Assembly: GCF_037042905.1 (NCBI RefSeq)
Contig: NC_087251.1
Coordinates: forward strand, 3,784,001 to 3,848,000
Direction of reading: 5' to 3'
Source: Lytechinus pictus
Lineage: Eukaryota
DNA length: 64,000 bases
Shown: positions 1 to 64,000 of the stretch, piece after piece
Layout of the letters: the number at the start of each line of letters is the position of its first letter
How positions within the stretch are numbered: position 1 is the first letter of the stretch
Program-made: the position numbers and the translations under genes
Notes under the pieces: generated by a model
What the model was told of the DNA's origin: nothing
The model's input: only the letters and a program-made list of their open reading frames with translations
The model's database searches: none

Positions 1-2950
1 ATATCAGCCCCAAAGAGAGAGGGAGAGAGAAGAAGAAGTTCCACCACCGAGAATGAAATTAGAAAAGGAAAAACGGAAAAGAAAAGGAGTAAATGTTATA
101 TTATTTTCCTAAATATATTGTCACAATCTATCACAAATTTAGCTTTTCTTATAGTAAGAGGGTGAAAATTTTGCTCGCTCGCTTCAATCCCTTTCAACTT
201 TTTTGGCAGAAATTTTGCTTTATATGCCATGTTTGGCCCCTCATCATGACACTGACATAGCCCATTTCGATATGAAAAAATCGAAGATTATGTTCAAGTT
301 TACCAAATCTTTCAAAACATTCTTGTTGCTAAAGAAAATAATACAAGGAAAATTCTGGCTAATGGAATAGAAATCAACCTTTCTTTAGAGTTAGCTATTT
401 CTTAAGTATGAAAATTGTTGTCAAAATTGCAGTCAGATCTGTCAGAATTATTCCTGTCATCAAATCATTATTATAAATATTGTCATTATCATCATCAGTC
501 ATGATTACAACACATTACCAAATAATGCTATTTTCATTACTGTTTTCTTTGTTACATACACAGGGGCGGATCCAGCTTCCGCCAATAGGGAGGGGGGGGG
601 GGGCCGAATTTTTTTTTCACCCATATTTTCCCCGATCGGCTCAAAGTTGATTTTTGTTTTTTTCTTTGAAGGGGCTGTCCCAGTGGCGTAATGATCCACA
701 AATTTTGAGGGGGCTCGATACGGGGTATTGCGCAAAATTAATAAATTGCGAGTGAGCAAGCAAAAATGTTAATATTTTTATTACAAAAATAAAAGTTTGT
801 GAGAAAAAAATAGGCCTATATTTCTTTCTTATCCTTTTCCTTTCTCTTTTTTTCTTGGTCGTGAAATATTGGGGGGGGGGGGGGGCGAAACACCCATGTC
901 CTAACAGTAATTTCTTAGCTTTATTCTTATTAAACAACATAAGAGTGTAATAATCTCTATAAGCCCTATTTTAGACATTTTTGGAGTTTCATGTATTTTG
1001 TCCTGAAAATTGAACATTCTGGGCAATGTTTGTAAACCTGAACAAGATGCGTTTGTTACTAGATAATTACTGCGAGCGCGAAGCGCGAGCCGAAATTTTT
1101 AATATAGGTTCTGGCTTGATCGAAAAGGGACCTGTTAAGGACGTTTTGTAGTTGGCCATTAAGACGATGCATATTTTAACTATTAAATAATGCGAGCGCG
1201 AAGCTCGAGCTGAAAAATTTTGACATTCCGACCTAAAAATTTGACATTCTAAATTTTGTAATCATTCCCGGTTTAGGTAAATAAAATACCAAACAATTGA
1301 TGCGAGCGCGGAGCGTGAGCGGAAAAAAAAGAGATTTCAGAACTAAAAATGGGACACCTTATTCATGTTTTATTAATCATGAAAAAGAATGGGTAATTTG
1401 GTATATTGCTACATTAATAATGCGAGCGCAAAGTGCGAGCAAAAAAAATTTATGTTCTGATCTGAAACTGGACAATTTAAGCACGTTTTGAATAAAGATC
1501 AAGCTGCGTATTTCAATAAACAGGTGTGCGCGTGTTTTAGAGTTAGACAGAATCTTGGCATCCTGAATACATTTCATTTTTTTATCATGAAAATCAATAA
1601 TGCGAGCGCGAAGCGCGAGCGGAAAATATTTGATCCGGTATGAAAAGGGTGAATTTAAGCACTATCTTACGCACTGTGTAGGGGAATTGTAAAGTGGATG
1701 TGGATAGCACTTAATAACTGATGCGAGTACGAAGCGTGAGCTGATATTATTATTATTATTCTTTTGACCTAGGACCTGGACATTCTAGGCATAAGGACAT
1801 TTTTTAATCACATGAAAATGATGACTGTCTTCCTATTCCTCTTCCTAAGCGCGATATGAAACTTGTCGATATTCCTTTCTGAAAAAGGGGCAATTATAGG
1901 AATTCATGAAAATTTCATTACCATATTTATCAATGTGATGAGAGAGTGAAATTTGTTGACATTGAGGCCTGAAAACTAGATACATTAGTTTAAGCACTTT
2001 TGTAATTATGAATAGGATTCATGAGTTGATATATTTGTAAAAATTATTGCGAGCGCAAATCGCGAGACGAAATTTTTGATTAAATGTCATAAAAGGGGGA
2101 TTTTAACTAGTTTGTTATATTAGTTATAAAGAATCTTATGGAATAAACAAAGACAATATGTAGGCCTACTTGGCAAATCAAATAATGCGAGCGAACAGCG
2201 CAAAAAGCTGCAAATGATATTCACAACATAAAACGGACATTTTACAGAGCACTAAAAAAAAAATATTTGTAAATCAAACAAAATAATGAAAGCTCGATGT
2301 CCGAGCTGAAATATGCTTTGTATATTGACCTCAAAAGTTGATATTTTAAGCCACATATCAGCCTATTGAGCAAGGTGTGTATCTCATCGAACAGGCAATG
2401 CGAACGCGAAGCGCGAGCGAAAATTTAATATAGTGACATGAAATATTTTTAAAAATCATTTCCCAAGACTTTCCCTGACCTTATTTTATTCACTCGTCTC
2501 CTCTTATTTTTTTCCTCTTCTTTTTTCCTCCTTTCTTTCCCCTTCTTTTCCTTTTTTTTCTTTCTTTCCCCTTTTTTCATTTTTTTTCTCCGCCAATAGG
2601 GGGTCCCGGGCCCCTCGGCCCCCCCTGGATCCGCCTATGCATACATGTATGTGATGATAATTCTTAATGATGGTGATAATTTCAATTGATGGCACTGCTA
2701 GTACATTTACTACTGCGGCTGCTACTGCTGACTGGTAGTATTGACCATTAGTGCCATTATATATACAGAACAATTGAAACATTTATAATTACTTATATAA
2801 CAAACAAATGAGAGTACAAAATACAAAATGCCTTGAAATTTCAAAGCTCAAAATCCTCAAGGCCAAGGCTTCAATGTTCAAGACAAAGGCTTTGAAAAAG
2901 TAGGCGCCTTAATTAAGGCTAAGGCCGAGCATCAAGGCACTACAACACTG
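1..2950. mobile_element. Right part of a CAGTGTT-ended, AAGGCC-rich non-autonomous DNA transposon, interrupted by 561-2639
   Basis: 1-560 and 2646-2950 align with 52770-53528 and 54120-54293. Ends in CAAGGCACTACAACACTG, like the copy ending at 54293. Confidence 0.75.
561..2639. mobile_element. Non-autonomous TIR element with 6-bp TSD and an internal ~120-bp array of GCGAGCGCGAAGCGCGAGC motifs
   Basis: Ends CAGGGGCGGATCCAG / CTGGATCCGCCTATG. CATACA at 555-560 and 2640-2645. Absent from the paralogous site near 53380. Confidence 0.85.
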
Positions 2951-3376
2951 GTCACATCCACACTTTCCCTTTTCTTATGTCATTTCATGAAATCATAATT
3001 ATTTTATAGTTCAATACTTGTCTGTATAATGTCTCCCTTATGATAAAATACGTTACAGCAATGAATATTTAATACATTAAATCTGTTGTCAATCCACTTC
3101 CTTAGTTCTTAAGAGGATAAAATAAATGAATAAATATGATGTCATAAAATAAAATACAATTACAAAAGAGCAAGTGGGGATATGACATGATCAGTTTCTC
3201 ACTGAATATTCATGAAGACATGCATAGAACTGTTAAACCGAAATGATGCATATCTTTAAAATGCCATAACTTCATTATTCCTTGTCAGATTTTGTTGAAA
3301 CTTTCAGAATTTTGTTTATCTGATTTATCTGTCTCTGTCCAAATCATATTATGTTAAACATGGAATACCCCTTTAA
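2951..3376. mobile_element. Right half of a TTAA-flanked (Kolobok-like) non-autonomous element
   Basis: Aligns with 24625-25041; ends CCCCT-TTAA. Confidence 0.6.
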
Positions 3377-3696
3377 GAAATAACATACATGTATGTCATG
3401 AATAGTATTAATTTTGTCACTATATTCATAAATATCATATTCTTATTGTTCATAAAATATGAATTATTCCTATTCTTATCACATAAAGATTTTTCCTTTA
3501 TTCATATAGTACAATGAGAGTCCGTTTCTTTTCTGTTTGTTATTTCAACATAATCAAAGTTAAAGACGATATTCCTGTTATGTGATTCTTTATTTAGTAA
3601 GTTGGGTATAACTTCATAAGCTGGATACATATTTTCATAACAATGTCGTATTGTACATCACTGGCTTTATAATAAAAAAAATGAAGCAAAAACAAT

Positions 3697-4666
3697 AACA
3701 AGTGGAATGCCTCTGGCCGTCTCACCTGCATCACGCGATTCAATATAGCAGCAGTGCTGATTTTGAAAACTACTATAACTCGCACAAGATGTTCAGTGAT
3801 ACTTGGTTACTCTTATTTCCATGTTTTATGAACTAGACCAATACACTTATAGAGATATGATGGCAATTCAACAAATACCCCCAACGTGGCCAAAGTTCTT
3901 TGACCTTACATGACCTTTGACCTTGATCATGTGACCTGAAACTCGCACAGGATGTTCAGTGATACTTGATTACTATTATGTCCAAGTTTTATGAACTAGA
4001 CCAACACACTTTCAAATTTATGGCTGTAATTCAACAAATACCCCAATTTGGCCAAAGTTCATTGACCCTAAATGACCTTTGACCTTGATCATGTGACCTG
4101 AAACTTGCACAGGATGTTCAGTAATACTTGATTACTATTATGTCCAAGTTTCATGAATCAGATCCATAAACTTTCAAAGTTATGATGGTAATTCAACAGA
4201 TACCCCCAATTCGGCCAAAGTTCATTGCCCCTAAATGACCTTTGACCTTGGTCATGTGATGTGAAACTCATGCAGGATGTTCAGTGATACTTGATTAACC
4301 TTATGTATAAGTTTCATGAACTAGGTCCATATATTTTCTAAGTTATGATGACATTTCAAAAACTTAACCTTAGGTTAAGATTTTGATGTTGATTCCCCCA
4401 ACATGGTCTAAGTTCATTGACCCTAAATGACCTTTGACCTTGGTCATGTGACATGAAACTCAGGCAGGATGTTCAGTAATACTTGATTAACCTTATGGCC
4501 AAGTTTCATGAACTAGGTCCATATACTTTCTAAGTTATGCTGTCATTTCAAAAACTTAACCTCAGGTTAAGATTTGGTGTTGACGCCGCCGTCGCCGCCG
4601 CCGCCGCCGCCGTCGCCGTCGGAAAAGCGGCGCCTATAGTCTCACTCTGCTATGCAGGTGAGACAA
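3697..4666 (-). mobile_element. DINE-1/HINE-like (Helentron-associated) non-autonomous element, copy 1
   Basis: Subterminal inverted repeats GTCTCACCTGCAT / ATGCAGGTGAGAC, a terminal partial inverted repeat, (GCC)n microsatellite, ~162-bp internal tandem repeats, A-run flanks, no TSD. Confidence 0.75.
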
Positions 4667-5461
4667 AAATGATACATACATATATTTTTTTTTCTTGTAT
4701 TGGTATAATGTGAGTGTGTGTGGGTATGTGTGTGTGTACTGAGCATCTGAAAACAGTATCTAAGGCCAAGTTCACCCCCAACGAGTTGGTATGATTTACT
4801 TTGATTGTCTTAATAAATAAGTTACAAATAAAAAAAATCAAGCAAACATAAGACTGAAATTCCATCAAAAATGTATGCAAGATAATTCACTGAACGTTAA
4901 TATGCAAAACACCAGATGTATGCAAATGAGGGAACCAATTATATCAGACATTCATTATTTCTATTCAATCTTATTGCATGAAAAATGAAATTTCATGTCA
5001 TATTTTATGAACTATTTCATTGTTTAAAAACTCTTATTCATATTACAAAGTTTGTCTCCTCCTTATACATGGGCAATGTAATTCATTGTTATTGTAGTAA
5101 CGTAATCACGTTTTAATTATTTTTTTCCGATCTTATTCTACAAAATCTAAATAACCAATAATTCATATTGTAAAATACAAAAGAATTAGGGTATGATATT
5201 GACTCCTCAATGTAAATCACACGTTATGTGCATTAGTGAAATTTAGTGAAACTGTAAATTTCCGAACTTTCTTATTTTCCTTCTGGTTTTGATGAACGTT
5301 TCAGTTAATGTGATTATTTGATATTTCTCACTGTATTCAACTTAATTTTATTGTAATTGTGGACTATTCTTATATGATGAGAGATTTCACTGCCTAAATA
5401 AATAAATAAACCAAAATGAATAAATGAACAGGTTAAAAAAAGAATGGGAGTCCCCCCCCCC

Positions 5462-5492
<31 letters not shown>

Positions 5493-6126
5493 AGATTGCA
5501 GATTTAGAATTTTCAAAAAACAAGTTTTTTTTTAAATTAAACTCTAAAAATCTTTTCTTGGTTCAAATCTATACCTCTTGAGCTCATTCTATCTGGTTAT
5601 CCTGGGGCAAAGGCTGTGGTTTTTAAAAAGGTTTTCTGTGTTTTGGGGATATTATAAAATATAACCCTCCTTGCTTTTTATTTGACATTTAGAAATTTAA
5701 GAGATGGAGGAAATTTTGCATCAAGATTGTTCATTTTAATGTGCAAATTTATCTGCGATAGCTGTGCTTGCTTTTAAAGAATAAGTGAACTCTGATTAAA
5801 TCAAATATCTAAGATTGTAATTGAAGAAGTGAATAATTGGACAGGTATGACCAGTGTAGGTGTATAGATTAACATTCTGCAGAAATTGCCTGCCCCTGCT
5901 CCCAATGTTCACACTCTACTTTTTTTCATTTGTGCATGATCCAAGCCCCTCTCAACATTTTGGTTTACAAATGCGCCTTAATATACTCAGAAACACAATA
6001 CTTCCAATACAAGAGTCACTGTAAATATCAATTCATACTATGAGAATACAAATTTAATATCACAATGCTCGTAACATTTTTAAAACATTGCTCAAATTCC
6101 TTACATAAAAACATACTTGTTGAATG

Positions 6127-6470
6127 GGTTTATTTCCAATTCGTCTACTATCATTTGGTCTACCATCAGTTCGTCCACTCACCACATGGTCTACTTTTAT
6201 TTAGTCTAATGCCATTCCGTCTAACAACCTGTCGGTCCAATAGCCATAAGATCCATATACTATTTGGTCTTATTGGACTAAGTGTTAAATTGTGCAAAAT
6301 GAATGAAAATGAAATGGATATTAGACCAACTGGTTATGAGATGAAGTGATGATTGGACCAAATGGTTGTTAGACAAAATGTTGATGGACGGAATGGCATA
6401 CATTAGACTACATGAAAGTAGACCATGTGGTGAGTGGACGAGTTGGCAGTAGACAAATTGGCAATTTACA
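6127..6470. mobile_element. Small foldback (TU-like) element built from 15-16-bp subrepeats
   Basis: Inverted arrays of CCAATTCGTCTACTA-like units; 8-bp TSD GTTGAATG at 6119-6126 and 6471-6478. Confidence 0.75.
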
Positions 6471-7556
6471 GTTGAATGAACATAATTAAAACAAATTTCA
6501 GAAATATAATAAGGTTTAGTGATATGGAACAGCCCTATCCTTGTTTAAACAGTACTATGAGAGTCAAAGGGTAAAGAAAACCATTGAGAATATTGATAAA
6601 CTGGAAGAAATGGATAATACAAACAAATTATAAAAATAGTTATCTATTCAAAATCCTGAAACCAACAAAGTTTTGAATGGAACACATCAGACGTGTTACT
6701 TTAATACAAACAGTTTCAGCATAAATCTTGTTATCAGGGAAAAATTTGATAACAGTTGTCAGATATAATCCTCAAAAATTGGCACAGATATTAAATTTTG
6801 AGAACTGAGATTATCTAATTGGTCTTTTCAAGCTATAACTCATTCATTATGTTCATATCACTTAACTAAACAAAAATATTTTTGTAATTGTAATGGACAT
6901 TAACAATGTGAGAATTTTAGTTTGGTATTATTGAACTATGACTCATATTTTATTTTAAAGTACCAAAATAAGTTTTGATTTTTAACAAAGATGTTAATCA
7001 ATAATTTAATAAACTTTAAGGTTTTTACAAACATTTAGTATCTTCTTCATGCCATCATTCCTTAAAACAGGATAAATTTCTTTTAATTGCATATTTATAA
7101 TTCCTACACACTCTGTACAAAGATGATTGAAAGATCAAGCAAAGTTCTAAACTCTGCATGGTACAAATTCTATTCTAGTTTTGGTTTCCAAAGTACTTTA
7201 ATATACCTTGATGCATAAGGTTCTTGTATTCAAAGACAAATCAAAATCAGAAAACCATTGTATATAAAACCTGCACAGATACTCAAATGATCAAGTCAAA
7301 CTCATTTAAATTTCTTAACAAAGTGAAGTTCAACAAATCATCGATAAGATTTTTTAAATATAATATGACTATCTAAATATTACACAATTATTTTTATATA
7401 ATTCACAAATGCCCTGTGTGCAATCTGTAAAATATCTATTGATGTTTCATTAAAAAAAAAAGAAAACAGTGAAACAATGACAGATGATAACACATTGTTG
7501 AATAGTCTTTCTTTCAATGAGATATGCATAAAACCTGATGTATAGATAGATTACTG

Positions 7557-7688
7557 TTATCTCTTTGTTGATATATGTTTGCTTTTCTCATTATTTTCTC
7601 TTTGCATCATCTGAAACTCTTTAGAATCCTCCCATGGTCTGGGTCCTCGGATATTGTGCCAGTTGTCCAGATCAGACTGTTGCATTTT
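7557..7688 (-). CDS. COX16: Cytochrome c oxidase assembly protein COX16, exon 4 (last)
   Basis: TTTGCAG acceptor, then KMQQSDLDNWHNIRGPRPWEDSKEF...TKR*. W.NIRGPRPWED is the COX16 signature. Confidence 0.95.
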   Translation of the reverse strand, partial: KMQQSDLDNWHNIRGPRPWEDSKEFQMMQRENNEKSKHISTKR

Positions 7689-8042
7689 CTGCAAAGATGA
7701 GAGAAGAAAATCATGATTATAAAACTTTAAGTTGTTGTCTTATTACTTGAATTTATACAGGTAATCTACCCCCCACACAGTATTTGAGGAATTATCTGTT
7801 TTGATTTAATCACTGCAAAACACAATAGAGTATTCTCATGGACAAAAATAATAAACAGAAGCCCAAAATGAAATAGAAACAATCAACCAACAATAAAATA
7901 ATTAACAGGTACAGAATGACATAACTATTTCACTTATATTATCACATTACTTTTTTTTTCAACACAAAATATTACATTAAAGTACCTGCAAATAAATTGC
8001 ATTGTGGAAACAATACATGATAGTGTAGTAATAACAGGGTAC

Positions 8043-8117
8043 CTCATATTCTTCAGCAACAGAAGCCTTTTTCTCTTTCTGAAGTTGTTTCATTCTTGCC
8101 TCAGTTTCTGGATCAAC
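8043..8117 (-). CDS. COX16: COX16 exon 3
   Basis: VDPETEARMKQLQKEKKASVAEEYE; AG/GT boundaries; phase 0-0. Confidence 0.9.
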
Positions 8118-8175
8118 CTTAACATAATATGAGATGGTCAAATTCAAGTTTAATCACATTTATTTTCTTCCCTTT

Positions 8176-8345
8176 AAGAGGAGGCACAATATCTCAGTCG
8201 GTAGAGCAGGGGTTTCAGATTCCGGTGACCAGGGTTTAATCCTTATTACCAGGTCCCTCGGAGAGAACCTTAAGCCGTCAGACCTCTGGTTGCTTGCTTA
8301 CAAGCAATTATGCTTTCTAAGCAATGAGGTAAAACAAAACAAAAC
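8176..8345 (+). mobile_element. Degenerate tRNA-derived SINE in a COX16 intron
   Basis: A-box-like TCTCAGTCGGTAGAGC, decayed B box, SINE-core-like CCTTAAGCCGTC, A-rich tail. Confidence 0.55.
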
Positions 8346-8981
8346 AAAAAAACACCATTTACCATTTAAACATACTGTTAAGCCGTTATATTGACAATTG
8401 TATCCTTTTGTTTGACTTCTTTGCAGTTCAGTTCGGTATTCAGCTCAGCTCAGTTTTGCACAAAGTTGGGTTGGAATGCTTGTGTATAAGTGTTATCCAC
8501 TTTTACATTGCGCTTAATACATTGCAAAAACATCTTTAACCGCTTCACAGATATATATATTACCCCAATTATCAGATCCTGGTTTGCCAAAATATAATTC
8601 CTACAACTGTTTAATTTTACACCCCACAATGAGAACCAGATTCTACTTGCATAAAGAAAATTAGTAATTGATGGGTTGAAATTGAATAAACCAAATGGAT
8701 ATAAGTTTTTCTATCCATATATATTCAGCAATGATTCTGGCACATGATGCAATGTCATTATAAATGACACAGGTGATACCAATTTAACTTTACATCAGTT
8801 TCATGGAATATTTGCTAATTCTCTGGATGCTAAAGAAAATGACCAGTGTCTTTGTGACTTTTTTATTTTACTTTTATCAAAATACCAAACCGATCCTCAC
8901 TCATTTCACATCTTACAATTTTTTCTTGTCAATGATTTCATACACTGGCGTAAATCCGTGTTGATGGGTGGGGGGGATGAC

Positions 8982-10066
8982 TGAAATATTTTGGCATTTT
9001 TTTGCAATCATGTTTTTAGATATGCAAGGAATTGACATTGATATGTCCACAGTGGCGTATCGTGGGCCACGGCATTGGGGGGGAGGGGCACCAGCAAAAT
9101 TTTTGAATCACCGAGTGAGTGCGCTAATGAGCGCGCGAAGCGCGCTCAGTTGCCAGTTATACTGACCTAATAGAGACATTTTAAGGACAATGTCATTAAA
9201 CGGGTATGTATCTCAAAGATCAAATAATGCGAGCGCGAAGCGCGAGCTGAATTTTCTTATATTCACACCTAAACAGGAACATTATAATCAAATTTGTGTA
9301 ATCATGATATGTACCTGTCTCGCTAAACAATGCGAGCGCGAAGCGCGAGCTGAAAATTTAGATAATTCAGACCTGAAGTGGGGCATTCTAAGGTTTCTTT
9401 GTAGGAATTAACTAGGACCATACGTATTTCATTAACCAAATGATGCGAGCGCGAAGCGCGAGCTGAAAATTTTTGATATTCAGTTCAGAAGAAGGGACAT
9501 TTTAAGGACTGATTATAGGAATTATGAAATATTTGGCATTTTTTTGCAATCATGTTTTTAGATATGCAAGGAATTGACATTGATATGTCCACAGTGGCGT
9601 ATCGTGGGCCACGGCATTGGGGGGGAGGGGCACCAGCAAAATTTTTGAATCACCGAGTGAGTGCGCTAATGAGCGCGCGAAGCGCGCTCAGTTGCCAGTT
9701 ATACTGACCTAATAGAGACATTTTAAGGACAATGTCATTAAACGGGTATGTATCTCAAAGATCAAATAATGCGAGCGCGAAGCGCGAGCTGAATTTTTTT
9801 ATATTCACACCTAAACAGGAACATTATAATCAAATTTGTGTAATCATGATATGTACCTGTCTCGCTAAACAATGCGAGCGCGAAGCGCGAGCTGAAAATT
9901 TAGATAATTCAGACCTGAAGTGGGGCATTCTAAGGTTTCTTTGTAGGAATTAACTAGGACCATACGTATTTCATTAACCAAATGATGCGAGCGCGAAGCG
10001 CGAGCTGAAAATATTTGATATTCAGTTCAGAAGAAGGGACATTTTAAGGACTGATTATAGGAATTC
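8982..10066. repeat. Near-perfect 542-bp tandem duplication
   Basis: 8982-9524 is repeated at 9525-10066; the ORF track shows twin ORFs at 9190 and 9732. Confidence 0.9.
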
Positions 10067-10701
10067 ATGAAGAGCAGACATATCTCACCAATCCACTAAT
10101 GCGAACGTAATCACGGACAGGAAATGTTTCATATATATACGAAGACCTTAACATGGAGCAATCACTTTTTTGAGTCATGAAAAAGAAGCATATGTCACTA
10201 CATAAACAATGATAACTTAAGTGCTAGGAAATATATTTGGTTTATATTAACTTGAAAACGGGATGTTTTAGTACAACAGGATTATATATCTCGTTAAACA
10301 GACAGTGCGAGCACCAGGAACAATGAAGACGTAGGCCCTGGGCAAATTATGTTTCATAAAGTTATGATTTATATATAACAAACACAAGTATAGAATGAGG
10401 TATCAGAAAGAGCCCAAAAGTATTTTTGATTTCATTCTTCTGTTTTTGATCTCCAAAAACGAAATCACAACAGGTTTTTCTCGTTGTGATTTCGTTTTTG
10501 TGTTTTCAGAGACCAAACCATGAGGTTGATTTCCGTTTTTGCTCTGCGATGATCGGGAATGAAAAACGAATTATCCATTAGTACCCTGATTGTTTCTCTT
10601 CCTTTCTCCCTCTTTTCTCCTTTTCCTCGTTTTTTTTTTTTTTGGTCAGCCGATGGGGGGGGGGGGATGTGCCCCCCATGCCCCCCGTAGTTACGCCACT
10701 G
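9050..10701. mobile_element. Nested hAT-like non-autonomous element with GCGCGAAGCGC array
   Basis: TIRs CAGTGGCGTA / TACGCCACTG; 8-bp TSD TATGTCCA at 9042-9049 and 10702-10709. Confidence 0.85.
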
Positions 10702-11173
10702 TATGTCCATATGACAAATACCCCTCCAATATTATTATCTGTTTTACCCCACTGATGGTTTAATGGTTTTATTAGAGATTACATTCAAAAAATTTTGACA
10801 TTCCATCTTATTCCCTTCCCAAAGACCCCAACATTGATGAATTGGAAGAAACGGGGGTTTCTCTTCAATGTTATAATAAGGACATACGTATTTCGTTTGG
10901 AAATGGTGAACTGGCTCTTTATTTGCATTTTATGATTCAATAATATTGTTTTATTTGTTAAGCGGTATTTTAGGAAGAATTTTCACCAATAAAACAATTA
11001 TCTCTTGTGATTTTTTTTTCATTTCTTTCGTAAAAAGTGGGGGGGATGTTTGTACAGGCCATCCCCCCTCCTCGAAAAGTGGGGGGGATATATCCCCTAT
11101 ATCCCCCCCATCCCCCCCCCCGCGATTTACGCCAGTGATTTCATATCTGATCTTCACTCATTTCTCATCTTAC

Positions 11174-11251
11174 CGTTTTTCTCTTATCAATGATTTCATA
11201 TCTGAGAGATCGAAACTCTTTCAGTCCATAGGCACCACCAATAACCAATAC
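11174..11251 (-). CDS. COX16: COX16 exon 2
   Basis: VLVIGGAYGLKEFRSLRYEIIDKRKT (compare COX16 GGSFGLREF..IRYD); TTCTAG acceptor, GTAAGA donor. Confidence 0.95.
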
Positions 11252-11614
11252 CTAGAATAAAAACAAAAATCAAATCAAAGTAAAATTTATACCTTGGATG
11301 TAGGCATTTAAAGTTAATAACTTATTTGCATCTCAATGGCTTCTCGTGAAGAATTCTAGACACATTTAACGGCGCAGTACAGCATTTGAACATGGACAGG
11401 CAAAACTTCATTAGGGTCAAATTTCTCTTCTCTGGAGTTCCAATATTTCAACAAATTGGATTTGAAGCTGTTTACAGATGGGCTTTCGACTACACTTGAT
11501 CTGACTCAGTCTTAGATTGACTTACAATTTCCTTATTTATAAATAGAATTTAACTATAAAGTAATATTGGTATTAGGTGATATATAAGCAAGTACGACAA
11601 GCATAATTTATATT

Positions 11615-12731
11615 AACAAGTGGAACGCCTCTGGCAGTCCCGCCTGCATTACGCAATGCGATATAGCAGCAGTGCTTCCTTTGAAAATAGCTAATGAATA
11701 TTAGTATATTAGATTTGTCATTTTGCCTCCGACGAAGATTCTGCTAGGATCAATAGCTTAGGCCCCTTTTGACTTTCTAATGAATATTATTCACAGAAGA
11801 AAACACTAATATGATGCCCATTGACCCAAAATGATCTTTGACCATGATCATGTGACCTAAGACGTGCAAAACAATCATTCATAGTTGATTATCCTTATGT
11901 CGATGTTTCATGAGCTAGATCCATAAACTTCCTTAGTTATGCCAATTCAACACATACTCCCAACACGGCTAGAGTTCATTGACCTTTAAATGACCTTTGA
12001 TCTTGGCCATGTTCCTGAAATGCATAGAGGGTATTCAGGGATAGACTGCTGCTCTTATGTCCACGTTTCATGAACTAGATCCATAGACTTTCAAAGTTAT
12101 GATGACAATTCCACAAATAACCCCAGCATTACCAAAGTTTGTTGACCCTAAATTACCTTTGACCTTGGTCATGTGACTGGAAACTCACACAGGATGTTCA
12201 AGGATACTTGATTGCTCTTATGTCCACGTTTCATGAACTAGATCCATAAAATGTCAAAGTTATGACAATTCCTCAAATAACCCTAACATGGCCAAAGTTC
12301 GTTGACCCTAAGTGACCTTTGACCTTAACCATGTGACCTGAAACTCAGGCAGGATCTTTAGTGGTACATTATTACCCTTATGTCTACGTTTTATGAACTA
12401 GGTCCATATACTTTTGAAGTTATGACAACATTTCAAAAAACTTAACCTTGGTTAATATTTCGATATTGATTTCCCCAACATGGTCTAAGATCATTGACCC
12501 TAAATGACCTTTGACCTTGGTCATGTGACCTGAAACTCAGACAAGATGTTCAGTAATACTTGATTACCATTATGTCCAAGTTTTATGAACTAGGTCTATA
12601 TACTTTCTGAGTTATGATAACATTTCAAAATTTAACCTTGGTTAAGATTTCAATGTTTACGATGCCGCCACCGCCGTCGGAAAAGCGGCGCCTATAGGCT
12701 ATAGTCTCGCTCTGGTATGCAGGCGAGACAA
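11615..12731 (-). mobile_element. DINE-1/HINE-like element, diverged copy 2, in COX16 intron 1
   Basis: Same termini and TGACCTTTGACC repeats as 3697-4666. Confidence 0.75.
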
Positions 12732-13886
12732 TAATTATGTTCCTGTAACTAAGTATTACGTCAATTACATTCTGACCTCACACACGCACATCCCCTCATC
12801 CTATGCCATGGCAATGTACAATAATCTTGTCTTCATTTAACAACCTCTATGACTGTGCTGAATGTCTGGTGATTAAACAAGAATCTCAAGCCTTGAATTA
12901 AATAAATCAAATAAATGTAAGATTCTAACCTAGACAAGAGTAAACTGTAGTAACGTAGCTGTCAAAACTCAATGGAGAACAGCTGGACTATGAATTGGAA
13001 TTAGATCTAACGTTAGATGGTATTTGTTGTTCATTTTGTTACAAATCTATTTTGAATACCTTTTTGAGCGCGAGTTGTATTATTGGAAAGACTTCCCTAT
13101 GTCCCCTCCACTAATTAAAAAAAATGTTTCTCCAAAACCCCTTCTTTCATTCTCTTTTTCTTCTTTATTTCTTCTCAATACTTCTGGTTGGAACTTGGAT
13201 TTGAACCTCTCGCTGCAGAACGAGGCATCTCCAGTCTGTCACTTTAGCCTTAGGGCCTACTCACCGAGCTAGCACTGTAGCAGGAATTGTTGAAAGCCAT
13301 GGGTTTCATAACAGTTATCGTCGTTTTCTTGGGTCTTAGGTTAAGGTGCGTACCATTCAGATATGAATATTTACGCCTATGATTAAATTTACACCTATAA
13401 TGAATATTTATGCCTAAACGTCTACTCTCCAAGAGTATTGGGTATTCATTTTTCTGACTAAATAAACCAATGCCATTGGGAGTTACAAACATCGAGATTT
13501 TGACAGAATTTAAACTTCATATTTTTTAAATCCAATTTTCCTTCCTTAATCTCTTCTAATTAGATAATTTTTGATAAACCTCCTGTTTTCCATACTTTTT
13601 TTCAATTTCAGTGTAGGGGACACAAGTCTTGCCGTAATGGAACATACTCAACATAGACAGTGTGGTGAATTGCAGACAATCGACAAGACTCGGCTCCGAT
13701 AGATAAGCGAATTAAATATATAGTGGATACCGGTACGTCAATATGATAGTACGGGACTGAACATTAAATTGCTAAATTAAAGTCTTTCACAAACGTCTTT
13801 ATCTTTAAATAAAACTGTCAAAACGAACACCATTAATGCAATGAATATTGTGTGTCTTAAAAACTTATGGAACTTAAAAATCATAC

Positions 13887-13958
13887 CAACATAGGAAGTC
13901 CGTAACGAAGAAAAGAATTCTTCTTTATTGCTTGAAGAAGTTTCATGGGCGCTGACAT
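13887..13958 (-). CDS. COX16: COX16 exon 1 (start codon); full protein 118 aa
   Basis: MSAPMKLLQAIKKNSFLRYGLPML followed by a GTATGA donor (compare KNKTLGYGVPML). Confidence 0.92.
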
Positions 13959-14084
13959 ATTGATTTAGCTTGCTCGGTAGTCTTCTGCATGCATGAAGAC
14001 CGTACCCCGTACCGTTTACACACAGACTGTAGCCTAGTCTTACGTCTAAGTCCTTTTTTGAAACTTGCAGACTACACCCCTCCC

Positions 14085-15884
14085 CATAGGCGGATCCAGG
14101 GGGGCCGAGGGCCCGCCCCCTCCCCTATTAGCGGAGCAAAAAAAGGAAAGAAAGGGGGAAAAAAGGAGGAGAAAAAAGAGGAGAAAAAAGAAGAGGAGGA
14201 AGACGAGTCAATAAAATAGGATGAGGGGAATTAAGACTTGGAAAATAAAAAGAATCTTTCATGTCACTATATTAAATTTTTAGCTGGCGCTTCGCGCGCA
14301 TTGCCTGTTAGGTGGTCTTCATATCTTGTTCAATATGGAGCTTAAATATCAAGTTTGGAAGTCAATGTATGAAATATATTTCACCTCGGAAATCGATCTT
14401 TCATTATTTTGTGTGATTTACAAATTGATTTTTAAAAAGTGTTCTGTAAAAATGTCAGTTTTATGGTATGAATATCAACATTTTCTGCTCTCGCTGCGCG
14501 CTAGCAAATTTTGATTTATCAGGAACCTATTATTTTTGTGTATTCCATAATTTTTTCAAAATACCCCTTTTCAGGTCTGATTGTTAACAAAGTATCAGCT
14601 AGCGCTGCACGCTCGCATTTTGACTGGCTTTTAAGTCTAAATCTCGAAAAATTTTCCGCTCGCATAAATTGTTTAGTTATAAAGCTATCCTTGAAATGTC
14701 CAGTTTTCAGGCTATGATATCATCAGATTTCGCGCCCTCGATCATTAGGCATTAATGAATAAGATATTAATTTTAAAACAAAATTGTTCTCATTGTCATC
14801 ATTTTCATATGATGACATGTCCTAAGGATGTCCCGGTCCTATGTCAAAACTCATGCAGAGTAATGATAATGAAAAATATCAGCTCTTTATTAAATGCGAT
14901 CCATATCCACCTCACAATTTTCCTACAAAGTGCTGGAAATATATAGAGCAAAGTTGACTTTTTTTTCAGATCGGCCATATCAAATAGTTTAAGCTCGCGC
15001 TCGCTTTGATTTTCATGATAAAATGTGTATTTAGAATGCATAGATTCTAGGTCTAAATATGAAACATGCGCACGCATGTTTATTCAGATACTCAACTTGT
15101 TCTCTATTTAATTCATTATCCAGTTTCAGATCACAATATCAAAATTTTTCTGCTCGCGCTTTGTGCTCGCATTATTGAGGTAGGAAGATCCCTTATTGCT
15201 CAGTCTTTTTAATGATTTACAAAACATGAATAGAGTGTCCCATTTTTAGGGATTTTTTTCCGCTCGGGCTTCGCGCTCGCATAAATTGTTTAGTTAGATA
15301 GCTATCCTGCTCACGGTTACAAAAATTGATTGAAATTTTCCATTCTCTGTGTAAAAATGTCAAAATGTTTCAGCTCGCGCTTCGCGCTCGCATTATTTGA
15401 TTGTTGGCAAATTGCAAGCAGTCCTTAACAGGTACCTTTTCGATCAGTTCAAATTAAACGTATATAAAAATTTTCTGCTCGCACTTTGCGCTCGCATTAT
15501 TAATGTAAGGAAGATCCCCAATTACTTATCCTATTCATTATTTAAAAAAACATGAATAGAGTGTTTTGTTCAGTGCTTCGCGCTCGCATCAATTGTTTAG
15601 TTAATTCTGTTAAAGTTACAAAAGTGCTTATAGAATTTCTATTCTTTAGGTAAAAGTGTCAAAAAAAATTCAGCTCGCGCTTTGCGCTCGCATTATATAT
15701 ATATAAGGATTATCATATTATGTAATTATGTATTTATGTTGATTTATAAGAATAAATCTAAGAAGTAAATATTAGGACTACCCCTTCAAAGAAACCAAAA
15801 ATCATCTTCGAGCGGCCGATTGGCGAAAATATGGCTGAAGAAAAATTCCGGGCCCCCTTTTGGCGAAGGCTGGATCCACCCCTG
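14085..15884. mobile_element. 6-bp-TSD TIR element, same family as 561-2639, opposite orientation
   Basis: CATAGGCGGATCCAG ... CTGGATCCACCCCTG; CCTCCC at 14079-14084 and 15885-15890. Confidence 0.8.
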
Positions 15885-16299
15885 CCTCCCCCTGTAATAT
15901 AAAATCTATAAAGTACCATTTTCCCAGAAAACTAAACAAGATCTTTAAGATCAATATCATCCCAATATCAAGTTTATTTAAATAGAGGAAAATCCCAAAT
16001 CAATAGAAGTTAAAAATCCGATGCAATTAAGAAAATTATGACATTTCAGAGCTTCACTTATTTTCACTAAACAGTGGAACATCCTGATCAGTAAGCAAAT
16101 GACACAATGAATAATGTCACATAATCACTAATTCTTTGGGGTTTTTAATCTAGAAGATCTGATGAATGTCTTGATTTATTCACATACCGGAATGACAATG
16201 TCACATTTTTACTTACGTTATGTTTTTCATTATAAAGAATGAAATTTAGAATTATTTCTTATTGTGAATAATTTAAAATACACAATAAATAGTGAGTGG

Positions 16300-16367
16300 C
16301 ACTAGCGTACCTACGGGGGGGGGGGGGCAGGGGGGGCACTCTGCCCCCCCTGACGAGATTTTGAAGA

Positions 16368-16406
<39 letters not shown>

Positions 16407-16452
16407 TGTCAAATTTTTTCTGGTACGAAAATCTTTATTTTGTATTGATGAC

Positions 16453-16487
<35 letters not shown>

Positions 16488-16547
16488 TGTCAAATTTTTG
16501 GGCGGCCAATTTTGCCCCCCCTGTGAAAAATCCTAGGTACGCCACTG
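16300..16547. mobile_element. hAT-like MITE with poly-T tracts
   Basis: TIRs CACTAGCGTACCTA / TAGGTACGCCACTG; 8-bp TSD GTGAGTGG. Confidence 0.85.
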
Positions 16548-16609
16548 GTGAGTGGATTATGTCATCGATTTATTTATCGCCTGCATTGTGCATCTAATTT
16601 TATTTATTA

Positions 16610-17222
16610 AGGTCAAGTCCACCCCAGAGAAATGTTGATTTGAATAAAAGAGAGAAAAATCAAACTAGCATAACGCTAAAAATCTCATTAAAATCTGATG
16701 TAAAATAGGAAAGTTATGACATTTCAAAGTTTCGCTTATTTTTCACAAAACAGTGATACGCACAATTCAGTAACATGCAAATGAGACAGTCGATGATGTC
16801 CTTCACTCAATATTTCTTTTTTTTTTTTATAGTTTGAATTACTAGCTAGTATACAATATTTCATCTTTTACATATTTGACAATAAGGACCAACTTGACTG
16901 AACCAAATAATGCTAAATAATGCTAATTCCACGGGTTCAGGGAGAATTAATCGTTGTTTCATATGACAATGAGAAGAAAATTAGAAGATTCCATATTTCA
17001 TCTCATAAAATACAAAGAAAAAGTGAGTGGATGATGTCATCAGTCTCCTCATTTGCATACCGACCAGGGTGTGCATATAACTGTTTTTTGAAATCAAGCA
17101 AAACTTTAAAATGTCATAACTTTCTTATTTTACAACTGATTTTGATGAAATTTTCAGTGTTATGCTTTGTTGGATTTTCTCTTTTTATTCGAATCAACTT
17201 TTTGTTGGGGTGGACTTATCTT
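16610..17222. mobile_element. Kolobok-like non-autonomous element
   Basis: AGGTCAAGTCCACCCC ... GGGGTGGACTTATCTT with TTAA-type flanks; aligns with 29656-30266. Confidence 0.75.
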
Positions 17223-18581
17223 TTAAACTAAGTCAAATTTAACAAATAACTTTTTTATGTTTTATCATCGGATTTTCATAGCATAAAAAAAAACAATAAT
17301 CGTACAACAATGCCCTGGAAGAAAAATAATCAAATTAAAGCAGATCACTATAATCACAAGTAAATAAAACAACAACAGATTCTGGGGGGTTCTGCCATTG
17401 GACAGCATCCGCGCGAATACTAACGTAGACACAAAGGGGGTGTTTTCACGAGTAGGCGCGAAACGCGAATAGAGTTTTAAAAAATGCCAGAAATGAGAAA
17501 ATCACAATGGACTAACTTGAATAGATCATGCAATTGGCAAATCTGGGACTTTCTGCACAATAAATTCCGCGTATAGAGGGTCCCATCGGCCTGTTCTCGA
17601 TTTAATATTGAGGCTGCTTTCTTAGGACGATTCTCGAGCGGATGCTGTCTACCCCCACCCCCTCCAGGGTGAACCTGATACAAAAACTGAAAGATAACTG
17701 GTGGTTTTGATTGAATATTAATGTATAACAGTTACAGTATATTCTCAACAGGGGACCACTCTCTGTCATGTATAAGTATTTTCTTTTTGCATATGTTCAG
17801 CAAAACCAATTCAGTACGTCTGATATTGATATTTTACATCAAATTTCTATGATTTTTTCAGCACTCTTCTTGTCTGAACTTTCTATTCTTATTTAATTCC
17901 ACTTGTTGCTGGGGTGTAGGGCTAGTATATAGGACAAAGTGGAATTTATTTTAGGGACCTAATCGCACATCAGAATACTCATGACTATGTTAGCCATATA
18001 GATTTAAAAAAAAATTATCAAATCTCCATTTAAACATGTTCTTCTCTTTTTTTCTGCTTTAATAGAAGCAAATCAAAGTCAGGACGGACTTCCACTTCAA
18101 AAGTGAGGATGGTATAGGCCTATCGGTATCCCGGGGGCCAGTTAAATATATTGCTGTACGTGTACACGCGTGACAAAAAAAACGCGTTTAGGGGGTGTTT
18201 TGTCAGTTTTGGATGCGGGCCGCGCGTGCACTCGTTAAGGGTATAAAAAACACAAATTTTCAAAAATGAGGGTGGTTTTGAAAAACTGGTCAATGGCTAA
18301 TCGCGGGGACAAATGTATTTAGGGTATGGTTTTTTTTCCAATGCTTTTTTTTTTCTCAGACTAGCCAAACGTGTTTAGGGTACGTTTTTCCCCCAAACTT
18401 TTTCCTCCTCGTTTCTGAAGTGTTCAGGTTCTTCCTGATTGTGGTATTTTAACCATAAAACTGCACTGGGGGGTATGCAATACCCATGAATATAGTGTCG
18501 TCTATATTTAAATATATTGTTAGCAAGAAGACCAAACTTGTTTAGGGTCATATTCTGGCGACAACTTGTTTAGGGGCCAAA

Positions 18582-21136
18582 CAGTGGCGTACCAGGCGGG
18601 GGGGCAAGTTGCCCTCCCCTGGCGGATTTCACCGGGAAAATAAAACAAGTGGAATGCCTCTGGCCGTCTCACCTGCATCACGCGATTCAATATAGCAGCA
18701 GTGCTGATTTTGAAAACTACTATAACTCGCACAAGATGTTCAGTGATACTTGGTTACTCTTATTTCCACGTTTTATGAACTAGACCAATACACTTATAGA
18801 GATATGATGGCAATTCAACAAATACCCCCAACGTACGTGGCCAAAGTTCTTTGACCTTACATGACCTTTGACCTTGATCATGTGACCTGAAACTCGCACA
18901 GGATGTTCAGTGAAACTTGATTACTATTATGTCCAAGTTTTATGAACTAGACCAACACACTTTCAAATTTATGGCTGTAATTCAACAAATACCCCAATTT
19001 GGCCAAAGTTCATTGACCCTAAATGACCTTTGACCTTGATCATGTGACCTGAAACTTGCACAGGATGTTCAGTAATACTTGATTACTATTATGTCCAAGT
19101 TTCATGAATCAGATCCATAACCTTTCAAAGTTATGATGGTAATTCAACAGATACCCCCAATTCGGCCAAAGTTCATTGACCCTAAATGACCTTTGACCTT
19201 GGTCATGTGATGTGAAACTCATGCAGGATGTTCAGTGATACTTGATTAACCTTATGTATAAGTTTCATGAACTAGGTCCATATATTTTCTAAGTTATGAT
19301 GACATTTCAAAAACTTAACCTTAGGTTACGATTTTGATGTTGATTCCCCCAACATGGTCTAAGTTCATTGACCCTAAATGACCTTTGACCTTGGTCATGT
19401 GACATGAAACTCAGGCAGGATGTTCAGTAATACTTGATTAACCTTATGGCCAAGTTTCATGAACTAGGTCCATATACTTTCTAAGTTATGCTGTCATTTC
19501 AAAAACTTAACCTCAGGTTAAGATTTGGTGTTGACGCCGCCGCCGCCGCCGCCGTCGGAAAAGCGGCGCCTATAGTCTCACTCTGCTATGCAGGTGAGAC
19601 AAAAAACGGGGAAAAAATAAAAGGGAGGGAGAAAGAAAGGGAAAGGAAAAGGGAAAAGGAAAGGAGGAAAAGGAAAGGGAAAAGGGAAAAGGATAGGGAA
19701 AAGGGAAAAGAAAACGAAGCAGATAATATATTTTTAATGGAAAAGGAAGGAAAGCGGGAAAATGAACGAAAGAACATTTGAGAAAAAACAAATCATTCCG
19801 AAATAGGCCTATGTAATGCAATAGCATGATGGGAAATAAATTAAAAGATGACAAAGAGGCAAACAATAACGGGAATTAAATGAAGGTAGAATGTAATATA
19901 GTCAAAAGCTAAATTGGAAAACAAAGAAAAGGGACAAGAAAAAAACTTAATAACATGACCAGGCTGCCGAGGATAGAAAATAAAGAGCGGGAAGAAAGAT
20001 GGACTGCATACAACATTGTGCTATTATAAGCTTGCTAAATTCAGTATGCAAATAAGCTACCGGGGCTTTGCCCCAGACCCCTCGCAGTAGGGGCTCTTCA
20101 TCTATAACCTCCAAATGGCTCTATAACGCCCCCCTATAGGGACCCTTCATACATTAAGCGTTACGTTCAATCAGTGGCGTACAGTCGGGGGGGGGGGGTC
20201 TTCGTTCCACACCCAAGAGGAAATAAAAGAAATTATATAGGAGACAACGTATAATGAAATGAATGGAAACAATGAAATGTGTTATTTGCTGAATATAATG
20301 GATATCTATCACATAATTAAAATTTTATTTCAATAGGCATTTTTCCAGCTCGCTTCGCTCTTTGGCGACTTTTTACGAATTTTCCCACATTGCTGTTTTG
20401 CCCCCTCAAAATATTTGGTTCAACTGGATTTAATAAATGTGTTGTGTAAAAGCTATATTCTGTATATACCCGCGATTTGATTAAAAATAGCGGCAATCTG
20501 CGAGGTTTAAATGGCTTTGATATCAAGAAGTTCCGGGGGGTCCAGACGGACCCCAACCGCAAAGCACTGCCGTATATTATTATGGAAGGGTTGGGCCATG
20601 GTCCCCAAAAGTTCTACAACCAAGAAAAAAAGGAGGAAAGAAAAGCAAAGGAAAAGTGGAAGATATGATTTTATTTACTGAATACAATGTCAAAAAATAT
20701 CTCAAAGTTAAATTCTCATGAAAATGTGATTTTCATTCTCGCTCGCTTTGCTCGCTCGGGACTTATATTAAGCAGCTTTTTAGCACTTGCGCCATACTGC
20801 GCCTCTCGTTTTTTACTCTTCACGCTACTGTTGCAAAGAATCATGTTCAGAGTGGCATACAGACCACTAAAAAGGAATGGAAAGAGAGAAGAGTGAAATA
20901 TATTATTCTCTGGATATCATATGTCAAAATCTATCACAAAATTTGATTTTTGTATTAAATATGTCAAAAATTTTGCTCGCTCGCAACTTTTTTTAAAGAT
21001 AAATTCTGCCTGATACGCAATGTCTGGCCCTCTCAAAATCGTCGCCTCATTACACCATTACGCCTGTTCATACCATGATATGACCGGGAATTTTGGGCTC
21101 TTGCCCCCCTGGCCACCGACCCCTGTTACGCCGCTG
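18582..21136. mobile_element. hAT-like element nested in the CCCGGG element
   Basis: CAGTGGCGTA ... TACGCCGCTG; TSD GGGCCAAA / GGGTCAAA (1 mismatch). Confidence 0.75.
18644..19602 (-). mobile_element. DINE-1/HINE-like element, copy 3
   Basis: Nearly identical to 3697-4666; inserted in an A-run. Confidence 0.8.
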
Positions 21137-21483
21137 GGGTCAAAATGTGTTAATGAAACTCGCAAAAAATTTGTTTAGAGGGTTGTTTTGCACACAGAGA
21201 AAAAATCGTTTAGGGGGTGTTTGGAAATAATTTGGCCACGCTTGTGTACAGTAATACATTTGACCCCTCCCCCCCCTCCCCGGATCGGTATATATGATGG
21301 AACTTGTGTTATTGATCGAGCGAGGCATACAAAAGTTTTGAAAGAAGGTTCATATCAATTTTTGTTTTTGTTTTGTTGTTGATAGATTAAGAAAGGTACT
21401 GCAATAAGTAGAGTTGGATCACATGTGGTTCATCCAGGGGGGGGGGTATTCCTTCTTATTTGGACCATTCCAAGAAAAAGAAA

Positions 21484-22228
21484 ATCATGTTGCAATATTT
21501 TTATGAGAAACTAAATTGTTAACCCTACCGTGTGAACATAAAATTGGGTATAAAAGAAATCTACCTGTCTTCAATTTTTTTTTCCAATTTTTTTTAAAAA
21601 CAACTATTATGGATCTAACCCCTTTTGCAAGCAAACTGAAATGGATCCAATCCCTTTTGAATGAAAACGTGATTTTTCTTTGCCACTTTTATTCACGTTT
21701 TAATGGGAATTTCACATTTTCTTTGGTATCATCAGAGCGACTAAAAATCTATAGGTTTTTAGAACAAAAAGCAATAAAATTTTATGAAAAATGGATCTAA
21801 CCCCTTTTGACAAGTGAGCTCTTCAAAGAGTTTGATTGCAAAAGGGGTATTAGATCCACTCCAAGAAAATCTTTTTTTTTATTCTCCCATATTGCAATAT
21901 TTTTATGCGAAACTAAATATTCATGATACCCTACCATGTGAACATAAAATTGGATATAAAAAAATCTACCTATCTTCATACTTTTTTTTTAACATTCTTT
22001 TCCAAAAATTTCCTTTGTGGATCTAACCCCTTTTGCAAGCAAACTGAAATGGATCTAACCCCTTTTGAAAAAAGGGGATTTTTCTTTGTCATTTTTGTTC
22101 GCTTTTTAATGGGAAATTCAACTTTTCTTATCATCTTATGGAGCTACTAAAAGTCTATACATTGAGACCAAAAAAAAATCATTTTAAGTTGATGAAAAAT
22201 GGATCTAACCCCTTTTGCAACTGAGCTC
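21484..22228. repeat. Two ~400-bp diverged direct repeats with recurring ATGGATCTAACCCCTTTT motif
   Basis: Motif near 21608, 21791, 22017, 22049, 22199; one inverted copy near 21840-21858. Confidence 0.65.
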
Positions 22229-24173
22229 ATTTGTAGACCTACCGAAATCCGTTTGGAAAAATATGCACATTCATCACAGATGGTGATTTTCTTTAATTTA
22301 AACACACAGCTACTTCAGGCAGAAAGTAATCTGAGTGATGGTAAAAATATTTACTTGCACAGTCTGCCCCTTTTGACTTATAAGTATTTTTTTTTTTTGG
22401 GGGGGGGGCTTAGCCACCACCCTCAACCACCACAATGAAAATATGTTCTGCCACCAATAGTTTCATCTTGTTTCCTTGTGAAATACCACAGGCATTACAA
22501 AAAGTTGATGAGATCGTCATAGGTGCAATTAAGAAAAAAGAAAGGAGATCTTTGGAAGAATGGAAAGGAGGTGGAAGGGGAACAGATGATAACGAAGAAA
22601 GGAATTTTCAAAAGTTTTTAAAGAAAGAAAGGGTTAGAGGGCAATTTGAATGTATATTCTTGGACTTTAAGAAACCAATTAATAAGTTATAGATGTTCTT
22701 TGCTCAAGACAAAGTTGTCTTTTCTTACAAATTTGTAGTGGAATATACTAACTTGGATGCAGGGAACAAAATGTGCATCTTGCACATTTTTTTTATAGCA
22801 CCATCTATTGATAATAAGACAGAAAAATACTACATTATGATTACAATCATTGTAAAAAAAAAAAGAAGTATTATGGCAACAAGAAATACACAATAATGTC
22901 AAATTCAAAACAGATCTTAATATACGTTGGGATAAGATTTCTTATTATTATTATAACAAATTCAGTATACAAATCAAGTCTCTATCATATATGGATACAT
23001 GAATATACAAAAATGTAACACATTCAGCACCTTCAAACAGAATTTGTCCAATTATCATTTCATAAACCTCTGGAATAATGATCTTAATTATGTAAAAAGA
23101 AGCTCTTAATTCTGATTCACTTCATAAGCAATTGTGCTCTTACTTTATAAGTTGTTTGGACCTTCTGGATTTATAAAATAATTACATCATCCAGGCTGCA
23201 TGCTAAGATACATTGTGCATTAAATGTGGAGTTGTCAAAGGATAATGAAAAAGACTTGCATATTATTTGAAATGGAAATAAAATTTCAGCATTAAAGTGA
23301 GATTAGAAAATACAATCATGGAAACATTTTTTTAAAATACTGTATTAGAAATACCATTGTCTATCAATCACTTGATATAAATCTGCATTTTAACAATCAA
23401 GTTTGAGTTTCATGACCAGAGTAAGTTTTTGATTTAACATTTTGAATAAAGGTGGCAAGATTAACACTTTACATCCAAGTACATGTACATGTAGTACAAT
23501 CATTTCGATCCAAATGCTTGGGGTTTTATACTACCATATTGTTACTGGCAAGTTGTAATTCAAATTCCATCTTCTCAAACTATCATATCTACATGTACAT
23601 TAAACTAAAGAGAGAAATGGTTAAGTGAAAGTGAAAGTAGTATATCAAATTAATAAGTAAGTGGACTGCTTGAAACTCCTACTGATACATACAGTGTATC
23701 AAATGAAACTCAACTGGGGTGATTCCATGCTGGGCTGTACAGGACATTTTTTAAACAACATTTTACATCTCTTCGACATGAAAATCAAAAAATATTTTCG
23801 TGATAGACCGGTAATCTTCAAATAGTACCAGGAGGGGAACAAGAACCAACACTGATCTTGACTGGATTACTTAGTCTTTACAATAGATGGGACACAAAAA
23901 TAAAATTTAAAAAAGAAAAACAACAAAAGCATGGAATCGCGCACTGATTATTTCCTCATGCTATTTAATTATTTGCATGTAATACGGTATATGAATATTA
24001 AGTACATACCAGTATACAGTAATTTGCTTGAGGGTGATAATGTTTGTGCATGGTTGGCTTCATACCAGGGCCTAACAATTATTTGACTCTTTAGTGAGAC
24101 AAATATAAATAATTTTATACATGCATTTTCGGAAGTATCATATTCTTGGACTACCAGGTTTGCATTCTGACCA

Positions 24174-24330
24174 GGGGCCTGTTTAATAAAGAGTTACAAC
24201 TGTTGTATCTTCGCCATTATGGTAACTACCAGGGCAACAGGGCTCAGCAGCAAATCAAAATCAAAGTAACCATGGTAGTTGCCATAATGGCAAAGTAACA
24301 ACAGTTGTAACTCTTTATGAAACGGGCCCC
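24174..24330. mobile_element. Palindromic GGGGCC-ended MITE
   Basis: Arms GGGGCCTGTTTAATAAAGAGTTACAACTGTTGT / ACAACAGTTGTAACTCTTTATGAAACGGGCCCC. Confidence 0.75.
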
Positions 24331-24436
24331 AAATTGCCAATTACATGTATGTTTAAAAGCAAAGTTGACTTTCCCTTCAGTATACAATGAAATTACACAC
24401 AAACATAATGATTGTTTTTTTTTAATTCTAAGTTAA

Positions 24437-25041
24437 AGGGATGGTCCGGGCTGAAAATTTTTATATCTGAATAAATAGAGTAAAATTCACAGAGCAAAAT
24501 GCTGAAAATTTCATCTAAATCGGATAACAAATAACGAAGTTATTGAATTTTAAAGTTTATCAATATGTTGTGAAAACATTTATATGCACATCGTCATGAA
24601 TATTCATTTGGTGGACTGATGATGTCACATCTCCACTTTCCTTTTTTCTTATGTTATTACATGAAATCATAAATGTTTCATTTTTTCATACATGTGTAAA
24701 TGATGTGTCTCCATTATGATGAAATAAGTTGCGGCAATAAATAACTGATGCACTTAATCAGTTGTAAATTCAAATGTTTTAATTCTTGGTAGAAAAATTG
24801 TGAATAAACCTGATTTCACATAATAAAATACAAAAGAACAAGTGGGGATACGACATCATCAGCCCACCTAATGAATATTCATAAGGACATGCCTAGAACT
24901 GTTTCACTGGAATAATGCAAATCTTTAAAATTGAATAACTTTGTTATTTGTTATCCGATTTTGATCAAATTTTCAGCGTTTTGCTTTGAGAAATTTACTC
25001 TTTTCATTGAGATATGATTATCTCTAGCCTGGACCATCCCT
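24437..25041. mobile_element. Kolobok-like non-autonomous element
   Basis: TTAA-AGGGATGGTCC ... GGACCATCCCT-TTAA. Confidence 0.85.
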
Positions 25042-27663
25042 TTAATGCTTATCAGTAGCTTCCAATCATAAATCCTAGCTCTACTTTTCCAAACAGTTTA
25101 TTTTTCATATTAAAGAAACAATGAGCATTGCAAAAACTTGTTAACCTTTAAATCTCTGGTACACCACTCGATCAAATCAAGTGACCTGTACCAATCTATG
25201 CTACATTGTAAGGCTTGGGTGAAATCTATTGAAGAGTATTTCTTCAATATACATTTATTACATTATGACAAAGTTAATATAAATGATTTATTATATACCT
25301 TTAAATCAATTGTCATCACACATAAACAGCTTTAACCTAATTCATGAACGTAACTGCATCATCTTTCTGTTTCAATAATAATAATAATAATAATAATATT
25401 ACAGTAATAATTAATCTAATACATTTAATAATAATTACATGTTTCTATATGCTACATAGCCTACTATTACTGTACCCAAGGCGGCCAAGCCTAGTTCTGG
25501 TATTCTAAATTGTCTTTCCAATTGCACATGATCTTACTGACGTTTGAAACGAAAATTCATAAATAAACATAATGTACATGAACAGAAACTCTTTAAAACA
25601 AAACTACAAAAATCTCATATTGGTTTATGAACATAAAAACCTTAACCCTTGCACTAAAAAATCTTAAGCATACATGAACATTATACCATTAATTCAAAAA
25701 AATCTTCTTTACAGAACATAAATAAAAGATTCGAAGAGCAAAATATTGAAAGATTTCTCAATTCTGATTAATAAGTTTTTATAATACTCATTCATGCAAG
25801 GTTTTACAATAATGACCAACTGGAGATAAATAATTACTATTCTAAACAGGCATAAGACCAAGGAAGGGGGCACTCCACTATGTCACTACGCACATGCAAC
25901 CGCAAGCTTTTAAAAGACATCCCTATAAGTTAAAGCTTTATGTCAAATAAGACATTTTTCATGTATTTCAATGTTTTCTGTGATTCACATTTTATTTCCT
26001 AAAAAGTGCAAACTCTACAAATCATGCCCCTTATCAAGAAATTATAGATAGCACAAAAAATCCAGTAATATATAAGCAAAAAGATAATGGAAGTGAAAGT
26101 ATTTAAGAAAGTTCAGAAACATCTTTCTTTGGATTTTGCGATTTTTCTGAAAAATCCCTTCACTTATTCCCATTTTTGGCATTTAAGACACCATAACAAA
26201 GCATGCATGTCTGAACCAGAGCGAGCTACCCTTTTGACTTTCACTCTTTTGGTTGTACATGCATAGGATATATTTGTGTGCCACCATCCCGGCCTGGTAT
26301 AAAACAACGATACCAGCTATTTTATGCGATACATCCCTAAAGAGAAAATACAGGCTTATTCAAGTGAAAATAATGTCCCCTCCCACTTTCTAATTATGCC
26401 AATTACGACTTGTTCCACAGCTAATCAGCATTAATGTAATTGAGTCAATTAGAATTCATAGCTACATGTAACATTGTAAGGCTAAAAATTGGCTTCTGAA
26501 ATCATTACATTAATTTCATAAAACTAACTTTACAATAGCTACATGTATATCACCTGTAGGTTATGTAATGTAGATACATGTATAAGAATTTTTTGGGGTT
26601 TCCAAATCTCTTTCATGATTATGTGTTCCCATGCACGGTCAATGTTGGTCAGTTTAAGTTAATTGACCATCTTGACTGTTCTGTACCATAATTCTTGTCC
26701 AAGTTACTATAACTACATTACTACTGTCCAAAATGGTCAAGATACACGTAGGTGACCCAATCAGCATGACCAACAATTGTCCACTGCTCTTGAGAGATAT
26801 TTCATCTAACAGTGTAAAAAGGATTTGACAACGAACAGCAATGTATTTTCAGTCACACAATCATGACCAACCAGCAGCCCAAATATCATAATTTTGATAA
26901 TAGAGGTAAAAAAGGATAGGTAGAGTGAGACTTAAATGGTTTGAAGAATGAAAAAACTTCTAAATTTGCCCTTAGATTCAGGCACCAATAATAAGTACCG
27001 GTAACAAGAATCATCTAAGAAATGAATGGTCCAAGCAAACCTTTGAACTGTTTCTATTATATGCACATCTTGTACATGAGCAGAAATACGAATAAAATGG
27101 ATGCCTCATGAGTCAAGAGAAGAAAAACAATATTGTTGTCAAACTCATTACTGTATTATTTCTTTGATATTCTGTATGGATATGACAAGAAAATACACAA
27201 CACCTGCACTCCCCTCCCCGTGTCATAGTGATTCAGTTCGCTTTTCACCTCCCAGGCACAGATGATGCCAAACAAATAAGAAAAATAATAATTTTAAAAA
27301 TTAAATCAAAGATGTCTGAAGAAATTGAAAAGTTATCCAATTCTCATAGAACATTGGATTCGTATCCTCCGAGTCTGGACCCACATTCAGACTGCAAACC
27401 GATCTCATTTGTACCGTCGTTGCCGATAATACCCATGATAAAATTTACATAGAGGTACGCATATTTGTACATGTACAAGTGAAACAAAGTAATTAATAAA
27501 TTATTTCTCATTAACCAATGATATTTTTTTTACATTACACAATAATCTTTCAATGCAACTGTAAACAACTTTATTATATACAGTTCCACATTTGTTCTAC
27601 CATGAATCATTATGAAAAATCAAACACTAAAGGGTACCTCCTACATGTACCTACAGGAGAATT

Positions 27664-29108
27664 TCATCTTTTCTGATGCAGGCCTCTTGTGATATGAGAC
27701 ATAAATTCATAGCGATCAGCGCAGTGGAATGCACATATATTGCACCTAAAGGGCTCCTGCCAGTCATGACATCCCATATGAATGGCATACATAATACTAT
27801 CGGCAAAGATTGTATGACAATGCTCGCATCGCATCACTTCATCTTGAGTTGAACTGTCCATCATCTTATTGCTACGGCTGCGGGATATAGAGCTGTTTGA
27901 GGACAGCTGAGGGGAATGAGCATCTAAACTTTCACGAGAATCTCTGCTGATTGTTGGCGACACTACATTATGAGGCATCCGTGAAGATGAAGAGTTAGAC
28001 AGAGGTGACTGATTTCTAACTGGATATTGAGGGTAGCGAAGGACATTCCTGCCTTCGTTCAGAGAAACAGCTTTCATAATGTAAGGGCCATTGCTGGTAC
28101 TTGAAGCTGTACTTTGTACCTGTCCCCCTTGGAGTAATCTTGAAAGCATGGATGCAGATGTAAGAGCACCCTGGCTAGATGGATGGCAGGTAGTTTGATT
28201 CCCATGACTACTGGATGTTGAACTATTAGCTGATAGTTTGGATTCAGGTCTTTGACAAGGTCTCTGTGAACTATTACTACTTTCACTGGGAAAACGATTC
28301 CTTGATGAAGATGTCGGTGATGGATTACCTTTAGAAAGTGCTTGCTCTAAGATACTCATTCTTGCCAGTCTTGATTGACCATTAGAATGACTTGCATCGC
28401 CGGGTGAGGCACGATCACCTACAGAATCAGGAGACTCCAAGGATCTTTGTGGGTGTGTCTGAATATGATCTACATACTCCTCTATAGAATGGCACCAGCG
28501 ATGACACACATCACAAACATAAGGGTAATTTCCTGGGTCTGAACCCGAATCTGGGTGCCTACGCTTCAGATGTTGTACAAGCTCATGAGCAGATTTGAAT
28601 TTTATATGGCACAAATCACAAGGGAAATTATCCCACTGATGAGATCGCATATGAAGGGTCATTCTCCTCTGACTCTGAAACATGTTACTGCATAGGGGAC
28701 ATTTGAAAGTGAACTGCTTAGAGCTATCTCGTGTATGACGAGTTTTAATATGAGTTTTCAACTGATCCTTTCTTGTTGCATTGTATTCACAGAATGGACA
28801 CTGAAATGGGCGACTCCCACTATGAAGGTTCATGTGCCTTCTTAAACTAGTTTTCTTTGTAAATGATGCTTTGCACCAGCGACAATCAAATTTTTTCTTA
28901 ATACCTCCCATACCAATAGGCTGCATTGTTACAGCTCCTCCAGGACGTAGAGCATTGTAGAGCAATGATGAGCTGGGTCCGGCATCTGGATCCTGATCTG
29001 TCATTGAACCCAAAGTACTTAAATCTTCCGGTTCAGCATCAAATGCAGCTTGCATATCATCACTTTCTTCTCCCATAAAGCTACCACCTTGTTCTATGAT
29101 TGCAGTTT
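27664..29108 (-). CDS. Ikaros/Hunchback-family C2H2 zinc-finger transcription factor, main coding exon
   Basis: Five N-terminal C2H2 fingers plus a C-terminal pair CEHCHTIFADSIMYAIHMGCH...CNICAFHCADRYEFMSHITRGLH matching the Ikaros dimerisation domain; TTTTACAG acceptor at 29109, phase 1. Confidence 0.93.
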
Positions 29109-29655
29109 CTGTAAAATAACATGTTAATCTAAAATTCAAATCACTAGATGACATGAGCTAAATACTTTTAGTACCAGAGAAAGCAATTTTCATTTAGAAG
29201 ATGACATCTTCAACCTGTGACCGTGTGATCTAAAAACCTAATCAAATCATTTTCGCTATAGTATGCATAAAATGCAACAGGTTTGAAGCTGGATTACCAA
29301 ATGAATTTAAGGTAACAAAAAATATTGCTTTTTCAAGTCAATGACTTTTATGACACGAAAATCTAATCAAATGATCATAATTCAAACATACTTGTAAAAA
29401 TAAATATGAAGTTTTATCAGTCAAATTTGTATATCAAAAGTACAAAACCATGGTGAAGGATATGAAATTTAGTAAAGCCATTCATTCTAACATAATTTAT
29501 CCCAAACTCCATCACCCATCACCCGATTTCCAGCCAAAGCGAATAGTAATAATTACCATGATTCATACCACAGTAGGCCTATTACCATTATATTTGCTTT
29601 TATTCAATTACAAATCTGGAAAGCATTTCATAAAACTTTAGTCATAGGTATTTAA

Positions 29656-30266
29656 AGGTCAAGTCCACCCCAGAAAATTTTTGATTTGAATAAATGGAGA
29701 AAAATCAAATTAGCATAATGCTGAAAATTTCATCAAAATCGGGTGTAAAATAAGAAATTAAATTTTTTAAGTTTCGCTTATTTTTCACAAAACAGTTATA
29801 AGCACAACTCAGTGACATGCAAATGAGACAGTCAATGATGTCCCTCACTCACTATTTCTGTTCTTTTTTTAATGTTTGAATGATACAATACTTCATTTTT
29901 TTTTTACAGATTTCGCAATAAGGACCAACTTGACTGAACCATATACATGTAGTATTAAACAATACTAATTCTACAAGTTTAGGGAGGAATTAATTGTTGT
30001 TTCACTTGACAATAAGGAGAAAATTAGAATATTTCATATTTCATAACATTAAATACAAAAGAAATAGTGAGCGAGTGATGTCATCAATCTCCTCATTTGC
30101 ATACCGATCAGAATGTGAATATAACTGTTTTGTGACATCAAGCGAAACTTGAAAGTTTAATAAATTTCTAATTTTACATCCGATTTTAATGAAATTTTCT
30201 GTTTTATGATTGTTGGATTTTTCTCTTTTTATTCAAATCAAGTTTTTGTTGGGGTGGACTTGTCCT
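29656..30266. mobile_element. Kolobok-like non-autonomous element in the Ikaros-like intron
   Basis: TTAA-AGGTCAAGTCCACCCC ... GGGGTGGACTTGTCCT-TTAA. Confidence 0.85.
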
Positions 30267-30395
30267 TTAATGAATCAGTTATAAGGTACCAAAATCATCA
30301 GCCCTTCTATTGGCTTTTATAGAGAAATCTACCATTACAGATCCCTGAAAAAACAGCTACAAGAAATGTTCCCTCAGTGTTGAAACAACTCTTAC

Positions 30396-30606
30396 CATCA
30401 TCAGGTCCATCTTTTTCTTCAGTAACCATGATATATCCTTCATTTGGTATGTGTTTGTTATCATTCTCTTCTTTGGTATCTGCTGTTGCTTGGATATGTA
30501 CAATATCTCTGTCTTCTTCTGGTTCCACATCATCTTCAATGAATTCTGACTTTACTTGAAACACGTCCATCAAACCTTTCAGATCTGAATCATTATATTC
30601 TGCCAT
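30396..30606 (-). CDS. Ikaros-like gene, first coding exon (acidic N-terminus); spliced protein 551 aa
   Basis: MAEYNDSD...DGPDD plus G, then a GTAAGA donor whose phase 1 matches the next exon; acceptor at 30631 with in-frame stops before the ATG. Confidence 0.85.
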
Positions 30607-30816
30607 TTTCTATTACCTCTGGTTGTATACCTGCAAATGAAGTTATGTGGTTGAAATACATATCATTTAATGGGAATCTATAATAAAGGAAGAGAACAGT
30701 AACTCATAATGGCAGACATGCCACATGCTCAATTAAATCACACATAGAATAAAATTATCTAAGCCTGAATTTTTTTTCTTAGCAATCCAGTTCATGATCA
30801 CCTAAGCTGATATTAA

Positions 30817-32223
30817 AGGAGAAATATATTGATTATGAATATGGCCTTATTATATATCAGTGGAAAGGTAATGATGTGAGGATTACCATTAGGTCATTCA
30901 AAAATAACGAAAATAATACATAAGGTGGAAATCGCCAATTAAAAAGCGCTAAAATGCCTCTCCGAAATATGCCTCGCATCGGTCTCTGAATTGACTCGAA
31001 TTTGATGACGTCACTGTCTGTACGAGAGGCGTGATTGGCTCTCCCACGTCAAGCTCCACTTGCATGCAAAACCTGTTGCAAGGGTACGTTTTCTCCACAC
31101 TGACACTGAATACTTCGATCATGAAATGAAAGAAAACCCAGCCGCATGCGATTGCAAACAAACAGTCAAAAGCACATGGCCAGCTTGCTCCACTGAACGG
31201 AAAATACGTATTTTCAGTTCAGTGGCTTGCTCGCCCATAGAGTTGGATAAAGCGTATAGCTTTATCCAACTCTATGTGCTCGCCTTGCTGATTGTTAACA
31301 ATCGAATGCGAGCTAGGCGGATGATCTTTTATATCTAATTTTAATTTCCCTCATTTTCTTTGTTTCAAAAAGGTTTTATCGTAATTCAAAAAATAGTACC
31401 AGGTGTTAATTTTTATGTAGAATACTAATTCTCCGAGTTTTGTAATTTAGTCAAAATAATGAGATAGAAATTTTATCTAACAGAACGAGTGACAATCTCC
31501 CAGCCACGTGAAATTCATCGTCGGTGCATATCGTCTGCTGTTATTCCTTGAGTTGATTTACCTTCAGCCTAGGTTTGGATATATTCACTTGTTTGTAAGT
31601 ACAGTTATATCATTATTTTCATTCTCATTATGTTGTTGATAGAAGAAAGAGACTCTGTCTGGATGTGGTCGTGATGGAATTCATTTTCATGGATTTGACC
31701 CGCGGAGCAGCTATCAGCTGCATGTGTTGGTAGCGAATCGGCATGCAAGTTGAATTGTCCGACTCATAATCACCGGCGTAATTCCCCTAATGTATACCTC
31801 TACCCACGTCACTTTGTTTTTCTAGAGCTAGAAACTTCATCATCATTCTCTTCATCTTCATAATCATCAATTTGAAAATCCAAATCTAGATAAAATTCTG
31901 GGTTTTCTTTCATTTCGGGATCGAAGTATTCAGTGACAATGTGGAGAAAACGTACCCTCGCAACAGGTTTTGCATGCAAGTGGAGCTTCACGTTGGAGAG
32001 CCAATCACGCCTCTCGTACAGAAAGTGACGTCATAAAAAATCCCCAATTTCGCGGACGTAATTCTGCGTGTTTGAAGCATTCAGAGAGAGAACTTTAAAC
32101 TATCAATTAACTGAGTTCCATCGGTCTCCATGATAAATGATTTACACCATCGTGTTCTCCTTATTTTCTCCTTTAATTTGATATATGATTCTCCATTTTT
32201 ACGATTTTCAATATATTTCTACT
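30817..32223. mobile_element. TTAA-flanked Kolobok-like element with long internal inverted repeats
   Basis: AGGAGAAATATATTGA / TCAATATATTTCTACT termini with TTAA; ~31003-31140 is inverted at ~31899-32035. Confidence 0.7.
31236..31276. mobile_element. 41-bp mini-transposon (18-bp TIRs, 5-bp spacer)
   Basis: CATAGAGTTGGATAAAGC-GTATA-GCTTTATCCAACTCTATG, flanked by TGCTCGCC on both sides. Confidence 0.8.
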
Positions 32224-32369
32224 TTAAGCAAAAGGAAAAATCAAAGAGGCAAAAACAGTGAAAATTGCATCACAATCAGAACTGAAAATATTAACAAAAA
32301 AAGAAAGATAATACATTTCCATGATTTGGATGATACATTCAGACATTATATCTGCACATTGTGGAGCAT

Positions 32370-32492
32370 TGTGACCCAGTGGATTAGTCTTTAACAGAGG
32401 ATCATAAGTTCAAATCCAAGCCATGGCATAGTATCCTTCAGCAAGAAATTTATCCACATTGTGTGGCACTTGACCCAGATGAGGTAAATGTA
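32370..32492 (+). mobile_element. Truncated tRNA-derived SINE (CORE-like)
   Basis: A box TGACCCAGTGG, B box GTTCAAATCC, then TCCTTCAGCAAG...GACCCAG..GTAAATG. Confidence 0.6.
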
Positions 32493-33361
32493 GTCGAAGG
32501 CTGCCACGGTAAGTGGGAATGCTGCTTGCATAATGCGTATGACGTCACACACAAAAAAATTTTAATAAATTTTTCATCCTTTGACTTAACCTTGAACCTT
32601 GAAGAGCATACACGCTGCCGATGGAGAGGGTTAATGGATTTTCCTCAAACCGTCACCACTAATAGTTTTATCATTTTTTTCTGCTAAGTATGTTTACAAG
32701 AAAACTTTTTGTCAGGGTGAACTTCCCCCTTTAACAAGTGCCAGACGCGACGTGACGTCATATCAGGAGCTAGAATAGACCGATAAGTAGGTCTATTTCT
32801 TCAGGGATATGCTCTGCTGAGACTTCGTCTGGCTCCATGGCATCCCCCCCGTCAATAGACCGATGATGGCCATTGGGCTCGTAGAAAATGTGATATTTTC
32901 TTGAAAGAAGAAAAATAACTTTTTTCTCCAGACACCCTAGTCAAAATTTCCTAAATAGTGAAAAATAAGGCTTAAAATAAAATCATGTATGCATATTGGT
33001 CCATCACTATATGCTATACTGTGTGGGCTAGTGGCTAAAAATAGGCATTTTAAAGTCTTTATGCTGACCTAGGACTGTACTTTGAGCCTCTAAAAGTGAG
33101 CCGTGAAAACATGTCACATCAACAGTGAATAGATAATAAACTTGGCGCTTGAATGCCATGAAATGTGGAGATGATGCTAAGTTTAACTACCATATATTAT
33201 TCACTCAAAATAAAGAAAGAAAATTTGAGGCTAACTCACCTATTGACTTTTTGGACACATGTCTAAGTCTACAGCACAAATCTCGTGCCATTGCCTAGCC
33301 TACCTTCTCCATATTATTATTTTCAATTTTTTATTTTGGGTGGCTGTTGCATGATCGCAAA

Positions 33362-33783
33362 CAGTAGAGGCGCAAGGCCAATATGGGAGACTCTCTTCAA
33401 TATGGGAGACAATCTCCCATATTGGAGACTTGCTTTCCAAAAGAACAAAAGAAACACCACCAACAAATCATAATTTTTTCCAACCAAAATTTTGTCTCAC
33501 TGAGGTTAGAAGCCAATTTCTTTTGTGTGTGGATGAGTCATCAGATGACAACAAAAATCCCTATCAAAACAAAAGATGGTGAATTTTTAAAGTAGATGGT
33601 AAAAAGGGGTAATTTTTCATGAGGAGTCTGCTTATTACATTTTTATTTGCCGCCAAGGTAATCCTTTTGCAGCAAATGTAAACAAAGGAAATTGGTCTCC
33701 CAAAAACAAGTTTCTGATAACGGAGATAATTTCTCTCATGGGAGACAGCTACAGACTCCCATATTGGCCGTGCGCCTCTACTG
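33362..33783. mobile_element. MITE with 5-bp TSD (hAT5-like)
   Basis: TIR CAGTAGAGGCGCA.GGCCAATATGGGAG; GCAAA on both sides. Confidence 0.85.
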
Positions 33784-33825
33784 GCAAAAGAAAGCTGCCG
33801 GATTTTTTTTACTAACGGTAACTAT

Positions 33826-34835
33826 CGTGAGGAGGCCGGAGGAGGGCTCTGTCACTAAAGCACTTAGTGATCTTGGTTGGGAATCTCTCCGAACAAGAAG
33901 TAGAAACCTTAGACTTTGCACGCTATACAAAATGAACACCACTCTCGTCAATATCAAGATAAACGAGTTTGTCCGACGGAACACAAGACATACAAGGGGG
34001 AATAACAAAAAATTCCTCCAGGTTCATCACAAGGCCAGGGACTAGCCTGGAGGCGTCTGGGGAGTAAAAGTCATATACTCTACGTATGGTTACTCCCCGA
34101 ACGCCTGGCGTTGCTATCGTAAGGCTCCCACACACTGAGGGAAAAGGCAACTATAAAAATGCGCCAAACTGCTAATTATGTTTAGAATCTGAGGTTAACA
34201 CTTCTGTACATGGGACGCGTATAGAGGGCGGCAAAATCATGAACGGTGCTAGATTAAAAAGTGCAAAAAATGTCCCGCTTCAACTTCAACTCGCCTCAAC
34301 TGCTTCAACTCGCAAGTTGAAGCGGGACATTTTAGCACTTTTTAATCTAGCACCGCTCATGATTTTGCCGCCCTCTATACGCGTCACGTAACTAGGTTGC
34401 ATTAACAAAGGATCAAAGATGGCGATGTCAACAAGTGTAAGTAAACTCTCTTCTACTTTTATTACTTCATGTCATTTATTTCGTCATTTTGTAACAATAA
34501 CTATCCATTTTTTGCCAAACGTTGCCAACCAATATTTTTACCCATGTACAGAAGTGTTAACCTCAGATTCTAAACATAACTAGCAGTTTGGCGCATTTTT
34601 ATAGTTGCCTTTTCCCTCAGTGTGTGGGAGCCTTACGGTAGCAACGCCAGGCGTTCGGGGAGTAACCATACGTAGAGTATATGACTTTTACTCCCCAGAC
34701 GCCTCCAGGCTACCAGGGACAGGGTCTTTCAAGATTCCTTTGTAAGCACGATAAAGAACTGGAATAACTTCCCCTCCTCGATTGTAAATTGCCCTTCCCT
34801 GGAGTCATTTAAATTAAAACTGAAAGTAACTTCAA
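33826..34835 (+). mobile_element. 3' fragment of a CR1/L2-group LINE ORF2, split by a MITE
   Basis: SVTKALSDLGWESLRTRS..RLCTLYKM...HHKARD joins in frame across the MITE to RVFQDSFVSTIKNWNNFPSSIVNCPSLESFK. Confidence 0.75.
34043..34712. mobile_element. hAT-like MITE with ~170-bp TIRs and an inner 172-bp palindrome
   Basis: TAGCCTGGAGGCGTCTGGGGAG... arms; 8-bp TSD CCAGGGAC at 34035-34042 and 34713-34720. Confidence 0.9.
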
Positions 34836-34872
34836 TAAAGGTCATTCCATACACGTTGCTCTGTGGCGTTGT

Positions 34873-35050
34873 GACTGGGCGTTGTGGCGCGTGCGTGCCT
34901 GTAATCCAAGCTCTGGGGAAGTTACAAATTGATGCAGAGGTTCGAGCCCTGGTCACGTCTTTCGGATGGTGACGTTAAAGGTCGGTCCCAGACGTAAATA
35001 ATCATATCTGATTGATACACGTCTGACAAAACTCAAATTCACACACACAC
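34873..35050 (+). mobile_element. Candidate 7SL-RNA-headed SINE with Deu/Nin-like core and (CA)n tail
   Basis: GACTGGGCGTTGTGGCGCGTGCGTGCCTGTAATCCAAGCT resembles the 7SL/Alu 5' end; followed by GGTTCGAGCC, CGTCTTTCGGATGGTGACGTTAAA and ACACACACAC. Confidence 0.6.
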
Positions 35051-36009
35051 TCGCTACTCGAGTCTAGCGTAGCCAGGCGGCTTCTAGAGAGTAAAAATCA
35101 TTTACTAACGTAAGGTCACTCTCATGAAGCCAGGGCTTCCGTCATATACTTTTGTGTGTACCACCAAAAAACCTGAAACTTTCGCCCCCGAGATTTCTAC
35201 TTTCTTTCTAAAAGATCTAGCCCTAAATCATGTACATGGGTTAAAAATTCATTTCCGACATTTCCGATGTGTCTCTCAATCTCATTTCTCAACTGACATT
35301 TTGCTGACCCAACTATTCAGATTCAGAAAGGTTCTCTTCTTCCCGATTAAATGATTTGGTATAGATCTAGATCACTTAAACATGCTTTTAAGATTATTTT
35401 GAGTGAGATATATCATATGTGCTTGCAGCCTTGGCTTTGCCTTTAGTTAACTTTAAGGAAGATGGAAAAGAGAATTTTTTGGGGGAAAAAACGACACACA
35501 TTAAACAATATGTGGGACTAAGCCTGGTGAAAGCGCACTAAAAAAGACAATTAGAGTTGATACGAATAAGAATAGATTACTACATAGTTATCGTTGATCG
35601 AAACCATATCAAATTGAGATGTCATACCTGAGAAATTTTTTGGGTAATCCTGGGTTTTAGGGGCGTAAAATATCTGTATACATTACCGGCCTCTAACTTC
35701 AGCAAATCATCCCAGCATAGTATGGACGGCTAAAAGGGCAAATATTCAAATATGATTGAGCTGTTTTCATCATTGTTGTCTCGCATGTTATAGCTGGATC
35801 TTTTCTTGAAACTTTGGCATTAGGGCAATCAAGTTTAACTGACCGAGTTGAAGGTCACATGATCAAGGTCAAAGGTCATTTAGGGTGAAATTTTTAACAA
35901 AATAATTGTATTTTTCCCAAGAAATTTGAATGTAAGGGTAATTGAGCTTTACTTTTAATATCAACTTATTGCTGGTCACCTGAACAAGGTCAAAGGTCAT
36001 CTTAATTCG

Positions 36010-37516
36010 AGGGGATTTGGCTTGAAAGGGGGAAGGGGGTTCTTCCAAGTACCCTACATTTTAGTGGAAGGGGATCAAATTGGCCTTTATATATATTGCA
36101 CCTACTGGGTTTGAGGGGTATAACTATAAATTATGTTTTGGCTTAAGGAGGGGGGGGGGTACTTCAAAGAACTCTACATTTCAGTGGAGAGGGATCAAAT
36201 TGGCCTATATAATATTCCCTTATTGTACCTACTGGGTTTTAGGGGCATAAACTATTTTAGGGACTTGAAGGGGGGGGTACTTCCAAGAACCCTACATTTA
36301 ATTGGAGAGGGGATGAAATTGGCCTATATATATTACCGTATTGTACCTACTGGGTTTTAGGGGCATAAACTATCTTTTGGCTTGAGGGGGGGGGGTACTT
36401 CCAAGAATCCTACATTTAATTGGAGAGGGGATGAAATTGGCCTATATATATTACCGTATTGTACCTACTGGGTTTTAGGGGCATAAACTATTATTTGGCT
36501 TGAGGGGGGGGGGTACTTCCAAGAACCCTACATTTAATTGGAGAGGGGATGAAATTGGCCTTTATGTATTACCGTATTGTACCTACTGGGTTTTAGGGGC
36601 ATAAACTATTTTTTGGCTTGAGGGGGGGGGGGGTACTTCCAAGAACCCTACATTTAATTGGAGAGGGGATGAAATTGGCCTATATATATTACCGTATTGT
36701 ACCTACTGGGTTTTAGGGGCATAAACTATTTTTTGGCTTGAGGGGGGGGGGTACTTCCAAGAATCCTACATTTAATTGGAGAGGGAATGAAATTGGCGTA
36801 TATATATTACCGTATTGTACCTACTGGGTTTTAGGGGCATAAACTATCTTTTGGCTTGAGGGGGGGGGGTACTTCCAAGAATCCTACATTTCAGTGGAGA
36901 GGGATCAAATTGGCCTATATAATATTCCCTTATTGTACCTACTGGGTTTTAAGGGCATAAACTATTTTAGGGACTTGAAGGGGGGGGGTACTTCCAAGAA
37001 CCCTACATTTAATTGGAGAGGGGATGAAATTGGCCTATATATATTACCGTATTGTACCTACTGGGTTTTAGGGGCATAAACTATCTTTTGGCTTGAGGGG
37101 GGGGGGGTACTTCCAAGAATCCTACATTTAATTGGAGAGGGGATGAAATTGGCCTATATATATTACCGTATTGTACCTACTGGGTTTAAGGGGCATAAAC
37201 TATTTTAGGGACTTGAAGGGGGGGGGGGGTACTTCCAAGAACCCTACTTTTAATTGGAGAGGGGATGAAATTGGCCTATATATATTACTGTATTGTACCT
37301 ACTGGGTTTTAGGGGCATAAACTATTTTTTGGCTTGAGGGGGGGGGGGTACTTCCAAGAACCCTACATTTAATTGGAGAGGGGATGAAATTGGCCTATAT
37401 ATATTACCGTATTGTACCTACTGGGTTTTAGGGGCATAAAATATTTTTTGGCTTGGGGGGGGGGGGTACTTCCAAAAACCCTACATTTAATTGGAGAGGA
37501 GATGAAATTGGCCTAT
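36010..37516 (+). repeat. ~120-bp tandem array, left foldback arm (about 12-13 units)
   Basis: Unit G(n)TACTTCCAAGAACCCTACATTTAATTGGAGAGGGGATGAAATTGGCC...CTGGGTTTTAGGGGCATAAAC. Confidence 0.95.
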
Positions 37517-37687
37517 TAAACAGCCTGAAAACATAAATAATACAGCTCTTCTAATGTTTTCTATGTTGATGAATTCATTTATGATAGTAATTTTCCATTT
37601 TAACCAATGCCAATGCCTTAATTAGAATTACTGGCTCAATGCACTAATTAACATCTATGTGCAATATATCAAGTATATATTCCTATG

Positions 37688-37960
37688 ACCGGTGTGTTGT
37701 CTCAGTTGGTAGAGCGTCCGTCTCACAACCGGGAGGTCGGGGGTTCAAACCCCGCCTGCGTCAGACCAAAAGACGTTAAAGATGGGAGTTGCTGCTACCC
37801 TGTTTGACGTTCAATGATTAAAGGGATAGAACCTCGTCCATCCGGTGCTGCACAGCGGCCGCCGGGCCCGCGATCAATTGGGCATAGCAAATTTTCGGAC
37901 TATTTCATTTCATGTCTCTTTCGAACAATAAATTATGGATTTTCATTTTTTTTTTCATTT
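37688..37960 (+). mobile_element. tRNA-derived SINE (Meta-SINE-like core)
   Basis: tRNA-like head with A and B boxes and an unpaired acceptor stem, then GTCAGACCAAAAGACGTTAAAGATGGGAGTTGCTGC and a TTTTCA-type tail. Confidence 0.8.
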
Positions 37961-38078
37961 TTTCTATGTTAGTTTATATCGAGTGTGCCTGAAAAACATG
38001 AAAAATATATCACTATCCTATGGCTAGTGGTAATTAAAATACAGGTGCAATACATATATTTCGTTGTCTCTGTATTTA

Positions 38079-38956
38079 TTGTGTCGCCTGCTTAGCAGAG
38101 CAAGACTATAGGCGCTGCTTTTCCGACGGCGGCGGCGACGGCAGCGTCGTCAACATTGATATATATATAAAATAAGCAATGCCAATGTCATCATAACTTA
38201 GAAAGTATATGAACCTAGTTCATGAAACTGGGACTTAAAAGTAATCAAGTATTACTGAACATCTTGCCTTAGTTTCAGGTCCCATGACTAAGATCAATGG
38301 TCATTTAGGGCCAATGAACTAAGATCTTGTTGGGGGAATACATATCAAAATCTTAACCAAGGATAAGTTTTAAAAATGTCGTCATAACCTAGAAAGTATA
38401 TGGACCTAGTTCACGAAACTTAAACATAAAGGTAATCAAGTCATACTGAATACCCTGTCTTAGTTTCAGGTCACATGACCTAGGTCAAAGGCCACTTAGC
38501 GTCAATGAACTTTGACCATGCTGGGGGTATTTGTGGAATTGTCATAACTTTAAAAGTTTATGGATCCACATGTAGTTAATGAAATTTGGACATAAGTGCA
38601 ACCATGTAGGCCGATCCCTGTATATCCTGTGCGCATGTCAGGTCAATTAAATGACCAAGATCAAAGGTAATGTAAGGTCAATGAACTTTGGCCATGTTAG
38701 GGGTATTTTTTAACTTGGCATCATATCTTAGAAAGTTTATGGATCTAGTTCATGAAACATAAACATATGGGTAATCAAGGATTGTTTTGCACACATGTTA
38801 GGTCACTTGATCATGGTCAAAGGCCATTTTGGATCGATGGACATCATATGAATTGTTCTTACGTGAATATTTTATGCAATAACTGTTTTCAAAGTCAAAA
38901 CTGCTGCTATATCAAATCACGTAATGCAGGCGAGACTGCCAGAGGCGATCCACTTT
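38079..38956 (+). mobile_element. DINE-1/HINE-like element, diverged copy 4
   Basis: Reverse complement of 11615-12731, including the (GGC)n tract and subterminal inverted repeats. Confidence 0.75.
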
Positions 38957-40029
38957 GATTAGCTCATTATGCCAATCATTAAGCTAATTTTACAACATTA
39001 ACATTGTTTTAATGAAATACGATATCATAAATGAATTCCTCGTCATAGAAAACTATGAAATAGCTGTATTATTTATGTTTTAGGGCATTTTTTAAATATA
39101 AAATGGCAAAGGAATATATATTTATATGTAATTATATTGCAGATATACTGTATGTTAATTAGCGCATTATGCTAGTAATACTAATTACGACAATTACATT
39201 GGTAAAAAGGGGGAAAATAATGTCAGAAATTAATTCCTCGTCATAGAAAACCATGGGATAGCTGTATTATTCATGTATTCGGACATTTTCGATATAAAAT
39301 GACAAAGGAATGTATATATTGCACATATATGGTAATTATGCTAATTACGACAATTACATTGGTAAGAAGGGAAAATAATGTCATAAATGAATTCCTCGCC
39401 ATAGAAAACTAGCTTAGGGTACATGTAGCTGTATTAATCATGTTTTCGGACATTCTCGATATGAAATGACAAAGAAATATATATTTTTATATGTATTACA
39501 CATATACATATATATATGTTAATTAGTGCATTATGCTAATTATGTTAATTACAGCAATTTCATTGGTTAAAATTGAAAAATATGGTCATAAATGAATTCC
39601 TCGCTATAGAAAAACCCTCAAAGGGATGCATTGTCTACGTATTGGGCATTTTTTGGATAGACATCCACAAATATACATATTGCACTTCAATGCTAATTAG
39701 CTCATTATGCTAATTGGGATTATTACGATAATTGCATAACTTAAATATTTAAATTATTGCTTTAAATTGATTCCTCGTCACGGGACCTCTTAGTAAAATT
39801 ACTTTTTTTTTAAATCTTTCTGGTTTAAGAGAAGTAGCATATATTACATATCGTAATATGCTAATTAGATGATTATGCTAATTAGGCTAATAAAAATTGC
39901 TCAAGGTTACCAAGGTGGCAACCAAGCTGAATTTACTTCAATACCCATCTAGAACACAAATCAACAAAAAAACCTTGTACTTAACAACTTTTCCAGTTTA
40001 AAAAAATTTCTACTGGACTATCTCTCGTC

Positions 40030-40880
40030 TTTTCACATGAAAAAAAAACAGATGCTCGTATAAGTTTCTTCAGTATTCCCACAAAACGAACATTCACTAT
40101 CTGAGAAAATTTTGAATAAATGTAAATATTTCTTCGTGTATATTAATTAAAGCATTTTAAATTGAAACTCTCTAAGCCTACTGCTTAGAGTACATTTTCT
40201 GGGTCTTGAAAATATAGCACAGATATCTTTCGGAGAAATTATATGTCTTCTCTATATTATTAAACGCATACGATTTTTCCAATTTAATACTTAAAAAGTG
40301 CCTTGTATATTTTCTTGGATGTAACGTTTGGTTAACTGTTAATCTTACAATTAAATATAAATTGTAGATTTAGACCAGTGTCTTCACAGTTGTCGTTTTT
40401 CTTCAAAAGGTGTTTCCATGTTGCTGGAATATTTTTTAAAAATGTGTAAACTTTATCTATTTCATTTCCATCTAACCCCATTTTCAGAAAGTATCTAGGA
40501 GATTTGATGATACCTTCCTTGTCAACAATATGATGCAATTTATAATGTATATATTTTTAAGAAATGATTTTTCATCAAATAGCATTTGCCCATTTAGTCC
40601 AATAAGTTTGTTGTTAAAAAATATCTCATTTCTTTTAGATGTTTCTTTTTTAAGAAGTACTTCTTTGGTAACGGCCCAAATTTCCAACATATCCATATAA
40701 AATTTTGGCAATGATAGTTTACAGATATTCAGTGAAGTATTAGTGAATAATAACAAAAGTCCTCCTACATCACGGGTTCCATATATAAAAAAAAAACGTT
40801 TCCATCCTATTCTGAATCTCCTGTCAAAAGCCTTTTCAGCCACACGACTCTTTGTGCATATACAAATAAATGAAAATCTT
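40030..40880 (-). pseudogene. L1/Tx1-type LINE ORF2 C-terminal fragment (decayed)
   Basis: AQRVVWLKRLL...LPKFYMDMLEIW...NNKLI...RLREFQFKML...CSFCGNTEET zinc knuckle; stops and frameshifts. Confidence 0.8.
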
Positions 40881-41984
40881 GATTACTAAATCAATTACAT
40901 AAAAAGATGAGGTTTTGATCGCACGCTTGTCTTTGAGAAGAATACCGGTACTTGATTCCACGATTTTTCTAAAAGATGTTGATGATTGTTTCTGATTCAT
41001 GCAAAAGGAGAGAATTAGCTGCAAACGCATTACCGACACTCCAAACTTCGACAAGACTGGTGTTCCTTTATTGTCATTTGAAATTCTTGTTCATTCGTGA
41101 CTGACTGTGTGATTGGTTCCTCCTCTTCATAGTCACTCGCTTCAAAGGTCTCCTCGTCTGTTGTGTAAGGCCACGTCTTGATCCACTGCTATACAGATCA
41201 GCCCCCCACCCCCAAAGAAATCCATGTCCGATGAAAAAAATAAATGGAAAAAGGAAACGAAAAGGATGAAACATTACTGAACCTTCTGGGGAAAACAAAC
41301 AGTCATTATTATCAATGGCTCTTAATAGAGTGATCCGTTTCATTTGGAACAGAAGTGTAGGCTTTATGATTTCACTCACAATTAATGCAGGAACATGAAA
41401 TTAATGTGTGCCATTGGTTGTGGTTTTTTATATCATACCTAGTTAGAACAAATAAAACATACAATGTTATCTCCAATTACTAATACAGCTCCCCCACCAT
41501 TGGGCCTACATTATAAATGGGGAATAAAAATGAATAAAACTGAATGTCATTTATATTTTCTGATATGTTTTATTTATTGTAATTATTGCATTATAAATTT
41601 TGTTGGAAAAATGAATAAATAAATAAATGAATGAATGAAATGAAAAAGACGGATTAAGTGTATCACTTCATTGAGTTAGATTCCATAAAAAAAAATGTTA
41701 CTAATGGTCATCCATCCATGACACTTTCAATTCTTGTCATAAGCAATTAATGTAAACATTTCAATATCATTTTATATTTATGCCAAATAGTATTAATGGC
41801 AAATTCTATCATTCTATATTGGCAAATAAACTGTACATACCTGTACCTTTCTCCAATTAGGATATGGAGAGTTTTTTATCAGGGAAATGTCAACGCATAG
41901 GCATTTGGAAGTGGATGGCCCAGGCTTCCTGATGCTTCATCGATGACATCACCCCTTCAAAAATTATCACTCCATACCCCTGCA

Positions 41985-43090
41985 TGGAGTCAGTTGTTAC
42001 TCTATTATAAAAATTATCTTTTGATAATTGACGACCAATATCTTTACTCAGTATCGACTACAAAATTGCAGCTCGGGTTTTAGCGATGCGTTTAAAGAAA
42101 ATTTTATCATCATTAAACTGATCAATGTGGATCGGCATGCGAAAATGTTATGCTTGCTAAAGATATTATTGACTCTTAATTGTAAATTTAAAAGTTCCTG
42201 TGGCATTATCAATTTTTTTTAGATTTTCTAAAAGCATTCGACAATGTGAACCACTCATTTCTGTTCAAAACATTAAAGTTTAAGGAATCGTTTATAAGTT
42301 GGACTAAGATGTTACATAAACATGCTCAAGGTAGAGTACTACAATGCATGTGGTTGGTTATCAGAATAAAGGTGTAAGACAAGGGTGTCCATTGTCAGCA
42401 TAGTGGTTTATTTTGTTTTCAGAGATTTTAGCAATTCGTATTAAAGAAAATGATAAAATCAGAGGTATAGATGTTTCAGGGTATTGTTTATGCTTACCAC
42501 ACAGAAAGATCAAAATAACACTGTTCGCAGACGATACGACGATATTCATTAATTCGATTAAATCCCTTCATAATATTATGAAAGAGATAAATAATTCCGG
42601 TTCCAAAAATTCCAAAGTAAATTGGAATAAGACAAACATGTTAAAAATAGGGATATTTAACTTAGAAAGATAAGAAGCGAGTTTGATTTTACCGATGATC
42701 CTGTCAAGTATTTAGGAATGTTTGTGTGTGGGGGGGGGGGGGGGGGGATGAAGAGTATATACGAAAGCTCATTTGTGAAGGGAAAATTGAAAAGGTCAAT
42801 AACATACTAAAAGCATGGAAAATGAGTCAGCTTACATGTAACGGTATAATTATAAATATGAAATGTTTAATTGTGCCTCAAATCGTTTATGTTGGTACGT
42901 TTATTCCAATGCCAGACTATGTATGCAAGGGTTTACATAAGATATGGAATTCAAAGCGTGAGAAAGTTAAACGTAATGTTTGTGTCAGACCGATAGATGA
43001 AGGTGGTCTTGGTATGATCGATCTATATTTGAAATCAAAATCACTTATATTGTCTTGGATAAATTCCTTTTTAAAGAGGGATTTTGGGTA
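41985..43090 (+). pseudogene. L1/Tx1-type reverse transcriptase fragment (decayed)
   Basis: N*RPISLLSIDYKI, DFLKAFDNV, GVRQGCPLS, LFADD, KYLG and EGGLGMID motifs, with stops. Confidence 0.88.
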
Positions 43091-43531
43091 GAAATTGGCA
43101 CTTAAATGGCACTTTAAAAATAGGCACTTACACGAGAAAGGGGTTTTCAGGCTCCTCCTAAGGTGAAAGGAGCATAGTACACGTTCATGATGGGACATTT
43201 TTATTGCGTAAAAAGATGGTGGACACTGTGCCCCCCCCCCCCCGCATGACAGTAAAAAATCCGGCTCGCGATTTGCACTCGCATTAATTGTTAAAACTAT
43301 ATTAACGCATGCATTTGATAAATACAAAAGTACAAAAATCAAAAGGCCTTAATATCAACAAACTTCTTGCTCATATTAGGCTTATTAGATTAATGAATAC
43401 ATAATAACATTTTGATGAAATCCGAATAATCGAATGTGCCCCTTTTTAAGAATTGGAAATCGACAAGTTTCATCTCGCACTGAGAAAGAGGAATAGGAAA
43501 ACAGTCATCATTTTTACATGGTTACGCATAG

Positions 43532-44350
43532 CATAGGCGGATCCAGTGGGGGGGGGGCTGAGGGGCCCGCCCCCCCCCCCTATTGGCAGAGCAAAAAAAA
43601 AGAAAAAAAAAGGGGAAAGAAAGAAAAAAAAGAAAAAGAGAGGACCAAAAAAAGGAGAAACATAAGAGGAGGAGGACGAGTGAATAAAAAAAGATGAGGG
43701 GAAGAGCTGGAAAATAATTTTAAAAGTATTTCATGTCACCATACAGTATAAAATTTTCGCTCGCGCTTCGCGCTCTCATTGACTTTTAGGTGATTTCTAT
43801 ATATCTTGCTTAATACAGAGCTTAAGTATACAATTTTGAAGTCAATATACAAAACATATTGCAACTCGGAAATTTAACTTTCATTATTTTGTTTGATTTA
43901 CAATTTTTTTTTAAATGTGCTCTGTAAAAATTTCTTGTTTTATGGTCTGAATATTAATATTTTCAGCTTGCGACGCGCTCGCAAAATTTGATTATTCAGG
44001 TACCTATTATTTTCCTGTACTCCAAAAAGTTATCAAAACTTAAGATCCCTATTCACGTCAGATTGTCAAAACGTATCGGCTTGCGCTGCTCGTTCGCGTT
44101 TTCCATCGTTGAAATATGGATCGTCTTATTGGCTATCTGCAAACAGGTCCCTTTCGATCAGGCCAGAACGTACATTAAAATATTTTGCGCTCACACTGTT
44201 TGAATGGGGCGTATGAGATTATAAGGTTACAAGAATAAAGCAAATAAAAGAAGTGTCAATTACAACTACCCCTTTACCGATCGAGGAAAATATGGTTGAA
44301 CAAATTTGTGCCCCCCCCCCACATACTGGCAAAAGTTGAATCTGCCCCTG
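43532..44350. mobile_element. Shortened, diverged copy of the CATAGGCGGATCC family
   Basis: Aligns with 14085-14620; degenerate right end TTGAATCTGCCCCTG; no TSD seen. Confidence 0.65.
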
Positions 44351-44446
44351 TACCAATGCGTCATCATGTGATTGAAAGCCAATAAAATAGTTTCTACCCC
44401 TAAAACCCAGTAGGTGCAATATATATAGCCCAATTTGATCCCCTCT

Positions 44447-45009
44447 CCCGGGGGGGGGGGCACTTCCATTCACGAGTGGATACCATGCGCGACCATGGGG
44501 TCTCGAAAAGCACCCTAAACACGTAATTTCCATATTCTGAAAATGCACCCCTTAACAAGTATTGGCGTGTGAAACCCTACCCGCCTTAACAAGTGTTGGT
44601 AACAAAACGATACTCTTGGCAAATGTTTCCTGAAATGAACCCCTAAACAAGTACAGGAATTTTTTATTGTTACGGGTCCTTCGGTCGTCGGCTTTACCTT
44701 ATTTTGGTTTAGTACGACCCCACCTTCTACACCTCGCGTAAATCGGACTCTAAACACGAAGTGTTGGGGCAAAATGGACATCCTTTATAAAACATTTAAA
44801 TTTTGTTTTATCATTCCCGCAAATTCGACCCTAAACACGTAATTTTCCTAGCGAAATAGACACCCTTTTTTTCATTATTTTGTGTTTTTGACACCCTTAT
44901 CACGTTACGTACGTAACGTGCCCTATGGTGAAAAGGACATCCTTTTTACGTGTTTTTTTGGTCGCGCATGGTATCCACTCGTCAATGTAAGTGGCCCCCC
45001 CCCCCCCGG
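44447..45009. mobile_element. CCCGGG-ended MITE inserted in a foldback array unit
   Basis: TIR CCCGG(G)nCACTTCCATTCACGAGTGGATACCATGCGCGACC; TCCCCTCT(C) duplicated on both sides. Confidence 0.85.
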
Positions 45010-47225
45010 TCCCCTCTCCACTCAAATGTAAGGTTCTTGGAAGTACCCCTCCCCCCTCAAGCCAACAAATAGTTTATTCCCCTAAACCCCAGTAGGTACA
45101 ATACGGTAATATATATAGGCCAATTTCATCCCCTTTCCAATTAAATGTAGGGTTCTTGGAAGTACCCCCCCCCCCCTCAAGCCAAAAAATAGTTAATGCC
45201 CCTAAAACCCAGTAGGTACAATACGGTAATATATATAGGCCATCCCCTCTCCAATTAAATGTAGCGTTCGTGGAAGTACCCCCCCCCCCTCAAGCCAAAA
45301 AATAGTTTATGCCCCTAAAACCAAGTAGGTACAATACGGTAATATATATAGGCCAATTTCATCCCCTCTCCAATTAAATGTAGGGTTCTTGGAAGTACCC
45401 CCCCCCTCAAGCCAAAAAATAGTTTATGCCCCTAAAACCCAGTAGGTACAATACGGTAATATATATAGGCCAATTTCATCCCCTCTCCAGTTAAATGTAG
45501 GGTTCTTGGAAGTACCCCCCCCTTCAAGTCCCTAAAATAGTTTATGCCACTAAAACCCAGTAGGTACAATATGGTAATATATATAGGCCAATTTCATCCC
45601 CTTTCCAATTAAATGTTGGGTTCTTGGAAGTACCCCCCTTCAAATCCCTAAAATAGTTTATGCCCCTAAAACCCAGTAGGTACATTACGGGAATATATAT
45701 AGGCCAATTTCATACCCTCTTCAATTAAATGTAGGGTTCCTGGAAGTACCCCCCCCCCTCCCCCCCCCCCCTCAAGCCAAAAAAAAGTTTATACACCTAA
45801 AACCCAGTAGGTACAATAAGGGAATATTATATAGGCCAATTTGATCCCTCTCCACTGAAATGTAGAGTTTTTTGAAGTACCCCCCCCCCCCCTCAAGCCA
45901 AAAAATAGTTTATGCCCCTAAACCCCAGAAGGTACAATACGGTAATATATATAGGCCAATTTCATCCCCTCTCCAATTAAATGTAGGGTTCTTGGAAGTA
46001 CCCCCCCCCCTTCAAGTCCCTAAAATAGTTTATTCCCCTAAAACCCAGTAGGTACAATACGGTAATATATATAGGCCAATTTCATCCCCTCTCCAATTAA
46101 ATGTAGGGTTCTTGGAAGTACCCCCCCCCTCAAGCCAAAAAATAGTTTATGCCCCTAAAACCCAGTAGGTACAATATGGTAATATATATCTAGGCCAATT
46201 TCATCCCCTCTCCAATTAAATGTAGGGTTCTTGGAAGTACCCCCCCCCCCCTCAAGCCAAAACATAGTTTATGCCCCTAAAACCCAGTAGGTACAATATG
46301 GTAATATATATAGGCCAATTTCATCCCCTTTCCAATTAAATGTAGGGTTCTTGGAAGTACCCCCCCCCCCCTCAAGCCAAATAATAGTTTATGCCCCTAA
46401 AACCCAGTAGGTACAATACGGTAATATATATAGGCCAATTTCATCCCCTCTCCAATTAAATGTAGGATTCTTGGAAGTACCCCCCCCCCCCTCAAGCCAA
46501 AAATAGTTTATGCCCCTAAAACCCAGTAGGTACAATACGGTAATATATATAGGCCAATTTCATCCCCTCTCCAATTAAATGTAGGGTTCTTGGAAGTACC
46601 CCCCCCCCCCCTCAAGCCAAAAAATAGTTTATGCCCCTAAAACCCAGTAGGTACAATACGGTAATACATAAAGGCCAATTTCATCCCCTCTCCAATTAAA
46701 TGTAGGGTTCTTGGAAGTACCCCCCCCCCCTCAAGCCAAATAATAGTTTATGCCCCTAAAACCCAGTAGGTACAATACGGTAATATATATAGGCCAATTT
46801 CATCCCCTCTCCAATTAAATGTAGGATTCTTGGAAGTACCCCCCCCCCCTCAAGCCAAAAGATAGTTTATGCCCCTAAAACCCAGTAGGTACAATACGGT
46901 AATATATATAGGCCAATTTCATCCCCTCTCCAATTAAATGTAGGGTTCTTGGAAGTACCCCCCCCCCCCTTCAAGTCCCTAAAATAGTTTATGCCCCTAA
47001 AACCCAGTAGGTACAATAAGGGAATATTATATAGGCCAATTTGATCCCTCTCCACTGAAATGTAGAGTTCTTTGAAGTACCCCCCCCCCTCCTTAAGCCA
47101 AAACATAATTTATACCCCTCAAACCCAGTAGGTGCAATATATATAAAGGCCAATTTGATCCCCTTCCACTAAAATGTAGGGTACTTGGAAGAACCCCCTT
47201 CCCCCTTTCAAGCCAAATCCCCTCG
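45010..47225 (-). repeat. ~120-bp tandem array, right foldback arm (about 18 units)
   Basis: Reverse complement of the 36010-37516 units. Confidence 0.95.
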
Positions 47226-47285
47226 AATTAAGATGACCTTTGACCTTGTTCAGGTGACCAGCAATAAGTTGATATTAAAAGTAAA

Positions 47286-47732
47286 CAGTAGAGGCGCACG
47301 GCCAATATTGGAGACTGTCTCCAATGTGGGAGATTATCTCCAATATCAGAGACTTTTGTAAAGAATTTGGGTATCCAATTTCAGAGACAGTCTCCAGTTT
47401 TGGAGTCCAATTTCCTTTGTTTACATTTGCTGCAAAAGGATTACCTTGGCGGCAAATAAAAATGTGATGAGCAGATTCCTCATGAAAAATTACCCCTTTT
47501 CACCGTCTACTTTAAATATTCACCTTCTACTTTTGTTTTGATAAGGATTTTAGTTGTCAATCACACACAAAACAAATGGGCTTCTGACCTCAGTGAGACA
47601 AAATTTTTGGTGGAAAAAATCATGCTTTTGTTGGTGTTGTTTCTTTTGTCCTTTTGCAAAGCAAGTCTCCAATGTGGGAGATTGTCTCCCCTATTGGAGA
47701 GAGTCTCCCATATTGGCCGTGCGCCTCTACTG
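47286..47732. mobile_element. MITE with 5-bp TSD (hAT5-like), second copy
   Basis: Same TIR as 33362; GTAAA duplicated; the left foldback arm shows the empty site. Confidence 0.9.
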
Positions 47733-48207
47733 GTAAAGCTCAATTACCCTTACATTCAAATTTCTTGGGAAAAATACAATTATTTTGTTAAAAATTTCAC
47801 CCTAAATGACCTTTGACCTTGATCATGTGACCTTCAACTCGGTCAGTTAAACTTGATTGCCCTAATGCCAAAGTTTCAAGAAAAGATCCAGCTATAACAT
47901 GCGAGACAACAATGATGAAAACAGCTCAATCATATTTGAATATTTGCCCTTTTAGCCGTCCATACTATGCTGGGATGATTTGCTGAAGTTAGAGGCCGGT
48001 AATGTATACAGATATTTTACGCCCCTAAAACCCAGGATTACCATTTTTTGAAGATAGTCTTTTGCTGGAATGAGTAATCAAGGATAAGCCAGAAAACGTA
48101 TTTTTATATCAACCTGTGTCCTGTAGCTGTCTCAAGCTCATCTCAGACTCCCACTTTTTCTCAGAGTCAGAGTCGAGTAACTAGTCAGCTTAGAGCCAAA
48201 CACCTAC

Positions 48208-48217
48208 GCGCATGCGC
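48208..48217. promoter_or_regulatory. NRF1-type site GCGCATGCGC in a CpG-rich patch; candidate promoter
   Basis: Exact consensus palindrome; function is inferred. Confidence 0.4.
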
Positions 48218-48262
48218 GCGCGCGAGATGTTTACAGATTATTTGCAAAGGTTCTTTGCCACT

Positions 48263-48320
48263 TGATTTGATTGATTGATTGATTGATCGATCGATTGATT
48301 GATTGATTGATTGATTGATG
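48263..48320. repeat. (TTGA)n microsatellite
   Basis: Seen directly. Confidence 0.9.
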
Positions 48321-49639
48321 TAGACATGACGAGTTACGAGATCATGTCATCTCTCCCATGGTAGACATGACGATCGAGATCCAAGATCTTGTCAGCTGAT
48401 CATCATTCTCCCCACACAGGAATACTGCACAGGATGTATAGACATGACGAGATTCAAGATCTTGTCATCTCATCATCTTTTTAAAGGATTGAAGACATGA
48501 CGAGATGATTATAATAATCAATAATCAATCAATAATGTTGATTTTGCGTGCAGAAATGATCTTTGTAAGAGAAATGAATATTTTAATTGTTGAAGCATCG
48601 ATGAAAAAGGTAAAAATATGATTGTTGGTTGTTTGTACAGAGCTCCAAATTCTAAGATTGATGGCTTTATGGCTCAAATTGATTTTAATCTATGCTTATA
48701 ATCAAAACAATGGCCTGATTTACATTGTGGGGGATTTTAATATAGATTAATTGAATATTTTTCAAGTCATACTAAAACTGAAGAATTTGAAATATGACTC
48801 ACTCACAACTTCAGTTTCCAATGAATAATTAGCCTCCACATATCCTACGACAACCCTCATTTGTTTACAAATGCAGTTGAGTAGTACAGTATGAAAGTGG
48901 ATTGATTTATTCTGATATTTCCGACCACTTACCAATATTTTATATTTAAAATTAAAGACCATATACTTTGCCAAAGTACAACTCACTAAAAGTATTATTG
49001 CATATAACTTGAGCAGTTTTAAAGAAAAATCAAGAATGCTTTCCCATAGCAAAAATTTAAAAAAAAAGCAAGGATAAGAAAATTTGTGTTTTTAATAAGC
49101 CATGGATTACACCAAGTATTTTGAAATCAATACTGGAAATTTTTTTTTACAAAAAGCAAATCACACAAAATGATAATTAATCTAAGTAAACATACATAAC
49201 TGATAAGAATAAACTTGTTACAGTTTTAAGGCAATCTAAAAAAAACATATATTATAATATGAAATCCCAAACACTTAATACAACGTGAAAAAAAAAAACA
49301 TGGAAAGAGATCGATAAATGGGCTTTTAAATGGAGTAACAATTCTCTTCAATATCCTAAGCAAATCATGTTTTTAAAGATGTACTGCAAGGTTAATTCCG
49401 TCCTCGGCCCATTACTTTTTATTATCTATATAAATGGTATTATATTTTGCTCTCCATTATTAAAAAGCTGGGGGCTTCAGCCCCCCACTTTTTTTCTAAA
49501 ACCGTGTACAAAAACGTAAAAATGACCATATGATTGTGATTTTTTGCATGGTCAGCCCCCCCCCCCCCACTTTGAAAACCGTCCGCGGCCCCTGAATTAC
49601 TAATGAATTGTTTTTTAATTAAAGTCTTAAAGATAAATG

Positions 49640-50220
49640 ATTTGATAGAAATGAGTGTTGCTATATTTACTATAGAATGAATATACTTCCAGAAATTAAA
49701 AAAACATGCCTCTCATCATGCTCATCGATCCCATCGATACATATCACCTGCAAGAATAAAAGATTAATGCTCATTTCTAGCACGTAAAACTATACATCTC
49801 AACGATCCTTACGATTCATTGGTCCAAAAATATGGAATAACTTATCAAAAGATTTTAAAGCATGCTCGACAGCCACAAGATTTACAAGAAAACCATAAGA
49901 TTTCCAAATTCGTAAACAATTTACCTTAAGACTCGAGGTGCGTTCTTGTAATTTAAACAAAAAATAATTGTTAATGTTTTTGCATGTTTAACTTTTTGTT
50001 GTTTGTCTTAATTGTTTTATTGTCTTATAATATACACGTAACACTTATTGTTTAAGTTGTACAAGCCATTGCTTTCCTGTTTTGTGTAATTATTTCCCAT
50101 TCTTATTTGTTTTGGGGCCGCCCCTGCACGGTGATGAAGCTCTATAGCTTCTAGGGGTCCACATTGTACATATGTTTTTTTTTTAATTGTTTTTAACACA
50201 TTAAGGTGAAAAAAATGAAA
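49640..50220 (+). mobile_element. Old CR1/L2-group LINE 3' end
   Basis: GPKIWNNLSKDFKACS, followed by a T-rich 3' UTR and a stem-loop near 50113-50160. Confidence 0.55.
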
Positions 50221-51685
50221 TTAGATTAAATGAGTTATCTGAAAATCTGGGTGGCACTTTTGAGCTTCCAGCTTCATCTTCATCTTCTTCTCGATCCCCC
50301 CCCCCCCCCTTCTCTCGTCTCTCGCCGGCCGCGAAATTATTTTTCCCACCGAGTTCTGGACCGACATATGAATATTCATGACTTGCGTCTTCGCATTGAG
50401 AGTACGCATGCGCGTGGACTTGGCCTCGACCAGTGCCGATCGTAAGCATTCACGTTGCTCAGAATGAATTATAAGCATCGTCAAATTACCGGTACCCTTA
50501 TAGGCCTTGATCTATATATACATCCAATTCTTAAACACTTATCAAACTAGCTGCCATTAATGGCAAGACATGTGCTAGGGTAGGGCTAGCTTAGGCTAGC
50601 GCATTAACTTTACCTCAAATCTGGACCTGTCTAATGCCTAATACTATTAGGAATAGCCGACTAATGCCATGGTTAACTTCGAACTTGTTAATTCCTAACT
50701 TTACGTTTGATTAGGTTTGGACCAATATTAGCTTATTTACCATGGTTTAATATGTCTAGTCCGTATACAGAACCAGTCCTAGATCTAAAATAAATATCTT
50801 AGTTCTAGTCTAGTCTCTAGATCTAGACTCTGATCTACGCGCTATCAGCATGGAACCACTAGTGTATACCAAAGGGGGGGGGGGGCAGACTGCCCCCCTG
50901 ACGAGTCACAACTGATCCAGGGGACGTGCCCCCCCTTGAGAAGCCAAATTAATAATTTGTAATGTCAAAATGCAACGAAAAAAGACGTATGTCCCCTCTT
51001 TTGAACGTGAAGATTTTTTTTTTTCTTGTCAAAATTTTTTCAGCTACGAAATCCTTAATTTTGGGTGAAGACGGGGATCAAGATCACTGACGTTAGAATA
51101 CGTTCCATGCACGCACTGGTGTACCTAGGATTTTCCAAAAGGGGGGCAAATTTTTTAGAGGACATTTTGTCCGCGAAAAAATGTGGCAAGCCCCCCCCCC
51201 CCAAAAAAAAAGGGTCTTCACCCCAAATTATGGATTTCTTAGCTGGAAAAAAAATTGACAAGCAAAAAAAAAAAATTTATTTCATTGCATTTTTACATTA
51301 CAAATTATTAATTTGGCTTCTCAAAGGGGGCACGTCCCCTGAATCAGTTGTGACTCGTCAGAGGGACAGTCCCCCCCCCCCCTTGGTACACTAGTGGTTC
51401 CATGCTGATACAGCGTAGATCAGAGTCTAGATATAGAGACTAGACTAGAACTAAGATAAATTTTTTTTAGATCTAGGACTGGTTTTGTATACGGACTAGA
51501 CATATTAAACCATGGCAAATAAGCTAATATTTGTCTAAACCTAATTAAACGTGAAATTCGGAATTAACCAGTTCAAAGTTAACCATGGCATTAGTCGGCT
51601 ATTCAGTGTTGTAGTCAAGGCTCAAACCTCCAAGGCCAAGGCTTTAATACCCAAGGCCAAGGCTTCAATACCAAAGGCCAAGGCA

Positions 51686-51750
51686 CAGTGGCGTACCTAG
51701 GATTTTTCACAGGGGGGGGGGGGCAAAATCAGCTGCCAAAAAATTTGACA

Positions 51751-51788
<38 letters not shown>

Positions 51789-52076
51789 TCTTCAATAAAA
51801 AAAAAAAAAAAGGTTTTCGTACCAGAAAAAAAATTGACAAGCAAAAAAAAAAAAAAAAAGGTCTTCAATAAAAAAAAAAAAGGTTTTCGTAACAAAAAAA
51901 ATTGACAAGCAAAAAAAAAAAAAAAAAAAAAGGTCTTCAAGCTCGTCAGGGGGGGCTAAAAAGGTATTTTAAGCTCGTCAGGGGGGGCAGGTATATGACT
52001 TTTGTATGGGTTGTGGCTCGTCAGGGGGGGGGCAGAGTGCCCCCCCTGCCCCCCCCCCCCCGTAGGTACGCTAGTG
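51686..52076. mobile_element. hAT-like MITE, family of 16300-16547
   Basis: CAGTGGCGTACCTAG ... TAGGTACGCTAGTG; 8-bp TSD CCAAGGCA. Confidence 0.88.
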
Positions 52077-53532
52077 CCAAGGCATGGAAACCCAAGGCCA
52101 AGGCCTGAAAACCTCAAGGCCAAGGCATTTCAAACTTACGATATACAGAACAATGAACTAACAATACTTAGGCGGCAGACATCACACATGGTAAAATGTA
52201 TGTGAGCGAGGGGACTGAGCGAGAAAAAAAATTAACCTTTGTACATTTAAAACAAAAATAATTTCATGATAGAGACATATTAAAATAATGATATAGTTAC
52301 CTGTGTACACATAATCCATAATTTTTCTATAAGCGATTTACATTGCAATAATTATTATTACCACGGTCATCTGATCCTGGCATTCTCAACGTATGTTTTT
52401 CTCCACTCCCTGGGACAGGGGCAGCAGAAAATTATTATGGGGGGGGGGGGGTCAACGCCAAAAAGGCACCCATTTATCAAAATGAGTTTTTTTGTGCAAA
52501 CAGATACATGTATTTTCAAAATGAGATTATGAATATTAATACACATGATTATTAATACTTATTGATATAATATTAATAATTATTGATTATTAAATTATTT
52601 TTTGTTAATTATTATTTCTTGAAACCATATTGACACAAAAACAAATACGTTGTTTATTTCCTTGAAACTGTAGAGAAATGAGATTCAATGTTGAACGATA
52701 TATGATTAAAAAGATGTAAACATTTCCCCCCCTTTGTTTTGTAAATCTGACCCAAAACAAATATAAAATTTAGAAGAGAGATAGAGAGAAGAAGAAGTCC
52801 CACCACCAAGAATAAACTTAGACAAGGGGGGAAAGGAAAAGGAAAAGATGGAGTAAATCTGATATTATTTTTTAAACAATCTATTGCAAAATTAGCTTTT
52901 CTTATAGAAAGAGGGGGACAAATTTTGTTCACTCGCTCGCTTCAATCGCTTTCTTCTTTTTTTTTGACAGAAATTTTGCTCTATATATGCCATGCTTGGC
53001 CCCTCAAAGTTTCTGGCTCATCATGCCATTGACATAACCCATTTGGATATGACAAAATTGGAGACTGTGTTCAAGTTTACCAAATCTTTTCAGAATATTA
53101 AGACTTAAAACATTCTTGTTGGCCAAAGAAAATAATACAAGGAAAATCCTAATGGAATAGAAATCAACCTTGTTATCGTTCTTTAGAGTTAGCTATGTTT
53201 AAAGTATGAAAATTGTTGTCAAAATTGCAGTCAGATGTAAAAATTATTCTTGTCATCAAAGCACTATTATCTTGATCATGACCATTACTATTTACTGTCA
53301 TTATCATCATATGATTACAACACATTACCAATACATAATGCTATTTTTCACAATTAATTACTGATGTATTCTTTGTTTGAATTTCATGATAATGGTGACA
53401 ATTACAATTGATGACACTGCTAGTACACTTACTACTGCTGCCGCTACTGTTACTGGTGATTGGTAGTATTGACCATTAGTGTTATTAAATATATATATAA
53501 AAAAAACAATTGAAACATAATTACTTATTTAA

Positions 53533-54115
53533 AGGAGAATGAAACTCTTGGAGCAAGTTAGCTTTTGTGAAAGCAGAAAAATCAAAGAATAAGATCACCA
53601 AAACTTTGAGTAAAATAGGACTAGCAATAAAAGAGTTATGAGCATTTGAATGTCGAGATCACTAATGCTATGGAGATCCTCCCATTGGCAATGCGACCAA
53701 GATCTGTGATGTCACACACGTACAACTCTCCCATTTGGACACTGAAAATATACCCCAAAACATCTCTTTTTGCTCATTCTAATCATATGACAAACGATTC
53801 ATCAATGATATAATGTTGTGAAACCTCTGTACTTGTCATCTCATAAAGAGAACACCTCACCTTGTGATAGACTCTATAAAAGTGAGAATATAAGTGAAAT
53901 AAGTACTAAATTAATGAGGGAGTTGTACGTGTGTGATATCACAGATCTTGGTCGCATTGCCGTTGGGAGGATCTACATGGCACTAGTGATCTCAATATCC
54001 GAATGCTCATAACTTTTTTATTATTCATTCAATCTTCCTCAAACTTTCAACAATATGTTTCTTTGATTTTTCTCTTTGATATGGATTCAGCTGGTTTCAA
54101 GGGTTTCATTCTCCT
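53533..54115. mobile_element. Kolobok-like non-autonomous element
   Basis: TTAA-AGGAGAATGAAAC ... GTTTCATTCTCCT-TTAA; absent from the paralogous site near 2795. Confidence 0.9.
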
Positions 54116-54728
54116 TTAAAACAAATGAAAGTACAAAATACAAAATGCCTTGAAAAAGCCTTGAAAATGCCTTAAAATTTCAAGGCTCAAAATCCTCAAG
54201 GCCTAGGCCCTCTCAAGGCCAAGGCTTTGAAAAAGTAGCTAGGCATTAAGGCACCTTAAGGCCAAGGCCGAGCATCAAGGCACTATAACACTGATTAGTA
54301 CTAGGCATTAATTAGACAGGTCCAGATTTGAGGTAAAGTTAATGCGCTAGCCTAAGCTAGCCCTACCCTAGCACATGTCTTGCCATTAATGGCAGCTAGT
54401 TTATTAAGTGTTTAAGAATTGGATATATGTATATATATAGATCTAAGCCTATAAGACCTATGTAACTATGTAAGGGTACCGGTAATTTGACGATGCTAAT
54501 TCATTCTGAGCAACGTGAATGCTTACGATCGGCACTGGTCGAGTCCACGCGCATGCGTACTCTTAATCCGAAGACGCAAATCATGAATATTCATATGTTG
54601 GTCCAGAACTCGGTGGGAAAAATAATTTCGCCCCCCGCGAGTTTGCACACACTTCCGTTTAGCCTTCCTAATTCGCTTCGCGAATCAGGAAATCCCTCGC
54701 TTCGCTCGGGAAGCAGGCGCCGCCAGCG

Positions 54729-55480
54729 CGTTTCCGTTTTACACCCTGGCGAAGGCAATCTCCGCAAAAATAGCTACAAAGCGACTAGTGAAGAGTCTAC
54801 ACACGTCACTGGTTTCTCCCCACAAATCCGAACATGTTTTTGCAGTGGCGTTTATACAAGGAAGTGGAAACCTACAATTCGGGCAATAGCCTAAATTAAT
54901 TTAGTGTTATTATTCTTGTCTTATCATTATCATTACTGCTTGTCTTTTCATATAATGATAAGACAATAATAATAACAATACAAAACGAAGGAGATCGAAT
55001 CTCCGAGAATCTACAGCATGTAGAAGTTGTTTCCACTAATTGTTTCATAATGATTCTAAACGATGAATTAAAATATAGTAGTATAGTAGTATCGGTGGTA
55101 GTAGGAGTAATAGAACTAGTATATTTTAATTGGGAAACAACTGGACTTCTACATGCTGTAGATTCTCCCGGGAGATTCTCCTTCGTTACGGTACTTTTGT
55201 TATTATTCTTGTCTTATCATTATTATTACTGCTTACTAAATTAACTTTTGCTATTGCCCGAATTCTAGGTTTTTCATCTCCTTGTATATACAAAAGCATG
55301 TTCGGATTTAATTAATGACTGCTCTCTGTACATGAAGTGCCGTGGCCGTGTAGCCACTGAACTCTGTGCTGGAGTTCAGTGGCTGTGTTGCATGTGATGC
55401 TGATGTGTATAGACTCTTCACTAGTCGCTTTGTAGCTATTTTTGCGAAGATTGCCTTCGCCAGGGTGTAAAACGGAAACG
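54729..55480. mobile_element. Near-palindromic MITE with ~76-bp TIRs
   Basis: CGTTTCCGTTTTACACCCTGGCGAAGGCAATC... arms; CGCCAGCG on both sides. Confidence 0.8.
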
Positions 55481-55504
55481 CGCCAGCGGGCCCTGCATAA
55501 CACA

Positions 55505-55652
55505 ATGTTATTATTACCCTTCTCCAGTCTAAAGTTGCTGAGCGCCAAGCAAGAGGGCAGAAGGTCCCATTTTTATAAGTCCTTGATATGACTCGGCCGG
55601 GAACGAACCCACGGCCTCCCGTTCATGAGGCGGACGCTCTACCACTGAGCCA
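55505..55652 (-). mobile_element. tRNA-derived SINE (Meta-SINE-like core)
   Basis: Minus strand reads TGGCTCAGTGGTAGAGC...GGTTCGTTCCC...GAGTCATATCAAGGACTTATAAAAATGG. Confidence 0.75.
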
Positions 55653-55769
55653 GAAAGAGTACTCATGGACATTATTGTACTGTTTGTTCCAATTTGATCA
55701 CGTGACATTTAAAAAGTATACGGGAGCAAGATATATGAATGTAAGTGTGACGGTGGATTGTACGTTTAC

Positions 55770-56850
55770 GCAAATGATGTGGGTGTGTGGGAGAAAGATG
55801 GAAAGTGTTTGATGGCAAATGTGGGGGAGAGTGTGTGAGAATATGAGAAAAACGAGTTTGATGTCAAGTGAGGGCGTGTGTGAATGAGAAAGAAAGAGAG
55901 AATATAGGTGGTAAGTGTGGATGAGGGTGTGAGAGGGAGAGCTAGACGATGAGTATGGGTGGTGTGTGTAAATGAACATAGTATCAGATGGCGAGTGTGT
56001 CTGTGAGAATGAAAAAGTGTTTGATGGTAAGGGTGCGTGAGGGTGTGTGGGAATGAAACAGTGTGTAATGGTGAGTGGAAATGAAGCTAGAAAGTGTTCT
56101 ATGGTGAGTGTCGATAAGGGTGTGTGGGAATGAGAGAGAGAGAGAGCAAGAACTTGATGAGTGTGTGGGTGTATGAGAAAGATAACGTAAATGTTGTTGA
56201 GAATGTGTGGGAATGAGAGATAAAGCTTAATGGTAAGGGTGTAGGTGAGAAAGAAAGTGTTATAAGGCGAGTACGAATGTATGCCAATGAGAAAATTAAG
56301 GAGAAAATGTTTGATGCGAGTGTGGGAGAGGGAGAGTGGAATGAGAGAGTGGTATCAAGTGTGGGTGATTGTGTGTAGGGATGAGAGAGGGAGGGTGTTT
56401 GATGGTGACTGTGGGTGGTGGTGTGTGGAAATAAGAAATTGAAAGCTTGATAAAACAAAGAGGGTTGGGGGAGCTTGATTGCGACACATCCTCACTCTTC
56501 AGTATACGCGCATTACCATTATTACCACTAAAACATGACTTGTAATCATTATCTTTGTCTTTTTTGTTTTCAAATCATATTTTTTTAAACTTTATATATC
56601 ATCCCCTCTCTGCTCCCTTACTCACCGACACATTCATCTCTTCTATTTCCATTTCTCTTTCTTGATAGAAAGATCAAGTGTATACTCCAGGGTCAGAGAT
56701 TATTATGTTTGTAATGTGAGGGAGCATGCATATTCACACACATTCTATATCTATATGATGTGGGTGTGTGGTAGAAAGAGTGAAAGTGTTTAATGGCGAG
56801 TGTGGGGGAGAGTGTGTGAGAATATGAGAAAAACGAGTTTGATGTCATTT
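55770..56850. repeat. Degenerate GT/GA-rich minisatellite
   Basis: Recurring GAAAGTGTTTGATGG..AGTGTG units; 55776-55866 is repeated at 56756-56846. Confidence 0.65.
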
Positions 56851-58597
56851 GATTTTCATTTGTAATCATTTCATTTGTAATCTCATTGATATTGATATAT
56901 TTATTTGTTTGATTGTTTATTGATTGTATACATGCAAAGAATTTTTATTTATATGAATTGTGATTGTAAACTTATTGATTTGAAAGAGGAAGAAAAAAAA
57001 ATCTAGTCTTTACAGAGCAAATGTAACTGTTAAATACTCAAAGGGATCACATCCACTCTTTAAATTGGTGCCAAGCTTACATAAATTATCTGATTAACAT
57101 AACAATTTTTTACACTTCTGACATACTACTGTTGATCCTGTATATATTATATATCTCACTTTTTTATATATAGCTCTGTAGGAATAAAATAAACTCAGCA
57201 CATCTGTTCTTTAAAAATTTCAAATGCAAATAATTGATTGTGTTATTTTATTTTCATAGGAATAATGTAACATAGCTTACCTTGTTGAGATAAATGGCAA
57301 CTATCTTCACTACTTCTATTAAAACATACCAGAAAAAATTGAACAAAGAAAAAATGATTAATGAATTTGTAATTCTTTATTCATAATTAAATTCAATAAT
57401 TGAAATCAATATTAGATTAACCTCGTTTTACAGCAGAGCTTGTTATATACACATGAAAATATACACGTATAATCTCCCCTCTTATTTTTCTTGATCTGTC
57501 ATCTACTGTAAATATTAACATTATTGCTAATAGAACATCAATAAGGTTACAGGAGAATACGATGGAAAAGCGAATACCAGTTGACATTCATCACTCTAAT
57601 AAATCAAGAGATGCAATATACAGGACTATAAAAAAAAACATTATAAAAAATCCAATATTAATAGGAAAATCTAAAATGCCACAAAGTTAATTCAGTGAGA
57701 AGTATGAATTGAAAAGAAAAGGTTAACATTTCTTTCAAAGAATTTAGAAAATACACTCAGATTTTGATGGCAAATTATTCCTCATTATTGTAACTCATTA
57801 CTGTTTTGAAAAAGTATGAAAAACTGTGAAAAGTTATATGTTATTTAATTTATTGTGATTACCTAAAATAAGTTATAGAAATTGACAACTAATGATTACA
57901 GTTTGAGACTATGAACAGCTTTTGATAAGCATAGGAAGAAGTAGTAGCAATAGTAACAGCATTCAGAATAAAGTTGGTCCTACAAAGAATCTGAATGCAG
58001 GACAAACATCAGTTTAGTGGTGTCAAAATCTAATGTTGGCCCATCAAAATTTTCTGACATCAGATTTTGTGATATTTTCCAACCATATTAGCACTGAATT
58101 GCATAATTTGTTCCACATGGGAAATATTTAACTTGTTCTGTTTATTTGATGTATCATTTTATACAACAATGTATAGAAGTTTTTCTGAAACTAGTGCATT
58201 TATTCACTTGTCATTTTAGCGTAAGAATCTGATATTGGCCCAATGGAATTTGATATAAATCAAATAATAATAAAGATAGCATGCATAAGTACATAAGCAA
58301 ATGAAATTTCATGATGACCACGAGTTACCCTAATACATTAGACTAATATGCTTACCCAATGAAAATATCTACACCTGGGATGTGTATTGAACATTACAGT
58401 GTCACTTTTAAACTCATCTTAAGACTGGAACATACATTAGGCAACAACATTAGATTAAAAATGGTTTAATGTTGAATTGCTAAAGCTAGGACAACTATGG
58501 AATAATGTACATGTCACTAGGACCTTTCTATATTCTTTAGGAATGTAGGTTCAACATTCATATTTCAGTCTAATACAAAGCTGGTACATAATTATGC

Positions 58598-58696
58598 TCA
58601 TCGACTTCGTAGGTTGTAACGAAATTGAGGAAGGATGCGTAGGTTGATTCCATTGGGAGGGGTAAGGAAACTCAGGTTGCCAAGCTTTGGTGGAAT
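58598..58696 (-). CDS. Cytochrome P450 (CYP3 clan), last exon
   Basis: IPPKLGNLSFLTPPNGINLRILPQFRYNLRSR*, after a TTATAG acceptor. Confidence 0.85.
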   Translation of the reverse strand: MPPKLGNLSFLTPPNGINLRILPQFRYNLRSR

Positions 58697-59036
58697 CTAT
58701 AACAATGAGAAAAAAAAAATGAAAATAAAACCATGTTTATTTTCCCCTCATAATGATAATGACTACAACACCAAGTTTCTATTAAGAGCAAATTTGTGTC
58801 TACATTTCTGTACTAGGCGATAAAAACTGGATAAAAATTGTTGAGCACCGGTTGCCATGGGTGAATGAATGGCTGTGACATTTCTGTAAAATAGCCTGAA
58901 GATCAATACACCTTTGTGAATCACCCCATATGTTAACGCACTTCATAAAAACTTCAACATGCTCAAAGCTTATCTCACTGATGATTGGTTTAGCTATTAA
59001 ACAGGCAATATTAATTCCATATGTTTATGTTCTTAC

Positions 59037-59199
59037 CTCTGTCTCAGGGCAAATTTCAAAATAAAACTTCTGTAGGATGCAGACCATAGCTACTTTGATC
59101 TCTAACAATGCAAACCTGACACCGATACAACTATGTGGGCCCATACCAAAGGGTAGCCAGCCACATGGGTGGTTGTTTCCTCGACGATCCTTGCTGAAC
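59037..59199 (-). CDS. CYP3-clan P450, haem-binding exon
   Basis: FSKD...WLPFGMGPHSCIGVRFALLEIK...CPETE; AG/GT boundaries. Confidence 0.93.
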
Positions 59200-59816
59200 C
59201 TAGAATTTAATCATTAATTATGTTAGTTTCTGTGACATACAATATACTTACAAGCAAAAAGGTTGAAAGTTTGGAACATGAAAAATAATTTCAAGTTGTT
59301 AGTTTTTAGTATTTTTGATGGTTTGAAGTAAGTATTCCTGAACACTAAAAAGTCTAATGAAATAGTATTGAAGCATGATATTAGATAATTAAAGACGTTT
59401 AAATATTGATTGTCCAAGAATTTCAACTAATTCCTTTGTGACATTCTTCTTGATCATATCTGCACAAGACTGTAGTACAGCTCCAATTGCATTTAAAAAT
59501 AATGAATGCATTTTCATAAAGTGAGCAATATAGCATATCCAAGATTATATGAACAGTGCAAGTCTAAATCAATCAGGGATGCCACTTATTTTTTTTTTTT
59601 TTGGTAATAGTATGAAAATTACTTTATATTTCCTTTAATGTACTCAATATGTGTTTTCTATGGCCATATTGTATAAGTAGAAATTTGTACTTTTGTCTAA
59701 TTTTTACATCACAGATTTAATGATATATTGCTTCAATTTACAGCTTAGCAGGATTATGAAATAATTATGTATAGAATATAAAGAATGTATTATGATATTG
59801 AGTTTGCATCAAATAC

Positions 59817-59954
59817 CTTTCAGGGTCAAAGGTCTCTGGGTCAGGCCAAAGGTCAGGATCATGTTGAAGGTTCCATATTGGTATAAGAATATGTTGTCCT
59901 TTCTTGATGGTGATATTATTGTAGGTGATTTCTTTGTTACAAACGCGGTCTAGG
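59817..59954 (-). CDS. CYP3-clan P450 exon
   Basis: LDRVCNKE...LQHDPDLWPDPETFDPER (PERF motif); phases consistent with neighbours. Confidence 0.93.
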
Positions 59955-60548
59955 CTGGAAGGTAAATGCACAAATTGCTGACTGTTAACTGTAATTTTCC
60001 AAAGAATACTAGTATGAACATAAAAAAGATTGACAGGTAACTATTATGTTGTTAATTCAAATAATAATATACATTTATAGAGCACCTCCTTTCTGATTTG
60101 TAAATTCATTTCTCATTCAGTAACATATAAATTTGAAAATAAAGTAAAAAATTACACATCAAGGAAACTACCAGGTTAACTACTATAGAATCAAATGATG
60201 AAATTATTCTTCAAATAATTTTCTGGTAAATTAATGTAAAATAATGTCATAACAGTCATATTCAACAATTCACAAATACAAAGCAATAAAAACCACAAGG
60301 CGACCTTTCCCCAAGAATTTTCTACACATTTGTTTATCCTCTCAGTATAATTCTAACTTGATATTTTGCTGCATTGTTAATTTATATTTTACTCAAACAT
60401 TGTATGAATGCAAAAACTATTTTAAAAAATCAATAAAACAATGTACATTAAGCTAAAATCTTGAAAGAAAGTGGAATTATGCTTTAACTTAGAAATATGG
60501 ATACAATATCTGCATTTTCAAAAAAAGGCAAGTCAAAATAAAACTTAC

Positions 60549-60769
60549 AGTTCTCCAGGGGGATATATTCTCATTGATTCCATGATAACCATATTCAGAT
60601 ATTCCATCTTCGTTACCGTCTCAAAAGTGATATCATTCAGTGAGGGCGCCTTTTCCTTGACCTCCTCTATAAGGTGATCCTGAACATGCTGGTTGGTTGC
60701 TAGGAGATAGGAAACAAAGCCTAAACCTGTGCTAGAAGTCTCATAACCAGCCAAGAGGAAGGTTATTGC
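60549..60769 (-). CDS. CYP3-clan P450 exon (I and K helices)
   Basis: AITFLLAGYETSS...YLNMVIMESMRIYPP (AGxET and ExxR motifs). Confidence 0.95.
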
Positions 60770-61153
60770 CTGAAATAAAAAAAATAATAAAAAAGTACAA
60801 AAATTAAATTGGGCGAGACCAAAATAGACTGGTAATGAGCCATCTATGAAAAAGCAACATTATGAGGTAGGACATACTTTGCACTTAAATAAAAATCCTT
60901 TCAAAAGGATTTTGAAAGGTTGTTTTTAGGAATTCAAGGAATGTAATTCAAACTATCTATTTAAAAAAAAAGATGTCTTGATCAACTTCAATACTCATTT
61001 AATAAACCTGGGCATTATTACAATATTTATAACACATTTCAGTGTATACATATGATCATTATGAGAGAACAAAGTTTGTCCCCCAGAAAAGGGTTTGGCA
61101 ATAGTACCTGCACAGAAATATTGATTATGTATTCATAAAGAGAAGGGCCTTAC

Positions 61154-61312
61154 ATTTCCTATAATTTCACTTCTATTGAGAGCAGTCTTCTGTTTTGGTT
61201 TCCAGCTTGTTTCCTGAGCTAAGTCTGCCACATCATCATCGTCGTCGTTCATCCTTTTCACATCACCATCTTCCTTGTGAGCAGACAACATCAACTGAAG
61301 GAAATCTAATTG
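61154..61312 (-). CDS. CYP3-clan P450 exon
   Basis: QLDFLQLMLSAHKE...ALNRSEIIGN; DFLQLM is typical of CYP3A. Confidence 0.92.
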
Positions 61313-61793
61313 CTAAGAATCATAAAACAATATTCATTAATAATAATTGTGTTAAATTACTGATCTGATCAATGGTTAAAACAAAAGTGGTCCCCAGCGA
61401 TCAAGAGAATACTAAAAAATGCTCAAATATTAAGCTTTTTTCCTATTTTGCATTAACAGAAGCAAACATTATAACAGATTGTTTTAGAACAAATACATTG
61501 TTGCTAATTGGTCATACCTTAAATGATTATTTTATTCCTATGTTATCTGATCTAACAATTGGGACTGAAGATGCAGTCAACTTAAAGATATAATCAATAC
61601 CACATGAAGATACTAGTGTTTGAAATGTTTTCCCCTTCAAAAATATTCAATTTCATTTTATTTGATTTCTTATATTTGTACTTATTCATAAATTTATCCT
61701 GTCCAATTTAGAAATTTCATTATCATAATCTAATCAATCCATTTTCATTTTTCGAAGCAGGGAAATATCAATAAATTTTGACATTAATCTCAC

Positions 61794-61924
61794 CCCTGTA
61801 TCCCCACTTGCTTGTCTATCTGCTATAGCCTTCTCAAACACCTCTAAGAAAAACTTCTCAATATCCTTGGGCATTGTACCCAACTTGAAGAAATTCAGAA
61901 TGGGTGCAGTCCATGGAAACAACA
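61794..61924 (-). CDS. CYP3-clan P450 exon; earlier exons not found in the window
   Basis: LFPWTAPILNFF...FFLEVFEKAIADRQASGDTG; GTGTAG acceptor, GTGAGA donor. Confidence 0.85.
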
Positions 61925-62190
61925 CTACACATGGGGAAAAAGAGGAAAAGTCCAAAGAGAAATTAAGTCTGAACTGGACGCCATGGTGTAAAGACGTGTT
62001 TTGGTCAGCTCCGCGGTACCATGCATGCATTTTTTAACTACTACTATTACAGCCATACCATATACCATTTACTTCTTTGATTTGCGACATTTGCTCAGCG
62101 GAACGTTGTTATACTACCTCTTCATCAATACTTTGTGCAGAAATTCATTATTTTGCTACTTTTGGCTTGACTTTTACTCCCTTCACCACC

Positions 62191-62974
62191 ATGTCAACGC
62201 GTACTACACGTGCTAGTACTAGCGCCTCGGACAAGGTCGCTCAACCCGAGCCAACGCCCAACAGTATCGCCGAACTGAAGGCCGACATAAAAACGCTATC
62301 CGAGGTGTTATGTCAGAAGATAGATGAGTTACGCAACGACACTGCAACCATGCACCGCAAAATATCTGACCTAGAAACCGCTATGACGGCTACGAGTGAA
62401 CGGACTTGCCATCTAGAGACCGTCCAACTTCCAAAACTACGTGAGGACCACAAAGCCGACATGTCAGCCATAGAGAAGAAACTGATTCTCCTCGAGCTCT
62501 ACCAGAGAAAGGCTAATCTCCTTTTCTATGGGGTCCCCCATAACAGAGATGAAAACGTCTATGAGAAGCTCCGCAACGTCTTCGTTAATCTTGGTCTATC
62601 AGTGGAGGATGCAAATGCCATATCCATTGCAAATGCACATCGGTTACCCCGCAAGTCGCAAGCTGGAGCAGCCGCCCCTCCCCCTGGTCCTGAGCCTATC
62701 ATAGCGAAATTCGTTATTTTTAGTGATCGTCAGCGTATCCTAGAAGCCTACGAGCATCAGCAACGCGTACCTCATAGCGATGCAAATAATATTAGCAGAA
62801 TCTCGGTGAGAACCGATCTTCCACCAATCATGAAAGCTCGCAGAGCTAAGCTCGCTACGGTAGCATATGAGAAAGCAGAAAAATCTATCAACCAAGATAT
62901 TTGTCAAGGATACCAATGTTATTCTTCAATTCAAGACCAAGGGCACCAGTGAATGGAAGACCTACCATGACTAA
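62191..62974 (+). CDS. LINE ORF1p-like protein (coiled coil plus RRM-like region); probable frameshift near 62875
   Basis: CCACCATG start; heptad-rich N-terminus, LELYQRKANLLFYGVP, AHRL, PIIAKF, DLPP..KARRAKL; the +1 frame continues KNLSTKIFVK...EWKTYHD*. Confidence 0.75.
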
Positions 62975-63128
62975 CATCCCTGTCCTGAAAATAAAAGGTA
63001 TAACATAATGATGTACTATAGTAAAGTTTCATGATCTAATTGATTTCAACATTTCATAATACTATACTCCAAGATGATGTCTTACTACTAAACTCCTTTA
63101 CCTATAAATTATGGTATCATAAATAAAT

Positions 63129-64000
63129 AAATAACGGTATAATGAGGAAAAACTGACAACTTTTATTTGTAGTTGAGAGATGAATAAAACTGCAGCCTTT
63201 TCAGTTCAAATGTTAGAAGAGAACGGAACAACACTAGAATAGGTCTTCAAATTGTTATTTAGTTTTTTACTTGACCTATTGCCATAAATAATGTAATGAG
63301 CTAAACTTACAATGATATGGATATCTTATTCATAGATTAAAGACTGCAGTTTCTTCACATCCAGTGTCTTTTTACTGCATGATAACTCTAAATATTATAT
63401 TATAGATCTTGAAGCAATTTTATGTAACCTGGCAATTGAATTACGAATTACTTGTCATTTTTTCTTAACTTACACTTGATATTTTTAATATCATGTCTTT
63501 ATTGAGAGTATTGCCTCCATATTTAATGTCTCTGCTGGAGAACGAGAATACATTAAAAAGGTTTGACAACCTTTTTATACTCTATATATCTATAACAGAG
63601 TATGGGGTGTTCTGGAGAGGTGGAGTGAAGCAGGTTTTCTTCAAATCATCATATCTCTAGGGGGGAAATGAAATTTAGATCTACAAGATAATAAATCCTA
63701 AACTTTTCCATGATTTTTTAAGATTTTCCCCAAATCTTAGGGGTCCCCATTTTCCCCCAGTTTCTCAAGAAAACCTGTTTCACTTTGTTTTCCCGGATCA
63801 CTTTATGCTCTGTTTTACTTGATCTACTAGCCATAAACAGATAAAATAACGGTATAATGAGAAAAAACTGACAACTTTTATTTGTAGTTGAGAGATGAAT
63901 AAAACTGCAGCCTTTTCAGTTCAAATGTTAGAAGAGAACGGAACAACACTAGAATAGGTCTTCAAATTGTTATTTAGTTTTTTACTTGACCTATTGCCAT
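63129..64000 (+). repeat. Direct repeat with ~715-bp period
   Basis: 63129-63285 recurs almost exactly at 63844-64000, running off the window end. Confidence 0.85.

What the first reader, a model, noticed from the sequence alone, without database searches (positions are those of the whole stretch)
34873..35050. Candidate 7SL-derived SINE in an invertebrate: Alu-like head fused to a Deu/Nin core
Seen: GACTGGGCGTTGTGGCGCGT[GCGT]GCCTGTAATCCAAGCTCTGGGGAAG aligns by eye to the 7SL 5' end (human GCCGGGCGCGGTGGCGCGTGCCTGTAGTCCCAGCTACTCGGGAGG). It is followed by a B box GGTTCGAGCC, then CGTCTTTCGGATGGTGACGTTAAAGGTCGGTCCCAGACGTAAA resembling the Deu/Nin SINE domain, and a (CA)5 tail. Established: 7SL-derived SINEs are rare (Alu/B1 lineage, and reported in hagfish); I know of none from echinoderms. 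It starts ~40 bp after a LINE ORF2 end, so it may instead be a 7SL-containing LINE 3' UTR or a template-switch chimera, which would also be notable because Alu domains bind SRP9/14 at ribosomes. Only one copy is visible here.
Basis: partly seen in the sequence, partly recalled or inferred. Interest (0 to 1): 0.85.

Follow-up and report, generated by a model that had tools for sequence, protein, structure and literature searches.

The report
Sea-urchin SINE with 7SL-derived head
This is one slightly damaged copy of a young, roughly 1,400-copy jumping element whose first 45 bases are copied from the host's own signal-recognition-particle (7SL) RNA, an origin so far described only for Alu-type elements of a few mammals and one hagfish family.

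Summary
Window 34874-35050 (+) is one mutated copy of a short interspersed element (SINE) about 165 nt long with an (AC)n tail.

- **Copy number:** the host genome holds 1,450 heads and 1,423 tails. 433 copies belong to a very young subfamily, and 15 of the 30 best copies equal the consensus.
- **Head:** the first ~45 nt come from the host's own 7SL RNA. The first 34 nt are identical to one 7SL paralog. Rfam Metazoa_SRP matches model positions 1-44 (31-35 bits, E about 1e-6).
- **No 3' part of 7SL:** past nt ~46 there is no 7SL similarity, so Alu's 3' 7SL part is absent.
- **Rest of the element:** a tRNA-type B box, a block like the start of the Deu/Nin-DC domain, a 3' hairpin and the tail. 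Three marine metagenome contigs carry this module behind different, non-7SL heads. This points to a chimera of 7SL RNA with an older SINE.
- **Not a LINE 3' UTR:** the copy sits inside a CR1-like LINE's 3' UTR, and 10 of 10 other copies of that LINE lack it.
- **Novelty:** five literature searches found no invertebrate 7SL-headed SINE. Repbase and Dfam could not be checked.

Pol III transcription, SRP9/14 binding and the partner LINE are inferred, not shown.

The parts
34874..35050 (+). One copy of the SINE: about 165-nt body plus (CA)n tail. It differs from the family consensus at 5 of 164 aligned columns.
34874..34922 (+). 7SL-derived head, equal to the SRP Alu 5' domain (helices 2, 3 and 4 and the UGUAAU turn). 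It includes the region of the 7SL A box. This copy carries a private 4-nt insertion at about 34889-34892 that enlarges loop L2.
   Evidence: The A-box position (nt 6-15) is as stated in PMC7245038, Introduction.
34923..34951 (+). Non-7SL linker with a tRNA-type B box (GGTTCGAGCCC at 34939-34949). Older subfamilies read CGAGG-TTCGAAT-CCTGG here, which looks like a T arm.
34952..34989 (+). Block resembling the 5' part of the Deu/Nin-DC conserved SINE domain (GTCACGTCTTTCGGATGGTGACGTTAAAGGTCGGTCCC).
   Evidence: Compared by eye with Nla_Nin, Lsa_Nin and Pan_3 and BivaMD-SINE1. Invariant in the alignment with the metagenome relatives.
34989..35025 (+). Predicted 3' hairpin: 7-bp stem CAGACGT/ACGTCTG with a 23-nt loop. 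It is the candidate recognition element for the partner LINE.
   Evidence: present in both the MFE and centroid folds. Conserved in the metagenome relatives.
35026..35050 (+). 3' end ACAAAACTCAAAT plus a (CA)n simple-repeat tail, whose length varies between copies.
34713..34862 (+). Context, not part of the SINE: the 3' end of ORF2 and the start of the 3' UTR of a CR1-like LINE copy into which the SINE inserted.
35287..35329 (+). Context: continuation of the same LINE 3' UTR, ending in an ATTCAG-type repeat, downstream of the insertion.
   Evidence: 3 of 3 LINE copies tested align on both sides

Best explanation
The feature is a copy of a recently active non-autonomous retroposon (SINE) with a hybrid head.

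**Structure (shown).**
- Its first ~45 nt are the 5' domain of the host's 7SL RNA. That covers helices 2-4, the UGUAAU turn and the 7SL A-box region, and it starts at the 7SL +1 A.
- This is fused to the distal part of an older tRNA-type SINE: a T-arm/B box, a short Deu/Nin-DC-like block, a 3' hairpin and an (AC)n tail.

**Structure and dispersal (shown).** The structure, the copy number, the dispersal and the youth of the family are shown.

**Origin (inferred).**
- The family was most likely born by template switching, or by recombination, between 7SL RNA and the older SINE.

**How it works (inferred).**
- RNA polymerase III starts at the 7SL +1 position, using the 7SL-derived A box and the tRNA-type B box. 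It reads through the element, which contains no TTTT.
- The RNA is reverse-transcribed and inserted by a LINE that recognises the 3' hairpin and tail. That LINE has not been identified.
- The retained Alu 5' domain may also bind SRP9/14 and bring the RNA to ribosomes that are translating the LINE, as proposed for Alu.
For: **Multicopy and dispersed**
- 1,578 first-look candidates; all 40 that were scored match.
- The 27-nt head occurs 1,450 times at <=3 mismatches, with 0 hits for the reversed control. This count includes the 7 true 7SL genes.
- The 27-nt tail occurs 1,423 times.
- The young head-body junction occurs 433 times, control 0, and the first 100 listed are all exact.
- 30 aligned copies share their 5' end and have unrelated flanks.
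- 15 of these 30 equal the consensus over 157-160 nt.

**7SL origin of the head**
- The host has 7 full-length 7SL genes at 272-283 bits.
- The head has 34 of 34 leading nt and 42 of 46 nt identical to the C12 paralog, including its U3/A42 helix-2 variant.
- RF00017 hits: 31.2 bits, E 1.6e-6, model positions 1-44 with every pair but one standard; and 34.9, 34.6 and 31.9 bits.

**Hybrid origin**
- Three metagenome contigs share the module from the B box to the tail at high identity but have different heads. One of them (L072) aligns right up to the junction.

**Retroposition**
- Tail lengths vary.
- 5'-truncated copies exist.
- Target-site duplications (TSDs) of >=7 bp occur in 2 of 28 copies, against 0.9% of shuffled flank pairs.

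**Pol III compatibility**
- The consensus has no TTTT.
Against: - The window copy itself fails the SRP model at E<=10.
- All SRP hits are far below Rfam's gathering score of 70, because only 44 of 299 model positions are present.
- No part of the SINE past nt ~46 resembles 7SL above shuffles: 299 of 500 and 343 of 500 shuffles score as well. The 3' Alu-domain strand kept by all described 7SL SINEs is therefore missing.
- 26 of 28 copies show no clear TSD.
- The whole-RNA fold is no more stable than shuffles, z = 0.20.
- No partner LINE was found. Tail and head counts are about equal, so no abundant LINE shares the tail.
- The young subfamily has lost one of the two loop-L1.2 cytosines of the host 7SL, which may weaken the loop-loop contact.
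- No transcription or binding data were obtained.
- The heads of the metagenome relatives are not recognised as tRNA by Rfam at E<=1. Calling them 'tRNA-type' rests on box motifs read by eye.
Confidence: 0.85

Rival explanations
1. The 7SL piece is kept only as a Pol III start site and A box. It has no SRP9/14 or ribosome-targeting role. Everything else is as in the best explanation.
For: - The 3' Alu-domain strand is absent.
- The young subfamily changed loop L1.2.
- A stringent LINE that recognises the 3' hairpin would not need ribosome targeting (inference).
- Relatives with other heads carry the same body and tail.
Against: - All 45 nt of the 5' domain are kept, not just the A box at nt 6-15.
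- Nt 4-30 are invariant, apart from the window copy's private insertion and substitutions, across the other 9 SINE heads and the 4 7SL genes aligned.
- Helices 2 and 4 stay pairable in every subfamily.
Confidence: 0.4
2. It is an ordinary tRNA-derived SINE whose head resembles 7SL only by chance.
For: - It has a perfect tRNA-type B box, and older subfamilies have a T-arm-like segment.
- The neighbouring SINE family in the window is tRNA-derived.
Against: - 27-34 nt exact identity to the host's own 7SL genes, with 0 hits for the reversed control pattern.
- The SRP model hits at E about 1e-6.
- No tRNA hit at E<=10, E<=1 or E<=10, and ARAGORN finds nothing in the window.
Confidence: 0.02
3. It is part of the adjacent LINE's 3' UTR, or a single template-switch chimera.
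For: It begins about 33 nt after the LINE ORF2 stop position.
Against: - 10 of 10 other copies of that LINE end run straight through the insertion point without the SINE.
- The LINE resumes at 35287.
- 29 other SINE copies have unrelated flanks.
- The LINE tail is an ATTCAG-type repeat, not (AC)n.
Confidence: 0.01
4. The family spreads mainly at the DNA level, by tandem or segmental duplication or as a passenger of another repeat, rather than by retroposition.
For: - Head-to-tail arrays exist: 7 units at L028, 2 at L039 and 2 at L020.
- L009 and L014 share their flanks.
- Most copies lack TSDs.
- Many copies lie at the same place in a ~120-bp repeat.
Against: - Near-identical SINE copies sit in flanks that are much more diverged or unrelated.
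- Tail lengths vary, 5'-truncated copies exist and a few copies have clear TSDs.
- The copies are spread over many contigs on both strands in equal numbers.
Confidence: 0.07

Closest known systems
SINE1-1_EBu (Ebu1-1), the hagfish 7SL-derived SINE (Kojima 2020, PMC7245038)
   Same: - A young family of similar size (2,363 copies, per the passage).
- Born as a chimera of 7SL RNA with an older tRNA-derived SINE.
- Carries a simple-repeat tail and depends on a non-L1 LINE.
- Arose independently of Alu.
   Different: - Ebu1-1 keeps both the 5' and 3' 7SL regions, i.e. a whole Alu domain with the S domain deleted. This family keeps only 7SL nt 1-45.
- Ebu1-1 has a bipartite RTE-derived body. This one has a Deu/Nin-like block, and its LINE partner is unidentified.
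Alu / B1 / Urop (mammalian SINE1)
   Same: - A 7SL-derived 5' end that starts at 7SL +1.
- The same A-box region and the same helix 2-4 fold.
- The Alu-derived Rfam family mir-1268 also hits the head at a weak score.
   Different: - The mammalian families consist only of 7SL sequence (5' + 3'), have a B box evolved from 7SL nt 76-86, carry poly(A) tails and use L1.
- Here the B box, body and tail are non-7SL and the tail is (AC)n.
Tree-shrew Tu-type units with a head of dual 7SL and tRNA origin (Kriegs 2007, as cited in the passage)
   Same: A head combining 7SL and tRNA-type sequence.
   Different: - The Tu units descend from the single supraprimate SINE1 lineage and are L1-mobilised.
- I saw no sequences, so the likeness is conceptual only.
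DeuSINE / Nin-DC SINEs, including sea-urchin SINE2-3_SP (PMC4824008 and PMC5804259 passages; PMC4758252 supplement)
   Same: The body starts with GTCACG..TCTTTCGGATG..GAC.TTAAA....GGTCCC, like the published Nin-DC/Deu 5' block.
   Different: - The described members have tRNA or 5S heads.
- Here only about 40 nt of the 70-120-nt domain is recognisable.
- The canonical motif spacing is absent from this genome: 1 hit, itself a mutated copy of this SINE.
- The SINE2-3_SP sequence could not be seen, so identity with it is neither shown nor excluded.

Membership tests
SINE (SINEBase working definition, PMC3531059 passage) | [quoted passage not shown] | tested here: met
   About 175 bp long. 1,450 heads and 1,423 tails on many contigs and both strands. 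Flanks are unrelated. A few tandem arrays also exist.
SINE (SINEBase working definition) | At least 60% identity with tRNA, 5S or 7SL RNA over an overlap of at least 60 nt. | tested here: not met
   The 7SL overlap is only about 45 nt, although it is 42 of 46 identical. The rest scores no better than shuffles. No tRNA model hit was found.
SINE | Internal Pol III promoter (A and B boxes) and actual Pol III transcription. | tested here: inconclusive
   The 7SL A-box region and a perfect B-box motif are present, and there is no TTTT inside. Transcription was not tested, because no reads could be laid.
SINE | Marks of LINE-mediated insertion: target-site duplications, a variable tail and 5' truncation. 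| tested here: inconclusive
   Variable (AC)n tails and truncated copies are present. TSDs of >=7 bp occur in only 2 of 28 copies, against 0.9% in controls.
SINE1 (7SL-derived SINEs) | Head homologous to 7SL RNA. | tested here: met
   (identity to the host 7SL). (RF00017, 31-35 bits, E 1.6e-6 to 2.5e-5).
SINE1 | Both the 5' and 3' 7SL regions kept, with the central S domain deleted (a whole Alu domain), as in every described lineage (passages; PMC7245038). | tested here: not met
   No similarity to 7SL past nt ~46. The covariance-model alignment of a 3' strand in older copies is full of non-pairs.
SINE1 | Fold of the Alu 5' domain (helices 2, 3 and 4 and the U-turn). | tested here: met
   Model positions 1-44 align with all pairs standard except one, and that one is also non-standard in the host 7SL. 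Helix 2 reads ACU/AGU, as in the 7SL C12 paralog.
SINE1 | Binding of SRP9/14. | not testable with these tools
   No RNA-protein tool was available. The claim is inferred only from the retained 5' domain.
DeuSINE / Nin-DC superfamily | The shared central conserved domain. | tested here: inconclusive
   By eye, about 26 of 33 positions match the first Nin-DC block in the published sequences. The later blocks are not recognisable. The reference sequences could not be entered into an aligner.
SINE2 (tRNA-derived) | A tRNA-derived head. | tested here: not met
   ARAGORN found 0. Rfam tRNA gave no hit on the SINE. Only a T-arm-like segment with the B box remains.

The most novel reading that the evidence does not exclude
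This is a fourth independent birth of a 7SL-headed SINE and the first in an invertebrate. It is uncatalogued as such and still active or only recently silent.

In this family the 45-nt Alu 5' domain alone, without the 3' strand, has been kept because it binds SRP9/14 and delivers the RNA to ribosomes that are making a stringent, non-L1 LINE.

If so, ribosome hitch-hiking would be a general route to SINE success and not a peculiarity of L1 and Alu.
Probability: 0.3. Interest if true: 0.78.

Novelty: new variant of a known kind. Interest (0 to 1): 0.62.

Why it matters
7SL-derived SINEs include Alu, the most successful human mobile element. Yet specialists count only three independent origins: supraprimates, a shrew mole and a hagfish (passages read; PMC7245038).

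An echinoderm family would add a fourth origin, outside the vertebrates, and with a different design. It has only the 5' domain of 7SL, joined to a tRNA-type B box and a Deu/Nin-type body.

That design separates two roles usually confounded in Alu: the promoter, and the SRP9/14 platform formed by the 5' and 3' strands together. The family is very young, so many intact copies are available. It therefore offers a tractable system, in a classical embryological model group, for two questions:
- Does the Alu 5' domain by itself help a SINE to be mobilised?
- Does it do so with a LINE other than L1?

Tried and rejected
- **Rfam on the window copy:** no SRP hit, either at gathering threshold on the whole window or at E<=10 on 34700-35200. 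The copy is too mutated, and consensus-like copies do hit.
- **More 7SL in the body:** looked for and rejected. My by-eye matches to the 7SL B-box and helix-8 regions did not beat shuffles.
- **A tRNA-headed sibling in the same genome:** not found.
  - An A-box...B-box...GACGTTAA pattern gave 8 hits: 5 of the unrelated SINE2-1_SP-like family and 3 chance hits in this family.
  - The head of metagenome relative L071 gave no hit.
  - The canonical Nin-DC motif gave 1 hit.
- **Partner LINE:** not found.
  - The LINE next to the copy has a different tail.
  - A tail pattern with the body negated gave 109 hits, made up of indel-bearing or truncated SINE copies and no shared LINE sequence.
  - A 1.7-kb tandem repeat carrying the tail has no reverse-transcriptase frame.
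- **Whole-RNA MFE folding:** uninformative, z = 0.20.
- **Reads:** the single read-laying run returned nothing, so there is no read-level evidence on expression. The run search lists full holders only under one coded organism.
- **Metagenome scan with the junction pattern:** 0 hits.
- **Earlier notes of this scan:** nothing found.
- **Papers and supplements not held:** Nisson 1988 and the SINEBase supplements. The catalogued sea-urchin SINE heads could therefore not be checked.
- **MAFFT alignment A1:** it misaligns the 3' side of helices 4 and 2, so I read the pairs from the covariance-model alignments instead of running count of structure pairs.

Full report
**1. The observation**

- The element proper runs from A34874 to the end of a CA run at 35050.
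- In the window it is a single copy. A BLAST of the family consensus finds only this place, plus two short weak matches.

**2. It is a multicopy, dispersed, very young element**

A search of the window's own assembly (812 Mb, 368 contigs) gave 1,578 first-look candidates. All 40 that were scored matched; full-length matches were 91-97% identical to the window copy.

Thirty copies aligned with 80-nt flanks show the following:
- a common 5' end, with 28 of 30 starting A-CTGGGCG;
- a constant body of about 160 nt;
- an (AC)n tail of variable length;
- unrelated flanks.

The bracketed GCGT of the window copy is private to it.

Exhaustive pattern counts, each with a reversed-pattern control of 0:

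| Pattern | Mismatches allowed | Matches |
|---|---|---|
| 27-nt head (includes the 7 true 7SL genes) | <=3 | 1,450 (750 + 700) |
| 27-nt tail | <=3 | 1,423 (695 + 728) |
| 41-nt head-body junction of the youngest subfamily | <=3 | 433 (218 + 215); the first 100 listed are all exact |

Among the 30 best copies, which are a biased sample, 15 are identical to the consensus over 157-160 nt. The window copy differs at 5 of 164 columns.

**3. The head comes from the host's 7SL RNA**

Rfam Metazoa_SRP finds 7 full-length 7SL genes in the assembly at 272-283 bits. It also finds 18 short hits of 32-35 bits that are SINE copies (25 scored of roughly 6,077 candidates).

Similarity to the host 7SL genes:
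- The genes start ACCGGGCGTTGTGGCGTGCGCCTGTAATCCAGCTAC...
- The SINE consensus shares a 27-nt exact run with them.
- One paralog (C12, locus L037) is 287 of 299 identical to the others. It starts ACTGGG...GGAAGT, the same U3/A42 helix-2 variant as the SINE.
- An older SINE copy (L038) is identical to that paralog over the first 34 nt, and over 42 of 46 nt in all.

Covariance-model results:
- A consensus-like young copy aligns to model positions 1-44, which are helix 2, helix 3 with loop L2, the UGUAA turn and helix 4. The score is 31.2 bits, E 1.6e-6. Every pair is standard except one, and that one is also non-standard in the host 7SL.
- Older copies give 34.9, 34.6 and 31.9 bits.
- These scores are below the family's gathering score of 70, because only 44 of 299 positions exist.
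- The window copy gives no SRP hit at E<=10.
- No tRNA hit was obtained on any SINE copy.

**4. Only the 5' domain is 7SL**

After nt ~46 the SINE has no similarity to 7SL above shuffles. 299 of 500 shuffles (young) and 343 of 500 (old) score at least as well.

This sets it apart from every described 7SL SINE. All of those keep both the 5' and 3' regions, with the S domain deleted (PMC7245038, Introduction and Discussion; bioRxiv 10.1101/2024.08.25.609555, passages).

**5. The rest is a module shared with other SINEs**

Downstream of the head lie, in order:
- a linker;
- a perfect tRNA-type B box, which in older subfamilies reads as a T-arm-like CGAGG-TTCGAAT-CCTGG;
- the stretch GTCACGTCTTTCGGATGGTGACGTTAAAGGTCGGTCCC;
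- a predicted 7-bp hairpin, CAGACGT/ACGTCTG;
- ACAAAACTCAAAT(AC)n.

The stretch matches, by eye, the first block of published Nin-DC/Deu domains. Examples are AGTCTTTCGGATGAGACGATAAACCGAGGTCCC in Nla_Nin (supplement file 4 of PMC4758252) and GTCACGGGTCTTTCGGATGAG-ACCTTAAA in BivaMD-SINE1 (supplement of PMC4824008). No tool could score this likeness.

A scan of metagenome contigs with a 25-mer of this block found three contigs. Everything from the B box to the tail is almost invariant with the SINE here, but their heads are different and not 7SL. One of them (L072) aligns up to the very junction, TACAAAYTGA. Rfam does not call those heads tRNA at E<=1. They carry A-box-like and B-box-like motifs by eye.

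In the present genome the tail is almost always attached to the 7SL head (1,423 tails against 1,450 heads). No tRNA-headed sibling was found.

The simplest reading is a chimera: 7SL RNA nt 1-45 replaced the 5' half of the head of an older Deu/Nin-type SINE. This parallels the origin proposed for the hagfish family (PMC7245038, Discussion).

**6. It is not part of the LINE**

The frame upstream (34685 onward) is the C-terminus of a CR1-like LINE ORF2.
- Ten of 10 other copies of that LINE end continue, at the point where the SINE sits, into ACTCTCTTCACTACGTTAGCG...GACATTTTGCTGACCCAACTATTCAGATTCAGA.
- In the window that continuation reappears at 35287-35329. Three of 3 LINE copies tested align on both sides.
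- The SINE is therefore an insertion into the LINE's 3' UTR.
- The LINE's tail differs, so it is not the partner.

**7. Mechanism**

Shown:
- the structure, copy number, dispersal and youth of the family;
- a start at the 7SL +1 nucleotide;
- no internal TTTT;
- variable tails;
- truncated copies.

Weak:
- Target-site duplications of >=7 bp occur in only 2 of 28 copies, against 0.9% of shuffled flank pairs.
- I recall that LINEs of the CR1/L2 type often leave short duplications or none.

Inferred:
- Pol III transcription from the 7SL A-box region (nt 6-15, per PMC7245038) plus the tRNA-type B box;
- reverse transcription by a LINE that recognises the 3' hairpin and tail;
- SRP9/14 binding. I recall that the isolated 50-nt 5' domain of human SRP RNA was co-crystallised with SRP9/14 (Weichenrieder et al. 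2000). If that is right, the retained piece is the protein's primary site.

Against the binding idea, the youngest subfamily has changed loop L1.2 and kept only one of its two cytosines.

**8. Novelty**

Five literature searches found no 7SL-derived SINE in any invertebrate.
- Kojima 2020 calls the hagfish family the first outside Euarchontoglires.
- Kosushkin et al. 2024 count three independent origins.
- Kojima 2024 lists primates, rodents and hagfishes.
- Sea-urchin SINEs named in the papers I read are SINE2-1/-2_SP (MetaSINEs), SINE2-3_SP (DeuSINE), SINE2-4c_SP (CORE) and SINE2-6_SP. All are filed as tRNA-derived.

I could not see Repbase, Dfam, the SINEBase tables or the SINE2-3_SP sequence. 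The family may therefore be catalogued under another label.

That the host is an echinoid-like echinoderm is inferred from the SINE2-1_SP-like element at 37688-37985. The species was not determined.

**9. Verdict**

This is a real, recently active SINE with a hybrid 7SL/tRNA-type head and a Deu/Nin-like body. I file it as a new variant of a known kind. It is of clear interest to transposon biologists, subject to a catalogue check.

Noticed in passing
L031, L035, L036 (G000:C10, about 7.911-7.921 Mb): An older-type copy of the same SINE ends about 33 bp upstream of each of three tandemly duplicated 7SL genes. It separates them from an upstream block (…CCTCAATA.GACAATAAA…) that lies next to the 7SL genes on contig C1. 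This looks like one insertion that was then triplicated along with the gene.
   Followed up: partly
L037 (G000:C12:4895279-4895577, minus strand): A seventh 7SL paralog, 287 of 299 identical to the others, carries a compensated helix-2 variant (U3/A42). It is the likely source type of the SINE head.
   Followed up: partly
L028 (G000:C18:3952125-3953042); L039; L020: Head-to-tail tandem arrays of the SINE: 7 units of about 170-180 bp at L028 and pairs elsewhere. This may be a SINE-to-satellite transition.
   Followed up: no
Flanks of L008, L017, L020, L030 and L043; three places: Several near-identical SINE copies, some of them 5'-truncated, lie at about the same place in diverged units of a ~120-bp tandem repeat (…AAATAACCGGGTCTGGAGGAAAGACTAC…|SINE|GTTATTC…). 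A loose GTTAYTC-like motif follows the tail in other copies too. This suggests a target preference of the unknown LINE.
   Followed up: partly
One search list (for example G000:C2:60610391, C14:11484317, C15:4567731, C10:27392734): Several copies break off at exactly the same point, keeping only the last ~38 nt (CTGATTGATACACGTCTGACAAAACTCAAAT(AC)n) behind unrelated sequence. This is either a recurrent truncation point or a template-switch point.
   Followed up: no
L069 (G000:C18:3151960-3153780) and neighbours up to 3158900: A 1.71-kb tandem repeat with at least 5 units. Each unit contains a truncated SINE tail, and there is no reverse-transcriptase frame.
   Followed up: partly
window 34043-34712: An insertion of about 670 bp splits the LINE ORF. 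It is bounded by 73-bp terminal inverted repeats (34043-34115 minus strand, 34640-34712 plus strand). These repeats recur about 30 times among the 40 scored candidates elsewhere in the genome, so the insertion looks like a MITE or DNA transposon.
   Followed up: partly
window 35051-35286: Between the SINE and the resumed LINE 3' UTR lie about 236 bp. Only short pieces of this resemble the LINE by eye, so part of it may be a further insertion of unknown kind.
   Followed up: no
window 37688-37985 (+): A tRNA-derived SINE whose head (Rfam tRNA, 31.9 bits) and following sequence match the published start of SINE2-1_SP, a MetaSINE. At least 5 similar copies were seen in the genome.
   Followed up: partly
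window 27664-29157 (-): A 497-aa open frame with several C2H2 zinc-finger motifs at both ends, probably an exon of a host gene. It was not examined.
   Followed up: no

Follow-up and report, generated by a model that had tools for sequence, protein, structure and literature searches.

The transposons closest in layout to the element described here are found among the Merlin elements, which carry a terminal 5'-GG and a target duplication of 8 or 9 bp, and for which related proteins have been listed in echinoderms, including S. purpuratus (PMC8101967). The zebrafish Repbase family Merlin-2_DR has 79-bp arrays (12.5 and 9.7 units) near its two ends, with repeats up to base 13,661, and Merlin-N5_DR, also from zebrafish, is non-autonomous, with a 1000-bp TIR and 5.2 units of 113 bp in both arms (PMC8101967, S1 Table). 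Mutator/MULE foldbacks usually have duplications of 9-10 bp, as does FB4 (9-10 bp; PMC8277862), and the foldback Tetris has seeded free satellite arrays (PMC4079207). In Galileo, the repeats of the arms hold extra transposase-binding sites (PMC3688188), and arm exchange and conversion have been proposed (PMC3573991). Neither 'Merlin' nor 'urchin' is mentioned in the main text of the survey of Pack-TIRs in animals (PMC8277862).

The element occupies 35643-48042 of the window (i.e. the whole 64,000-nucleotide stretch of Lytechinus pictus DNA that was analysed) and is a real, intact-ended, gene-less foldback insertion of 12.4 kb. An Ikaros-like gene lies nearby, with the element ~5 kb upstream of its start codon. 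The features are as follows, with positions as in the window:

30606-30397 and 29109-27664, minus strand: coding exons of the Ikaros-like gene
35635-35642, plus strand: left 8-bp target site duplication
35643-36015, plus strand: left arm, non-repetitive outer domain, starting with GGTAA and with the array-unit motif at bases 7-27
36016-37516, plus strand: left arm, tandem array (118 bp x 12.6), cut mid-unit at 37516
37517-40020, no strand: second, older foldback-like element, left end missing
37688-37965, plus strand: tRNA-headed SINE within the second foldback, right end approximate
38071-38955, minus strand: old repeat with ~160-190-bp sub-repeats inside the second foldback (73-78% likeness to three sister copies elsewhere in the window)
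40021-40880, minus strand: decayed LINE ORF2, the part after the RT domain (approximate limits, weak support)
40881-41986, no strand: spacer of 1.1 kb
41987-43082, plus strand: RT region of a decayed LINE ORF2, carrying both stop codons and frameshifts
43083-44370, no strand: old dispersed repeats
44371-44447, minus strand: right arm, innermost, diverged array unit
44448-45009, no strand: 562-bp MITE in the innermost right unit, with a 9-bp target duplication
45010-47217, minus strand: right arm, tandem array (119 bp x 18.5)
47218-48042, minus strand: outer domain of the right arm, split by a MITE and ending with TTACC
47286-47732, no strand: 447-bp MITE, in the right arm only, with the 5-bp duplication GTAAA
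48043-48050, plus strand: right 8-bp target site duplication

The initial annotation, made from the letters of this DNA, had described an intact 12.4-kb foldback with satellite arms, essentially identical outer arms, a perfect 8-bp target site duplication, GGTAA termini and ~120-bp arrays on both sides, and this outline was borne out throughout. The 8-mer ATTTTTTG stands at both 35635-35642 and 48043-48050, as an exact duplication around the whole element; its frequency in the window is 2.3e-4, and two random 8-mers match with a probability of 6.8e-5. The termini are inverted alike (GGTAA at 35643 and TTACC at 48042, i.e. GG...CC ends). Between 35643-35952 and 47733-48042 the outer arms are identical at 310 of 310 bases, and no substitution occurs across the outer ~1.14 kb. 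The 876 aligned bases that follow these 310 contain two substitutions (36786 and 36798, both far inside), 6 bp extra in the left arm (36119) and six differences in homopolymer length. The element thus has the structure of a foldback, its long inverted arms each consisting of a unique outer domain followed by a domain of tandem repeats, and very probably the whole of it arrived in one insertion.

It had also been suggested that the ends are young. During cut-and-paste transposition neither arm is copied from the other, so that arm identity is not reset. In addition, long arms have been proposed to be homogenised by conversion (PMC3573991). For both reasons the identity of the arms gives no date for the insertion: their near-identity stands, but it is a weaker sign of youth than had been assumed, and a low age is otherwise indicated by nothing but the exact 8-bp duplication, and weakly so.

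The outer five to six units of the left array mirror the right arm in register, units 2-5 from the outside being the same in both arms once G-runs are collapsed, while further inward the order of the variant units differs between the two arrays. Because this inner order is specific to each arm, the mirror spans ~1.1 kb and the inner arrays expanded separately. With the diverged unit at 44371-44447 the right array seems to reach its natural end on the inner side; the left array halts mid-unit at 37516, against the cut second foldback. A motif of ~20 bp, located seven bases from the tip, recurs in every array unit, with 12 matches in the left arm and 19 in the right arm, and with none in the middle and none in 51.5 kb of flanks (at most three mismatches in each case). 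By analogy with Galileo, we infer that this end motif may be the transposase-binding site. Pattern scans of metagenomes with one end pattern and one array pattern gave no matches for either, i.e. no second copy with these arms. The 447-bp MITE has a sister at 33362-33783 that is 88% alike and is flanked by the duplication GCAAA. The two MITEs of the right arm, the presence of the end motif in each unit and the mid-unit cut of the left array are all additional to what had been annotated before.

The middle (37517-44370; 6,854 bases or 6.85 kb) is repeat-derived for at least 4,258 of its 6,854 bases (62%), as judged from similarity to other parts of the window and from Pfam, Rfam and tblastn matches. 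It had been described as holding only old decayed SINE, HINE and LINE pieces. Old repeat debris it is indeed, but the word 'only' does not hold, since a second, truncated foldback with a ~167-bp array is present as well: inverted ~167-bp units at 37527-37668 and 38031-38068 oppose the array at 38955-39715 (74-79% alike), and the right end of this element presumably lies at 40020. The head of the SINE inside it matches the Rfam tRNA model at 37691-37763 (31.9 bits) and the window at 55539-55652 (73.5%), and the repeat at 38071-38955 is one that we take to be HINE-like. Further to the right, the LINE piece at 40021-40880 is 35% identical to P0041/P0042 (E ~1e-3, compared to 0.16 for the best control; zf-RVT E 0.043), the spacer at 40881-41986 has no protein homologue that could be found, and the piece at 41987-43082 matches P0041/P0042 in three segments at 43-82% (E 1e-85 or better), with a match to RVT_1. 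Along ORF2 these two LINE pieces follow each other almost directly. They match the same reference at 66-68% and at 35%, however, so that they probably belong to different families, and a single LINE split by inversion is not supported. Finally, 43254-43514, 43531-44185 and 44277-44351 match other sites in the window at 71-76%.

With regard to coding capacity, 125 stop-to-stop frames were scanned with Pfam (at least 33 aa in the middle and the left outer arm, at least 40 aa in the two MITEs; the arrays were left untranslated). DNA transposase families are absent from these frames, in agreement with the earlier reading that the middle holds no recognisable transposase, and the sole strong match is a reverse transcriptase (E 4.5e-6). 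The middle is thus without coding capacity, decayed RT being all that the 125 frames contain. No piece of a host gene was found in the 6.85 kb. The frame at 41077-41232 (minus strand) reads like an acidic exon and shares its strand with the Ikaros-like gene, but it was rejected as a captured exon: it has no match in Pfam or Atlas, none of five candidates passed, and a search of 1.84 billion representatives gave one match, a tandem-repeat protein of which no stretch passed and for which tblastn found no counterpart in the window. Nor does the frame belong to the Ikaros-like protein, the coding exons of which lie at 30606-30397 and 29109-27664. A splice-donor-like site at ~41839 is probably a chance occurrence within the LINE end (E 0.12, not better than the control).

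The zinc-finger protein encoded in the window matches 'DNA-binding protein Ikaros-like [Lytechinus pictus]' across 481 residues with 100% identity. An acceptor-like site at ~30631, directly ahead of its start codon, suggests an unmapped, non-coding exon further upstream, and it is therefore possible that the element lies in a 5' intron of the gene; otherwise it may lie in upstream DNA.

Other copies of the middle were sought in public contigs. A run search with 715 sampled words listed 14 runs, with word shares of 0.09-0.48 (none reaching half), and contigs of four of these 14 (X1, X3, X11 and X12) were aligned to 37380-45120, 30 of more than 109,000 records being listed. X1 and X3 are two samples of organism A, which at ~95% identity is a ~5% diverged relative; X11 and X12 are two samples of organism C from one study, of which the run type is unstated and possibly RNA. 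Among the matches listed, pieces from X11 and X12 are ~99% identical over 38926-43520, lie in the same order and span the junctions near 40020, 40850, 41985 and 43090. As these contigs hold the same order at ~99%, the composite middle is real in this order and no assembly product. One contig of X12 (1,241 bases) has 140 extra bases at 41040 compared to the window copy, and because pieces from X1, X3 and X11 likewise break at 41040, it is most likely the window copy that lost them.

In organism A, contigs across the LINE/spacer junction at ~40850 have, among the matches listed, depths of 307 (X1) and 623 (X3), compared to 33-47 (X1) and 67 (X3) for the lowest-depth pieces listed. This amounts to ~7-9-fold over the four lowest listed pieces if those are single-copy, depth not being a copy number. 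Internal-deletion forms (42589>43116 in X1 and X3, 42288>42777 in X3) have depths of 223-508 and pieces at 43907-44316 in X1/X3 have depths of 166-659, again among the matches listed. The 40-43 kb composite looks multi-copy in organism A, with internal-deletion forms. The array is abundant in organism A too (bin depth 18,219 and 22,752), the 562-bp MITE is very abundant there among the public contig matches listed, and no contig joining the middle to either array occurs among those matches.

In organism C, the bin 37380-37638 has a depth of 10.6 (X11) and 5.2 (X12), which is not above that of the middle, while 31 units predict far more. Such a low array cover might mean that the middle comes from a source that has no arms. 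It was given no weight, as the runs may be RNA, sequence is lost in contigs and G-runs are poorly sequenced.

The history that we consider somewhat more probable than all others combined is that of a non-autonomous cut-and-paste foldback, for which a transposase of Merlin type (IS1595 family) most likely acted in trans, with an old, amplified internal region and with nesting, deletion and conversion having shaped the rest. A transposase made elsewhere would bind both ends, excise the 12.4 kb and insert it with an 8-bp stagger, while the arrays would have expanded through duplication of the end motif and, as in Galileo, might supply many binding sites. The right 4.35 kb (40021-44370) would represent an old internal region, carried and amplified by this family or by another mobile unit from a time before the split of the window's species and organism A. 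The older second foldback would have come to sit inside the element, its left end being lost, together with the inner part of the left array, when sequence was deleted or the template was switched at 37516/37517. The whole unit would then have jumped to its present site upstream of the Ikaros-like start codon. Arm-to-arm conversion may have homogenised the outer ~1.1 kb, the 447-bp MITE either having arrived later or having been skipped.

That the middle has been carried for long is suggested by the 40-43 kb composite, since a relative at ~5% divergence seems to have several copies of it, deletion forms included; the cargo is therefore old and was probably amplified earlier. For the left 2.5 kb of the middle, nesting plus a deletion is no worse an explanation than capture. 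An old, earlier-amplified internal region, with nesting and deletion on the left, is favoured over a fresh capture. The latter, in which a short foldback recently acquired all 6.85 kb as a copy of a single donor locus lacking arms (Pack-type capture, by template switching or gap filling) and then jumped, is rather unlikely, although it is the strongest of the competing accounts. It would fit a middle that looks like an arbitrary slice of old repeat-rich DNA and that starts inside a cut element exactly at the break of the left array, and the form in organism C, ~99% identical and with 140 more bases at 41040, is what a donor or sister would look like. In addition, capture and re-transposition mediated by a foldback have been described for Ssk-FB4 (PMC8277862). 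On the other hand, no donor locus was located, the middle yielded no host exon, and the apparent multi-copy state and deletion forms of the composite in organism A are unlike a plain single-copy donor. From the Pack-type transport put forward in the initial annotation, the movement of one gene-less element as a unit can thus be kept, while fresh capture from a single donor is less likely.

A more far-reaching reading, that of an echinoid Merlin cargo carrier ('Pack-Merlin'), is more doubtful again. Its arrays of binding sites would keep more than 10 kb mobile, captured DNA would have been amplified across a species split, and the copy in the 5' region of the Ikaros-like gene might be a polymorphism that changes expression. 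Such a family could also be where the transposase class of some classical sea urchin foldbacks comes from. The element would be of more significance if its helper is Merlin and its middle is captured, family-wide cargo.

As for the transposase, the earlier suggestion of Merlin was a reasonable one, and Merlin is probably the helper, because the GG ends and the 8-bp duplication coincide with Repbase Merlin families of a like layout. The terminal 5'-GG is present at both ends and the duplication of 8 bp (one copy) is within the Merlin range. None of the 125 frames of the element matches the DDE_Tnp_IS1595 transposase at E 0.05, and it was therefore not classed as an autonomous Merlin. Our best guess is that it behaves like a non-autonomous one, with membership resting on two terminal bases, the length of the duplication and analogy. 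The ends of the P superfamily are of the CA type, and the 8-bp duplication and GG ends found here do not agree with that superfamily or with Galileo.

A Mutator-type (MULE/Phantom) helper, which would leave structure and history unchanged, is improbable. It is true that most foldbacks have been assigned to Mutator and that the duplications of Tetris are 8-10 bp (PMC4079207), those of Tm1 being 8-10 bp and mostly 9. However, the duplication here is exactly 8 bp and comes with GG ends (although one copy cannot give the usual length of a family), and Merlin families with arrayed kilobase arms do exist (PMC8101967). No MULE transposase is found among the 125 frames of this copy. Very improbable are, lastly, two independent insertions or half elements around native DNA, or a mirror that is an assembly product, as the same exact 8-bp duplication stands outside both arms (chance ~2e-4), no outward-facing terminus was found at 37516 or 44371, and a fold-over read would not give rise to the differences between the arms, namely two MITEs, each flanked by a duplication of its own, and inner units that are independent.

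The foldback design as such is already known, and the element is a further example of it. No description of its family was found in the literature within reach of the search, most subscription papers being outside that reach. The sea urchin TU elements of Liebermann et al. (1983) are said to be foldbacks with long modular arms and variable middles, and reportedly have repeat units much shorter than those found here. Pack-TIRs and Ssk-FB4 share with the element the foreign DNA between long inverted arms and the target duplication, but a Pack-TIR call needs an identified parental copy of a non-TE sequence (PMC8277862), whereas the middle of the element is at least 62% repeat-derived and no parent was found. 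Galileo, of the P superfamily, has long arms with internal tandem repeats as well (PMC3688188, PMC3573991), but differs in its 7-bp duplications and THAP transposase (PMC3573991). Tetris, from Drosophila virilis, comes closer, with an outer unique domain, a tandem-repeat domain, a non-coding middle, an 8-10-bp duplication and a repeat unit that shares a stretch with the outer domain, as in the element, but it is assigned to Mutator and has units of ~220 bp (PMC4079207). Merlin-2_DR and Merlin-N5_DR resemble the element in their GG ends, their 8-9-bp duplication, their arrays of ~80-113-bp units in both arms and their length of up to ~13.7 kb, and Merlin-N5_DR is likewise without transposase (PMC8101967). 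Compared to these two, which it resembles in layout, the element has a larger number of units (12.6 and 18.5), its middle consists of nested debris and it shows no trace of a transposase.

The Ikaros-like gene beside the main element, the 12.4-kb foldback transposon at 35643-48042, and the other features of the window are as follows.

3689-4669 and 18637-19605: HINE-like repeat (a family with sub-repeats of ~160-190 bp), present as two copies in the same orientation, 15 kb apart and 97% alike
8982-10071: a 546-base segment duplicated in direct tandem, its copies 99% identical
27664-30606, minus strand: Ikaros-like zinc-finger gene, two coding exons, its product the same as one already named in Lytechinus pictus
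33362-33783: MITE with CAGTAG start, copy 1, 5-bp duplication GCAAA
34043-34712: 670-bp element, 172-bp arms (99%), ends TAG...CTA, exact 8-bp duplication CCAGGGAC
37517-40020: second, older foldback, ~167-bp units, left end missing
44448-45009: 562-bp MITE, ends formed by G/C runs, 9-bp duplication
47286-47732: MITE with CAGTAG start, copy 2, 5-bp duplication GTAAA
62038-62952, plus strand: open frame of 304 residues

An acceptor-like site at ~30631, near the Ikaros-like gene, suggests an unmapped 5' non-coding exon, because of which the main element may be intronic to this gene.

Within the middle of the main element, the left arm of the second foldback contains a SINE, and a HINE-like repeat lies near the centre of this foldback. 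Further on, at 41040/41041, a contig of run X12 (organism C) carries 140 bases that are absent from the window copy, and pieces from the other organism C sample (X11) and from both samples of organism A (X1 and X3) break at the same point. In both organism C runs the array (37380-37516) is covered no more highly than the middle, unlike in organism A, which may be due to the runs being RNA, to drop-out at G-runs or to an arm-less source.

Summed depth over the 562-bp MITE reaches ~1 million in the organism A runs, and its family is therefore very large there. The two CAGTAG MITEs are 88% alike, and their duplications (GCAAA and GTAAA) point to a possible target preference. The 670-bp element, which looks hAT-like, contains a palindrome (34214-34385) and is inserted into an apparent LINE end. 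The 304-residue frame, which resembles a LINE ORF1, gave no significant match to Pfam.

In the mirrored part of the main element's arms, otherwise identical, a 6-bp tandem extra (36119-36124) is found only in the left one. Over ~100 bases (35795-35890 / 47795-47890), the outer arm is 72-76% alike to the HINE-like sub-repeats, and this stretch includes AGGTCA direct repeats, which resemble nuclear-receptor half sites.
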